Source: Acidimicrobiia bacterium (GTDB lineage Bacteria > Actinomycetota > Acidimicrobiia > Spongiisociales > UBA5794). Taken from it: a stretch of 34,384 nucleotides of DNA. The DNA is taken from positions 1-34,384 of the forward strand of contig JAQAZV010000260.1 in NCBI GenBank assembly GCA_032127155.1, given 5' to 3'. The position numbers and the translations under genes were made by a program. Below the pieces are notes generated by a model. That model searched no databases, had not been told where the DNA came from, and saw only the letters and a list, made by a program, of their open reading frames with translations. Numbering within the stretch: the stretch's first letter is position 1; the number at the start of each line of letters is the position of its first letter. Shown here piece after piece: positions 1-34,384 of the stretch.

Positions 1-1082
1 CCGGGGAAGGCAGTCGACTCCTCCGCGTACATCTGGATGTCCGGGAACCGCCCATAGACGGCGGTATTGAGCTGCCTCAGGAACGAGATCGCCTCGAGGT
101 TCTCGCGACCACCGAACTCATTCGGTGTCCACTCCCCCTCCTTGCGCGAGTAGTCCCTATAGAGCATCGAGGCGACAGCATCGACGCGGATGCCATCGAC
201 GTGGAAGACATCCAGCCACATCGCCGCGCTCGAGAGCAGGAAGCTGCGGACCTCATGCCTGCCGTAGTTGAAGATCAGGCTGTCCCAATCGGGGTGGTAG
301 CCCTGCTGCGGATCGGCGTGTTCAAAGAGGTGCGTTCCATCGAACGCGGCGAGTCCATGGGCGTCCGAAGGAAAGTGTGACGGAACCCAATCGAGGATCA
401 CCCCGATGCCGGCCTGGTGGAGGTGGTCGACGAGGTACATCAGATCCTGCGGATCGCCGTATCTCGATGTCGGGGCAAAATATCCGGTCGTCTGATATCC
501 CCACGACCCATAGAACGGGTGTTCCGTGAGCGGCAGCAGTTCCACGTGGGTGAAACCGAGATCGGACACATAGTCAGCGAGCTGGTGGGCGAGGGCTCGA
601 TATCCGCCCGGTTCGTATCGCCATGAGCCGAGGTGGATCTCGTAGATCGAGATCGGAGCGTCGAGGGCGTTGCGTTCCCTGCGATACCCCATCCACTTCT
701 TGTCACCCCACGAGTACTCCCGATCCCAAACGATCGATCCGGTCCTGGGCGGTTCCTCTGCCATGGTTGCGAACGGATCCGCCTTGTCGAAGGGTTCGCC
801 TCCGTTGGCGCCACCTATCCGATACTTGTAGACCGCACCCTTGCCAACGCCGTCGATGGCACCATGCCACACACCGGAGGGATCCGGGTGGAGGTCGATG
901 CCATCCAACCAGTCCGTGAAGTCGCCGATGACCTGGACGCGGGTCGCCGACGGGGCCCACACACGGAAGATGGTCGATGCACCCTCGATGTGCGCTCCAA
1001 GTGAGTCATAGAGGGCAAGATGGGTCCCCTCGTTGAAGGACCACCGGTCATCATCGGGCATGGGTGCAGGTTGAGCGATCAC
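1..1082 (-). CDS. glgB: 1,4-alpha-glucan branching enzyme (GH13), partial, runs off the left edge
   Basis: Not in the ORF track because it has no stop in the window. Manual translation gives FNEGTH..LGAH, FRVWAP, KADPFA, IYEIHLGSW, EHPFYGSWGYQTTGYFAPTSRYG, DWVPSHF, DGIRVDAVASM and AEEST. GTG at 1082 lies 6 nt after TAAGTT. Short form without the long N-terminal extension. Confidence 0.96.
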   Translation of the reverse strand, partial: MIAQPAPMPDDDRWSFNEGTHLALYDSLGAHIEGASTIFRVWAPSATRVQVIGDFTDWLDGIDLHPDPSGVWHGAIDGVGKGAVYKYRIGGANGGEPFDKADPFATMAEEPPRTGSIVWDREYSWGDKKWMGYRRERNALDAPISIYEIHLGSWRYEPGGYRALAHQLADYVSDLGFTHVELLPLTEHPFYGSWGYQTTGYFAPTSRYGDPQDLMYLVDHLHQAGIGVILDWVPSHFPSDAHGLAAFDGTHLFEHADPQQGYHPDWDSLIFNYGRHEVRSFLLSSAAMWLDVFHVDGIRVDAVASMLYRDYSRKEGEWTPNEFGGRENLEAISFLRQLNTAVYGRFPDIQMYAEESTAFP

Positions 1083-1167
1083 CACCCCAACTTACCCTTC
1101 AGCCCAGCCCTCCGGAGCGCAGCGACCGAGCGATTCGTGTTGGTCGCTGATGTGCGAGGATGGGGTC

Positions 1168-2421
1168 ATGTATCGAGCAGGTGATGAATCCAAGGTCCTG
1201 TCCGTCGTCCTCGCTGGCGGAATGGGGAAGCGCCTCATGCCGCTGACCTCCGTGCGAGCGAAGCCTGCTGTCCCCCATGCCGGCCAGTATCGCCTGATCG
1301 ATTTCGCGCTCTCCAACCTCGTGAACGGCGGCTTTCGCAAGATCGTCGTCCTCACGCAGTACAAGAGCCACAGCCTCGATGTGCATGTGTCGCGCACCTG
1401 GCGCCTGTCCACGATCCTCGGCTCCTATGTGACCACCGTGCCAGCGCAGATGCGCCGCGGCCCCCAATGGTTTGCAGGGTCCGCCGACGCCATGTTCCAG
1501 AACCTGAACCTCATCGACGATGAGCGACCGAAGTACATGTTTGTCTTCGGGGCAGATCACATCTATCGGATGGACCCTGGCCAGATGCTCGAGCGGCATA
1601 TCGAAACCGGGGCAGGGGTCACCGTGGCAGGGATCAGAGTGCCAATCGAAGAGGCATCGCAGTTCGGTGTGATCGAACGCCAGCCGGGATCCTCGATGAT
1701 TTCGGCGTTCCTCGAGAAGCCGACGAATCCGGTAGGACTTGCCGATGCTCCCCACCAGGTGTTCGCGTCGATGGGCAACTACATCTTCACGACTGAAGTG
1801 CTGGTGGACATCCTCCATGCCGATGCTGCGTCGAGTAAGTCGAGCAGGGACATCGGTGGAGACATCATCCCTGCCCTCGTGGCGTCGGGCGAGGCCCATG
1901 TCTACGACTTCACGGAGAACGTCGTGCCGGGTGAGTCGCCGCGGGATCGCCACTACTGGCGGGATGTCGGAACGCTTGACAGCTACTACGACGCGAACAT
2001 GGACCTCGTCGACCCCCATCCGATCTTCAACCTGTACAACATGGAGTGGCCAGTCCACACGTCGACGTCCAGGACGCTGCCCCCTGCCAAGATCGTCGCA
2101 CACGGTGAGTTCGGTGCTGGGAGGGTGTCGAATTCGATGATCTCCCCCGGTGCCATCATCACCGGTGCCACCGTCGAGCACTCGGTGATCTCGCCGAACG
2201 TACGCATCGAACCGGGTGCGGTGGTCGAGAACTCCATCCTCTTCGAGGATGTCGTCATCGGTCCGGGGGCAGTCGTGAAGAACGCGATCGTCGACAAGAA
2301 CGTCCTGGTGCCGCGCAACCGTGAGATCGGGATCGATCACGACCGCGATGCCGAGGAATTCACCATCTCGAACGGCGGCGTGGTCGCCATCGGCAAGGGC
2401 CAGGAGATCAGCTACGGTTGA
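1168..2421 (+). CDS. glgC: Glucose-1-phosphate adenylyltransferase (ADP-glucose pyrophosphorylase)
   Basis: VLAGGMGKRLMPLT, RAKPAVP, GSADA, ADHIY, FLEKP, ASMGNYIF, YWRDVGT and C-terminal hexapeptide repeats. ATG 1168 preferred over 1150. Confidence 0.97.
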   Translation: MYRAGDESKVLSVVLAGGMGKRLMPLTSVRAKPAVPHAGQYRLIDFALSNLVNGGFRKIVVLTQYKSHSLDVHVSRTWRLSTILGSYVTTVPAQMRRGPQWFAGSADAMFQNLNLIDDERPKYMFVFGADHIYRMDPGQMLERHIETGAGVTVAGIRVPIEEASQFGVIERQPGSSMISAFLEKPTNPVGLADAPHQVFASMGNYIFTTEVLVDILHADAASSKSSRDIGGDIIPALVASGEAHVYDFTENVVPGESPRDRHYWRDVGTLDSYYDANMDLVDPHPIFNLYNMEWPVHTSTSRTLPPAKIVAHGEFGAGRVSNSMISPGAIITGATVEHSVISPNVRIEPGAVVENSILFEDVVIGPGAVVKNAIVDKNVLVPRNREIGIDHDRDAEEFTISNGGVVAIGKGQEISYG

Positions 2422-3798
2422 CGGGTCCTGAAGCGACGAGATCGTCGTAGAGGTCAAGGTGGCGCTGAGCCGGGTTCGCCCATGACCAGTCTGCCTCCAT
2501 GCCCCTGCGCTGGATTGCGGTCCGCCGTCGTGGCTGTTTCCATCCCCGAACCGCCCTGTGGAGGGCATCAACGACACCTGCCGTATCCGTCGAATGCGCA
2601 GCGAAGCCCGTGCCAACCTTCGATTCGTCCGCGTCGCTCACCGTGTCGACGAGTCCGCCAACCCTGGTGACGATCGGGATCGTTCCGTACGCCATCGCCT
2701 GCATCTGGGCAAGGCCGCACGGTTCGAAACGAGATGGCATCAACAACAGGTCAGCCCCGGCAAAGAGCCTGTGTGCCAAACCTGCGTCGAAGCCGTCGCG
2801 GAACCACACGGCATTCGGATCCTCTGCGGACAGGTACGAGGCCCAGTCCGCCATCCACTTCTCACCGGATCCGAGAAGCGCAAGCCTGAAGGGCACGCCA
2901 TGGGCGAATCTGACCGACTCCAGAGCAAGGTCGATGCCCTTCTGATCCACGAGCCGAGTCACCATGGCCACGATCGGGGTCCGTTCATCGTTCCAGCCGA
3001 GTTCTCGAATGAGCGCAGATCGGCACACCGACTTGCCAGAGAGGTCGTCCGCCGAATAGGTCGCTGCTATGGCCGAATCGCTGACAGGGGTCCAGACAGC
3101 GTTGTCGATACCGTTTCTGATCCCTACGAGACGGTCCCCGAGCGCCTCGAGCTGTACGTGGAGACCAGCACCGCCTTCTGGCGTTCGAATCTCATCGCCG
3201 TAGTGCGGGCTGACGGCAATGACCCGGTCCGCAAGCTGGATGGCACCGGCGAGTGGGTTGGTCCCTCCGTATGCCTCGAACAGGTCCGGCCTTCTCGTGA
3301 GCCGATCGAGCCAACCACCTGAAGTCCACCCCTGATGGCCAAGGGTGTGGATTGTCAGGACCGTGGGAACCTCACGCCTGAGAAGACCGAGGACCGGGCT
3401 CGTGTGCCAGTCGTTGCAATGAACGATGTCCGGACGCTGTTTGTCCGCAATGGCTGCAACCGCAGCGGAGAAGGCGAAGAAGCGATCCGCGTTGTCAGGC
3501 CAACCCGCTCCGTTGGCATCGACGTAGGGATTGGACCTTCGTATCCCGGGAACGTCGACGAGGGTGACGGTTCCGACCCCCGGAACCGTGCCCGACCGCG
3601 CAAACGCAGGACCTCCCCATGCAGGCACATCCAACGCCTCGATCGTTTCGTCTCCGAGGCTCGTCGACGCGTAGTCAGGAAGGACGACGGTCACGTCCAC
3701 GCCGTCGGCTCGCAGGGCACGGACGAGCCCGGCACCTGCCTCACCGAGGCCGCCGACCGTCACCAACGGAGCCAGCTCCGACGCCGCAAACAGGACCC

Positions 3799-3802
<4 letters not shown>
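2408..3802 (-). CDS. glgA: Glycogen synthase (GT5, ADP-glucose type)
   Basis: RVLFAASE, DNADRF, HCNDWHT, TIHT, GIRNGID, TRLVDQKG, MPSRFEPCGLAQMQAMAYGT and VGGLVDTV. GTG 3802 overlaps the glgX stop (GTGA). Confidence 0.93.
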
Positions 3803-5909
<2,107 letters not shown>

Positions 5910-5913
<4 letters not shown>

Positions 5914-7883
5914 GAGTCCCGACCCGGCCGGTACAGCCGCTCGTCGTACTCCGCAACCATCCGGGTGGCCGTCACGAACGGACCGAGTGTCTTCCAATTG
6001 TGCCTGACCTTGTCGGCCCACGCCGCCGACGGGCTCACCTCGCCCTGATAGAACAGCGGGATGATCTCGTCACGGAGAACCCGGTGGAGCGTCGCGGCCT
6101 CGTCGAGGTCACGAGCGTCCCGGTCCAGGTCTTCGGACGATTCGATCGCCCAGCCGTTCTCACCATCGAAGCACTCTGCCCACCATCCATCGAGCACGGA
6201 GAAGTTCAGGCCACCGTTGAGTGCCGACTTCTCACCTGACGTTCCACACGCCTCGTTCGGTCGGACGGGGTTGTTCAGCCACACATCGCAACCTGCATAC
6301 ATCCTCCGCGCGACGGCCATCTGGTAGTCGGGTATGAACACGAATCGACCCTGTGAGGCATCCGAATTCGCGAAGGACACGACACGATGGAGCACTTCCT
6401 TGCCGGGATCATCTGCGGGGTGTGCTTTTCCTGCAAAGACGAACTGGATGGGCCGTTCGGTGTCGGCGAGGAGATCGGCAACCGCCTCGGCGTCGCGCAA
6501 CAGGAGGTCGGCACGCTTGTAGGTGGCGAACCTTCGGGCGAACCCGATCGTCAGGACATCGTCCCTGAGAGCGTGGCGTGGACCGAATCGTTGATTCACC
6601 ATATCGATGAGGCGTCGTCTCCCCATGGTTCTCAGTTCGCGGAGGTGGTCATTGTCGAGCTGGTCGACAGCATTCCACCTCTCCGCAGGAGCCAGATTCC
6701 AATCAGGTCCCATGACGCGCTCGAACTCGGCTTGCAGGCCATTGGCAACCCACGTCTTGGCGTGGACACCGTTCGTCACCGAGGTGATCTCGTCGCCGCC
6801 CGGAACATCGGCAAACATCTCCCTGCTCACTGCACCGTGGAGGGCGGAGACACCGTTCGCTCTGCTCGAGACGTTGAGGCAGAACGCCGCCATGTTGAAC
6901 ACATCGTCCTCACCCGGCATGTGGGCAAGATTGAGGAGTTCATCGATTGAGACCCCATATCGCTCGGACCAAACACCGAGATAACGCTCCATGAGGTCGT
7001 GTGCGAACCGGTCGATACCCGCTGGCACGGGTGTATGGGTGGTGAAGACGATTCTCGGGCGAACCGCATCGAGGGCCTCACCGAGCGAGAGACCGCGGTC
7101 GACCTCTTCCCCGATGAGCTCGAGCGCCAGAAACCCTGCATGGCCCTCGTTGAGGTGGAACACCTGGGGGTCGTATCCGAGTTGTCGAAGTGCACGAACG
7201 CCACCAACCCCCATCAGGAGTTCCTGACGGATCCGGTGCTCACGGTCGCCGCTGTAGAGCCGATCCGAGACCTTCTTGCCGCGCTCGTCATTCAGCTCGA
7301 GGTCGGTGTCCAACAGATAGAGCTTGGTCCGGCCGATGTCTGCTCTCCACACCCTGGCCTTGACGATGCGATCGTCCATGGTGATGTCGACGATCACCGG
7401 CATCTGTTCGAGCCCGAGCGAAATGGGATCGACACGTTCGTAGTGCTCACGTTGGCGCTCACCGCTGATGGACTGGTGGAAGAACCCGTCGCGATAGAAC
7501 AGACCGACGGCAACGAGCGGCAGGCCGAGGTCGCTTGCTGCTTTGAGGTGGTCGCCAGCGAGTACACCGAGCCCGCCCGAATATTGGGGGAGCTTCTCGG
7601 AAACGCCGAACTCAGGTGAGAAGTACGCAATCTCGGCAGTCGGAGATCGGTCAGGGTCCTGGACCCGTTCCGCCGCCGCCGCAGCTTCTGCGATGAATTC
7701 TCTGTCGGCGAGGTATCCGTCGTAATCAGCGTCCGTGAAGGCGAGGACCCGCTGCTTCGGGTGGAGTCCCGCCGTCGCCCTTGGGAATTTGGCGAAGAGA
7801 GCCTGGGTGTGGCGATCCCATGTCCACGAGTAATTACTGGCAGCCCGCAACAGGGCAGCCTCGAGTTCGGAGCGCGTCATCAT
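5910..7883 (-). CDS. glgP: Alpha-glucan (glycogen/maltodextrin) phosphorylase, GT35
   Basis: YFSPEFG, YSGGLGVLAGDHLK, HLNEGH, FTTHTPVPAG, GFARRFATYKRA, AGKAHPAD and the PLP-site EACGTSGEK. ATG 7883 chosen. Confidence 0.95.
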
Positions 7884-7964
7884 TCCGGTCACAGTGAAAG
7901 TCCTTGGGGAGCGAAAGCGGTTCAAGTGTATCGGGTGCAGCGGCGCTGCCCACGTCTTGACCCG

Positions 7965-9860
7965 TCACGGGCGCAACGAGGCAAACTCCGACAGGAGGGA
8001 AACGAAGGCCGCATCGGTGTCCAGCTGATCCACCTTTCGCTCGTGGCGCAGCCTCCAGTTCGGTCGTTCCCAGTCCGTCCCAGGGATGTTCTGCCGTCGC
8101 TCCTCCATGAGGAGGTCGTCGAGGTTGATGAGGGCGACCGCAGCGTCCGTGCCCGACATCCAGGCCATCAGCGCATCACGCGTCTCGACGGGACCGTCGG
8201 TTCCCATCGTGTCCCGCAGCTGATCGATCGTCTCGGCCCTGATGCGCCGCTCCGCGGCGGATCGCTCCTCATCAAAGACACCGAGGTCCTCGAGATCGTC
8301 GATGTCCAATCCCTTCCACCATGCGGCGAAAGCAGGAGTGTCGTGGCTCGAAAGGGCGACGAGGTCGGTGGAGGCTGGTTTGGAGACACCGTCCATCGCC
8401 ATCGCCATCCCGAGCAGCTTGTGCTCCTTCAGGCCCTGACGGATCTCCGGTGGGACGGTCCCAAGATTCTCGCCAACGACACCCGCGCGTGCACGGATGG
8501 ATTCGATGCAGATGATGGCGAACATCTCATCCGTCGGCTGCATCACGTAGGCGCCCTGTGTTGCGCCACGTCCATGAGGAACCCACCACGTCCGATGAAT
8601 ACCCATGACATGGTCGATGCGGAGGAGTCCCGCGATCGACAACTGCTTGCGGATCGCCTTCCGGAAGTTGGCATGGCCCTCGGCCCTGGATTGGCGCGGG
8701 ATGGACGCAGGGAGTCCCCAGTCCTGCCCTCCCACGAACAGCGTGTCAGGAGGAGCGCCAAGGGACGCAGGGGCAAAGAGGTCAGGGTTGTCCCAGATGT
8801 CGAAACCATCGGGGTGGCATCCGATCGGCAAATCGACATAGAGATACTGCCCGCGCTCGGCAAGATCGCGTGACAGTTCGCGTAGCTGCGAGTCCATCAC
8901 CCACTGCACGGTCTCGTGATAGGAGACACGATCCGGCGATGGCGTCACGTCTGACCCCCATGCACGCCAGTTCCGACCGTTGATGTCGGCCATCGCACGG
9001 AAGGCGGCGTAGCGTCGCATCTCCGGTTCTCGAGCGAGGTAGTCGTCAACACGGGCCCGGAGTGCCGGGGTGACGTCGACATGGGCGGCGTATCGGGCAA
9101 GCTCCGCGCGAATGGAGGCACCGGCGAGGTCGTAGTCGACCCAATCGGGGTCCGATGCGGCAGTCACCGGCGCGGATGTCCAACCGGGAAGCGCCTCCAG
9201 ATCAGCGAAGACCTCGTTCCACGCCCTCCGGGATGCCGGGGCGTACGGCGAGGGTTGGTCATCGAAGGCAGCGAGCAGCGGCAGTGTCCCAACGACGGAC
9301 ACGCCGGCATGATCGCACAGGTCGGCGAGGACACGCAGGTCCCTGACCGTACCGATGCCACCATCGGTTCCCGATGTCCTCAGCGAATATGTGGGGCTGA
9401 TGAGACCCAGCGCCCCGGTGGGCGTCGGGTGCGCTGCCGTCGGCGCCGAGAGAATGTGGGACCCGGTGCGGCCGCCGTCGACCTCGAGCCGGTGATAGCC
9501 GATGGGGAGTTCGCCTTCGATCCGTATCGTCCCGTGATCGACCCTCGTTGGAAGGACCGTGCCATCCTCGAGCACGATCACTGCTGACGAGCACCCACCG
9601 CGAACGGGGACATCAGCAAGATTGCCGTCCCAAGCGACGAGGACAGGTTCAATTGCCGGAGCATCGGCAACGGAATCGTCGATCGCCTCTTCGACTTCGA
9701 AGGGAGACGTCAGCGAGCGCCCCGTCAGGGCCTCGAGGACCGCACGCAGGTCGTCCTGGGAAACGACCTGCGGTTGATTCCATGCATCCACCCACGCCGG
9801 TGCGACTCCGGCAACAGCGGCCAGGCGTTCGAGAGGATCTGAAGATCGCGCGTCGCTCAC
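7965..9860 (-). CDS. malQ: 4-alpha-glucanotransferase (amylomaltase, GH77)
   Basis: SPYAPASR, YVDLPIG, GAPPD..GQDWGLP, LRIDHVMG, GENLG, SSHDT and QNIPGT..PNWR. Start uncertain (GTG 9860 vs 9929). Confidence 0.94.
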   Translation of the reverse strand: MSDARSSDPLERLAAVAGVAPAWVDAWNQPQVVSQDDLRAVLEALTGRSLTSPFEVEEAIDDSVADAPAIEPVLVAWDGNLADVPVRGGCSSAVIVLEDGTVLPTRVDHGTIRIEGELPIGYHRLEVDGGRTGSHILSAPTAAHPTPTGALGLISPTYSLRTSGTDGGIGTVRDLRVLADLCDHAGVSVVGTLPLLAAFDDQPSPYAPASRRAWNEVFADLEALPGWTSAPVTAASDPDWVDYDLAGASIRAELARYAAHVDVTPALRARVDDYLAREPEMRRYAAFRAMADINGRNWRAWGSDVTPSPDRVSYHETVQWVMDSQLRELSRDLAERGQYLYVDLPIGCHPDGFDIWDNPDLFAPASLGAPPDTLFVGGQDWGLPASIPRQSRAEGHANFRKAIRKQLSIAGLLRIDHVMGIHRTWWVPHGRGATQGAYVMQPTDEMFAIICIESIRARAGVVGENLGTVPPEIRQGLKEHKLLGMAMAMDGVSKPASTDLVALSSHDTPAFAAWWKGLDIDDLEDLGVFDEERSAAERRIRAETIDQLRDTMGTDGPVETRDALMAWMSGTDAAVALINLDDLLMEERRQNIPGTDWERPNWRLRHERKVDQLDTDAAFVSLLSEFASLRP

Positions 9861-9958
9861 GGAACCGCCACGATGCACACCGGTGTCGTCTGCTCGTCGA
9901 TGGGACCTGGGCGCGGACGGAACCGACACGCCCCGTCAGGAGTCGTCAATCGTCTGCC

Positions 9959-11992
9959 TCACTGATAGTCGCCCGCGGCATCACCTGGCGTCGCGATGAT
10001 CGGGTCGGTTTTGGGGTCGCCTGGCTTCCGGTCACGCAGGTACTTCGGACCTCGGGTCTTGCGAGCACCGTCCGCATCCTTGGCGCTTTCTTCCTTCGCT
10101 GCCTTGATCCGCTCACCACGTTCGAGCTCCAGTTGCGTGAGCACCTCCCCCACCTTGCGCATCTGCTCATCTGACACCGGATCGAGGTGGTAGGCCGCAT
10201 GGACGAATTCAGCTGTGTCCCCGCGATAGTCGTGACCGAAGCTCTTGAACTCGCCCGGAACGACGCGCATGGCATTCATGGCATCGACGGCGACCTGGAC
10301 GAATGTGAGCAGGGGAACCCACTCCATGGTCTCAGGCACATTCCGCCCCCTCGGGAGCTTGGGGTCAAGCCACTCGGGATGCTTCACGGCCAGACGGAAC
10401 GAGATCTGCGCGATGGGATCATTGTCATGATCGAGGATCACGGCCCTGAGTCGATCTCGCTCTTCCTCGGTGAGCGCCGCCAGCTGCTCGTATCGATCGA
10501 AGGCCCTGACCGTCCCAGGAGGTACGAGATCGCTCCTGCCGTCGCGAAGGCCCCGCTTGGACCACGCGGCCAGGCCGGGAAGCCCGAACCACAGGGCGCG
10601 GTCGATGCCGTAGTGGTCGAAGCCTTCGATGCCTTTGTCCATGACAACGTCAGAGGACGACCACGCGCCCAGGCTCTCGCCGAAGACCAGAACGGTGGGT
10701 CGATCCTCGGGAGGGATCGCAGCGAGCCGCTGCTTGACGCCCCACAGGAGCAATCGGAACTGCTGGCGTCCCAGGGCCACCTTCTGGACTGCGAGGAAGC
10801 TCGGTGAGCGGCCGTACTGGATGCAGCACGTTGCAATGTCGCCTCGAGACAGGATCTCAGCCGACTCGATCATGGTCTGATCGACCCAGCCGGTCCCCGT
10901 CGGGGAGAACAGCAGGAGGTACTTGCGGTCGAAAGCGCCGAGCCGGTCCAGCTCATCGAGCGCCATCTCAGACCGACCCGTGGGATAGAGCGGTTCGCTG
11001 TTGTATCCGATGTAGGCACGGATCGGATGGGCGACAGCCTTCTCTCCGAGGGTGCTCTCGATGAGTTCAGGAGTCACCACATCCGTGACGAACCTGCGGC
11101 CCTGGAGACCGAGTTCCTCAAATGGAGAAATGCTGTTGGGACCGCCGGAAACGTATGGGCTGTCTGGGGGTGTGCTGTAGGCCGGTTCGATCTTCTCGTT
11201 CGCTTTCGCGATGTAGCCAACACCACCCGTATAGAGGGCGGCGAGGCCACCAGCCCATATCGCCGTATTTGCCAGACGACCTATGGCCTGACGTGCCGGA
11301 TCGTGCCCGAAGAAGTCGACCGATGCCCCCCTCGAGGCCATGAATCCCTGACCGACGAGTCGACCGAATCCTGCGACACCGAGACCGATCGCGACCGAGG
11401 TCGGGAGATTCGCGGGCTTGTCCTTATCAGACCACCGCTGGATGATCGATTGGCGCTTCTTGAGAAGGGTTCGCGAGTACACCATGGCACCAGCGAACGC
11501 TGTCAGGCCGACCACGGTCGGGCGTATCGGTCCAGAAGCAGGATACTTCCGGCCGACCTCGAGACCGGTCTCGTGCACCATACCTCCGATGGCCCCTGCC
11601 ATCGTCAGCCTGCCAACCGTTCGAATGGACGCAACGGATGTCGGCTCGTCGACTTGATGGGGAATCTTGGTGAGGCCGAAACCGATACCGGTCGCTATCG
11701 CCCTCGCACCGAGCCGTGCAATGAACGGAGAACTCTCGGGAACCTGGCGCCGAATCGCAGCGTCGAGACCCTTCCCAACCACCTCCGCTGCAAGAACGGC
11801 CGCACCGCCCGCAACCCCTTGATGCAGCGAGGCTCGCGGCATGAGCGAAGGACCGAAGGCATCGAACAGCGCCATCGTCTTGAGCGGGGACGAGGGATCG
11901 CCGGTGATCGGATTGAATCGAGCGCCGAGGGCCACCAATGCGCCACCGGCACCTGTCTTCAGCTTGCCCCGTAGACCCATGTCGTCCTCCAT
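9959..11992 (-). CDS. Membrane-associated alpha/beta hydrolase (Abhydrolase_9 / COG4425-like)
   Basis: LGLQGRRFV, PIRAYIG, PTGTGWVD, the nucleophile elbow FGESLG, DPI and GHDY, after hydrophobic N-terminal segments. GGAGG RBS before ATG 11992. Confidence 0.85.
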   Translation of the reverse strand: MEDDMGLRGKLKTGAGGALVALGARFNPITGDPSSPLKTMALFDAFGPSLMPRASLHQGVAGGAAVLAAEVVGKGLDAAIRRQVPESSPFIARLGARAIATGIGFGLTKIPHQVDEPTSVASIRTVGRLTMAGAIGGMVHETGLEVGRKYPASGPIRPTVVGLTAFAGAMVYSRTLLKKRQSIIQRWSDKDKPANLPTSVAIGLGVAGFGRLVGQGFMASRGASVDFFGHDPARQAIGRLANTAIWAGGLAALYTGGVGYIAKANEKIEPAYSTPPDSPYVSGGPNSISPFEELGLQGRRFVTDVVTPELIESTLGEKAVAHPIRAYIGYNSEPLYPTGRSEMALDELDRLGAFDRKYLLLFSPTGTGWVDQTMIESAEILSRGDIATCCIQYGRSPSFLAVQKVALGRQQFRLLLWGVKQRLAAIPPEDRPTVLVFGESLGAWSSSDVVMDKGIEGFDHYGIDRALWFGLPGLAAWSKRGLRDGRSDLVPPGTVRAFDRYEQLAALTEEERDRLRAVILDHDNDPIAQISFRLAVKHPEWLDPKLPRGRNVPETMEWVPLLTFVQVAVDAMNAMRVVPGEFKSFGHDYRGDTAEFVHAAYHLDPVSDEQMRKVGEVLTQLELERGERIKAAKEESAKDADGARKTRGPKYLRDRKPGDPKTDPIIATPGDAAGDYQ

Positions 11993-12152
11993 TGTGTCCT
12001 CCAATGGTAGACGACGCTGTACCGGTCGATCGTCGGGCGCCCGAGGATGTCCAACCGCGCTCCGGCATCGGTCCACACGGCCAAACGCCCCACAGAGGGG
12101 CAACCGGTAGACTCACACGGCGCCGCCCGGCGCACGAGCCAGGAGGGGCCTC

Positions 12153-13382
12153 ATGTCGGAATTCGGCGTCCATTCTGAAGTCGGGAAGCTCCGGAAGGTC
12201 ATCGTCCATCGGCCCGGCCTCGAGATGCGACGCCTCACCCCTGCCAACAGCAGGGAGCTGCTCTTCGAAGAGGTGCCATGGGCCAAGCGCGCGCGGGAGG
12301 AACATGACGCCTTCGTGTCCCTGATGCAGGACGATCACGGTGTCGATGTCATGGAGGTCAACACGCTTCTCGAAGCGGTGGTCGACAATCCCGCCGGCAG
12401 GGCCTACCTCCTCGACCGCAGACTCGTCCCGGATGAGGTCGGTGTCCTGCCCGTCCGCGAGATGCGGTCATGGATGGACGAGCTGGACCCTGCAACCCTC
12501 GTGACGCATCTCATCGGCGGCGTCACCGTCGGTGAACTTCCCGGCGACTTCCGTGTGTGGGCTTCGAAGGCGTACGGTGAGAACGAATTCGTTCTTCCTC
12601 CACTTCCGAACCAGCTCTTCACGCGGGACTCGAGCTGCTGGATCTACGGCGGTGTGACGCTCAACCCGATGTACTTCACGGCGCGTCGCAAGGAAACGCT
12701 GAACATGGCTGCGATCTACCGTTTCCATCCGTCGTTCGCCGGTGGGGACTTCACGATCTGGTGGGGCGATCCACCAGATGTCAGCAGGGGAAGCGCCATG
12801 CTCGAGGGGGGCGACGTCATGCCGGTGGGCGACGGAATCGTGCTCGTAGGCATGGGCGAACGAACCACCTATCAGGCGGTCGGTCAACTCGCCCAATCGC
12901 TTTTCGATCACGGTGCAGCGACGCGGGTGATCGCAGCGAAGATGCCGCGGGAACGAGCCAGCATGCACCTCGACACGGTGTTCACGTTCTGTGACCGTGA
13001 TGTTGTCACCGTGTATCAACCCGCCATCGATGCGATCAGGCCGATCAGCTACTACCCGGGCGACGACGGGGTCCACATCGTGATCGAGGACGGGAGCTGG
13101 ATCGATGTCATCAGGGAAGCCCTCGATCTGCCCGATCTGCGCGTGATTTCGACCGGTGGGAATTCCTTCGAACAGGCGAGGGAGCAATGGGATGACGGAA
13201 ACAACGTTGTTGCTCTCGAACCTGGCGTGGTCGTCGCATACAACCGCAACGAATACACGAACGAGCAGCTTCGGAATGCAGGCATCACGGTGCTCGAGAT
13301 CGAGGGATCGGAGCTCGGTCGCGGCAGGGGTGGCGGACACTGCATGACATGCCCCGTGTTGCGAGACCCTCTGGATGCGTGA
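12153..13382 (+). CDS. arcA: Arginine deiminase
   Basis: VHSEVGKLRKV, PNQLFTRD, LEGGD, MHLDT, EQWDDGNN and ELGRGRGGGHCMTCP (catalytic Cys). AGGAGG RBS, with TAGACT -10 at 12108-12113. Confidence 0.97.
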   Translation: MSEFGVHSEVGKLRKVIVHRPGLEMRRLTPANSRELLFEEVPWAKRAREEHDAFVSLMQDDHGVDVMEVNTLLEAVVDNPAGRAYLLDRRLVPDEVGVLPVREMRSWMDELDPATLVTHLIGGVTVGELPGDFRVWASKAYGENEFVLPPLPNQLFTRDSSCWIYGGVTLNPMYFTARRKETLNMAAIYRFHPSFAGGDFTIWWGDPPDVSRGSAMLEGGDVMPVGDGIVLVGMGERTTYQAVGQLAQSLFDHGAATRVIAAKMPRERASMHLDTVFTFCDRDVVTVYQPAIDAIRPISYYPGDDGVHIVIEDGSWIDVIREALDLPDLRVISTGGNSFEQAREQWDDGNNVVALEPGVVVAYNRNEYTNEQLRNAGITVLEIEGSELGRGRGGGHCMTCPVLRDPLDA

Positions 13383-13423
13383 ACGGCGTTGACTGCAAGG
13401 CGCCTGGGGTTGGCGTCCTTCGA

Positions 13424-14560
13424 TCAACCCTCCATCGTGTCGACCGTCCTGGGGTCGGTGGGCGGGAGGCGGTCCCTCCCCTCCTTGACGCCAACGACCG
13501 ACGCCCCCGAGAGTGTGAGGCCGATCGCCGAGGTCCATGCAAGAGCGGTCAATGCACCTGCGTCGATGTAGAAGCCGCCGAGTGCGGGACCGCTGGCGCG
13601 TCCAAGCGCCATGAGTCCCTGACCATCTCCCGCTCGTTCGCTCGGTTCGAGCGAACGATCGGACAGCATCTGGAGCACGCCGGGGACACCCATCCAGAAG
13701 GCGAACCCCCACCAACACATCCCGAGGTAGAAGAAGGGCACCGGCGCCACGACGGTCAGCAGCGCTGCCGGACCGATCGAGGCAAGGAACCAACCGGGGT
13801 GGCGGTGGCGAGTCGAAAGCCTTGCACCGACGAGCCCACCCGCCGCGTTGAGACTGAAGGCAATCGACGACGCGAAGGCCGACAGATTGTGGACATCACG
13901 CGCCACGATCGCCTGATTGATGAACAACGCGGACCCGAAGAAGGTCATGGCAGCCAGCGAAGCGAGCAGCACGCGGTTCGACCGCGATCGGGAGATCACT
14001 CCCCTGGTCCTTCGCTTTCCTGACACCGGGGCGATCAGAAGGGTTGCCGGTATCACAGCCAATGCAAGGAAGGCATACACGGATCGATCTCCGAACGACG
14101 CGAGCACGGACAGGACGGGGGCCGCGACGAGGGCAACAACGGGACCCGTGGCGGCGATCGACGACATCGAACCTGATCGCTTCATCGCGCTTGTCCAGGC
14201 CAACCAGGCCATGGTGCCAGCCGCCGCACCTGCAACAAGGCGGAATCCCACGAGAATGCCGAAGACACTCGGGGCCATGCTGAGAAGGTTGAACACCAGC
14301 AGTACCGCGGCAGCGACCCGGAGGATCCGGCCACTTGGTCGCACGAGTCTCGGCATGACGAAGTTGGCTACGGCGAATGCGCCGACCTGGGCGATCGACA
14401 CCGCACCTGCGAGACCCTCTGATACCCCGTATCTCTCGGCGATCGGGGCGAGGAGAAACGGTGTCGCCGAGAACATGAGCGTCGTTGCTGCGGTCGCCGC
14501 CACGAGGGCGACCGGAGCGCCCGATCGCCCGCCGTAGAAGATTGTTGCTGGGACCTGCAC
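13424..14560 (-). CDS. MFS transporter
   Basis: About 12 hydrophobic segments in two halves, MFS-like GFRLVAGAAAG and GRASGPALGG. GTG 14560 lies 6 nt after GATAAT. Confidence 0.8.
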   Translation of the reverse strand: MQVPATIFYGGRSGAPVALVAATAATTLMFSATPFLLAPIAERYGVSEGLAGAVSIAQVGAFAVANFVMPRLVRPSGRILRVAAAVLLVFNLLSMAPSVFGILVGFRLVAGAAAGTMAWLAWTSAMKRSGSMSSIAATGPVVALVAAPVLSVLASFGDRSVYAFLALAVIPATLLIAPVSGKRRTRGVISRSRSNRVLLASLAAMTFFGSALFINQAIVARDVHNLSAFASSIAFSLNAAGGLVGARLSTRHRHPGWFLASIGPAALLTVVAPVPFFYLGMCWWGFAFWMGVPGVLQMLSDRSLEPSERAGDGQGLMALGRASGPALGGFYIDAGALTALAWTSAIGLTLSGASVVGVKEGRDRLPPTDPRTVDTMEG

Positions 14561-14615
14561 CAACCGATTATCGCGTCATGGCGGGAGGAGCCGCATTCAC
14601 GCCAGGGTGTCGTGG

Positions 14616-15824
14616 TCAGGGAGCGAACGCAACCCACGTGGCGTCCCCTATGACGACGGGCGCTCCGCCCGCGACTGTCTGGATGACAACCACATTCTCA
14701 CCATCAATGACTGCAGGGACGGCGAACCGAGAGCCATCACCAGACCAGAGGGACACGGCTTGCGCGTACTGGTCGAAGAATGGGGCAACCGTGCGGAACC
14801 AGTCCTCCTGGATCTCGTGGATCCCGAGATCGGCGATCGACCCGCCCTGCCAGACATGCCATCCGAAGTCGAGGGAGGATTCGTCCTCATACGTGGCGAA
14901 GAGCAGCTTCGTGCCCCCCGGATCCCATTGGAACATCGGGGTGAGTTCGCCGGTGATCGAGGTCGTGGAGCCTGATTGCAGGTCGATCACGACCAAACGG
15001 CCGGCTGGGAGCGACGGAGTCGTCTGAGTCCTGACGGCAGCCTCCACGGCACCACTCTCCGACGGCACCGATTGCAGCGCTATGAACCGATCGGAGGCGA
15101 CGAACCGAACGGGGCCATCGACCAGACCGATGTCGCGGAACTCGATTCCGTTCCAGATGGAGAGCGTTTGCCCCCCTGCGGTACTCCTCATCGTGACCAA
15201 ACCCTCATCGATCCATGACGGGGTCTGGAATATTCCCGTCGGTCGGGCGACCGTGACCGTGCCGTCGCTCGATCGAATGTCGAGGTGGTCTGCGCTTGCA
15301 TGGATTGCGAGTTGCAGCCCGTCGGGCGACCACGACGCGTAGAACGGCGATTCCTCGGACAGAAGCGTCACGTCCCCGAAGGTGTCGATCAGCTCAGCGA
15401 CGAGCCCTGTCCCAGAGCTGTTGTTGCGCAACGACGTCGTCGCGTACCTACCACCGGGTGGTGAAGGCAGCATGAAGAACGAAGGCGTGGGGAGCTCGGC
15501 CTCCCATATGGTCGAACCGGCCACGGAATCCATCGCCATCACTCGATGAGACGTACCGGCGGCTACCGATGTGACAATCGTTGCGGCGTCGAGCCACACG
15601 GGTTGGCTGAAACGATTGCCGTCAGCGGCAGATCTGCGAAGAAGCTCGATACCCGATACATCGACAATCGCGACGTCACCAGATCCTGAGGTGATGGCCA
15701 TGGTGCCAGGGGGCGGAGCCACGGTCGTCGTCGTGTCGTCGACGGTCGTCTGCGGCGCTGCGCCGTTGGTGCACGCAGTGACAACGAGAAGGAGAGGGGC
15801 GACGAGATGCAAGATTCGCTGCAC
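14616..15824 (-). CDS. Lipoprotein with TolB/PD40-like beta-propeller
   Basis: Signal peptide with lipobox VTA-C18, Thr-rich linker, repeats QPVWLD, ASWSPDG, FQWDPGG and LWSGDG. GGAG RBS. Confidence 0.78.
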   Translation of the reverse strand: MQRILHLVAPLLLVVTACTNGAAPQTTVDDTTTTVAPPPGTMAITSGSGDVAIVDVSGIELLRRSAADGNRFSQPVWLDAATIVTSVAAGTSHRVMAMDSVAGSTIWEAELPTPSFFMLPSPPGGRYATTSLRNNSSGTGLVAELIDTFGDVTLLSEESPFYASWSPDGLQLAIHASADHLDIRSSDGTVTVARPTGIFQTPSWIDEGLVTMRSTAGGQTLSIWNGIEFRDIGLVDGPVRFVASDRFIALQSVPSESGAVEAAVRTQTTPSLPAGRLVVIDLQSGSTTSITGELTPMFQWDPGGTKLLFATYEDESSLDFGWHVWQGGSIADLGIHEIQEDWFRTVAPFFDQYAQAVSLWSGDGSRFAVPAVIDGENVVVIQTVAGGAPVVIGDATWVAFAP

Positions 15825-15917
15825 CTCCGGAACGATACGGAGCCATCGAAGGCCTCGTGACGCTCCTCATCCCGGGACTGCATCCGCGCCGTATGCTCGG
15901 TGTCGAACAGGAGATCG

Positions 15918-16535
15918 ATGGAAACCCTCCCCATGTTCCCGCTCGGATTGGTCGCTTTCCCCGGTAGCGTCATCCCGCTTCGCCTGTTCGAAGAGCGATA
16001 TCTCGCCTTGCATGACTCACTGCTCGAGGGGGACGGCGAGTTCGGCATCGTGCTCATCGAGCGTGGAATTGCTGAAGCAGGGGGCGGAGAGCACTTCTCC
16101 ACGGGTTCCGTTGTGAAGTTGGTGGGGTCGACCGACCTCGAGGACGGATCGGTGATGATCGTCACCGTCGGGACCGACCGCCTCAGGGTCGATCAGTGGC
16201 TCGAAGACGACCCGTACCCGCTCGCGATCGTGGAGAGGCTCCCCATGCCAGCGGCGGGAGGATCTGCCGATTCGCTGGTGGCAGAATGCATGGGACTCCT
16301 CACGACGCTGCTCGCCCATGCATCCGAGCTCGGTTCGGATGTCGGGCTGACCCTGCCCACCGTGTCGGATGACCTTGCAGTCGCGCTCTACGAACTCGCT
16401 CACATGGTTCCGATCCAGGAGCTCGATCAGCAGCGCATCCTCGAATCGGCCGATGTGGCTTCCGGCGCGGAGATCCTCAAGGAAGCAATGGAAGGCGCAA
16501 TAGCGGTGCTCGAGATGCAGCTCGGCGAGTCCTGA
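15918..16535 (+). CDS. Stand-alone Lon protease N-terminal (substrate-binding) domain protein
   Basis: LPMFPLG.VAFPG..IPLRLFEERY, FGIVLIERG.EAGGG, W.EDDPYP and DQQRILE. No AAA+ or protease domain. AGGAG RBS before ATG 15918. Confidence 0.9.
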   Translation: METLPMFPLGLVAFPGSVIPLRLFEERYLALHDSLLEGDGEFGIVLIERGIAEAGGGEHFSTGSVVKLVGSTDLEDGSVMIVTVGTDRLRVDQWLEDDPYPLAIVERLPMPAAGGSADSLVAECMGLLTTLLAHASELGSDVGLTLPTVSDDLAVALYELAHMVPIQELDQQRILESADVASGAEILKEAMEGAIAVLEMQLGES

Positions 16536-16616
16536 CGAATCGCAACTCCCGGTCGTCTGCCGTCTGACACGCGAGCCACCGCTAGCTTGGAGTCAATCCT
16601 CCGACATGAGAGTGCC

Positions 16617-18509
16617 ATGGCGACCACACCACGACCGTTCGATGACGCCTTGATCCAGTCCGTTCGCAAGCGCCTTGCCGCGAACCATCGCGTGCGTCGG
16701 ACCCTCCCCGCAGGGGGCAGGCTGAACATCGACCGACAGCTCCCGTTTCTCGTCGTTCATCGACCCCGCCGTGGCCAAACCGTCGACCTCACACGCTTCG
16801 TGCGTGGCGAGGCGTCGTACCTCGTGGCACCGCGAGGCACGACGCACCGTGCCCAGGTGTCCAGCCTCATCTCTGGCATCGCTGAAGACATGGTTGCGGT
16901 CTTCGGTGCCTTTGGCATCATCGAGCTTTGGGCAGAAGAGGGCGATCCCGCCGAGCAGTCGGACAATGGAGTCGACCAGCCCCGCTTCTCGATCGCTGTC
17001 GCCAAAGCCGACGCGGGCGCACCGGCCGTCCGCGCGCTCGAAGCAAATCTCAGGAACATCAGCATCCTCGGGAAGAAGGCGGAGGTCACATTCGATTTCG
17101 GTCGCACCGCGCCTCCGGGTCTCCGGCGTATCAACCCGAAGGTCGGCGCCACGGACTCGCCGATCCGGTGGCTCGGCGTCGGAATGCGGCCGATCCACGA
17201 GGACAGCGAGACGGGAACGGAGTATCCGGCGGTGGCGCGCAGCCTGCATCGACAACTCTCCCGTACGATGCAACGAACCGCCTTCGAGTTTGCACGAAGG
17301 CAGACAACCCAACGGCCCCGCCACTACCAGGCACTCGGCCGTCGGGCCTTCGTGAAGGCTGCGCGTACGGCGGACCACCAATTGTCCGACATCGCATCTT
17401 CGTTCGATCTTCTGCTCCTTGTCACCCCTGTGAACACGGAACAGGAGTACCGAAGGTTCACCAAGAACAAGGGCGGGCGAGCTCCTCGCTTCGAATATCG
17501 ACCCCTCGACGTCGACGCGACCATTCTGAAGCGGAGGCTGTACGCCACACCGGTTGAACGGGTGGAGGACCCAACACTCGAATCCCTCTTCAGGGAGAAA
17601 CAGCGTGAGCTGTCCCTGAAGCTCGACCTGCTCTCCGACCGCAACACACCGCGGTTCCTCCACTCCGGTATCGCCCTGTACGGCACGGTCGACCAGTCCA
17701 CGCTTACGAGCGCCACCGACCTCCTCGCCAAGCTCGGCCATGAGCGGGACACCCGGCCGAAGAAGCCGGTGCCCGCCCAGGAGGTGGCGCGACGGGCGGA
17801 AGCGGAACTCGAGCACTACCGGGCGATGATGCCCGAAATGAAGGCCACGGTCACGGTGCGGGACGATTTGACGTCACTCATGGTGAGCGATGGCCACGTC
17901 CTCGTCGGCGCCTCGGTGCGGGTTCCGTCCGACCGCGTGAATGCCCTCATCCAACACGAGGTGGGGACGCACGTGGTGACCTTCTGGAATGGTTCGGTGC
18001 AGCCCCTTCGGCTGCTATCGACCGGCCTCGCCGGTCATGACGAGCTCCAGGAGGGATTCGCGGTGCTCGCCGAGCATCTGGTTGGTGGCCTCACGCCTGG
18101 GCGACTTCGGACCCTTGCGGGAAGGGTGATCGCCGCGGAGTCGATCATCGACGGCGCGGAGTTCATGGATACCTACCGGGTTCTCAAGGAAGACAACCAC
18201 TTCCTCCCGAGAACAGCGTTCCAGATCACAACTCGCGTCCATCGCGGTGGGGGCCTCGTCAAGGATGCGGTCTACTTGCGGGGTCTGAAGAAGGTGGTCG
18301 ACTACCTCGCAGACGGCGGTCGGCTCGACACGCTCCTCGTCGGCAAGATCTCGGTGGAACATACCGCCGTCATAGAGGAGCTCCAGCGAAGGGGCCTCCT
18401 CAAGCCGCCGCCGCTGCGCCCTGCCTATCTCGACGACCCGGACACGTTCTATCGCCTCGAGGACCTCAGGCGCTCCCCGGACCTCCTCGGCCTCGCCGAG
18501 CACGTGTGA
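16617..18509 (+). CDS. QEGLA-motif zinc metallopeptidase (DUF1704 / MATCAP-like), long form with extra N-terminal domain
   Basis: HEVGTH (HExxxH) at about 17955-17972, LQEGFA at about 18045-18062, RVHRGGG, KDAVYLRG and LLVGKI. Confidence 0.88.
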   Translation: MATTPRPFDDALIQSVRKRLAANHRVRRTLPAGGRLNIDRQLPFLVVHRPRRGQTVDLTRFVRGEASYLVAPRGTTHRAQVSSLISGIAEDMVAVFGAFGIIELWAEEGDPAEQSDNGVDQPRFSIAVAKADAGAPAVRALEANLRNISILGKKAEVTFDFGRTAPPGLRRINPKVGATDSPIRWLGVGMRPIHEDSETGTEYPAVARSLHRQLSRTMQRTAFEFARRQTTQRPRHYQALGRRAFVKAARTADHQLSDIASSFDLLLLVTPVNTEQEYRRFTKNKGGRAPRFEYRPLDVDATILKRRLYATPVERVEDPTLESLFREKQRELSLKLDLLSDRNTPRFLHSGIALYGTVDQSTLTSATDLLAKLGHERDTRPKKPVPAQEVARRAEAELEHYRAMMPEMKATVTVRDDLTSLMVSDGHVLVGASVRVPSDRVNALIQHEVGTHVVTFWNGSVQPLRLLSTGLAGHDELQEGFAVLAEHLVGGLTPGRLRTLAGRVIAAESIIDGAEFMDTYRVLKEDNHFLPRTAFQITTRVHRGGGLVKDAVYLRGLKKVVDYLADGGRLDTLLVGKISVEHTAVIEELQRRGLLKPPPLRPAYLDDPDTFYRLEDLRRSPDLLGLAEHV

Positions 18510-19289
18510 TCACTGGTCGAGTTCAGCTCGTACGGCACCGAAGGCGACATGGAGCGCATCCCCGATACCGGCGATCATCGACTCGTAGGGCTCCCCTGTC
18601 CACTCATCCATGTAGATCTTCTTCATCTCGATCGCAAGGGCGCACCCACGACCCGCATATCGCTCGTTGATCCAGCGTGACATGAACCCACCCTTGAAAC
18701 GTACGTTCTCGCGCACGTCGAGGTAACCCCCGTCGAAGGGATGCTCACGCATTCCCTCCGAGAATGCATCAACGACCGTACCCCACAGCGCTCGATCCAC
18801 CGTTCCCGTGCCAACATTGATCTCAGGATTCGCCTCGGGGTCATCGACGGGTGCGTCGGCTCCACGACGGCGGTGGTTGTAGCTATGAAGGTCGAAGACC
18901 ACGAACCGATCGTTCGCTGCGGCTGCCGCGTCACACATCACAGCGAGGTCGCGGTAGAACTCGTCGTAGACATCGAGGGATGCGGCGACCAGTTCTGCGC
19001 TCGGCGGGGACGTCCACAGGTCGAGACCCCACGCGTCGTCGGGCTTCTGATAGACGGAAATGTCCCTTGCACGGTTGAGGTCGACCTCGAACCGTGACCG
19101 ATCGACCACGATCGAAGCGTCACCGTTACCGACCCACCGGTCGGTGAACGGATCCTCTTCGCGGAGTCGCTCGTCGTCAGCGAGGGCCGTCAGCTCGGCC
19201 ACCTCGGGGCGGAGGCTGTGTCCTGCGTGGATCGCCGTTGCGATGATCGGCCCATCTCCTGTGACGATCTGCCATGCGGGTTCGGTCAT
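18510..19289 (-). CDS. N-formylglutamate amidohydrolase family protein (Zn exopeptidase fold)
   Basis: TAIHAGH, REEDPFTD, SRFEVDLNR, DLHSYN, ENVRFKGG and AIEMKK. Its start overlaps the ligase stop (ATGA). Confidence 0.9.
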   Translation of the reverse strand: MTEPAWQIVTGDGPIIATAIHAGHSLRPEVAELTALADDERLREEDPFTDRWVGNGDASIVVDRSRFEVDLNRARDISVYQKPDDAWGLDLWTSPPSAELVAASLDVYDEFYRDLAVMCDAAAAANDRFVVFDLHSYNHRRRGADAPVDDPEANPEINVGTGTVDRALWGTVVDAFSEGMREHPFDGGYLDVRENVRFKGGFMSRWINERYAGRGCALAIEMKKIYMDEWTGEPYESMIAGIGDALHVAFGAVRAELDQ

Positions 19290-20362
19290 AGGGTTGCCAT
19301 CTCCCGGTTGTCGAACTTTCGTTCGTAGTAGCCCATGTACTGCACCTTGCGCTCGAGGGAGTCCAGCACGGCCTCGTTGAAGTTCACACCCTCGAAGCGT
19401 TGGGCGGATCCGAGGCCGCCAGGGCTGAACACATTGATCTCCATCAGCTTGTTGCCGACGATGTCGAGGCCGACGAGGAACATGCCGTCCTGGACGAGCT
19501 TCGGCCGTACCATCTCGGCGAGCGCGAAGGCATCGTCGTCCAAGTCGGCCTTGGCAAGGCTCCCCCCTGCGTGGATGTTGGATCGCATGTCACCGCCACG
19601 TCGAATCCTTCGGAACGCGGCGTACCGTCCGCGATGGCGAAGAGGGAGCCCGTTCATGAGGAAGAGCCTCGTGTCGCCCTCCTCTGCCTTCTCGAGGTAC
19701 TCCTGGGCGATCACGTACCCGTCCCTCGTCACGGCATCGATGATCTGGTTGAGGTTTGCAACGTCGTCATTGCGGACCAGGAACACACCCTCGCCGCCCG
19801 ACCCCTGGAGTGGCTTGAGGACGCATTTCCCGCGATCCTTGACGAAGGACTTGATCTGGGCGCGATCCCTGGTGATGAGGGTGAGCGGGCGAACCTCCTC
19901 GGGGAAAGTCTGGAAATACATCTTGTTCTGTGCTTTGGCGAGCCCGTTCGGATCGTTCACAACGATCACGCCATTGCGCATCGCAACGCGTCCGAAGTCG
20001 ATGGCGGCCGACTTTGCCCAGTCGCGACGTCCCTTCTCCGTTGACGGGTCGTTCCTGAGCATCAGCACGTCGAGGTCATCGACCGTGATGCGTTCCGAGA
20101 TCGCCTTGGCGCCCTGGAGGTCTGCGAGGTAGGCCTTCCCCTCCTTGTACCGCGTCTTGGGAACCCGACGGGCGACGGCGCGAACACGCTCATCGGGGTC
20201 GTACTCGAGATTTCCGACGCTGATGACCCACGGTTCCCAACCGCGGTTCACCGCGGCCACGCCGAGGCGCGTGGTGGTATACCCAGCTTCCTCGGTTGAA
20301 ATGTCGTTGACGACGAAGGCAAGGCGCATCGGGTAGCGGCCCTTTCGGAGAGGGGTTTCCAC
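19286..20362 (-). CDS. Glutathione synthetase (GshB)-like ATP-grasp ligase, divergent subfamily
   Basis: LRNDP, VLKPLQGSGGEGVF, AQEYL, GDTR, RSNIHAGG and GLDIVGNKLMEINVFSP. Start is GTG 20362 (after TAGGCT) or ATG 20329. Confidence 0.88.
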   Translation of the reverse strand: METPLRKGRYPMRLAFVVNDISTEEAGYTTTRLGVAAVNRGWEPWVISVGNLEYDPDERVRAVARRVPKTRYKEGKAYLADLQGAKAISERITVDDLDVLMLRNDPSTEKGRRDWAKSAAIDFGRVAMRNGVIVVNDPNGLAKAQNKMYFQTFPEEVRPLTLITRDRAQIKSFVKDRGKCVLKPLQGSGGEGVFLVRNDDVANLNQIIDAVTRDGYVIAQEYLEKAEEGDTRLFLMNGLPLRHRGRYAAFRRIRRGGDMRSNIHAGGSLAKADLDDDAFALAEMVRPKLVQDGMFLVGLDIVGNKLMEINVFSPGGLGSAQRFEGVNFNEAVLDSLERKVQYMGYYERKFDNREMATL

Positions 20363-20441
20363 GCCATAGCCTAGGAGCGTCGCGTGGGTCCGGACCTCGG
20401 AAATCGCTGGCGTCGTGCTCGTCGATGCCCCGAGTGCTATG

Positions 20442-21653
20442 TCAGGCGAGATCCTGGATCAGGTCGACAACGCGGTCGACCTCGTCGATGGTGTTGTAGT
20501 GCACGAACCCGATCCGTACGAGGCCCTCTGGTCGGTTGAGCTTCCGCATCACCTCGTATGCGTAGTAGTCGCCCGACCATACGAAGCACCCCGCTTCACC
20601 AAGGATCGCCGCGACGTCACCGGGCGTACGGCCGTCGACATCGATGGCAAACGTCGGCGTCCGCCCGGTGGGCGTCGGTTGGCCGAAGAGGGTCACTCCC
20701 GGTGTTTCCGCGATGCGGGCGAGGAAGCGGTCGGAGAGCTGAGCCTCGTACTCGCGGATCGCACCGTATGCAGAGACGATGCGTTCACGTCGCGTAGCCC
20801 CCTTCCCGAGTGATGCGATGTAATCGACTGCGGCGGTCACGCCTGCCAACGACTCGAACGCCTGGGTTCCGGTCTCCCATCGATCGGGAGTGGTATCGGA
20901 GGCTGGCCGAAGCTTGTACGGCTGGAGGGAACCCAACAGGTCGTGTCTTCCGTAGAGACAGCCGGTGTGCGGACCGAACCACTTGTAGGCAGACGCTACG
21001 AGGAAGTCTGTTCCCGCTCGAACGACGTCCACGAGGCCGTGGGGCGTGAAATGAACGGCGTCCACATAGGTCAAGGCACCAGCAGCGTGTGAGATGTCGA
21101 CGATCTGGTCGATCGGAGTGATCGTTCCCACCGCATTGGATGCAAGTGTGCAGGCGACGAGGCGGGTGCGGGAATCCACGAGGGACTCGAGGGATTCAAC
21201 GTCCAGCCGACACCCCTCGCCAGGCTCGAAATCGACGAATCTGACCTCGGCGCCGCGATCTGCCGCCGCTTGCATCCATGGCGCGACGTTGGCGTCGTGA
21301 TCGAGGCGGGTGACGACGACGTTGTCCCCCGGTCCCCACGTCCGTGCAATGGCTCGGGAGACCGAGTAGGTGATCGAGGTCATGTTCTGACCGAATGCGA
21401 TCTCGCCAGGCGTGGCACCAAATAGATCGGCGACAGCCGATCTCGCCCCGTCGAGAACGGCATCGGTTTCGGCCGAAGATGCGAACGATCCGTGCAAATT
21501 GCTCCCCCCGCGCTCCATGAACCCTGTCATCGCTTCGATCACCGACGCGTGTGCCTGGGTTCCTCCTGGTCCGTCGAGGTAGGCCGCAGGCGAACTGCCA
21601 ACCGTGCGGGCAAGGGCGGGAAAGTTCGAACGGACGGCTGTGATATCGAGCAT
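20442..21653 (-). CDS. Cysteine desulfurase-like PLP enzyme (aminotransferase class V, VC1184-type)
   Basis: FPAL, YLDGPGGTQ, DHDANVAPW, ASNAVGT, VDAVH, SAYKWFGPH (PLP Lys), ETGT and VRIGFVHYNT. Confidence 0.9.
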   Translation of the reverse strand: MLDITAVRSNFPALARTVGSSPAAYLDGPGGTQAHASVIEAMTGFMERGGSNLHGSFASSAETDAVLDGARSAVADLFGATPGEIAFGQNMTSITYSVSRAIARTWGPGDNVVVTRLDHDANVAPWMQAAADRGAEVRFVDFEPGEGCRLDVESLESLVDSRTRLVACTLASNAVGTITPIDQIVDISHAAGALTYVDAVHFTPHGLVDVVRAGTDFLVASAYKWFGPHTGCLYGRHDLLGSLQPYKLRPASDTTPDRWETGTQAFESLAGVTAAVDYIASLGKGATRRERIVSAYGAIREYEAQLSDRFLARIAETPGVTLFGQPTPTGRTPTFAIDVDGRTPGDVAAILGEAGCFVWSGDYYAYEVMRKLNRPEGLVRIGFVHYNTIDEVDRVVDLIQDLA

Positions 21654-21739
21654 CCCACCACGCTACTGGGATCGGTACTTGTTGGGCTGCTGTGAGTCCC
21701 GCCGGTATGGTGGCCGGGATACAAAAGGAAGGAGTTTCC

Positions 21740-22435
21740 ATGTCATTTTGGGACAGACTCTTGGAGGAACTCAGGACGCTTGGCGAAACACTCGCCGAAT
21801 GGATCGTTCTGATTGCCATTGCGCTCGTGGTGTTGATCGTCGGTCGATGGGTGCTGCGTTGGGTTCGCACGATCATCCAGAAGTTCCTCGGAGCGAATTG
21901 GATGAAGGGTGTATGGGACCGGTCGGGAATCACTCGGGCGTTGGAACCATCCGGACAGACCGCAGCGTCGATCACCGCGACCATCGTCTATGCCTACCTG
22001 ATGGTGGCGCTCTGGCTCGTCGTGGTTCGGATCCTCCAGCTCGACACGATCGAGGATCTCCTCGTCCGCTTGCTTGCATGGCTCCCGCTATTGCTGCTCG
22101 CGGCCGTTGTCGTGATCATCGCAGCTGCCGTCGCAAGTTGGACAGCGGATCTCGTGCGCCCGTTTGCCCAGGCAAAGGGTGTCCCGTGGCTGACGTGGCT
22201 GATCCATATCGGCATCGTCCTGTTCGGCTTGCTGTTCGCGTTCGACATCCTCGACATCACGTTTGCCGAGGACATCGTCAAGATCGTCTTCGCTGCCATG
22301 GGCATCGCCCTGGCCGTCGCATTCGGTGTTGGGGGTATCGACGCTGCCAAGCAATGGTGGGCGAAGTACGGCACACCGGCGAAGGTCACCGGTGGCGGAT
22401 CATCTGCAGGCCAGGAGGGACGCTCCGACCACTGA
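21740..22435 (+). CDS. Integral membrane protein with conserved TM-helix repeats (CmpX / MscS-associated type)
   Basis: About 5 TM segments, LLAWLP.LLLA and ALAVAFGVGG. Strong AAGGAG RBS before ATG 21740. No MscS cytoplasmic domain. Confidence 0.75.
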   Translation: MSFWDRLLEELRTLGETLAEWIVLIAIALVVLIVGRWVLRWVRTIIQKFLGANWMKGVWDRSGITRALEPSGQTAASITATIVYAYLMVALWLVVVRILQLDTIEDLLVRLLAWLPLLLLAAVVVIIAAAVASWTADLVRPFAQAKGVPWLTWLIHIGIVLFGLLFAFDILDITFAEDIVKIVFAAMGIALAVAFGVGGIDAAKQWWAKYGTPAKVTGGGSSAGQEGRSDH

Positions 22436-22452
22436 GCGCTACCTGACGGAGA

Positions 22453-22485
22453 CGAGGGGGCCCCGGATCTTTCGGGGCCTCCTCG
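22453..22485. terminator. Intrinsic terminator-like hairpin between convergent genes
   Basis: CGAGGGGGCCCCG (22453-22465) pairs with CGGGGCCTCCTCG (22473-22485): 13 bp with one G-U, followed by CGTTT. Confidence 0.8.
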
Positions 22486-22534
22486 CGTTTGCGATGCCGT
22501 CACCCTCGGAACGCCTTGCCAACGGACTGAACGA

Positions 22535-23950
22535 TCAGGGCTGGGACGGTGGGCCAACGACTCCGGCCAGGGCGGCTCGTGCCGCGTGATAACCGGACAT
22601 GCCATGGACGCCGGCACCCGGTGGTGTTGCGGACGAGCACAGGTAGAGGCCCTCGCCAATGCGATAGGGCTTCGACGTCCCGAATTGGAGGGTGCGGCGT
22701 AGGGAAAAGGAGCCGCCTGCGATGTCACCTGCGACGTAGTTGGGGTTGTGCGACTCGTATGCGGCAGGGCCCATCGTGTGCCGGGCAAGGATCCGGTCCC
22801 GGAAACCTGGGGCAAATCGCTCGATCTGTCTCTCGATGGCATCCGTCATGTCGACCTGCGATCCAGCAGGGACATGGCAGTAGCCCCAGCCGGTCTGCCT
22901 CCCCGCCGGTGCCCTGGACGGATCAAAGAGGGACTGCTGCGTCACGATCACAAACGGACGGTCGGGGTGGTGACCTTGGTGGACGGAGGATTCGGACGAA
23001 GCGATCTCCTCGTACGTCCCACCGACATGGACTGTCCCAGACCGACCGCTCGCATCGTCTGACCATGGGATCGGCCCATCGAGAGCCCAGTCGACCTTGA
23101 AAACCCCAGGGCCGTTCGACCACCTCCGGAGGCGCTTGCGGGCGACGGGATCGATATGCGATCCACCGATTCGCAGAGCAGCCGGTGGCATCACGTCGAG
23201 GAGGGCAATGCGGGCGGGCGGGAGCTCATCGATCGATGCAACCAACCGACCGGTCTCGATCACGCCGCCCCCACCGACGATGATGGCCGCCATCTGGTCG
23301 GCGATCCGCTGCGAGCCTCCCTCCACCAGCGGCCAACCCCACGCATGGGCAGCGACTGCGAACATCTGCGCCACGGCCCCCGTGAAGGGAGCGGTGAATG
23401 GGGCAATGGCGTGCGCAGCGAGACCAGCGAGGAGCGCCTTGGCCTCCTCGCCTCTGAGCCCCGACGACATGACCGATGCGGGCGCGAGCCCTGGAAGCCC
23501 GAACCTCGCGAGTGTCACGGGGTACTGCGGTATGACCGAAAGCGGTCCGAGAACAGCCTGTGCGAGGTCGTCGGCACGGTCGACAAGTCCGCCGATGACA
23601 CGCCGATACCGTTGCTGGTCAGCCCCCAAGCCAGCGGCGGTCTCGTCGAGACTGCGACGAAGAGCAACGACGCGCCCGCCTGGAAGCGGATGGGTTGCGG
23701 GTATGTCCGGTTGGATCCATCCTGCGATGCCGTTCTCACGAAAGAAGGGTGAGGCAACGCCGAGCGGGTGCATCGCCGAGCACACGTCGTGAACGAAACC
23801 GGGAAGGGTCAGTTCCTCGGAGCGGGTTCCCCCACCAATCGCGGAGGCGCCCTCCACCACGAGTGCCCGGAGTCCTGCGTTCGTCAGCTCCACGGCAGCG
23901 GCGAGGCCGTTGGGGCCGGAACCGACGACGACTGCATCGAACGATGACAT
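22535..23950 (-). CDS. FAD/NAD(P)-dependent oxidoreductase, phytoene dehydrogenase-like (COG1233)
   Basis: VVVGSGPNGLAAA, GGGTRS, HDVCSAMHP, NPNYVAGDIAGG and YLCSSATPPGAGVHGMSG. Confidence 0.92.
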   Translation of the reverse strand: MSSFDAVVVGSGPNGLAAAVELTNAGLRALVVEGASAIGGGTRSEELTLPGFVHDVCSAMHPLGVASPFFRENGIAGWIQPDIPATHPLPGGRVVALRRSLDETAAGLGADQQRYRRVIGGLVDRADDLAQAVLGPLSVIPQYPVTLARFGLPGLAPASVMSSGLRGEEAKALLAGLAAHAIAPFTAPFTGAVAQMFAVAAHAWGWPLVEGGSQRIADQMAAIIVGGGGVIETGRLVASIDELPPARIALLDVMPPAALRIGGSHIDPVARKRLRRWSNGPGVFKVDWALDGPIPWSDDASGRSGTVHVGGTYEEIASSESSVHQGHHPDRPFVIVTQQSLFDPSRAPAGRQTGWGYCHVPAGSQVDMTDAIERQIERFAPGFRDRILARHTMGPAAYESHNPNYVAGDIAGGSFSLRRTLQFGTSKPYRIGEGLYLCSSATPPGAGVHGMSGYHAARAALAGVVGPPSQP

Positions 23951-23994
23951 CACGCTGATTCTGCCGCACGCAAGCGAACGAAGCGACGACCGCC

Positions 23995-24036
23995 ATCTCA
24001 GGGACCCGATCTCAGGGATCCGATCCCCGGATTCCG
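23995..24036. repeat. Short degenerate tandem repeat (3 x 14 nt) in a divergent intergenic region
   Basis: ATCTCAGGGACCCG ATCTCAGGGATCCG ATCCCCGGATTCCG. Confidence 0.55.
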
Positions 24037-24109
24037 CGAGGGGCTCGCCGGATCTCGAAGGAATGCGTCAGTCGTTGTCAACGGGGCCTTCGCTCGCCAT
24101 CATGGACGA

Positions 24110-25204
24110 GTGATCCAACGATCCCTTCAATTCCTGATGGACGGCACCCTCGTTGACAGCGACGCGGCCGAAGGATCGTGGACGTGGTTCGACCTCGAGA
24201 TCGATGATCCCGGCGCGACGGAACTCTTCGACATCGCGACGAGGCTCGAGCTCGATCCCCTCGCCATCCGGGATGCCATCGAAGAATACGACTTGCCGAA
24301 AGTCGATGACTTCGGTCACAACCTTCTCGTGGTCCTCCACGGACTCCGGGAGGACGTTGTCGACACCTATGAGGTGGACTGCTTCCTGACTGCCGACAGC
24401 CTCGTCACCGTGCATGGGCCGGGTACCCCCGCCCTCGAGGCCCTCTGGAACCAGGCACACCAGAGCACCCAGCTGGCGAGCGGTGGGCCTGACCATCTCC
24501 TCGCACGACTCGCCGATGTGCTCACGAGGAGACTGCTCGCGGTCATGGACCTGTTCGACGATCGGGTCGACGACCTCATCGGAATGGCACTCGCTGCGGA
24601 CCCTCGCCTGCTGGAGGAACTCACTGCCATCAGGACGGACGTCTCAGCGATCCGTCGCGTGGTCCATCCACAACGAGAGACGCTCGATCTCCTTCGGCAG
24701 GACACGACGCCGCTCGTCTCGAGTTCCGCAAGGCGCAGGTTCTCCGATGTCTTCGACGTCGCGAACCGGGCCGTGCAGGGGCTCGACAATGCACGCGGGG
24801 TGCTCGCCGAGACGCTGGATGCCTATCGCGGCGCTGAGGCGCGACGCGCAACCGACGTGACGAAGGTCCTCACGATCTACGCTGCGATCATGCTGCCTCT
24901 CTCGCTGGTGACCGGATTCTTCGGAATGAACTTCTCCAACCTGCCAGGCATCTCCAGTGGATCAGGGTGGATACTTGTGACCGTCGCCATGATCATCATC
25001 GCAACGGTGTCGCTCGGAATCTTCATCTCGGCCGGATGGATCAAACGTCCGTCAGGACGTCAGGCGGGCAGGACGCTCGGTCTTGGCCTGATCGAGGCAG
25101 CACGGGCACCCGTCCATGTCGGCGGTGCTGTGTACGAGATCACCACCATGCCACTTCGCGGATCTGTGTCCCACGGGACCCGGACCGAGCGTCACCACGA
25201 CTGA
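24110..25204 (+). CDS. corA: CorA family Mg2+/Co2+ transporter
   Basis: WFDL, LDPLAIRD, PKVD, KVLTI..LPLSLVTGFFGMNF (GMN signature) and two C-terminal TM helices. Confidence 0.9.
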   Translation: MIQRSLQFLMDGTLVDSDAAEGSWTWFDLEIDDPGATELFDIATRLELDPLAIRDAIEEYDLPKVDDFGHNLLVVLHGLREDVVDTYEVDCFLTADSLVTVHGPGTPALEALWNQAHQSTQLASGGPDHLLARLADVLTRRLLAVMDLFDDRVDDLIGMALAADPRLLEELTAIRTDVSAIRRVVHPQRETLDLLRQDTTPLVSSSARRRFSDVFDVANRAVQGLDNARGVLAETLDAYRGAEARRATDVTKVLTIYAAIMLPLSLVTGFFGMNFSNLPGISSGSGWILVTVAMIIIATVSLGIFISAGWIKRPSGRQAGRTLGLGLIEAARAPVHVGGAVYEITTMPLRGSVSHGTRTERHHD

Positions 25205-25233
25205 CGACACCAACCACAGGAAGAGCACCAACC

Positions 25234-27738
25234 GTGTCCTCGAAATCTGCGAATACTGACTCGCTGCCAACAGAGGATGTCGCTCGACCGAGGCGGCCCA
25301 CTGGGGCAAACCTCGGAACCTTTGCCGGCGTGTTCACGCCTTCGATCCTCACGATCCTCGGGATCATCCTCTTCCTGAGGACGGGATACGTCGTCGGCAA
25401 CGCGGGCCTCGCAGGTGCCCTGGTCATCATTGCCATGGCCACGGCGGTGTCCGTCCTCACCAGCATCTCCCTCGCCGCGATCGCAACCAACATCGACGTG
25501 CGGGGCGGTGGCGACTATTACCTCATCTCGCGGACGCTCGGTCTCGAGTTCGGCGGTGCCATTGGCATCGTCCTGTTCCTCGCACAGTCGATCTCGATCG
25601 CGTTCTACGCCATCGGCTTCGGTGAGGCAACGACCACAATGCTCGTCCTCGATTTTCCCTATGCGACACAACTCATTGCCGCCGCGGCGATCCTCCTTCT
25701 GTTCGCCTTCGCCTGGGCAGGTGCAGATGTGGCTTCGAAACTCCAGTTCGTCATCATGGGCCTCCTCGTAGCCGCCCTGATCTCGTTCTACATCGGGGCG
25801 TTCGAATCCTTCAGCACGGCGACCCTCTCGGACTCGTGGGCTCCGGCGGCCGGTGCCATCGGCTTCTGGGCGGCGTTCGCCATCTTCTTCCCTGCGGTGA
25901 CGGGATTCACCCAAGGGGTCAGCATGTCCGGCGACCTGAAGGACCCAAGTCGGAGCCTCCCCATCGGAACCTTCACGGCTGTCGGTCTGTCGACGGTGGT
26001 CTACGTTTCCGTTGTCGTCCTGCTGGCTGCCGGGGTGCCGATCTCCATCCTCGTCAATGACGACGGGACCGCCATGCGGGATCTGGCCCTCATCGGAGTA
26101 CTCGTCGGCATCGGTGTCGTCGCTGCCACACTCTCGTCAGCGATGGCCTCCTTGCTCGGAGCGCCCCGCATCTTCCAGTCGATGGCGTCAGATCGGGTCT
26201 TCCCACTGATCAGTGGATTCGCCAAGGGTCACGGCCCGTCGAACAACCCGCGGAGGGCCGTCCTGCTCAGTTTTGGCATAGCCCTCCTGACGATCGGCCT
26301 CGGGAGCGTCAACGTCATCGCCCCGGTCGTGTCGATGTTCTTCCTCATCTCGTATGGACTCATCAACTACGCAACCTTCTACGAGGCTCGCGCCGGGAGC
26401 CCATCGTTCCGCCCGAGGTTCCGATTCTTCAGCAAGTGGGCAAGCCTCGCCGGGGCGCTGCTGTGTGGAGCCGCCATGCTCGCCATCAATCCCATCGCAG
26501 GTGCTGCCTCGATCGTGGTGCTCTTCCTCATCTACCAGTACCTCGGACGCCGCGACATACCCGAGCGGTGGGCCGATGCAGGGCATTCGCACCACTTTCG
26601 CAGGGCCATCGACAGCGTCAGGGCGCTCGACAAGGAAATCGAGCACGCCAGGAACTGGCGCCCCCAGATCCTGGTGTTTTCCGCAGATGCCGGCAGACGG
26701 GCAAGGCTGCTCACGTTTGCGAAGTGGATCGAGGGTCACAGCGGTTTCACGGCTGCCTTCCGGATCGTCGTCGGTGAGGGGATCCGGAAGCGGATCGAGA
26801 CGGACACGCAGGAAGCCGAACTCGTCGAGGAGATCCAGGAGCTCGGCCTTGACGTGAGCGGGAGGGCCGTGCTCGCCGCAGACGGTCTCGATGCGCTGCC
26901 CGTCATCGTTCAGTCGTTCGGGCTCGGCCGCATCAAGGCCAACCTCGTCCTGTTCGGTTGGCCGGAGTCACCGAGGCCGGAGCAACTCGCCTCCTACGTT
27001 GGCGCCGTCAGGAACGTGGCAAGGCTTGGTGTCAGTGTGATGAGCCTCTCGACCGACGAGCTTCGGTGGGGAAGGCTCAAGGCGATCCGTCCCGAGAGCC
27101 GAAGAATCGACGTGTGGTGGGAGGACGACGACTCGGGTCGCCTCACTCTCATGGCGGCGTACCTGTGCACGCGCCATGACCAGTGGAGGAAAGCCAGCAT
27201 CAGGTTGATCTCAGGACAGACCGAGGACGAGGACCGCGCACCTGCCCTGCGGTCCATGCTCGAGCAAGCACGCATCGATGCCGAGGTCGTGACCATCACG
27301 GATCCGACACGGGACGTCATCGTGAGCTCCTGCTCGGATGCTGCGCTTGTGCTGATCCCCATGCGCCTGCGTCAGGGCGAGATCAAGGATCCGATGGGTG
27401 GAGACATGGTCGAGCTCGCGTCCCGACTACCGATGACCGCGGCCCTGCACGCAGGCGCGCCGATCCTCCTCAACACCGACCCGGAGAGTGGCCTCGCCGA
27501 GCAGATCGCCGATGCGGAGGAAGCGTTGGACGAGGCGAGGGACCGCCTCAGGAAGCTCGAAAGAAGCGCTGACACTGCCCAGGCTGAGATCGACCGCCTG
27601 TCGCGCGAGGATGATCCCGAAGCCCTTGTCGTGGCCGAGGACCGTCACGCCGCGATCTTGCGTCGTGTGGTCTCCGCGAAGTTGAGGGTCGAGCGGGCGC
27701 AGGCCGAGATCGAGACCCTGCTGGGGCAACCCCGCTGA
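25234..27738 (+). CDS. SLC12-like cation-chloride cotransporter (APC superfamily) with cytoplasmic C-terminal domain
   Basis: LGTFAGVFTPSILTILGIILFLR, GGGDYYLISRTLGLEFGGAIG, FAIFFPAVTG, MSGDLKDP, APRIFQ, FFLISYG..N, FRPRF and NWRPQIL. Start approximate. Confidence 0.88.
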   Translation: MSSKSANTDSLPTEDVARPRRPTGANLGTFAGVFTPSILTILGIILFLRTGYVVGNAGLAGALVIIAMATAVSVLTSISLAAIATNIDVRGGGDYYLISRTLGLEFGGAIGIVLFLAQSISIAFYAIGFGEATTTMLVLDFPYATQLIAAAAILLLFAFAWAGADVASKLQFVIMGLLVAALISFYIGAFESFSTATLSDSWAPAAGAIGFWAAFAIFFPAVTGFTQGVSMSGDLKDPSRSLPIGTFTAVGLSTVVYVSVVVLLAAGVPISILVNDDGTAMRDLALIGVLVGIGVVAATLSSAMASLLGAPRIFQSMASDRVFPLISGFAKGHGPSNNPRRAVLLSFGIALLTIGLGSVNVIAPVVSMFFLISYGLINYATFYEARAGSPSFRPRFRFFSKWASLAGALLCGAAMLAINPIAGAASIVVLFLIYQYLGRRDIPERWADAGHSHHFRRAIDSVRALDKEIEHARNWRPQILVFSADAGRRARLLTFAKWIEGHSGFTAAFRIVVGEGIRKRIETDTQEAELVEEIQELGLDVSGRAVLAADGLDALPVIVQSFGLGRIKANLVLFGWPESPRPEQLASYVGAVRNVARLGVSVMSLSTDELRWGRLKAIRPESRRIDVWWEDDDSGRLTLMAAYLCTRHDQWRKASIRLISGQTEDEDRAPALRSMLEQARIDAEVVTITDPTRDVIVSSCSDAALVLIPMRLRQGEIKDPMGGDMVELASRLPMTAALHAGAPILLNTDPESGLAEQIADAEEALDEARDRLRKLERSADTAQAEIDRLSREDDPEALVVAEDRHAAILRRVVSAKLRVERAQAEIETLLGQPR

Positions 27739-27756
27739 GGCTTGGAGTGGCGATCA

Positions 27757-27789
27757 TCGCCCTCGCCACCATCTCGGTGACGAGGGCGA
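27757..27789. terminator. Hairpin between convergent genes (probable terminator)
   Basis: TCGCCCTCGCCACC / GGTGACGAGGGCGA, 14 bp stem with one mismatch (G-U on the minus-strand RNA) and a 5 nt loop. No U tract. Confidence 0.65.
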
Positions 27790-27812
27790 ACCGTTTCGGG
27801 GTATCTACCTGG

Positions 27813-28418
27813 TCATCGACCGGGGAAGGCGGCCTCGAAGATCGCCGCCAGCTCGGGCGTCGATGGTCCGCTGTATCCGCAGTAGTTCACAACACCGTCC
27901 GTGGCGGTGACCAGGTACTGCTGGCCCTCCTGGAAGTCGATGCCACCAATCAGCGCCTCGAGGCCGTCGGGAGCAGTCACGACAACGGTGGCGGCATCTC
28001 CCTCGGTGAACCAGCGGTCGACGGTGAGGGTCACGACCTCACCTTCGATAGCAGTGACTGTGCCTTCGAACGCCACCTGCATGTCGACGAGGAACTCCAC
28101 AGACACCGGAAGGCACGACGCCATGGCGTCGCCGGGCCCGGCTGTTAGCTCCAGAGGTGGACCTGCGACAACATCGTCGGATGAGTTCGTCGCAATGATG
28201 GTGCCGCCGATGGCCACGGCGATGACCGCCACAGCTGCGACGGCCGCGTACCACGGCGTGCGTGAGCGCCGCTCAGGGGCCTGCGGCTGTTCGATGGTTG
28301 GGGTGGACATGATGGCCTCCATTCGGTGCCGCGACGATTCGCTCGTCACGGGTTCAGTTGGCACCTCGCGGGGCATCGGGTCAAGCTTCTTCAGTTGGGA
28401 TCGAAGATCGTCAGTCAT
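27813..28418 (-). CDS. Putative membrane anti-sigma factor with extracytoplasmic beta-rich (TIMP/NTR-like) domain
   Basis: Coupled to the ECF sigma by an ATGA overlap. Short N-terminal domain (DDLRSQLKKLDP), single TM (WYAAVAAVAVIAVAIGG), outer domain with two Cys. Confidence 0.7.
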   Translation of the reverse strand: MTDDLRSQLKKLDPMPREVPTEPVTSESSRHRMEAIMSTPTIEQPQAPERRSRTPWYAAVAAVAVIAVAIGGTIIATNSSDDVVAGPPLELTAGPGDAMASCLPVSVEFLVDMQVAFEGTVTAIEGEVVTLTVDRWFTEGDAATVVVTAPDGLEALIGGIDFQEGQQYLVTATDGVVNYCGYSGPSTPELAAIFEAAFPGR

Positions 28419-28966
28419 GGCCGATGCTCCTGGGTGTGTTCATCTGTTCCATGTCCGGCACTGCCCTCGTTCTGTCGGTCCAATTCGTCCGCCAGCTTCT
28501 TCTTCGCCCTTCCGAGCTTGAGGCTGACCGCATTGGCTGAGGTATCCAGCACGATGGCGATCTCTCGCGGCTCGAGTTCCTCCCATGCCCACAGCGTGAG
28601 CAGCTCGCGATCCGACTCGGGCAGGGCTGCCATCGCGTCGGCCAGGTGTGGGAACTCTTCCCGATCCATGGGGTCCCCGCTGATCGGGGTTGGTTCCATC
28701 GCTCCAGCCCTCGCGATCAGCTTGAGGTGGCGCGCATTGCTCCGACGCTTGTTCGCCAGCAGTCGACGTGCGACGCCGTAGCACCAAGGAAGGACAGCGT
28801 CGTTGGGAATGTCGTCGAGTCGGCGCCAGACGGTCAGCATGGTGTCGCCAAGCACATCATCGGCATCGTCGAAGGGTGCACGACGGCGGAGGTAGCGCTG
28901 CAAAGGCTCATAGACCTCGGCAGCGACCACCTCGAACCGGCGCTTTCGTTCCGATGGTGAGCTCAC
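28415..28966 (-). CDS. ECF-type RNA polymerase sigma-70 factor
   Basis: Region 2 ADDVLGDTMLTVWRR..WCYGVARR and region 4 LPESDRELLTLWAWEELEPREIA.VL..SANAV..KLGRA. 183 aa. Confidence 0.95.
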   Translation of the reverse strand: MSSPSERKRRFEVVAAEVYEPLQRYLRRRAPFDDADDVLGDTMLTVWRRLDDIPNDAVLPWCYGVARRLLANKRRSNARHLKLIARAGAMEPTPISGDPMDREEFPHLADAMAALPESDRELLTLWAWEELEPREIAIVLDTSANAVSLKLGRAKKKLADELDRQNEGSAGHGTDEHTQEHRP

Positions 28967-29031
28967 GACCTACCTGTGTCCGGCATACGGTCGATTCTGT
29001 CACGAAGGTGCGATTGCACCAGTGAATGTGT

Positions 29032-29271
29032 CTAGGCGCGTGCTCTCACAGCGCGGACACCTGGGGGCCCCGCGGCAAATCGGAGCTGTCCGACCGGGAG
29101 ACTGTGTGTAGTCCTCCCGGTTCGGACCAGAACCGACCAATCGCCGTGGATCGCTTCAACGCCGCGGAACTCGCCGGAGAGACTCCGGCCCCTGTTCGAC
29201 ACGACCTTGCAGGGCTGACCCATGATCAGGGCGTTGAGGAGGGATGGCCTGACGTTATCGATCGCGATCAC
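29032..29271 (-). CDS. Small protein, putative Sm/Hfq-like beta-barrel
   Basis: High GC3 in frame. GTG 29271 follows GAAGGG and overlaps the upstream gene (alternative ATG 29223). The pattern LLNAL..PCKVVSNRGRSLSGEFRGVE..SVLVRT..THSLPVGQLRFA fits a helix plus five strands. Confidence 0.5.
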   Translation of the reverse strand: MIAIDNVRPSLLNALIMGQPCKVVSNRGRSLSGEFRGVEAIHGDWSVLVRTGRTTHSLPVGQLRFAAGPPGVRAVRARA

Positions 29272-29449
29272 GCCGATTGCCCTTCTTGGGCTTCTTGGCA
29301 TCCCTCGTTGTGTTGTGTGCGTGCGCGAGATGGATGTCCATCTCGGACTGGCGTACGCGCATCGTGCACTTCGAACAGGTGGTGAGCGGGTCACCACTGC
29401 CCGTCGGTGCGTCGTGGGACGGTGCGTCGTAGGACGCGTCAGTCGTCAC
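29255..29449 (-). CDS. Small C2H2-like zinc-finger protein with basic tail
   Basis: CSKC-x11-HLAHAH followed by KKPKKGNRRDRDR. Its GTG shares one base with the RRM gene stop (TAG/GTG). High GC3. Confidence 0.65.
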   Translation of the reverse strand: MTTDASYDAPSHDAPTGSGDPLTTCSKCTMRVRQSEMDIHLAHAHNTTRDAKKPKKGNRRDRDR

Positions 29450-29697
29450 TACCGACGCTTGGGCTGGGCTTCATTGACGGCGATGTTGCGACCGTCGAGG
29501 TCCTTGCCATCAAGGTCCCGAATGGCGTCGCGACCCTTTGCGGAATCGGCGAGCTCGACGAAGCCGAAGCCCCGTGAACGGCCGGTCTCACGGTCGGTGA
29601 TCACCGCGACCGAATCGATGTCGCCGTAATCGGCGAACAGCGAACGGAGGTCGGACTCTGTGGCACTGAATGGCAGGTTGCCAACGAAGATGTTCAT
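29449..29697 (-). CDS. Single-domain RRM RNA-binding protein (Rbp type)
   Basis: RNP2 IFVGNL, RNP1 RGFGFVEL, DRETGRSRG and GRNIAVNEA. GAAAGAG RBS. Confidence 0.96.
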   Translation of the reverse strand: MNIFVGNLPFSATESDLRSLFADYGDIDSVAVITDRETGRSRGFGFVELADSAKGRDAIRDLDGKDLDGRNIAVNEAQPKRR

Positions 29698-29857
29698 TGC
29701 GAATCACTCTTTCTGTGGTGAAGGACACTGTGCCCTTCGTGGAGTAGATGTCCCGGAACCGACTCTGATGCAGTCCGGTCCGTGAACGAAGAAAGAACGA
29801 GTCGCCGCCGATGCAGCTGATGGTGAGGCTATCACCCTGCCGGCGCAACTCACCGTA
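29698..29857 (-). promoter_or_regulatory. Putative -10 box (TACGGT) and about 145 nt structured 5' leader of the RRM gene
   Basis: Minus-strand TACGGT at 29852-29857. Hairpins at 29822-29836 (GGTGA/TCACC) and 29720-29738 (GAAGGGCA/TGTCCTTC), the latter close to the RBS. Confidence 0.5.
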
Positions 29858-29975
29858 TCCACTCGCTTGCACATCTGAACGATGTCGCACCGATCCCTCC
29901 AGGGGGCGTCGCGCGAACCAGCGTCGATCGTCCCACTCCACCTGGTGAGTCCGTGGGATGGGCATACTGCACGTC

Positions 29976-31064
29976 GTGCCTGCACACATCGACATCGTTG
30001 CGTACCGATCCGAGTGGCCCAACGAGTTCCGTGGCGTCGCTGCCGAGATCAGCAGCGTCCTTGGCGATCATGCGATCACGATCCACCATATCGGCTCCAC
30101 CAGTGTTCCCGGTCTCGCTGCCAAGGACATCATCGACGTCCAGGTATCCGTCCTTGATATCGACGACCCTCATCTGAGGCCGGGGCTCGAGGCCGCAGGG
30201 TTCGTGTGGCGAGGCGACATCACCAGAGATCACACGCCGCCCGGAACACTCCCACTGCCCGAGGACCTCGAGAAGCGGTATGCCCAGCGATTGGATTCGC
30301 CCAAGGTGAATTGCCATGTCCGCGTCCCCGGTCGCCCCAATCATCGGTACGCGCTGCTGTTTCGTGACTTCCTGAGGAGCAGTGAGGCTGCGGCCCAAGC
30401 GTATGCGGAGGTGAAACGCCAATTGGCCGGTCATTTCCCCAACGACGTTGATGCGTACTACGACGTCAAGGACCCGGTCATGGACATCATCTACGCCGCA
30501 GCGGAGGGATGGGCTGCAACGACCGAATGGACGGAACCTGCGATCCCGATCACGGCCAGTGATTGGACACTGAAGCACCGACGCGACAGGGATCTCTTCT
30601 TCGGGCACCACTTCGCCTCTCCGCTGCCCGCGGAGGCACGGCCAGGGTTCTCAGGGCTCCGCTATTTCGACATCGAGCCGGCGTGGCGATGCGAAGGCGA
30701 GTTCATACCGATTGCCGAGCGTCTGGTCGATGTGCCCTCGACCTCCGGGGTGGCGAGCCGTTACCGACATGTCGGCGATGCATCGGTCGCCATTCCAGGT
30801 CACCGATTGCGACTCATGGTCCTCGACGACGGCGATGGCGGACGATTCATCCCGTTCACGGACGAGACGGCAGGTGTCGAGACATATGGCGGGGCACGCT
30901 ATGTGGGCATCGAAGAACACGGGGATGGCATGCTGACCGTCGACTTCAACGAAGCCCACAACCCGTGGTGTGTATACGACGACGAGTTCGTGTGCCCACT
31001 GGCTCCACCGCAGAATGCAATCGCTCTTCGGGTGGTTGCAGGCGAACAGGACTACCGACCCTGA
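29976..31064 (+). CDS. Fusion of GrpB/UPF0157 nucleotidyltransferase-like domain and DUF1684 domain
   Basis: N half: Y..EWP..F, HHIGSTSVPGLAAKDIIDVQV, LLFRDFLR, AYAEVKRQLA. C half: FSGLRYF, PFTDETAGVETYGGARY, DFNEAHNPWCVY..CPLAPPQN..AGE. Confidence 0.88.
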   Translation: MPAHIDIVAYRSEWPNEFRGVAAEISSVLGDHAITIHHIGSTSVPGLAAKDIIDVQVSVLDIDDPHLRPGLEAAGFVWRGDITRDHTPPGTLPLPEDLEKRYAQRLDSPKVNCHVRVPGRPNHRYALLFRDFLRSSEAAAQAYAEVKRQLAGHFPNDVDAYYDVKDPVMDIIYAAAEGWAATTEWTEPAIPITASDWTLKHRRDRDLFFGHHFASPLPAEARPGFSGLRYFDIEPAWRCEGEFIPIAERLVDVPSTSGVASRYRHVGDASVAIPGHRLRLMVLDDGDGGRFIPFTDETAGVETYGGARYVGIEEHGDGMLTVDFNEAHNPWCVYDDEFVCPLAPPQNAIALRVVAGEQDYRP

Positions 31065-31070
31065 GGCCCG

Positions 31071-32540
31071 TCAGTTGTAGTGCTTGAGCTCGTCCCATAC
31101 GCTCGACAGGGGTGCCGATGGCGACCGACACAGCCACACCTCGGTCCCATTCTCGTCGTTGGCGACGTCAGCGTCGTTCGAAATCACGGCGACGACCTCG
31201 ATGACGGGGCAGATTTCATCGATCGCAGGTCCAACACGTCCAATCCCGATGATGACCGAGCTCTCACCTGCAGGGGGTCCCCAGAGCCAGTAGTTGTTGT
31301 GGCCTGACACCGGCTGGGGAAGCGCGTCGGACAGCACTTCTATCGCACCGGCCTGACCGTAGTTCGAGGTGAGAACTGCAGCCGATTCCCTCTCGGCTTC
31401 GGAAAGGTCCAGGAACACGGCCTCGATCTGGTCGACGAGTTGATCCCACGCATAGGTCTCGCCGAGTTCGCCGTTCACCTCATTGAATGCATCGACAGAT
31501 TCTGGGGGAACGAGCGGGAGGGCAATGAACAGCCCGAGGACTGCGCCCATTCCGACCAGGGCCACAGTGGTCCTCCGCACCCACCTGCGTGAGGACTCCA
31601 GCCACACCGCCCCGCCGGCAAGGAGGGGCACGTAGAGCGGAGCCACGTAGTAGCCCTTCCCACCGGTTGCGAAGTACACCACGAAGAGCAGGACGAACGC
31701 GATCGGGAACACCCGCCACCTGCGACCGGCCGGGTCCCTGGAAAGCCACACGGCACCTCCAATCGTCGGAATGACGAGGAAGAACGAAAGGATGGCGATC
31801 TGGAGCAGGACGTACTCGAACGGCCCATCCGATGACCGACGAAGCGCCGCAGCCATCTCGAACTGCGGCCACCCTTGCGTAGCCTGCCATGCAAGGTTCG
31901 GAAGCGCGATCAGGATCGCGACCCCGGCGCCCAACCATGGCATCGGTCCCCGAAGGACTGATCGGGCGGGGGTCAGCAGCAACCCGATGAGGAGGACGAC
32001 GCCCAGGGACGCGATCGTGTACTTGTTCACCATTCCGACGCCGACGAGGCCCCCAACCACGATCCATAGGCGTGGATCGGCACCGTCGATGATCGCGGCA
32101 ACCGCTGCACACACACCGACCCAGATGAGGACATCGAAGGTGGTCGTGCTCAGGAGGTGACCGACGGCGAGATAGAAGCCTCCAACCGCAGCGAATCCTG
32201 CTCCGAGGGCCACGGCTCGGGAACCACCCCCGAATCTCCGAGTGAGCACGCCAGCCAGGACGACGAGCCCAGCAGCCGAAAGCGCAGGAACGACCCTGAG
32301 GACCGAGGGGGACACGCCACCGGGGAGGAGATCGGCCAGTCGCGCGACGAGCGGTGTCAGCGGGGGTTGGTCGACGAATCCCCAGGCGAGCCGGCGCCCT
32401 GCGGCAATGAAATACAGCTCGTCGCGATGAAACCCGTACCGAGATGACACTCCGAGGAGGATGACGAATACCGCGGCCGCAGCGATCCATACGCCAAGCG
32501 GCAGGGGCCGCCGGTTGTCGCCACCTTCTCTGGCATCCAC
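31071..32540 (-). CDS. GT-C fold membrane glycosyltransferase (PMT_2 / ArnT-like, GT39/83)
   Basis: YGFHRDELYF, LAWGFVDQPPL, NKYT, LPNLAWQ..GWP, GKGYY, NYGQAGA and SGHNNYWLWGPP. GAGGAGG RBS before GTG 32540. Confidence 0.9.
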   Translation of the reverse strand: MDAREGGDNRRPLPLGVWIAAAAVFVILLGVSSRYGFHRDELYFIAAGRRLAWGFVDQPPLTPLVARLADLLPGGVSPSVLRVVPALSAAGLVVLAGVLTRRFGGGSRAVALGAGFAAVGGFYLAVGHLLSTTTFDVLIWVGVCAAVAAIIDGADPRLWIVVGGLVGVGMVNKYTIASLGVVLLIGLLLTPARSVLRGPMPWLGAGVAILIALPNLAWQATQGWPQFEMAAALRRSSDGPFEYVLLQIAILSFFLVIPTIGGAVWLSRDPAGRRWRVFPIAFVLLFVVYFATGGKGYYVAPLYVPLLAGGAVWLESSRRWVRRTTVALVGMGAVLGLFIALPLVPPESVDAFNEVNGELGETYAWDQLVDQIEAVFLDLSEAERESAAVLTSNYGQAGAIEVLSDALPQPVSGHNNYWLWGPPAGESSVIIGIGRVGPAIDEICPVIEVVAVISNDADVANDENGTEVWLCRSPSAPLSSVWDELKHYN

Positions 32541-32699
32541 GGGTCCTCCTCTCGACGTTCGTCGCCGGACGAACAGCCTCCGACAGATCACCATTGAAGC
32601 AGCGGTCTGTGTCCGTTTGATAGATCCTGAGATCCTGACTGCGCAACTCTGTTTATGCTTGGCTCGTGTGTCGACGGCGACTGACAAGGAGTTGACGCC

Positions 32700-33704
32700 A
32701 TGACAACGGCTACGAAGTCCACCCCACCCCAGGCAGCACCCAAGGGAAGAACCGCTCGCATTGTCGCCGGGAGTCTCGCGATTCTCGTCGGCGTCGTGTT
32801 CATCGCGGTCACCCTGATCAACAATCTCTTTGCTGTGGGGCCTGCCTTTGAGGACATGATCGATGACTTCCGACCGATACTGACTGATGAGGCCCTCGGT
32901 ACAGCATCGGCTGATGTCGCCACGCTCCAATCGGCAGGCGAGGAATTCCAGACGACCATCGTCCCTGCGATGTCGCAAGCGCTCGGCATGACCCCCGAAC
33001 AGTTCACCGGCATGGTGCAGGAGAACTATCCGGCGGTCGCACAGGGAATGGCAGCCCTCCCTGACATCACCGCCACGTTCTCAGGTCTGATCCAGACCCT
33101 GGACAGCCAGCAGGAGCTGTTTGCGTCTGCCGATGCCATTCCGACCGAGAACCTCCCAGCGACCACCGTTCCCTGGATCATCACGATCTCGGGGATTCTT
33201 GCCATCGTGGCGGGAATCCTCCTGCTTCGACCCGGTCGGGCGGGCGGGATCACGGCCGTCGTCCTTGGCGGCGTACTCCTGGTGGTGACCTTTGCACTCA
33301 GCCTTCCCCAGAAGGCTGCGGACGCCGATCAACTGAACGAGAACCTGCAACCCGTCTACACGCAGGAACTGATCGACGGTGCGACCGTGGCACTCCAAAC
33401 GGTGGGCGCGATGGGCCAGCAGATGCAGGCCCAGATGTTGCCCGATCTCGCTGGACAGCTCGGGATGAACGAGGAACAGCTCGGTGCGTTCATGGCGGAG
33501 AACTTCCCCGCGACCGCCGCAGCGATGCAGACGATGGAAGCGTCCCTGCAGAACTTCTCCGGCATGGTGGAGATCTTTGCCCAGAACCTCGAGAACTACG
33601 AGACCATCCAACCGGTCAGCTTCACGCCCATCATCTGGATGATGGTCATCGGAGCCGTTGTGATCCTTGGAGCTGGCGGAGCGGTGCTCGTCGTCACCCG
33701 CTGA
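32700..33704 (+). CDS. Hypothetical 4-TM membrane protein built from an internal duplication
   Basis: AAGGAG RBS. Two TM-loop-TM halves with matching motifs P.MSQALGMTPEQF..MVQENYPA and P.LAGQLGMNEEQL..FMAENFPA. Confidence 0.85.
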   Translation: MTTATKSTPPQAAPKGRTARIVAGSLAILVGVVFIAVTLINNLFAVGPAFEDMIDDFRPILTDEALGTASADVATLQSAGEEFQTTIVPAMSQALGMTPEQFTGMVQENYPAVAQGMAALPDITATFSGLIQTLDSQQELFASADAIPTENLPATTVPWIITISGILAIVAGILLLRPGRAGGITAVVLGGVLLVVTFALSLPQKAADADQLNENLQPVYTQELIDGATVALQTVGAMGQQMQAQMLPDLAGQLGMNEEQLGAFMAENFPATAAAMQTMEASLQNFSGMVEIFAQNLENYETIQPVSFTPIIWMMVIGAVVILGAGGAVLVVTR

Positions 33705-33724
33705 CCTCCACAGACCCACCATCA

Positions 33725-33754
33725 CGAGAGGGACCCCTATTGGGGTCCCTCTCG
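33725..33754. terminator. Perfect hairpin between convergent genes (probable bidirectional terminator)
   Basis: CGAGAGGGACCCC-TATT-GGGGTCCCTCTCG, perfect 13 bp stem. Confidence 0.85.
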
Positions 33755-33786
33755 GTGTGCTACAGCTGCCACAGGGGCAGCACCGG

Positions 33787-34203
33787 TCAATCGTCGGCCG
33801 ATGCGGTCCGCATATCGACGTCCCGCATTCCAAACCCGATCAACGTGAACAGGACGCCGATCAGGATGGCCATCCCAGCAACGCCGAAGGCAACGATCGA
33901 CGTGAACAGCGATGCCTGAAGGAACGCTGCACTCTGGGCAACTGCCCGCAGCGGATCCTCCCTGTCGAGCTCGGAATACCGCAGCCCGCCCGTTGCTTCG
34001 AGTGCGTGCTTGTCGATGACCTTCGCTTCGCAATAGGCACTGAAGGGTCCGTTGACCTCATCCCCTGCGAGACACGACGCGTCCTCGGATACCGTGATGT
34101 TCTGATCGCCAAGCGTGTTGCTGACCAGAACCCAGGTTCCGATACCAGCCACGATCAGCAGGGCACCGATCACAATCGATGCAATGGCTGAAGCCTTCCT
34201 CAT
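33787..34203 (-). CDS. Conserved actinobacterial 2-TM membrane protein (family often labelled 'aromatic ring-opening dioxygenase LigA')
   Basis: GPFSAYCEA.VIDKHAL..TGG..Y.EL and FLQASLFTSIVAFGV. GAGAGGGG RBS and TAGGCT -10 before ATG 34203. Confidence 0.8.
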   Translation of the reverse strand: MRKASAIASIVIGALLIVAGIGTWVLVSNTLGDQNITVSEDASCLAGDEVNGPFSAYCEAKVIDKHALEATGGLRYSELDREDPLRAVAQSAAFLQASLFTSIVAFGVAGMAILIGVLFTLIGFGMRDVDMRTASADD

Positions 34204-34384
34204 GCATTCCCCTCTCGTGTTGAGGCCGTGCAGCCTAGGTGCGCCGGTTGGGACCAACGAGCAGAGCAGGAGTTGGATCCCCTGCATGTCGTTGGATGTA
34301 CGATGCGCGCGTAATCGAAGCGTCGGAGCGAAGGATTTCGATCACGGTGAAGCGGGACGTCAAGCCAATCGTTGCGATTGTCGC

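Follow-up and report, generated by a model that had tools for sequence, protein, structure and literature searches.

In the tubulin tyrosination cycle, the ATP-grasp ligase TTL adds a C-terminal residue and MATCAP/TMCP carboxypeptidases cut after glutamate. MATCAP, recently identified as a tubulin detyrosinase, cleaves ...Glu-Glu-Tyr between Glu and Tyr, that is, after Glu, and to our knowledge the sole characterised enzymes of its family act on protein (tubulin), not on small peptides. In the mammalian NAAG/beta-citrylglutamate system, the ATP-grasp ligases RIMKLA/B attach Glu to either citrate or an N-acyl amino acid, GCPII/III, a metallocarboxypeptidase, takes it off again, and a carboxypeptidase-fold deacylase (aspartoacylase) splits the N-acyl amino acid. 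GshB joins gamma-Glu-Cys to Gly, and the known reaction of the FGase family (N-formylglutamate amidohydrolases) is the split between formyl and Glu. RimK-RimB (rimABK) and RloABC of Pseudomonas are ATP-grasp glutamate ligases encoded with peptidases that cleave glutamate-rich tails; Rlo is described as required for hypo-osmotic tolerance in a report that also raises glutamate-polyglutamate homeostasis (PMC12239564). The NAGGN operon (asnO-ngg-peptidase, PA3459-PA3461) combines an ATP-grasp-containing enzyme with an operon peptidase, and its small N-acylated dipeptide is connected with osmotic adaptation in the account given by PMC8070244.

The locus analysed here, from an Acidimicrobiia bacterium, encodes a GshB-like ATP-grasp ligase, an FGase-family amidohydrolase and a MATCAP-like metallopeptidase. 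Like the tubulin cycle, it opposes an ATP-grasp ligase to a PF08014 peptidase with HExxxH and a downstream Glu, but its ligase is of GshB type rather than TTL type, tubulin is absent, a third enzyme (the FGase) and a dead FGase domain are added, and a small molecule may serve as substrate. The rimABK and RloABC operons combine retropepsin peptidases with RimK-type ligases, whereas the ligase of the trio could not be assigned to the RimK family (TIGR00768, 70.4 bits, cut-off 143.4) and, in the trio genome, ribosomal protein S6 ends ...EPTNVSQ, with no Glu tail. The NAAG system shares the three-part logic of the trio as a functional analogy only, with a peptidase of an unrelated family (M28), in other organisms and without gene clustering. 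The NAGGN operon is induced by high, not low, osmolarity and uses different enzyme families.

Layout and enzyme families of the locus

Three open reading frames (16587/16617..18509 on the plus strand, 18510..19289 and 19286..20362 on the minus strand) make up the locus within the window, the whole stretch of 34,384 nucleotides that was analysed. Their features are as follows.

16617..18509, plus strand: two-domain MATCAP-like metallopeptidase, 630 aa (PF08014; TIGR02421 'QEGLA motif protein')
16617..17471, plus strand: N-terminal pseudo-amidohydrolase domain of the MATCAP-like protein, FGase fold without the conserved histidines
17454..18446, plus strand: MATCAP catalytic domain with both motifs
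17955-17972, plus strand: HEVGTH motif of the MATCAP domain (residue 447)
18048-18062, plus strand: QEGFA motif of the MATCAP domain (residue 478)
18510..19289, minus strand: FGase-family amidohydrolase, 259 aa, probably active (PF05013)
19286..20329, minus strand: GshB-like ATP-grasp ligase, 347 aa (NF009110/PRK12458 subfamily; alternative start GTG 20362)

The gene trio, the coupling and the abutting stops described in an earlier sequence-only reading were all found: 18509 is the last base of the MATCAP TGA and 18510 the first of the amidohydrolase stop as read on the plus strand (TCA), while the ATGA at 19286-19289 contains both the stop of the ligase and the start of the amidohydrolase. 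Because homologues of the MATCAP-like protein are 630-633 aa long (covering 96-98% of the longer frame that starts at 16587), the start given by that reading, ATG 16617, is the most likely one. For the ligase, ATG 20329 appears more likely than GTG 20362, since the NF009110 profile begins there.

The ligase matches NF009110 across profile positions 1-349 with 457.5 bits (NCBIfam cut-off 408), and its Pfam matches are PF02955 (173.6 bits) and PF02951, with the GSH-S_N domain kept. By similarity it lies far closer to GshB, at 125 bits, than to RimK, at 31 bits. E. coli GshB (1gsa) matches it at E 2.3e-35 and has the same fold with both domains; the flexible-loop residues R225 and R233 are kept, whereas R241 is replaced by Ser. 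TIGR03103, compared on account of the NAGGN operon, matches the ligase at E 9e-4 only. Identification as GshB itself was rejected on both equivalog cut-offs (NF003573, 216 bits against 272; TIGR01380, 196.9 bits against 299.05). RefSeq labels homologues of the ligase 'glutathione synthase'.

The amidohydrolase scores 83.3 bits against PF05013 (cut-off 28.9) and has no NCBIfam match, the HutG equivalog included, at E up to 0.01. Its AF2 model (pLDDT 96.0) aligns with the N-formylglutamate amidohydrolase 2q7s over 241 residues (Z 23.8, rmsd 3.1) and with 2odf at Z 22.5. The nearest solved folds after FGases are the poly-gamma-glutamate hydrolases PghP and YndL (Z 12.2-12.3), and M14 carboxypeptidases also match, bearing out the carboxypeptidase-type fold that had been proposed. 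The HxGH, RxxxDxNR, DxHS and E motifs of HutG and its PF05013 relatives are kept, and across 60 sequences H21, D133, H135 and E221 are invariant and H24 nearly so; the enzyme is probably active.

The plus-strand protein is indeed related to MATCAP, as had been suggested: it matches PF08014 (MATCAP/DUF1704) at 304.3 bits (cut-off 27) and TIGR02421 (QEGLA) at 344.2 bits (cut-off 338.65), while phmmer found no match between it and solved MATCAP chains. Among 73 relatives with a near full-length match, 69 carry HE[VI]GTH, 72 HExxxH and 68 QEG[LIV]A. NCBI names bacterial MATCAP relatives by a side phenotype only, 'flavohemoglobin expression-modulating'. At its N-terminus the protein carries an extra 285 residues, a divergent paralogue of the amidohydrolase encoded in the same operon in which the conserved histidines are gone. 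The AF2 model of this extension (pLDDT 89.6) finds 2q7s as best structural match (Z 14.0, rmsd 3.3, 183 aligned; Foldseek probability 1.00), and hhalign relates it to the FGase family of the operon (probability 92.5%, E 5e-7). No His occurs among columns conserved at ≥90%, H135 of the FGase aligns with an invariant Trp (W105), and the H21/H24 segment is without counterpart; the domain was accordingly rejected as an active FGase. It retains the R..D motif and one acidic residue. Present in 72 of the 80 best loci, it is not essential to the module, because three of the seven Acidimicrobiia trios (G028, G100 and G024) are without it.

Conservation of the trio and its ionic neighbourhood

The ligase, amidohydrolase and MATCAP-like genes are a conserved functional unit found across many phyla. 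Among the top 80 ligase loci, which come from >12 phyla, all three genes occur together in 70 and the FGase gene adjoins the ligase and MATCAP genes in 72. Strong NF009110 matches were found in seven of 151 Acidimicrobiia genomes, always with the MATCAP and FGase genes adjacent (7/7) in what amounts to three different gene orders, and seven of the 250 Gammaproteobacteria genomes scored carry the ligase, again with both hydrolases adjacent in all seven. The recurrence that the sequence-only reading had stated is thus real, and the association lies far beyond chance. Translational coupling recurs as four-nucleotide gene overlaps in loci L007 and L008, metagenomic proteins fuse FGase with ligase (P0124) or ligase with FGase (P0141), and five loci carry a tandem second NF009110 ligase. 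Ligase identity across phyla is 66-83% within the best 80 loci. The module is carried by Sinorhizobium meliloti pSymB. New here are the pseudo-amidohydrolase domain, the fusions, the tandem ligases and the magnesium transporter and MscS neighbours.

Within 8 kb of the 80 best loci, MgtE, CorA or CorC/CNNM is encoded at 20, MscS-type channels at 21 and either a magnesium transporter or MscS at 28, related genomes among these loci not being independent samples; ABC ATPases, far commoner genes, lie near only 15. Several of the magnesium transporter or MscS neighbours are co-directional with and adjacent to the trio. In the window, genes for CorA and an SLC12-type transporter are found at 3.8-7.4 kb from that of the ligase; in a same-genus genome, CorA was not found within the flank examined. 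An MFS gene is also present in the window. Neither a candidate protein-substrate gene nor an uptake system is conserved with the trio in the 80 neighbourhoods.

Photobacterium probably carries the module too, to judge from gene adjacency and names only. In RNA-seq of P. damselae at 1% versus 3% NaCl, the data given in PMC10308900 include a 38.4-fold rise of 'GshB' (RS17020) and a 27.5-fold rise of the QEGLA gene next to it (RS17025) at low salt, together with rises of 52-fold for RimK and 5.4-fold for MgtE. The sequence-only reading had overlooked this induction, as well as the degenerate amidohydrolase domain and the nearby magnesium transporters and mechanosensitive channels.

A candidate cycle on a small glutamate peptide and its rivals

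Our leading explanation, held tentatively, is that the module uses ATP to cycle an amino acid on and off the carboxyl end of a small peptide, of acyl-Glu-X or oligo-glutamate type. We infer its substrate and each of its reactions from what is seen directly, namely families, motifs, folds, linkage, fusions and neighbourhood; the substrate would most simply be an N-acyl-glutamate (acyl-Glu-X) or a short oligo-glutamate. The GshB-type ligase would spend ATP on activating the alpha-carboxylate left free on an N-acylated amino acid, to which it would join an amino acid, just as GshB couples gamma-Glu-Cys to Gly. The MATCAP-type zinc peptidase would then take off the added C-terminal residue while the dead N-terminal amidohydrolase copy grips the acyl-Glu head without cutting, and the active FGase-type amidohydrolase would cleave the leftover acyl-Glu. 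The one writer plus two erasers of the sequence-only reading would be a reasonable logic. The cycle could be tied to ionic and osmotic balance, with free glutamate or another amino acid interconverted with a less osmotically active, cation-binding form.

We lean towards a small molecule because the ligase is far nearer to GshB than to RimK and keeps GSH-S_N, because the FGase fold has poly-gamma-glutamate hydrolases and M14 carboxypeptidases as its next relatives, because no protein-substrate gene is kept beside the trio, and because the pseudo-FGase domain retains R..D and an acidic residue while its histidines are lost. Against a small peptide stand the characterised MATCAP-family enzymes, which act on tubulin, and the 66-83% ligase identity, which would equally fit a conserved macromolecular partner. 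The ionic link is suggested by the magnesium transporter and MscS neighbours, CorA and SLC12 in the window, the low-salt induction in Photobacterium and the parallel with RloABC, another ATP-grasp/peptidase operon concerned with hypo-osmotic tolerance; the presence of such neighbours at only 28 of 80 loci counts against it, and low-salt induction says nothing of the product's identity.

A somewhat unlikely alternative is that the trio reversibly tags the C-terminal tail of a protein, as a bacterial equivalent of tubulin tyrosination and glutamylation: the ligase would add one or more residues to an acidic C-terminus on some widely conserved protein, the MATCAP-like enzyme would trim them, and the amidohydrolase and its dead copy would handle or recognise the terminal glutamate. 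The intact HExxxH and QEG motifs of a MATCAP-family enzyme, the extension of protein tails by RimK, a relative of the ligase, and the very high ligase conservation across phyla all fit such tagging, as does the pairing of ligase and peptidase in one operon described for the RimK and Rlo modules (PMC12239564; PMC11957791). However, the trio has no substrate candidate conserved beside it, S6 lacks an acidic tail, the ligase resembles GshB rather than RimK or TTL, FGase enzymes of known function, such as HutG, act on small N-acyl amino acids, and a patchy distribution (7/151 in the class) would be unexpected if a universal protein were being modified. A broader formulation, which we regard as unlikely, is a tubulin-code-like cycle in many phyla, where the GshB-type ligase would write and the MATCAP-type carboxypeptidase erase C-terminal residues, with the dead amidohydrolase domain as tail reader; its target would be either a conserved protein with an acidic tail or a cation-binding glutamyl peptide of a new kind, and it would tune magnesium and osmotic homeostasis. 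Salvage or catabolism of an external glutamate-rich compound is improbable: the two hydrolases would degrade, for instance, fragments of poly-gamma-glutamate, glutamyl conjugates (pteroyl- or other) or N-acyl amino acids, and the ligase would activate or re-use an intermediate. The PghP and YndL folds and the transporters near the trio (ABC systems at 15 of 80 loci, the MFS gene in the window) point that way, but an ATP-consuming ligase would be unusual in a purely catabolic route, no uptake system consistently accompanies the trio, and neither a signal peptide nor a secretion setting was noted.

It is very improbable that the ligase is the organism's glutathione synthase with unrelated hydrolases beside it. 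Besides the RefSeq name of its homologues, such a role would suit the ligase's being the only PF02955 match in the genome and the presence on contig C64 of one carboxylate-amine ligase of YbdK type (NF010039, 491 bits); yet both GshB equivalog cut-offs are missed, the PF04262 profile finds no gshA in this 92%-complete genome or in four of the five other trio genomes examined, and the fifth, a gammaproteobacterium, has its own gshA and a separate gshB that scores better as gshB. The ligase gene, unlike that of GshB, is always linked to two hydrolases, a linkage kept across phyla and extended by the fusions. The earlier view that this is not a housekeeping glutathione synthase therefore stands on the missed cut-offs, on the lack of a PF04262 match and on the separate gshA and gshB of that gammaproteobacterium, whereas the accompanying remark that most Actinobacteria use mycothiol finds no backing in this genome, where MshC above cut-off was not found. 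That the amidohydrolase is HutG of histidine catabolism in an incidental position is exceedingly improbable, even though a urocanase is encoded on contig C5, away from the trio, the trio gene is the only PF05013 match in the genome, and the genome search found neither an arginase-type HutG nor a HutF above cut-off. The enzyme has no equivalog match and only 83 bits against PF05013, compared with 154.6 bits for a different FGase in genome G055; it lies outside any hut operon, its gene is kept next to those of the ligase and MATCAP protein at 72 of the 80 loci, and the trio has a second, histidine-less FGase copy fused to the MATCAP domain. Consistent with the sequence-only reading, neither gshA nor hut genes occur among the window ORFs scanned.

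Significance for bacterial MATCAP relatives

The module places the numerous bacterial relatives of MATCAP in a constant enzymatic setting, with a ligase whose chemistry is the reverse of theirs and an amidohydrolase in one live and one dead copy, and it offers a physiological lead for them in salt and magnesium balance. Because the module occurs in tractable bacteria, the question of its substrate is directly testable. The identity of the product could reveal a new osmolyte, a new cation buffer or a new bacterial protein modification, and would correct the many database entries that label the ligase 'glutathione synthase'.

A conserved three-gene unit

Three open reading frames (ORFs) occupy the region 16587-20362, and the details given for them by the sequence-only reading were all confirmed:

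16617-18509 (ORF from 16587), + strand: MATCAP-like metallopeptidase; PF08014 (formerly DUF1704), 304 bits; TIGR02421 ('QEGLA motif protein'), 344.2 bits against a cut-off of 338.65
18510-19289, - strand: FGase-family amidohydrolase; PF05013, 83.3 bits
19286-20329, - strand: GshB-like ATP-grasp ligase; PF02955, 173.6 bits, plus PF02951

The MATCAP and amidohydrolase stops abut at 18509/18510, the ligase gene ends and the amidohydrolase gene begins within a shared ATGA at 19286-19289, and the ligase profile match begins at ATG 20329. Homologues of the MATCAP protein are 630-633 aa long and span 96-98% of the longer frame, which places its start most probably at ATG 16617, as had been claimed. 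Its HEVGTH zinc motif lies at 17955-17972 and QEGFA at 18048-18062; among 73 relatives, HE[VI]GTH was found in 69, HExxxH in 72 and QEG[LIV]A in 68.

The trio is a conserved unit. Of 151 Acidimicrobiia genomes sampled, 19 have MATCAP-family genes, 11 have FGase genes and seven have strong matches (above 368 bits) to NF009110 (PRK12458), a GshB-like ligase subfamily. Both hydrolase genes adjoin the ligase in all seven ligase genomes, in three different gene orders; an eighth genome (G106) has a ligase fragment adjoining an FGase gene, and in genome G066 only the long MATCAP form is present. A second, shorter MATCAP subtype of Acidimicrobiia had no conserved neighbour across 8 loci. In Gammaproteobacteria, the ligase was found in 7 of 250 genomes scored, with both hydrolases adjacent in 7/7. 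One gammaproteobacterial trio (G302:C1:93577-94579) has its MATCAP match divided between two neighbouring segments, suggestive of a frameshift or split gene.

For a broader scan we used a 13-row ligase alignment, because a 40-ligase alignment was too diverse, and took one genome per species. The best 80 of at least 557 confirmed relatives, which are the most similar ligases and not a random sample, span more than a dozen phylum-level groups judging by record titles: Actinomycetota, Acidobacteriota, Planctomycetota, Bacteroidota, Ignavibacteria, Calditrichota, Chloroflexota, Myxococcota and other 'delta' groups, Poribacteria, Latescibacteria, Gemmatimonadota, Kiritimatiellae, Sumerlaeota, Dadabacteria and Gammaproteobacteria. 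Neighbourhood analysis, which the sequence-only reading had called for, placed all three genes together in 70 of these 80 loci (tblastn), usually arranged FGase-MATCAP-ligase on a single strand. Four exceptions are broken by contig ends (L033, L058, L043, L082), and two have no FGase match (L090, L097). FGase and ligase share the locus in L067 and L086, with a MATCAP match elsewhere in the genome (full-length for L086, a partial fragment only for L067), and two poribacterial loci (L077, L085) have the ligase alone in genomes without a MATCAP gene.

RefSeq annotates all three genes on rhizobial megaplasmids such as Sinorhizobium meliloti pSymB. On one pSymB sequence (L106, CP050512.1), the trio at 4258-8059 lies directly upstream of a sugar ABC transporter, whose binding protein fits the description of SMb21587 in PMC10191376; if it is SMb21587, the trio in S. 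meliloti 1021 would be SMb21584-21586.

A GshB-like ligase and two amidohydrolase folds

The trio ligase passes NF009110 (457.5 bits, cut-off 408) and fails both GshB equivalogs (216 vs 272 and 196.9 vs 299 bits); judged by these curated cut-offs, it is not a glutathione synthase. Its closest solved relative is Escherichia coli GshB (E 2.3e-35), with RimK far behind at ~31 bits. The search for gshA that had been suggested found no PF04262 in the source genome (2.42 Mb, 323 contigs, 92% complete), which has one YbdK-type carboxylate-amine ligase on a contig other than the window's. No MshC above cut-off was found there either, the best match (296 bits vs 485) being probably CysS. PF04262 was also absent from four of five other trio-carrying genomes searched, and the fifth (Woeseiaceae) has gshA and a separate gshB that scores better than its trio ligase.

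Since phmmer found no PDB sequence matching the MATCAP or FGase protein, we compared folds. The 285 residues N-terminal to the MATCAP domain, conserved in 72 of the best 80 of at least 557 loci, were modelled from 69 sequences (pLDDT 89.6). The top structural match was an N-formylglutamate amidohydrolase, 2q7s (Z 14.0, rmsd 3.3, 183 aligned; Foldseek probability 1.00), followed by 2odf (Z 10.9) and then by M14 carboxypeptidases and poly-gamma-glutamate hydrolases. Profile-profile comparison matched the domain to the operon's own amidohydrolase family (probability 92.5%, E 5e-7, 177 columns). The R66..D70 motif of the FGase finds its equivalent in R35..D39 of the N-terminal domain, D133/H135 stand opposite E103/W105, and the H21-x-G-H24 segment is without a counterpart. 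At no position of the domain does histidine reach 90% conservation, against invariant H21 and H135 in the true amidohydrolase family. From model and alignment, we read the N-terminal domain as a catalytically dead paralogue of the amidohydrolase. Three Acidimicrobiia trios (genomes G028, G100 and G024) have MATCAP proteins that lack this domain. The model of the true amidohydrolase (pLDDT 96.0) matched 2q7s (Z 23.8), 2odf (Z 22.5) and then PghP and YndL (Z 12.2-12.3).

Two metagenomic proteins join the FGase and the ligase, as gene calls in which read-through artefacts are possible: P0124 (624 aa), the ligase part of which is 63% identical to that of the window, and P0141, which runs from the C-terminus of a ligase into the N-terminus of an FGase. 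Complex prediction for the separate ligase and amidohydrolase scored 0.02 (mark 0.32), a result that bears neither way on binding. In five loci (L035, L042, L062, L071, L100) the MATCAP gene and the ligase flank a second ligase; that of L035, the one of the five scanned, is of NF009110 type.

Genomic neighbourhood and a possible salt response

After grouping the ORFs of all 80 loci into clusters, we identified each cluster by scanning a single representative against Pfam. No universal fourth gene beside the trio emerged among the clustered ORFs of these best 80 loci. Magnesium transporters and MscS-type channels recur nearby, and in several loci (e.g., L039, L048, L068, L072) they lie immediately beside the trio and are co-directional with it. 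As a yardstick we counted ABC ATPases, which turned up in only 15 loci although they are far commoner in genomes than magnesium-transporter or MscS genes.

Genes within 8 kb of the trio in the best 80 of at least 557 loci; counts are not independent, as the genomes are related.
MgtE: 11/80 loci
CorC/CNNM: 10/80 loci
CorA: 7/80 loci
Any magnesium transporter (MgtE, CorC/CNNM or CorA): 20/80 loci
MscS-type channels: 21/80 loci
Magnesium transporter or MscS: 28/80 loci
ABC ATPases (yardstick): 15/80 loci

The window has CorA and an SLC12-type transporter at 3.8-7.4 kb from the ligase; the flank examined of the same-genus locus L006 gave no CorA match. Synteny with L006 extends to Lon N-terminal-domain, cysteine-desulfurase-like, arginine deiminase and MFS genes, which we rejected as parts of the trio because none of the other loci has them. 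Other features of the window are as follows:

2408-9929, - strand: glycogen/alpha-glucan cluster (GT5 starch-synthase-like, CBM48/alpha-amylase (GlgX-like), phosphorylase with DUF3417, GH77 4-alpha-glucanotransferase)
15900-16535, + strand: stand-alone Lon N-terminal (substrate-binding) domain protein, 211 aa, 81 nt upstream of the MATCAP gene
20442-21653, - strand: VC1184-type cysteine-desulfurase-like protein (TIGR01976, 461.9 bits), co-directional with the ligase and ~110 nt upstream of it
24110-27738, + strand: CorA (24110-25204), then a 923-aa frame with amino-acid-permease and SLC12 C-terminal domains, of cation-chloride cotransporter type
29958-31064, + strand: GrpB and DUF1684 domains joined in one frame

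The 923-aa frame overlaps the CorA frame and so probably starts later than called. A Pararhizobium plasmid also has glgA near its trio. Rfam gave no match in the window and only SRP RNA in 8 related loci, and hence no riboswitch lead. In six loci (L051, L076, L078, L083, L084, L093) a GNAT acetyltransferase gene, which may supply an N-acetyl amino acid, lies directly upstream of the amidohydrolase gene, preceded in four of them (L051, L076, L084, L093) by a phosphate-binding-protein-like (PBP_like_2) ABC transporter.

For Photobacterium damselae in 1% vs 3% NaCl, PMC10308900 gives increases of 38.4-fold for 'GshB' (A0J47_RS17020), 27.5-fold for the adjacent QEGLA protein (RS17025), 18.6-fold for RS17005, 52-fold for RimK and 5.4-fold for MgtE. 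Because RS17020 and RS17025 are adjacent and all seven gammaproteobacterial ligase genomes have both hydrolases, we infer that these two genes belong to the trio module. RloABC, another ATP-grasp/peptidase operon, is tied to tolerance of hypo-osmotic conditions, and the authors of that work bring up glutamate-polyglutamate homeostasis (PMC12239564); PMC8844918 has as its stated subject the part that Mg2+ plays in osmotic adaptation.

Candidate substrates of the trio

GshB acts on an N-acylated amino acid, which it extends at the free carboxylate; MATCAP takes off a C-terminal residue following glutamate, and FGase splits N-acyl-glutamate. By analogy, these family chemistries would converge on one kind of molecule, which makes an acyl-Glu/acyl-Glu-X cycle the simplest scheme. 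We tentatively propose, as a serious possibility somewhat short of even odds, that the trio runs an add-and-remove cycle on a small acyl-Glu-X or on oligo-glutamate. The ligase would convert acyl-Glu, X and ATP to acyl-Glu-X; the MATCAP domain would release X again while the dead FGase domain holds the acyl-Glu head; and the FGase would split acyl-Glu into the acyl group and Glu. In a variant, oligo-glutamate would be built and trimmed from its C-terminus, and tandem ligases might add two different residues.

Reversible tagging of a protein C-terminal tail would agree with the only known MATCAP substrate and with how strongly the ligase is conserved (66-83% identity across the best 80 of at least 557 loci); we consider it rather unlikely, at about one chance in four. 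Ribosomal protein S6, the RimK-style target, was rejected for the source genome by its S6 sequence. The sequence-only interpretation of an amino-acid writer plus two erasers is partly supported: the three genes form a conserved unit, and the ligase scores below the GshB cut-offs. Beside rpsF in the source genome (L102, G000:C53), an SSB-like protein (ORF 913-1374, - strand) ends in ...DFGPDEAPF, an acidic tail whose last residue is Phe; by its sequence, this could be the type of C-terminus trimmable by a Tyr/Phe carboxypeptidase.

In working logic the trio resembles the add-and-trim pairs TTL/MATCAP, RimK/RimB and RloABC and, among small-peptide systems, NAGGN and the NAAG enzymes of mammals; it is a member of none of them. 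A full-text literature search, which included the S. meliloti locus tags, found no published study of the trio. The trio is an uncharacterised, widespread module, and since tractable hosts for it exist, the proposed acyl-Glu-X or oligo-glutamate substrate is a testable hypothesis.

Follow-up and report, generated by a model that had tools for sequence, protein, structure and literature searches.

The N-terminal region (residues ~29-240) of a MATCAP-type peptidase encoded in an Acidimicrobiia genome is on balance best explained as a diverged copy of the N-formylglutamate amidohydrolase (FGase) fold that arose by tandem duplication and fusion, is probably inactive, and now serves as a glutamate-type binding module. 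The stretch of DNA that was analyzed (34,384 nucleotides, referred to below as the window) contains three adjacent genes with the following features:

16587..18509, forward strand: gene for a two-domain protein, FGase-like N-domain plus MATCAP-type zinc carboxypeptidase (ORF list, Pfam, NCBIfam)
16671..17306, forward strand: predicted N-terminal FGase-fold domain, residues 29-240 of the peptidase
17307..17372, forward strand: conserved interdomain linker (TxRPxHYxALGRRAxVKA) with near-invariant T240, P244, H246, L250 and G251
17373..18464, forward strand: MATCAP/DUF1704 catalytic domain (TIGR02421, PF08014)
17955-17972, forward strand: HEVGTH, the HExxxH zinc motif of the MATCAP domain
18048-18062, forward strand: QEGFA, with the Glu of the QEG(L/F)A motif of the MATCAP domain
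18510..19289, reverse strand: FGase-family amidohydrolase, operon type (PF05013, E 3.6e-23, 83.3 bits)
19286..20362, reverse strand: GshB-like ATP-grasp ligase (NF009110, PF02955), probable start ATG 20329

Judged from its sequence, the 640-aa ORF, which begins with TTG 16587, is a MATCAP/DUF1704/TIGR02421 zinc carboxypeptidase: residues 290-620 match PF08014 (MATCAP; E 1.5e-90, 304.3 bits, cut-off 27) and residues 263-626 match TIGR02421 (344.2 bits, cut-off 338.65). The true start is probably ATG 16617, which gives a protein of 630 aa; the closest homologues have 630-631 aa (query coverage 96%), and at least 76 of the 116 aligned sequences have gaps at residues 1-8. H457, E458, H462, Q488 and E489 of the catalytic domain are invariant in 150 sequences, and the best Foldseek match of this domain is human MATCAP (7z5g; E 2.9e-8, TM 0.67-0.69 on the target). 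Human MATCAP/TMCP1 (KIAA0895L; 7z5g, 7z5h, 7z6s), a tubulin tyrosine carboxypeptidase, belongs to the same family as this catalytic domain, whose HExxxH motif and QEG(L/F)A Glu are intact. However, in the profile search the solved human chains align with the catalytic part only (profile positions 442-627) and leave the FGase-like N-domain uncovered.

The N-terminal ~240 residues match no Pfam family at E≤1 in a scan of the whole protein; for PF05013, the gathering score of 28.9 bits was not reached, with no match at E≤1 on the 640-aa protein. The domain is nevertheless widespread. A profile search of 1.84 billion representatives found it in at least 877 protein clusters (50% identity) at E≤1e-3, and the best 150 of these 877 matches all belong to the N-domain family itself; the record titles of loci encoding it name more than 12 phylum-level groups, and one of these loci (L068) is from a culturable carrier, Kolteria novifilia Pan216. 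Short matches of 211-360 aa exist as well, which may represent either pieces cut off at contig ends or the domain in free-standing form. An HMM search of the PDB sequences with the N-domain profile returned nothing at E≤10, and one with the full-length profile returned MATCAP chains only, apart from a single chance match (E 0.27). As the profile of the neighboring FGase subfamily itself barely finds the solved FGases (2odf at E 0.62), the silence of plain HMMs says little. A feature search of the ESM Atlas, with MATCAP clusters left out, gave a best score of 0.86, below the lead level, and no FGase cluster. No account of the N-domain was found in the openly accessible literature on DUF1704/TIGR02421, bacterial MATCAP, FGase and ATP-grasp proteins, including passages of PMC10499314 from the MATCAP literature.

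The initial annotation had recognized four colinear blocks shared by residues 52-235 of the 640-aa ORF (16740-17292) and the neighboring amidohydrolase. When the N-terminal 268 aa were compared with this FGase by BLASTP, the best hit had E 0.13 and covered 16 residues that are not colinear; the manual alignment alone was therefore without pairwise statistical support. Comparison of profiles was more informative. When the full-length family alignment was compared with 55 FGases by hhalign, the same register appeared weakly (probability 5.4%, E 0.0071, 168 columns). Restricting the alignment to the N-domain (81 sequences, many phyla) raised the match to the FGases to a probability of 73.8% (E 2.9e-5, score 42.1, 169 columns), and with 68 FGases from the same loci it reached 83.7% (E 8e-6, score 45.7). 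Reversed alignments scored 15.3 and 15.6, 40 block-shuffled controls at most 23.9 (mean 17.4, sd 2.45), and 30 block-shuffles of the diverse N-domain set at most 28.4. Thus the resemblance claimed from the manual alignment is significant, with scores of 42-46 lying above the reversed and all 70 shuffled controls, and the four blocks recur in the same register, the sole difference being a 2-residue gap that precedes the final two residues of block 2. Furthermore, the N-domain HMM directly matches one operon FGase among the ORFs of 12 loci (domain E 3.5e-4). Six 10-sequence subsamples of the operon-type FGases scored 31.6-42.8, compared with 23.4 for ten canonical actinobacterial FGases, which supports a closer relationship of the N-domain to the operon type than to canonical FGases. 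Homology to bona fide FGases thus appears detectable from sequence at moderate strength only; since the Pfam and PDB HMM searches were silent, the claim is carried by profile-profile and structural evidence only.

The predicted structure points in the same direction. The AF2 model of the N-domain (pLDDT 87.6, pTM 0.84) has FGase as its best match among 48,161 chains, 3.5 Z units above the next family. Foldseek also places an FGase on top (2q7s; E 6.9e-5, TM 0.48), the other matches listed having TM values of 0.25-0.35. These comparisons of the model support an FGase-type three-layer alpha/beta fold (zinc-exopeptidase-like), as the initial annotation had expected. The full-length protein is modeled with pLDDT 92.6 and pTM 0.89, the latter being counted as a sign that the N-domain is integrated with the peptidase; the linker has pLDDT 54-59 in the N-domain-only model and 64-75 in the full-length model. 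The N-terminal strands are less certain. There the global and low-mact modes of hhalign give low-confidence columns only, in which N-domain residues 44-53 lie on the FGase SRxxVD motif and R45/D49 on R66/D70. VIA-align, which begins with model residue 41 on chain residue 10, disagrees with hhalign over these strands, and with this disagreement position 58 (Tyr in 75 of the 81 sequences) is a candidate for the place of the His in the FGase P-H-(A/S)-G motif, which follows the first strand and provides the first metal ligand.

The neighboring FGase itself appears complete. It possesses all residues invariant in the family (H21, H24, D133, H135 and E221; 55 sequences including this one), its H135 is aligned with the D-x-H-S His of 10 canonical FGases, and no second FGase was found in the genome. 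Its stop codon abuts that of the peptidase gene, and its start overlaps the stop of the ATP-grasp ligase gene within ATGA; the ligase matches NF009110 from residue 12 (457.5 bits, cut-off 408) and PF02955 (E 3.3e-51). Of 80 loci from many phyla, 67 contain all three genes, and in most loci the genes are tightly coupled. In 55 of the 80 loci they lie on one strand in the order FGase, N-domain-MATCAP, ATP-grasp, so that the N-domain is flanked directly by the FGase gene and the MATCAP domain. Genes are fused as well: one locus (L026) has a single 900-aa frame with FGase, N-domain and MATCAP that matches both Pfam families, in another (L027) the FGase is joined to the N-domain in a single open frame, and in the database protein P0244 an FGase part precedes the N-domain. 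The FGase, peptidase and ATP-grasp genes being one conserved system is thus supported. The initial annotation had tied the convergent genes of the window into one system as well; synteny and fusions bear this out, but the resemblance between the domains, on which it had based the link, does not. Four loci (L109, L110, L111 and L113) carry triads with a short MATCAP gene without the N-domain. The phylum of the window is represented among them, and L113 is from the same order as the window. Because the N-domain sits between FGase and MATCAP, because domain-less triads exist in the same phylum and order, and because the three genes form one system, the proposed origin by duplication and fusion fits the data, although the domain-less triads could reflect loss of the domain rather than the ancestral state.

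Three stretches of the N-domain are important for its possible function:

16689..16769, forward strand: most conserved stretch of the N-domain (family consensus RVRRTLPxGGRLxIDRQLPFLxVYRP), rich in invariant Arg; a candidate ligand-binding site
16923..16931, forward strand: E113-L-W115, lying in the hhalign register on D133-L-H135 of the FGase D-x-H-S motif, with His replaced by Trp
17172..17204, forward strand: strand LGVGMRPIHED, lying on LAIEMKKIYMD of the FGase, with G199 on the invariant Glu221 (hhalign)

The loss of the D-x-H-S His, noted in the window before, is a property of the whole family: position 115 is Trp in all 116 sequences of one set and in 77 of 81 in the other, the remaining four having S (twice), R and A, whereas E113 does not vary in either set. 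The accompanying claim that the conserved Glu has become Gly is correct for the window (G199), but Gly is limited to the clade of the window and is no family trait. At position 199, 87 of the 116 sequences have E, 14 have A and 5 have G; of the 81, 50 have E, 13 have A and 7 have G, so that Glu is the majority residue (62-75% across both sets). That this His and this Glu are catalytic in FGases is taken by analogy from PghP/PghL and carboxypeptidase A. On this analogy, one ligand His has been lost throughout a family in which the Glu is variable and the domain is kept in 877 clusters. As the motif His is gone and the strand-end Glu is no longer required, the N-domain probably has neither catalytic metal binding nor amide hydrolysis.

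Other residues are strictly retained. D49, R50, Q51, P53, F54 and R59 are present in 81 of 81 N-domains, R37 in 79 and H47 in 76; the window itself departs from the consensus at N47, H58, G110, G199 and E205. In the AF2 model, the invariant polar residues map to the strands 44-48, 54-58, 109-116 and 193-200 or to positions immediately after them, and from these places on the secondary structure we infer that they may cluster in one pocket.

These observations can be combined as follows. The FGase gene of an FGase > peptidase > ATP-grasp operon would have been duplicated in tandem, directly upstream of the MATCAP-type peptidase gene, and the downstream copy would then have been joined to the peptidase gene at its 5' end. 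This copy would have lost the D-x-H-S His, which became Trp or another non-ligand residue, and would then no longer need the strand-end Glu. It would have kept the Arg-rich set R37, R45, D49, R50, Q51, R59 and E113 at the C-terminal ends of the beta-strands, i.e., at the place of the ancestral active site. The N-domain may thus bind an acidic, glutamate-like part of the substrate or product of the system and either hold it for the attached carboxypeptidase domain or report its presence to it. The initial annotation had considered substrate binding, allostery and heterodimerization as possible roles of the inactive copy. Both this order of events and the binding role are proposed from the arrangement and conservation described above.

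It is unlikely, though the strongest of the alternatives, that the N-domain is still an enzyme in most of its members, i.e., a neo-functionalized hydrolase with a rebuilt site (e.g., with H47, D49 and E113 as ligands and Glu199 as a base) that decayed only in the clade of the window (N47, G199). A different metal site could conceivably be built from H47, D49 and E113: D49 and E113 are found in all 81 sequences and H47 in 76, Glu199 is the majority residue (50 of 81, 87 of 116), segment 35-61 is conserved as strongly as a catalytic site, and the window departs from the consensus at the five positions listed above. However, with Ala, Gly or Ser at position 199 in at least 23 of the 81 sequences, an essential general base there is improbable, no member has kept the D-x-H-S His, and a His/Asp/Glu site at these positions is conjecture. 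A role of the N-domain mainly in docking the separate FGase, as an enzyme/pseudo-enzyme pair that keeps both hydrolases in one complex, is quite improbable. It could account for the tight coupling of the genes in most loci and for the single frames of L026, L027 and P0244 that join FGase and N-domain, but fusions indicate functional linkage rather than contact between the two, and the invariant Arg-rich residues resemble a small-ligand site more than a protein interface.

We regard it as very improbable that the N-domain belongs to the wider zinc-exopeptidase/phosphorylase-hydrolase fold group without being derived from the operon FGase, its FGase neighborhood being a coincidence of recruitment. 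The Z value of FGase exceeds that of the next family by 3.5 units, the profiles align motif for motif over 169 columns, far above the shuffles, and the domain is located exactly where a tandem duplicate of the FGase would be expected. Finally, a chance resemblance of an unrelated N-terminal domain, which would agree with the non-significant BLASTP between the window proteins and the silent Pfam and PDB searches, can practically be dismissed, as two independent lines of evidence agree (the controlled profile-profile comparison and the predicted structure with FGase on top of 48,161 chains).

The N-domain differs from the N-formylglutamate amidohydrolase family (PF05013; solved members 2q7s from Ralstonia eutropha and 2odf, which is Atu2144) in several respects: it is missed by the Pfam model, its motif His is Trp, its Glu is dispensable, and the loops that connect the first strands with the long helix are ~40 residues shorter. 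Furthermore, it is found, contig-end fragments aside, fused to a MATCAP domain. The poly-gamma-glutamate hydrolases PghP/PghL (MEROPS M86; 3a9l, 5onj) are active zinc enzymes, whereas the N-domain of the window lacks the second His.

With this assignment, ~240 residues that had no annotation gain a fold, a likely origin and a set of testable residues. The family offers a clean example of a putative pseudo-enzyme that would have originated from a duplicated operon neighbor and become fused to the next gene, with both domain-less forms and FGase-domain-peptidase fusions persisting in present-day genomes. The N-domain by itself does not reveal the function of the system. However, the finding suggests that both hydrolases of a widespread ligase/hydrolase triad recognize chemically related ligands, which would narrow the search for the substrate.

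In the eukaryotic tubulin tail cycle, TTL/TTLL ligases oppose MATCAP. It is conceivable, but at present improbable, that the dead FGase copy still recognizes the acyl- or peptidyl-glutamate moiety of its parent and passes it to the MATCAP domain, and that the triad is a coupled write-and-erase machine for glutamate-containing tails. In such a machine, the ATP-grasp ligase would add residues to a peptide or protein, the MATCAP domain would trim them from the C-terminus, the FGase would remove the last amide-linked unit, and the pseudo-enzyme N-domain would act as the reader. If true, the triad would correspond in bacteria to this eukaryotic cycle and might be its forerunner.

The peptidase gene, the gene for a protein of the formylglutamate-amidohydrolase family (FGase) and a ligase gene are three neighbours in the window and are referred to here as the triad:

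16587..18509, + strand: peptidase ORF, 640 aa
18510..19289, - strand: FGase-family protein, 259 aa (PF05013, E 3.6e-23)
19286..20362, - strand: GshB-like ATP-grasp ligase (NF009110, 457.5 bits)

The triad is flanked by the gene for a stand-alone LON substrate-binding-domain protein (15900-16535; PF02190, E 6.5e-27) on one side and that for a cysteine desulfurase-like protein (20442-21653; TIGR01976, 461.9 bits) on the other. The mechanical ORF starts of the peptidase (16587-16631) and the ligase (20327-20362) probably lie upstream of the true ones; homologues and the family model favour ATG 16617, which gives 630 aa as in the closest peptidase homologues (630-631 aa), and ATG 20329, respectively. 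The peptidase and FGase genes are convergent with abutting stop codons (18507-18512; TGA then TCA, no spacer), so that a terminator has no space there. The stop codon of the ligase gene overlaps the start codon of the FGase gene (ATGA, 19286-19289), which suggests translational coupling. The FGase possesses 50 of the 50 family-invariant residues, and this 92%-complete genome yielded no other FGase. In the peptidase, Pfam MATCAP/DUF1704 covers residues 290-620 (E 1.5e-90; numbering of the 640-aa ORF from TTG 16587) and NCBIfam TIGR02421 ("QEGLA motif protein") residues 263-626 (344.2 bits, cut-off 338.65), whereas a Pfam scan at E<=1 revealed no family match in the first ~260 residues.

This N-terminal region is a conserved domain (N-domain). 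A word-index search found it in 246 database proteins at E<=0.001, and among the matches listed nearly all are MATCAP proteins of ~630 aa; its profile matched 877 clusters at E<=1e-3 among 1.84 billion representatives. The initial annotation had regarded positions 16740-17292 (residues 52-235) as a catalytically dead copy of the neighbouring FGase, based on four blocks aligned by hand. The resemblance is not demonstrable pairwise: the best BLASTP match between the two window sequences had E 0.13 over 16 non-colinear residues. Comparison of a 116-sequence profile with 55 relatives of the window FGase gave a weak match (probability 5.4%, E 0.0071, 168 columns), in a register identical to that of the hand alignment. 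An N-domain-only alignment, built from the window plus 80 loci spread over many phyla, matched FGases with a probability of 73.8% (E 2.9e-5, score 42.1, 169 columns), and 68 FGases of the same loci with 83.7% (E 8e-6, score 45.7). The profile comparison thus bore out the manual register. Furthermore, a plain N-domain HMM matched one operon FGase ORF with a domain E of 3.5e-4 (small ORF set, 12 loci).

In the hhalign register, E113-L-W115 falls on D133-L-H135 of the window FGase and G199 on E221. By analogy with PghP/PghL and carboxypeptidase A, whose zinc ligands are strand-end His, Glu and His and whose catalytic residue is a distal Glu, the His of the FGase D-x-H-S motif is presumed to act as third metal ligand and E221 as catalytic base. 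The proposed replacement of this His by Trp is confirmed for the family: position 115 is Trp in 116/116 and 77/81 sequences (the four exceptions being S, S, R and A) and His in none. The proposed loss of the Glu holds in the window, but is a feature of its clade rather than of the family, as position 199 is still Glu in 87/116 and 50/81 sequences (the remainder being mostly Ala, Gly or Ser). At the family level, Glu at this position is, judging from the sequences, no longer required. Glu113 is invariant in both sets. That the active site has been rebuilt in most family members appears unlikely. In low-confidence columns, R45 and D49 fall on the FGase S-R-x-x-V-D motif, with operon-type (i.e., triad) and canonical FGases alike; VIA-align paired model residue 41 with chain residue 10, the sole pairing given. 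The window departs from the family consensus at five codons whose positions are elsewhere well conserved:

16725-16727: N47 (His in 76/81)
16758-16760: H58 (Tyr in 75/81)
16914-16916: G110 (Leu in 78/81)
17181-17183: G199
17199-17201: E205 (Arg in 58/81)

Each of these window residues is common to at most 7 of the 81 sequences; N47 is commoner in the Acidimicrobiia-rich relatives (27/116).

The most strongly conserved stretch of the N-domain is residues 35-61, with D49, R50, Q51, P53, F54 and R59 present in 81/81 sequences and R37 in 79/81; E113 and W115 are likewise highly conserved. These residues lie at or just past the C-terminal ends of strands 44-48, 54-58, 109-116 and 193-200. Active sites in the FGase-type fold are located at such strand ends, and we therefore infer that the N-domain retains a putative binding site and is not a mere spacer. 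The peptidase domain looks active, as its HEVGTH and QEGFA motifs are both intact. The full-length model (pLDDT 92.6, pTM 0.89) has human MATCAP chains as best PDB matches (E 2.9e-8, target TM 0.67-0.69), and its high pTM suggests that the two domains are in a fixed mutual arrangement. The N-domain is probably a non-catalytic, FGase-derived module. Its ligand would be the acidic, glutamate-like portion of the substrate or product of the triad, and it would either present this portion to the carboxypeptidase domain or gate that domain. That it serves instead to dock the free FGase is decidedly unlikely.

AlphaFold2 modelled residues 1-268 confidently (pLDDT 87.6, pTM 0.84). Foldseek matched this model in the PDB to nucleoside phosphorylases and to the FGase 2q7s with comparable E-values (4.5e-5 to 1e-4); the TM-score of 2q7s (0.48) was far above the rest (0.25-0.35), and 2q7s reappeared at rank 10 for the full-length model, matching the N-domain. 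The predicted fold is thus of the FGase type, and the proposal survives the fold comparison that the initial annotation had named as able to refute it. The N-domain could instead be a fold relative without descent from the operon FGase, which has little probability. It scored 42-46 against operon-type FGases (31.6-42.8 in six subsamples of ten) versus 23.4 against ten canonical actinobacterial FGases; the two FGase groups match each other at E 4.6e-13. Chance resemblance is hardly credible, as the scores of 42.1 and 45.7 compare with 15.3 and 15.6 for reversed alignments, a maximum of 23.9 in 40 block shuffles (mean 17.4, sd 2.45) and of 28.4 in 30 shuffles of the diverse set.

Of the 80 N-domain loci, 70 encode an operon-type FGase, 73 the ATP-grasp ligase and 67 both. 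FGase, N-domain-MATCAP and ligase genes follow in that order on one strand in 55 loci, two of which have an extra upstream ligase; the convergent layout of the window is found in six. Of the ten loci lacking FGase, three (L001, L012, L067) have a contig end on the FGase side, and in six of the seven lacking the ligase the contig stops at or within ~130 bases past the peptidase gene. L033 is the only locus with full flanks that lacks both. Tandem ATP-grasp paralogues, two or three per locus, are present in several of the loci L008, L012, L041, L043, L044, L047, L051 and L057 (Planctomycetota included), and L008 and L012 have two tandem N-domain-MATCAP genes.

In some cases, the genes are joined. 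L026 has a single 900-aa frame (5209-7908) for FGase, N-domain and MATCAP, with matches to both Pfam families. In L027, FGase and N-domain share one frame (5215-7029), and there are frame breaks in the MATCAP part; in L031, MATCAP and ligase are joined in one frame (5947-8925). These are either natural fusions or, for single loci, assembly errors. In the database protein P0244, an FGase part is followed by the N-domain. In another protein, P0301 (405 aa), residues 1-81 correspond to the C terminus of an AbgT-type transporter and residues 90-336 to the N-domain; this arrangement may stem from faulty gene calling or hint at a neighbouring transporter gene.

Of 301 genomes sampled from the window's phylum, 15 contain a MATCAP match (including two unpublished genomes, whose sequences were left out of further comparison). 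Four of the 15 carry short-form triads, with FGase, MATCAP and ligase genes in that sequence on one strand (L109, L110, L111 and L113 of genomes G078, G125, G147 and G238; G238, with L113, belongs to the same taxonomic order as the window). Their peptidase gene lacks the N-domain and begins ~100-300 bases past the FGase gene; in the long forms of genomes G124 and G281, the N-domain lies exactly in that gap. In the simplest history, the FGase gene would have been duplicated in tandem, the downstream copy would have fused to the peptidase gene, and the metal site of that copy would have decayed. The reverse course, in which the short forms lost a pre-existing N-domain, is possible. A second MATCAP subfamily (L097-L100 of genomes G095, G290, G091 and G137; 361-401 bits to the Pfam model, frames of 453-506 aa) lacks an FGase, a ligase and an N-domain over the 1.5 kb covered on each side, and appears to be a separate branch in a different gene setting.

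The literature covered, with most subscription journals outside its scope, contained nothing on the bacterial proteins or the N-domain; InterPro, Gene3D or ECOD may already hold a structural assignment. The N-domain is a probably degenerate FGase-fold domain joined to a MATCAP peptidase; the domain assignment is solid and the evolutionary story clear. The assignment is a useful pointer to the substrate of the triad rather than an account of its function.

Follow-up and report, generated by a model that had tools for sequence, protein, structure and literature searches.

A putative RNA-chaperone gene set of RRM, C2H2-like zinc-finger and Sm-like proteins in an uncultured Acidimicrobiia bacterium

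Introduction

How RNA is regulated in bacteria without Hfq, ProQ and CsrA is an open question, mostly asked of Actinomycetota, which to our knowledge have no Hfq. A minus-strand locus in the genome of an uncultured Acidimicrobiia bacterium raises this question in a compact form: an RRM gene, a zinc-finger gene and an Sm-like gene follow one another there and overlap. Do their three small products work together on RNA, or are the genes only neighbours? An initial sequence-only reading of the window (the whole stretch of 34,384 nt that was analysed, contig JAQAZV010000260.1) had proposed a small ribonucleoprotein or stress RNA-chaperone system that it did not recognise as described, and literature searches have likewise yielded no account of a gene set composed of an RRM, a finger and an Sm-like protein. 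The locus gives three items that lie outside Pfam, NCBIfam and Rfam: a C2H2-like mini-protein, an Sm-like family and a leader RNA.

Three overlapping genes

The genes of the trio are as follows.

29449-29697, minus strand, RRM gene (rbp), 82 aa, ATG start
29255-29449, minus strand, zinc-finger gene, 64 aa, GTG start
29032-29271, minus strand, Sm-like (third) gene, 79 aa, GTG start at 29271

The RRM and zinc-finger genes meet in the sequence TAGTG, in which the RRM stop codon TAG and the GTG of the finger share their G (overlap of 1 nt), and the zinc-finger and third genes overlap by 17 nt. The maximal ORF of the third gene (29032-29397) would encode 121 aa; its internal GTG at 29271, which gives 79 aa, is preceded by a Shine-Dalgarno-like AGAAGGG and is identical to the start of a public gene call (P0101, 79 aa, 99% identity). 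Junctions of the 1-nt and 17-nt type are seen again in relatives. The ORFs and overlaps of the sequence-only reading, which had described three tiny genes of 82, 64 and about 79 aa, are thereby confirmed, and so are the basic C-termini that it ascribed to all three products: Lys and Arg account for 4, 9 and 4 of the last 16 residues in the RRM, zinc-finger and third proteins, whose whole-protein pI values are 4.8, 9.2 and 11.8, respectively.

The RRM protein

Judged by its sequence, the first gene encodes a canonical RNA-binding protein with one RRM, of the bacterial Rbp type. It matches Pfam RRM_1 (PF00076) at 9.6e-23 with 80.3 bits (cut-off 20.7; residues 3-72 on profile positions 1-69 of 70) and NCBIfam NF058537 'RNA-binding regulator' (Rbp_regulator) with 115.6 bits (cut-off 100; residues 2-80 on positions 1-79 of 79). 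The RNP1 and RNP2 motifs on the central strands, each with its consensus, are the hallmark of the RRM; both can be read in the translation (RNP2 IFVGNL, RNP1 RGFGFVEL) and are invariant in nine relatives. The protein is acidic overall and carries a PKRR tail. Sequences in the PDB match it 161 times at E<=1e-8, and among the 60 matches listed all are RRM proteins. The genome holds four RRM_1 matches and none to Pfam Hfq.

The zinc-finger mini-protein

The second gene encodes, as its structural model indicates, a single C2H2-like zinc-finger mini-protein with putative zinc binding. A disordered acidic N-terminus precedes the single finger, and a Lys/Arg-rich tail follows it; across the family, the N-terminus carries a median net charge of -3 and the C-terminus one of +5. 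AF2 places strands at 22-24 and 31-33 and a helix at 34-44, with pLDDT of about 90 there, which corresponds to a beta-beta-alpha fold. The pattern C-x2-C-x11-H-x4-H is kept in all 27 family members, with C25, C28, H40 and H45 as putative ligands; a third His (H43) and E36 are invariant too. The classical C2H2 consensus is C-x2-4-C-x12-H-x3-5-H, and the finger misses this spacing by one residue in the middle spacer (11, not 12), while the ligand positions are invariant.

The protein has no Pfam match (0 families at E<=1) and no NCBIfam match. Its short relatives P0004, P0005, P0007, P0009, P0012 and P0022 have no Pfam match above cut-off either, and only long multi-finger relatives pass. A word-based search found three close relatives only, and an exhaustive profile search reached further: from 1.84 billion representatives it retrieved 83 proteins at E<=1e-3, with no fused forms among them. 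The profile also matches multi-finger proteins that lie above the Pfam cut-offs for zf-Di19, zf-C2HC_2 and zf-C2H2. The closest solved sequences are 9qf4_Bk (E 4e-4) and 9sra_Bk (E 1e-3), chains of 64-65 aa named 'C2H2-type domain-containing protein'; 6skg_Bo, a 47-aa 'Nucleic acid-binding protein, containing C2H2 zinc-finger', matches the profile at E 0.19. Foldseek with the finger model returned no row at E<=0.5, its best rows being C2H2 fingers at E 0.6-2. No paper on PDB entries 9qf4 and 9sra was found in the literature searches, and the available part of PMC10516650 covers aL45-47 and has no mention of a zinc finger.

The Sm-like third protein

The third protein is predicted to be an Sm-like (Rof/Hfq/WYL-like) small beta-barrel, with modest fold matches. 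Its AF2 model, built from 52 sequences (pLDDT 87.0, pTM 0.76), consists of a helix (9-12) and five strands (20-25, 30-41, 44-51, 54-59 and 63-67). In Foldseek the best match is YaeO (6jie; E 5.4e-3, TM 0.67), followed by Hfq, archaeal Sm and SmD1/D2, with nothing at E<=1e-3. VIA aligns the model with YaeO 6jie_A at Z 8.7 (rmsd 2.3 A over 70 of 77 residues), a value barely above the best Z of 7-8 that unmatched models typically reach; WYL domains (CapW, BrxR, DriD, PafBC) score Z 6.7-7.3 and Sm/Hfq Z 5.5-6.4, with dozens of Hfq, SmAP and Sm chains at TM 0.5-0.6. In the Atlas, the ROF cluster is reached at TM 0.74 and Hfq at TM 0.68. The model also resembles the C-terminal domain of RimP, and small barrels are common folds. 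The three patterns named in the sequence-only reading (RRM, C2H2-like finger, Sm-like) thus agree with the RRM_1 score of the first gene, the finger pattern of the second and the predicted folds.

At the sequence level the Sm-like family stands apart. It comprises 467 unannotated clusters with no Pfam match, and within the class Acidimicrobiia it occurs in 29 of 401 genomes, all of one order. Nothing above cut-off was obtained for Pfam LSM, Hfq or SM-ATX in the 52 members (SM-ATX is faint in four, best E 0.1), Sm1 and Sm2 motifs were not identified in the third protein, and a PDB profile search with the family gave only a BPL-like chain at E 0.06. The ROF family (PF07073) has no match in the genome at E<=0.01, with E. 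coli as a positive control. No longer or fused forms were found in the range 182-2000 aa, which is weak evidence. An Ala-Ala ending, which we take to resemble a ClpXP-type degradation tail, occurs in 37 of the 52 members. In the tree, a single split with support 99/98 unites the zinc-finger-linked members.

Linkage among the three genes

An RRM gene lies directly upstream of the finger gene in 10 of 11 loci from relatives, with RRM proteins 63-80% identical to that of the window in 10 of the 11, and 15 of the 17 loci taken from species-representative genomes show this order too; the two sets share some genomes, and the 17 loci are the yield of a pattern scan of 185,579 species genomes, in few Acidimicrobiia. 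The organisms are uncultured sediment and soil bacteria.

Around the Sm-like gene the neighbourhood is more varied. Among 30 loci, 19 have an RRM-bearing gene upstream on the same strand. The Sm-like gene lies directly 3' of a DEAD-box helicase with a C-terminal RRM in 13 loci, and five show the order RRM-finger-Sm-like. In four it stands behind an unknown 85-aa gene (itself after a Csp gene once and after an RRM gene once), in two it is divergent to an RRM gene, and six have none of these partners within 1.5 kb. The linked helicases are RhlE-like (below cut-off), and the helicase of the window genome itself combines Pfam DEAD, Helicase_C and RRM_1.

The RRM and zinc-finger genes are therefore the core pair (15/17 loci). 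The Sm-like family is wider, follows RRM-bearing genes of several kinds and joins the RRM-finger pair in a subset only: it is absent from 14 of the 17 RRM-finger loci and present in three, and the finger is absent from 25 of the 30 Sm-like loci. Since the trio is a minority arrangement, its parts can work without each other. For the conserved gene order that the sequence-only reading had put forward as a check, this means that the RRM-finger order holds up, whereas the place of the Sm-like gene behind it does not hold generally.

An ECF sigma/anti-sigma pair lies downstream of the trio in the window. It was considered as a part of the module and rejected, the genes 3' of the module being different in every relative examined.

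The leader RNA

Two further features lie upstream of the RRM gene.

29698..29819, minus strand, structured 5' leader of the RRM gene, conserved, covariance model R1
29826..29831, minus strand, putative -10 box, TAGCCT here and GGTAcGCT as consensus in relatives, 6-7 nt upstream of the leader start

The long structured leader noted at first sight proved to be a conserved element: model R1 matches 29692-29819 on the minus strand (128 nt) with 110.9 bits, and the pairing is conserved. The fold has a 5' hairpin (GCUGC-loop-GCGGC), a long-range helix and two internal hairpins. In the long-range helix the pyrimidine tract CUCGUUCUUUCUU pairs with the purine-rich Shine-Dalgarno region AGAAAGAGUGAUUCGC. 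Over 15 sequences, 75.5% of cells are paired, compared with 39-50% in slid controls, a count that favours the structure, as it was derived from one of the counted sequences. Seventeen pairs change on both sides, nine of them within the 12-pair anti-SD:SD helix. Of these elements, RNAalifold recovered the 5' hairpin and the anti-SD helix alone from the raw MAFFT alignment; both internal hairpins come from single-sequence folds and were then counted.

The minimum free energy is -45 kcal/mol for 128 nt, and the predicted pairing of the Shine-Dalgarno region stays above 96% between 5 and 45 C. Because the leader does not melt in silico over this range, a simple melting RNA thermometer is unlikely. 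Rfam gave no match at E<=1 on either strand of 28000-31000. Model R1 finds 15 places in 11 of 121 genomes, nine of them outside the training alignment, and each of the 15 stops where an RRM gene begins. The leader thus belongs to the RRM gene and not to the trio, and it is specific to one class of RRM genes.

The -10 candidate is a conserved block in an alignment of 17 RRM upstream regions and is proposed on the basis of conservation and position. The actinobacterial -10 form is TANNNT. A generic scan for sigma-70 promoters and terminators returned nothing on either strand.

Expression and coding-level conservation

Six metatranscriptome runs contain 53-58% of the sampled words. In one of them (X16) a contig of 1009 nt at depth 27.8 spans 28796-29804, from the leader to the third gene, and runs on into the ECF sigma gene; RNA-library contigs of this kind do not prove transcription, strand or a single transcript. 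Substitutions in the conserved parts of the X16 contig are synonymous throughout. In this run the region 29828-30100 has no coverage. The sequence-only reading had made its proposal depend on the downstream ORFs being conserved with the RRM gene and expressed; they are conserved with RRM genes and are found on RNA-library contigs.

Could one or both small ORFs be chance frames of a GC-rich genome? The 4 kb around the trio hold 57 ORFs of at least 30 aa, with many overlapping spurious frames, and neither small ORF has a Pfam match. However, both are conserved at the protein level across genera and families, both products have confident AF2 models, the Cys and His residues of the finger are invariant, and gene callers predict the same 64-aa (P0001) and 79-aa (P0101) products. 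Substitutions, moreover, are biased towards synonymous ones in the correct frames. In a strain contig of 98% identity, the two changes in the RRM gene and the two in the zinc-finger gene are all synonymous, and the third gene has four synonymous and three non-synonymous changes, the latter only in codons 7-8. Chance frames are thus hardly conceivable, and we regard this explanation as refuted for practical purposes.

A proposed joint function in RNA binding

On balance, the sequences and structural models incline us somewhat towards the view that the locus is an expressed, translationally coupled operon whose three products act together as an RNA-binding or chaperone set. Coupling would yield the three small proteins in near-fixed proportion. 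The RRM protein would be the core for RNA binding, a second RNA contact may come from the zinc finger and its basic tail, and the Sm-like protein would be an accessory. The function of this accessory may depend on the RRM domain as such, given that the genes of its relatives lie behind stand-alone RRM genes or behind DEAD-box helicases with a C-terminal RRM. Expression would be gated after transcription: the leader is predicted to lock the Shine-Dalgarno sequence in a helix with the upstream pyrimidine tract, so that a trans-acting factor would be needed to open it. The likeliest openers would be the RRM protein itself, in a feedback loop, or else a helicase or a factor of the cold-shock type. 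If the Rbp proteins of cyanobacteria and Bacteroides are a guide, the physiological setting is likely to be cold or another stress in which RNA becomes trapped in structure.

A more ambitious version, which we put forward tentatively and hold to be rather doubtful, is that in Acidimicrobiia, which are without Hfq, the RRM, C2H2-finger and Sm-like proteins would form a heteromeric particle that serves as a global RNA chaperone or regulator. The Sm-like family would then pair generally with RRM domains, also where these are fused to DEAD-box helicases, and the leader would be the particle's own feedback target.

The third protein could instead be a regulator of the Rof kind. According to the available part of PMC11018626, Rof, itself Sm-like, attaches to the N-terminal OB-fold domain of Rho and closes off the extended primary RNA-binding site of Rho by steric hindrance. 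The Sm-like protein would then be a protein-protein regulator and not an RNA binder, docking on the RNP-type face of the RRM, in the stand-alone protein or in the helicase, and blocking or tuning its RNA binding. Three routes agree on Rof/YaeO as the best structural match (TM 0.67; Z 8.7; Atlas TM 0.74), the RRM domain is the family's one constant neighbour in differing protein contexts, and the Ala-Ala ends would suit a short-lived regulator. Yet there is no sequence relation to ROF, PF07073 having no match in the genome at E<=0.01, and the margin over other small barrels is small. A pI of 11.8 also suits RNA binding, and so basic a protein would be repelled by a basic RNA-binding face, although the RRM protein is acidic overall. 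We consider such a regulator unlikely.

Work on the ribosome, with the finger as a small basic protein bound to the ribosome or rRNA and the RRM and Sm-like proteins assisting assembly or translation under stress, appears distinctly unlikely. It is brought to mind by the only solved matches of the finger profile, the small C2H2 chains 9qf4_Bk, 9sra_Bk and 6skg_Bo; 6SKG and 6SKF are cited as ribosome structures in the text available to us, 6SKF being the 50S subunit of Thermococcus kodakarensis, and the small C2H2 proteins of archaeal ribosome structures offer a parallel to the finger. The resemblance of the Sm-like model to the RimP C-terminal domain and the RhlE-like character of the linked helicases (below cut-off) point the same way, as does cyanobacterial Rbp3, for which the accessible portion of PMC12232666 describes association with ribosomes and with mRNA 3' ends. 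The finger E-values are marginal, however, and the chain name 'Bk' is merely suggestive; a finger restricted to few Acidimicrobiia (17 loci in the species-genome scan) is unlike a core ribosomal protein, and Bacteroides RBPs are reported, in the part of PMC13370968 at hand, to be unlikely to act in ribosome assembly.

It would be quite improbable, in our estimate, that the genes are mere neighbours with separate jobs, the finger being for instance a Ros/MucR-like DNA-binding regulator and the barrel a ligand-binding WYL-like domain. DNA binding is the classical role of C2H2 fingers, a multi-finger relative (P0028) has a weak ROS_MUCR match (E 4.2e-4, below cut-off), WYL regulators are among the best fold matches of the barrel, and each gene is found without the others in some genomes. 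Against this stand the 1-nt and 17-nt overlaps with similar junctions in relatives, the 15 of 17 finger genes that directly follow an RRM gene, and the separate branch formed by the finger-linked Sm-like genes. Neither small protein has a helix-turn-helix or another DNA-binding module, and the barrel is bare, unlike the multi-domain WYL proteins of the PDB list.

If the joint reading is correct and the proteins bind one another or have RNA targets in common, the locus would represent a bacterial RNA-binding assembly of a new type. It would also show a C2H2-type finger cooperating with RNA proteins, which is rare in bacteria. If it is not, the parts still annotate several hundred 'hypothetical' genes.

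Comparison with known systems

Eukaryotic particles of the U1 snRNP type bring together RRM proteins, the C2H2-type U1C and an Sm ring. The trio has the same three fold classes; the likeness is one of fold class only and is known here from genes and models.

The finger resembles classical C2H2 fingers (zf-C2H2, zf-Di19, zf-C2HC_2) in its two hairpin Cys, its two helical His and its predicted beta-beta-alpha fold. It differs from them in its 11-residue spacer, its third invariant His and an invariant Asn, and also in being single, bacterial, without a Pfam match of its own and, in 15 of 17 loci, encoded beside an RRM gene. In size (64-65 aa) and layout the protein equals the 9qf4 and 9sra chains.

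Rof/YaeO, which came first in three structure searches with the third protein, is of equal size and is likewise a single bare barrel with an N-terminal helix. The two have no sequence relation, and Rof is proteobacterial and acts on Rho, whereas the Sm-like family is confined to Acidimicrobiia and tracks RRM genes, not rho. With Hfq, Sm and LSm proteins the model has its topology in common, an N-terminal helix and five bent strands; in contrast to them, the third protein has no Pfam Hfq or LSM match, and the likeness is known from the monomer model alone. WYL domains, Sm-like barrels within multi-domain regulators that bind nucleic-acid ligands, match the model at Z 6.7-7.3; the WYL proteins listed in the PDB have 190-640 aa, and the third protein is a bare barrel of 79 aa. 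DUF3107, also a small actinobacterial protein proposed for the Hfq gap, was put forward as the actinobacterial Hfq in 2015 (bioRxiv 10.1101/026195, as far as its available text goes). As a relative of the Sm-like family, DUF3107 (PF11305) was rejected, with an hhalign probability of 0.3% for a DUF3107 alignment of four sequences; 39 of 41 relatives, the window genome among them (on its contig C204), have a DUF3107 gene of their own besides.

The closest known counterpart of the first gene is the Rbp family, which includes cyanobacterial Rbp and Bacteroides RbpA/B/C: about 80 aa, one RRM with RNP1 and RNP2, scores above both curated cut-offs and a long 5' leader of regulatory type. The parallel with Bacteroides extends to several RRM paralogues per genome in an organism without Hfq, and the RRM-1 proteins there are cold-induced, redundant with a Csp and feedback-regulated (both points from the available part of PMC13370968). 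The leader of the first gene matches no Rfam family, and while known Rbp genes are described as stand-alone, the first gene here is translationally coupled to two more small genes.

Layout of the module

The module lies on the minus strand of the window, where the sequence-only reading had seen three tiny overlapping genes for an RRM protein, a C2H2-like finger protein and an Sm-like protein behind a structured leader. The open reading frames of the module (ORF listing) and its neighbors are as follows.

29449-29697, minus strand: gene 1, RRM protein, 82 aa, ATG start
29255-29449, minus strand: gene 2, finger protein, 64 aa, GTG start
29032-29397, minus strand: gene 3, maximal ORF of 121 aa
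28415-28966, minus strand: ECF-type sigma factor (Sigma70_r2 and r4_2), 65 nt downstream of the module
27813-28418, minus strand: 201-aa protein with a weak anti-sigma match, overlapping the sigma gene
29958-31064, plus strand: divergent neighbor, a 368-aa fusion of GrpB (8.2e-42) and DUF1684 (1.3e-36) by domain search

At the junction of genes 1 and 2 (TAGTG), the last base of the stop codon TAG is the first base of GTG. A GTG at 29271, behind the word AGAAGGG, gives the gene 3 frame a 79-aa reading that overlaps gene 2 by 17 nt. Because relatives of gene 3 begin with Met-Leu-Asn where the window has Leu-Leu-Asn, the start must sit upstream of the latter. Position 29253 was ruled out as a start, its codon being GTC. 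A publicly available gene prediction (P0101), likewise of 79 aa, is 99% identical to gene 3. The ORF listing, the junction and the public call agree with the lengths and overlaps first read, confirming real small genes in tight coupling. No terminator is predicted between the module and the sigma/anti-sigma pair, which is not kept beside the module in relatives.

The three proteins

Gene 1 encodes a canonical RRM protein, as both Pfam (RRM_1, 9.6e-23) and NCBIfam bear out, the latter with 115.6 bits for NF058537, 'RNA-binding regulator' (cut-off 100); it also matches 161 PDB sequences at E<=1e-8. The window genome has four RRM_1 matches in all, one of them inside a DEAD-box helicase on contig C139, which faces a further RRM gene.

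Gene 2 has no match in Pfam or NCBIfam. In alignment with its relatives, C25, C28, E36, H40, H43 and H45 are invariant and N46 is nearly so, and the spacing C-x2-C-x11-H-x4-H is found in all 27 members. The family has an acidic N-terminus (median net charge -3) and a basic tail (+5). AlphaFold2 (27 sequences) predicts a hairpin (22-24 and 31-33) and a helix (34-44) at pLDDT ~90 between disordered ends, and Foldseek returns only weak rows for this model, which are nevertheless C2H2 fingers. The invariant Cys/His residues and the predicted fold argue for the C2H2-like finger first proposed. Searched against 1.84 billion representatives, the finger profile matches 83 proteins at E<=1e-3 (26 at E<=1e-10), of which 24 are short single-finger proteins of 34-92 aa; the others, all longer, contain 2-6 matching stretches in most cases. 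In scans of five long relatives, the Pfam cut-offs for zf-Di19, zf-C2HC_2 or zf-C2H2 were passed or nearly reached. Long matches such as P0016 (404 aa) and P0023 (292 aa) carry 3-6 finger repeats parted by linkers, with the repeat C-P-x-C-G-x-K/Q-V-R-x-D/G-R-L-x-x-H-L...H of the same finger type; the window's finger variant exists also as arrays.

Gene 3 has no family match, and among 52 relatives only faint matches below cut-off were found (DUF4444 in seven, SM-ATX in four). A search with its profile, built on 9 sequences, yields 467 clusters at E<=1e-3. Of these, the 120 that were listed range from 59 to 103 aa, lack a Pfam domain and are 'hypothetical protein' where named, and the few named sources among them are Actinomycetota or Acidimicrobiia MAGs. 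The AlphaFold2 model (52 sequences; pLDDT 87.0, pTM 0.76) is made up of a short helix (9-12) and, after it, five strands. Foldseek gives no PDB match at E<=1e-3; YaeO/Rof heads its list (6jie, E 5.4e-3, TM 0.67), followed by many Hfq chains, archaeal Sm proteins, human SmD1/D2 and RimP. An exhaustive structural aligner, for which a best Z of 7-8 is typical of models without a true match, gives Z 8.7 for YaeO (rmsd 2.3 A, 70 residues), 6.7-7.3 for the WYL domains of CapW, BrxR, DriD and PafBC, and 5.5-6.4 for Sm/Hfq/LSm; therefore gene 3 is called an Sm-like small barrel, as its model suggests, and is not assigned to one family. The ESM Atlas places it near a ROF cluster (TM 0.74) and Hfq (TM 0.68). 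The Sm-like assignment is thus supported at the level of the predicted fold. Pfam Hfq and ROF have no match in the window genome (92% complete).

An Ala-Ala end occurs in 37 of the 52 Sm-like family proteins (alignment A3), typically ...PTAA or ...SIAAA, which we take to be reminiscent of the ssrA-type ClpXP degradation tail. The window copy ends ...VRAVRARA, unlike this majority.

The leader RNA

Seventeen distinct RRM genes have in common an upstream block that lies about 130 nt ahead of the ATG. Folded one by one, the sequences converge on a 5' hairpin, two inner hairpins and a long-range helix, in which a pyrimidine tract pairs with the purine-rich Shine-Dalgarno (SD) region and bases up to the start codon. 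In 15 sequences, 75.5% of cells are paired, against 39-50% with partners slid 1-3 columns, a count biased in favor of the structure, which was derived from one of these sequences. Both sides have changed in 17 pairs, nine of them in the 12-pair anti-SD helix, and the covariation score was reached by none of 500 shuffles. The leader has no Rfam match; its covariance model, R1, finds it at 29692-29819 (110.9 bits). A second copy in the window genome (L056, C62:3198-3534, plus strand; E 3.5e-10) directly precedes a second RRM gene of 81 aa that has no finger or Sm-like gene behind it. Among 121 genomes of the order, R1 matches 15 places in 11 genomes, nine of the places outside the training alignment, and all 15 end at an RRM gene start, whatever gene comes next. 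The common fold, covariation and matches before RRM genes substantiate the structured leader, which, as modeled, is a conserved SD-sequestering element specific to this RRM class. The predicted pairing of the SD stays above 96% between 5 and 45 C. A leader that works as a switch would have to be opened by some factor.

Conservation and gene linkage

The finger is recurrently linked to an RRM gene, and the Sm-like family to RRM-bearing genes. The finger protein is matched in 13 of 41 related genomes, a set that includes the unpublished G027 and G038, on which no particular claim depends: in 8/9 other genomes of the genus, 12/24 of the family and 0/16 outside the family. In 10 of 11 loci of relatives, the gene just before the finger gene is an RRM gene with 63-80% identity to that of the window, the junctions again touching or overlapping. 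When 185,579 species, each represented by one genome, were scanned for the finger pattern, 17 finger loci were obtained, partly from the same genomes as that search, all in Acidimicrobiia MAGs bar one weak Acidobacteriaceae match; a same-strand RRM gene is directly upstream in 15, and the finger/Sm-like pair is present in three.

The Sm-like profile matches 29 of 401 genomes across the class, all in one order (taxonomic families f1 10/25, f3 5/48, f9 1/12, f12 7/9, f5 3/3 and f6 2/5; none elsewhere).

Table. Contexts of the Sm-like gene in 30 loci (L025-L054, the window's own included)
DEAD-box helicase with C-terminal RRM directly upstream: 13
RRM-finger-Sm-like: 5
Behind an 85-aa gene without a known family (a Csp gene ahead of it in one case, an RRM gene in one): 4
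Divergent to an RRM gene and 85-aa gene: 2
No such neighbor within 1.5 kb: 6

An RRM-bearing gene lies upstream in the same orientation in 19 of these 30 loci, and within 1.5 kb in 21. The window genome's own helicase has DEAD, Helicase_C and RRM_1 domains (Pfam), its best NCBIfam rows being RhlE-type and below cut-off. The five finger-linked members group in one split (support 99/98) of a maximum-likelihood tree built from the 30 proteins, a tree whose bootstrap had not completely settled and in which the window protein has a long branch. The conserved gene order expected for the module holds for its pairs, finger after RRM (15/17) and Sm-like after an RRM-bearing gene (19/30), but the full trio is limited to 5/30 Sm-like loci.

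L074, on a 4.16 Mb contig of an Acidimicrobiia MAG, has RRM-finger-Sm-like-RRM-RRM-RRM-finger-Csp on one strand (369-2960), and L075/L094 have a shorter version, RRM-RRM-finger-Csp. The one clear finger gene with no RRM gene upstream is at L006/L063 (G011 contig C8) and has a longer N-terminus (71 aa); the gene before it may be phosphoribosyltransferase-like, judging by its translation. At L018:1504-2004 (plus strand; G024 contig C87), the Sm-like frame is broken after about 38 residues, resumes in another frame and extends into a second RRM gene; the break reflects a frameshift, faulty assembly or decay of this copy. The 85-aa protein, with a basic N-terminus (L019:1085-1339, plus strand; relatives in L032, L034, L045, L047, L051, L053, L086 and L089), has no Pfam or NCBIfam match. 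Its gene recurs directly behind RRM or Csp genes and ahead of Sm-like genes, and these proteins are a third unannotated small family in such neighborhoods.

Expression

Six metatranscriptome runs contain 53-58% of the sampled words of 28950-29900, and each of the four compared with the window has contigs that cover the three genes in part or in full. In run X16, a 1009-nt contig (depth 27.8) covers 28796-29804: it begins about 15 nt inside the predicted leader, crosses all three genes and enters the ECF sigma gene, while 29828-30100, on the divergent GrpB side, is uncovered. It differs from the window at 21 positions. Both differences in the RRM gene and both in the finger gene are synonymous; gene 3 has four synonymous and three non-synonymous differences, the latter confined to codons 7-8, within the disordered N-terminus, and the sigma gene four and two. 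The other four are intergenic, three between gene 3 and the sigma gene and one in the leader. Expression of the module is supported by these RNA-library contigs but not proven, since DNA may contaminate such libraries, and strand, ends and a single transcript are not readable from contigs.

Proposed function and relation to known systems

The predicted folds, coupling, linkage and leader behind the proposed RNA-chaperone module have held up, and joint action on RNA is what we infer from them: the three proteins would act together on RNA in a chaperone-type role, a reading to which we give somewhat better than even chances. The DEAD-box helicase and Csp neighbors point to this role too. Published work on bacterial RRM proteins fits it as well: Bacteroides RRM-1 proteins are reported to be induced by cold, under feedback regulation and redundant with a cold-shock protein (PMC13370968), and cyanobacterial Rbp3 to be associated with ribosomes and mRNA 3' ends (PMC12232666).

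In the main alternative, the Sm-like protein would regulate the RRM domain rather than bind RNA, in the way that Rof acts on Rho. Rof is reported to block the OB-fold RNA site of Rho (PMC11018626), and we regard such a role here as unlikely. A ribosome-centered role of the finger protein seems slightly less probable still. It would rest on marginal PDB matches of the finger profile to 64-65-aa 'C2H2-type domain-containing protein' chains (9qf4_Bk, E 4e-4; 9sra_Bk, E 1e-3), with only a faint match to 6skg_Bo (E 0.19); 6SKG and 6SKF are described as ribosome structures in two preprints.

Literature searches turned up no description of an RRM-finger-Sm-like gene set, in keeping with the sequence-only reading. 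The fold classes of the parts are known; the two small families, the leader and the combination are undescribed. DUF3107, which a 2015 proposal (10.1101/026195) put forward as the actinobacterial Hfq, is a different protein from the window's Sm-like one: it was rejected as a relative (hhalign 0.3%), and a separate DUF3107 is present in 39 of the 41 related genomes, a tally in which G027 and G038 are again counted.
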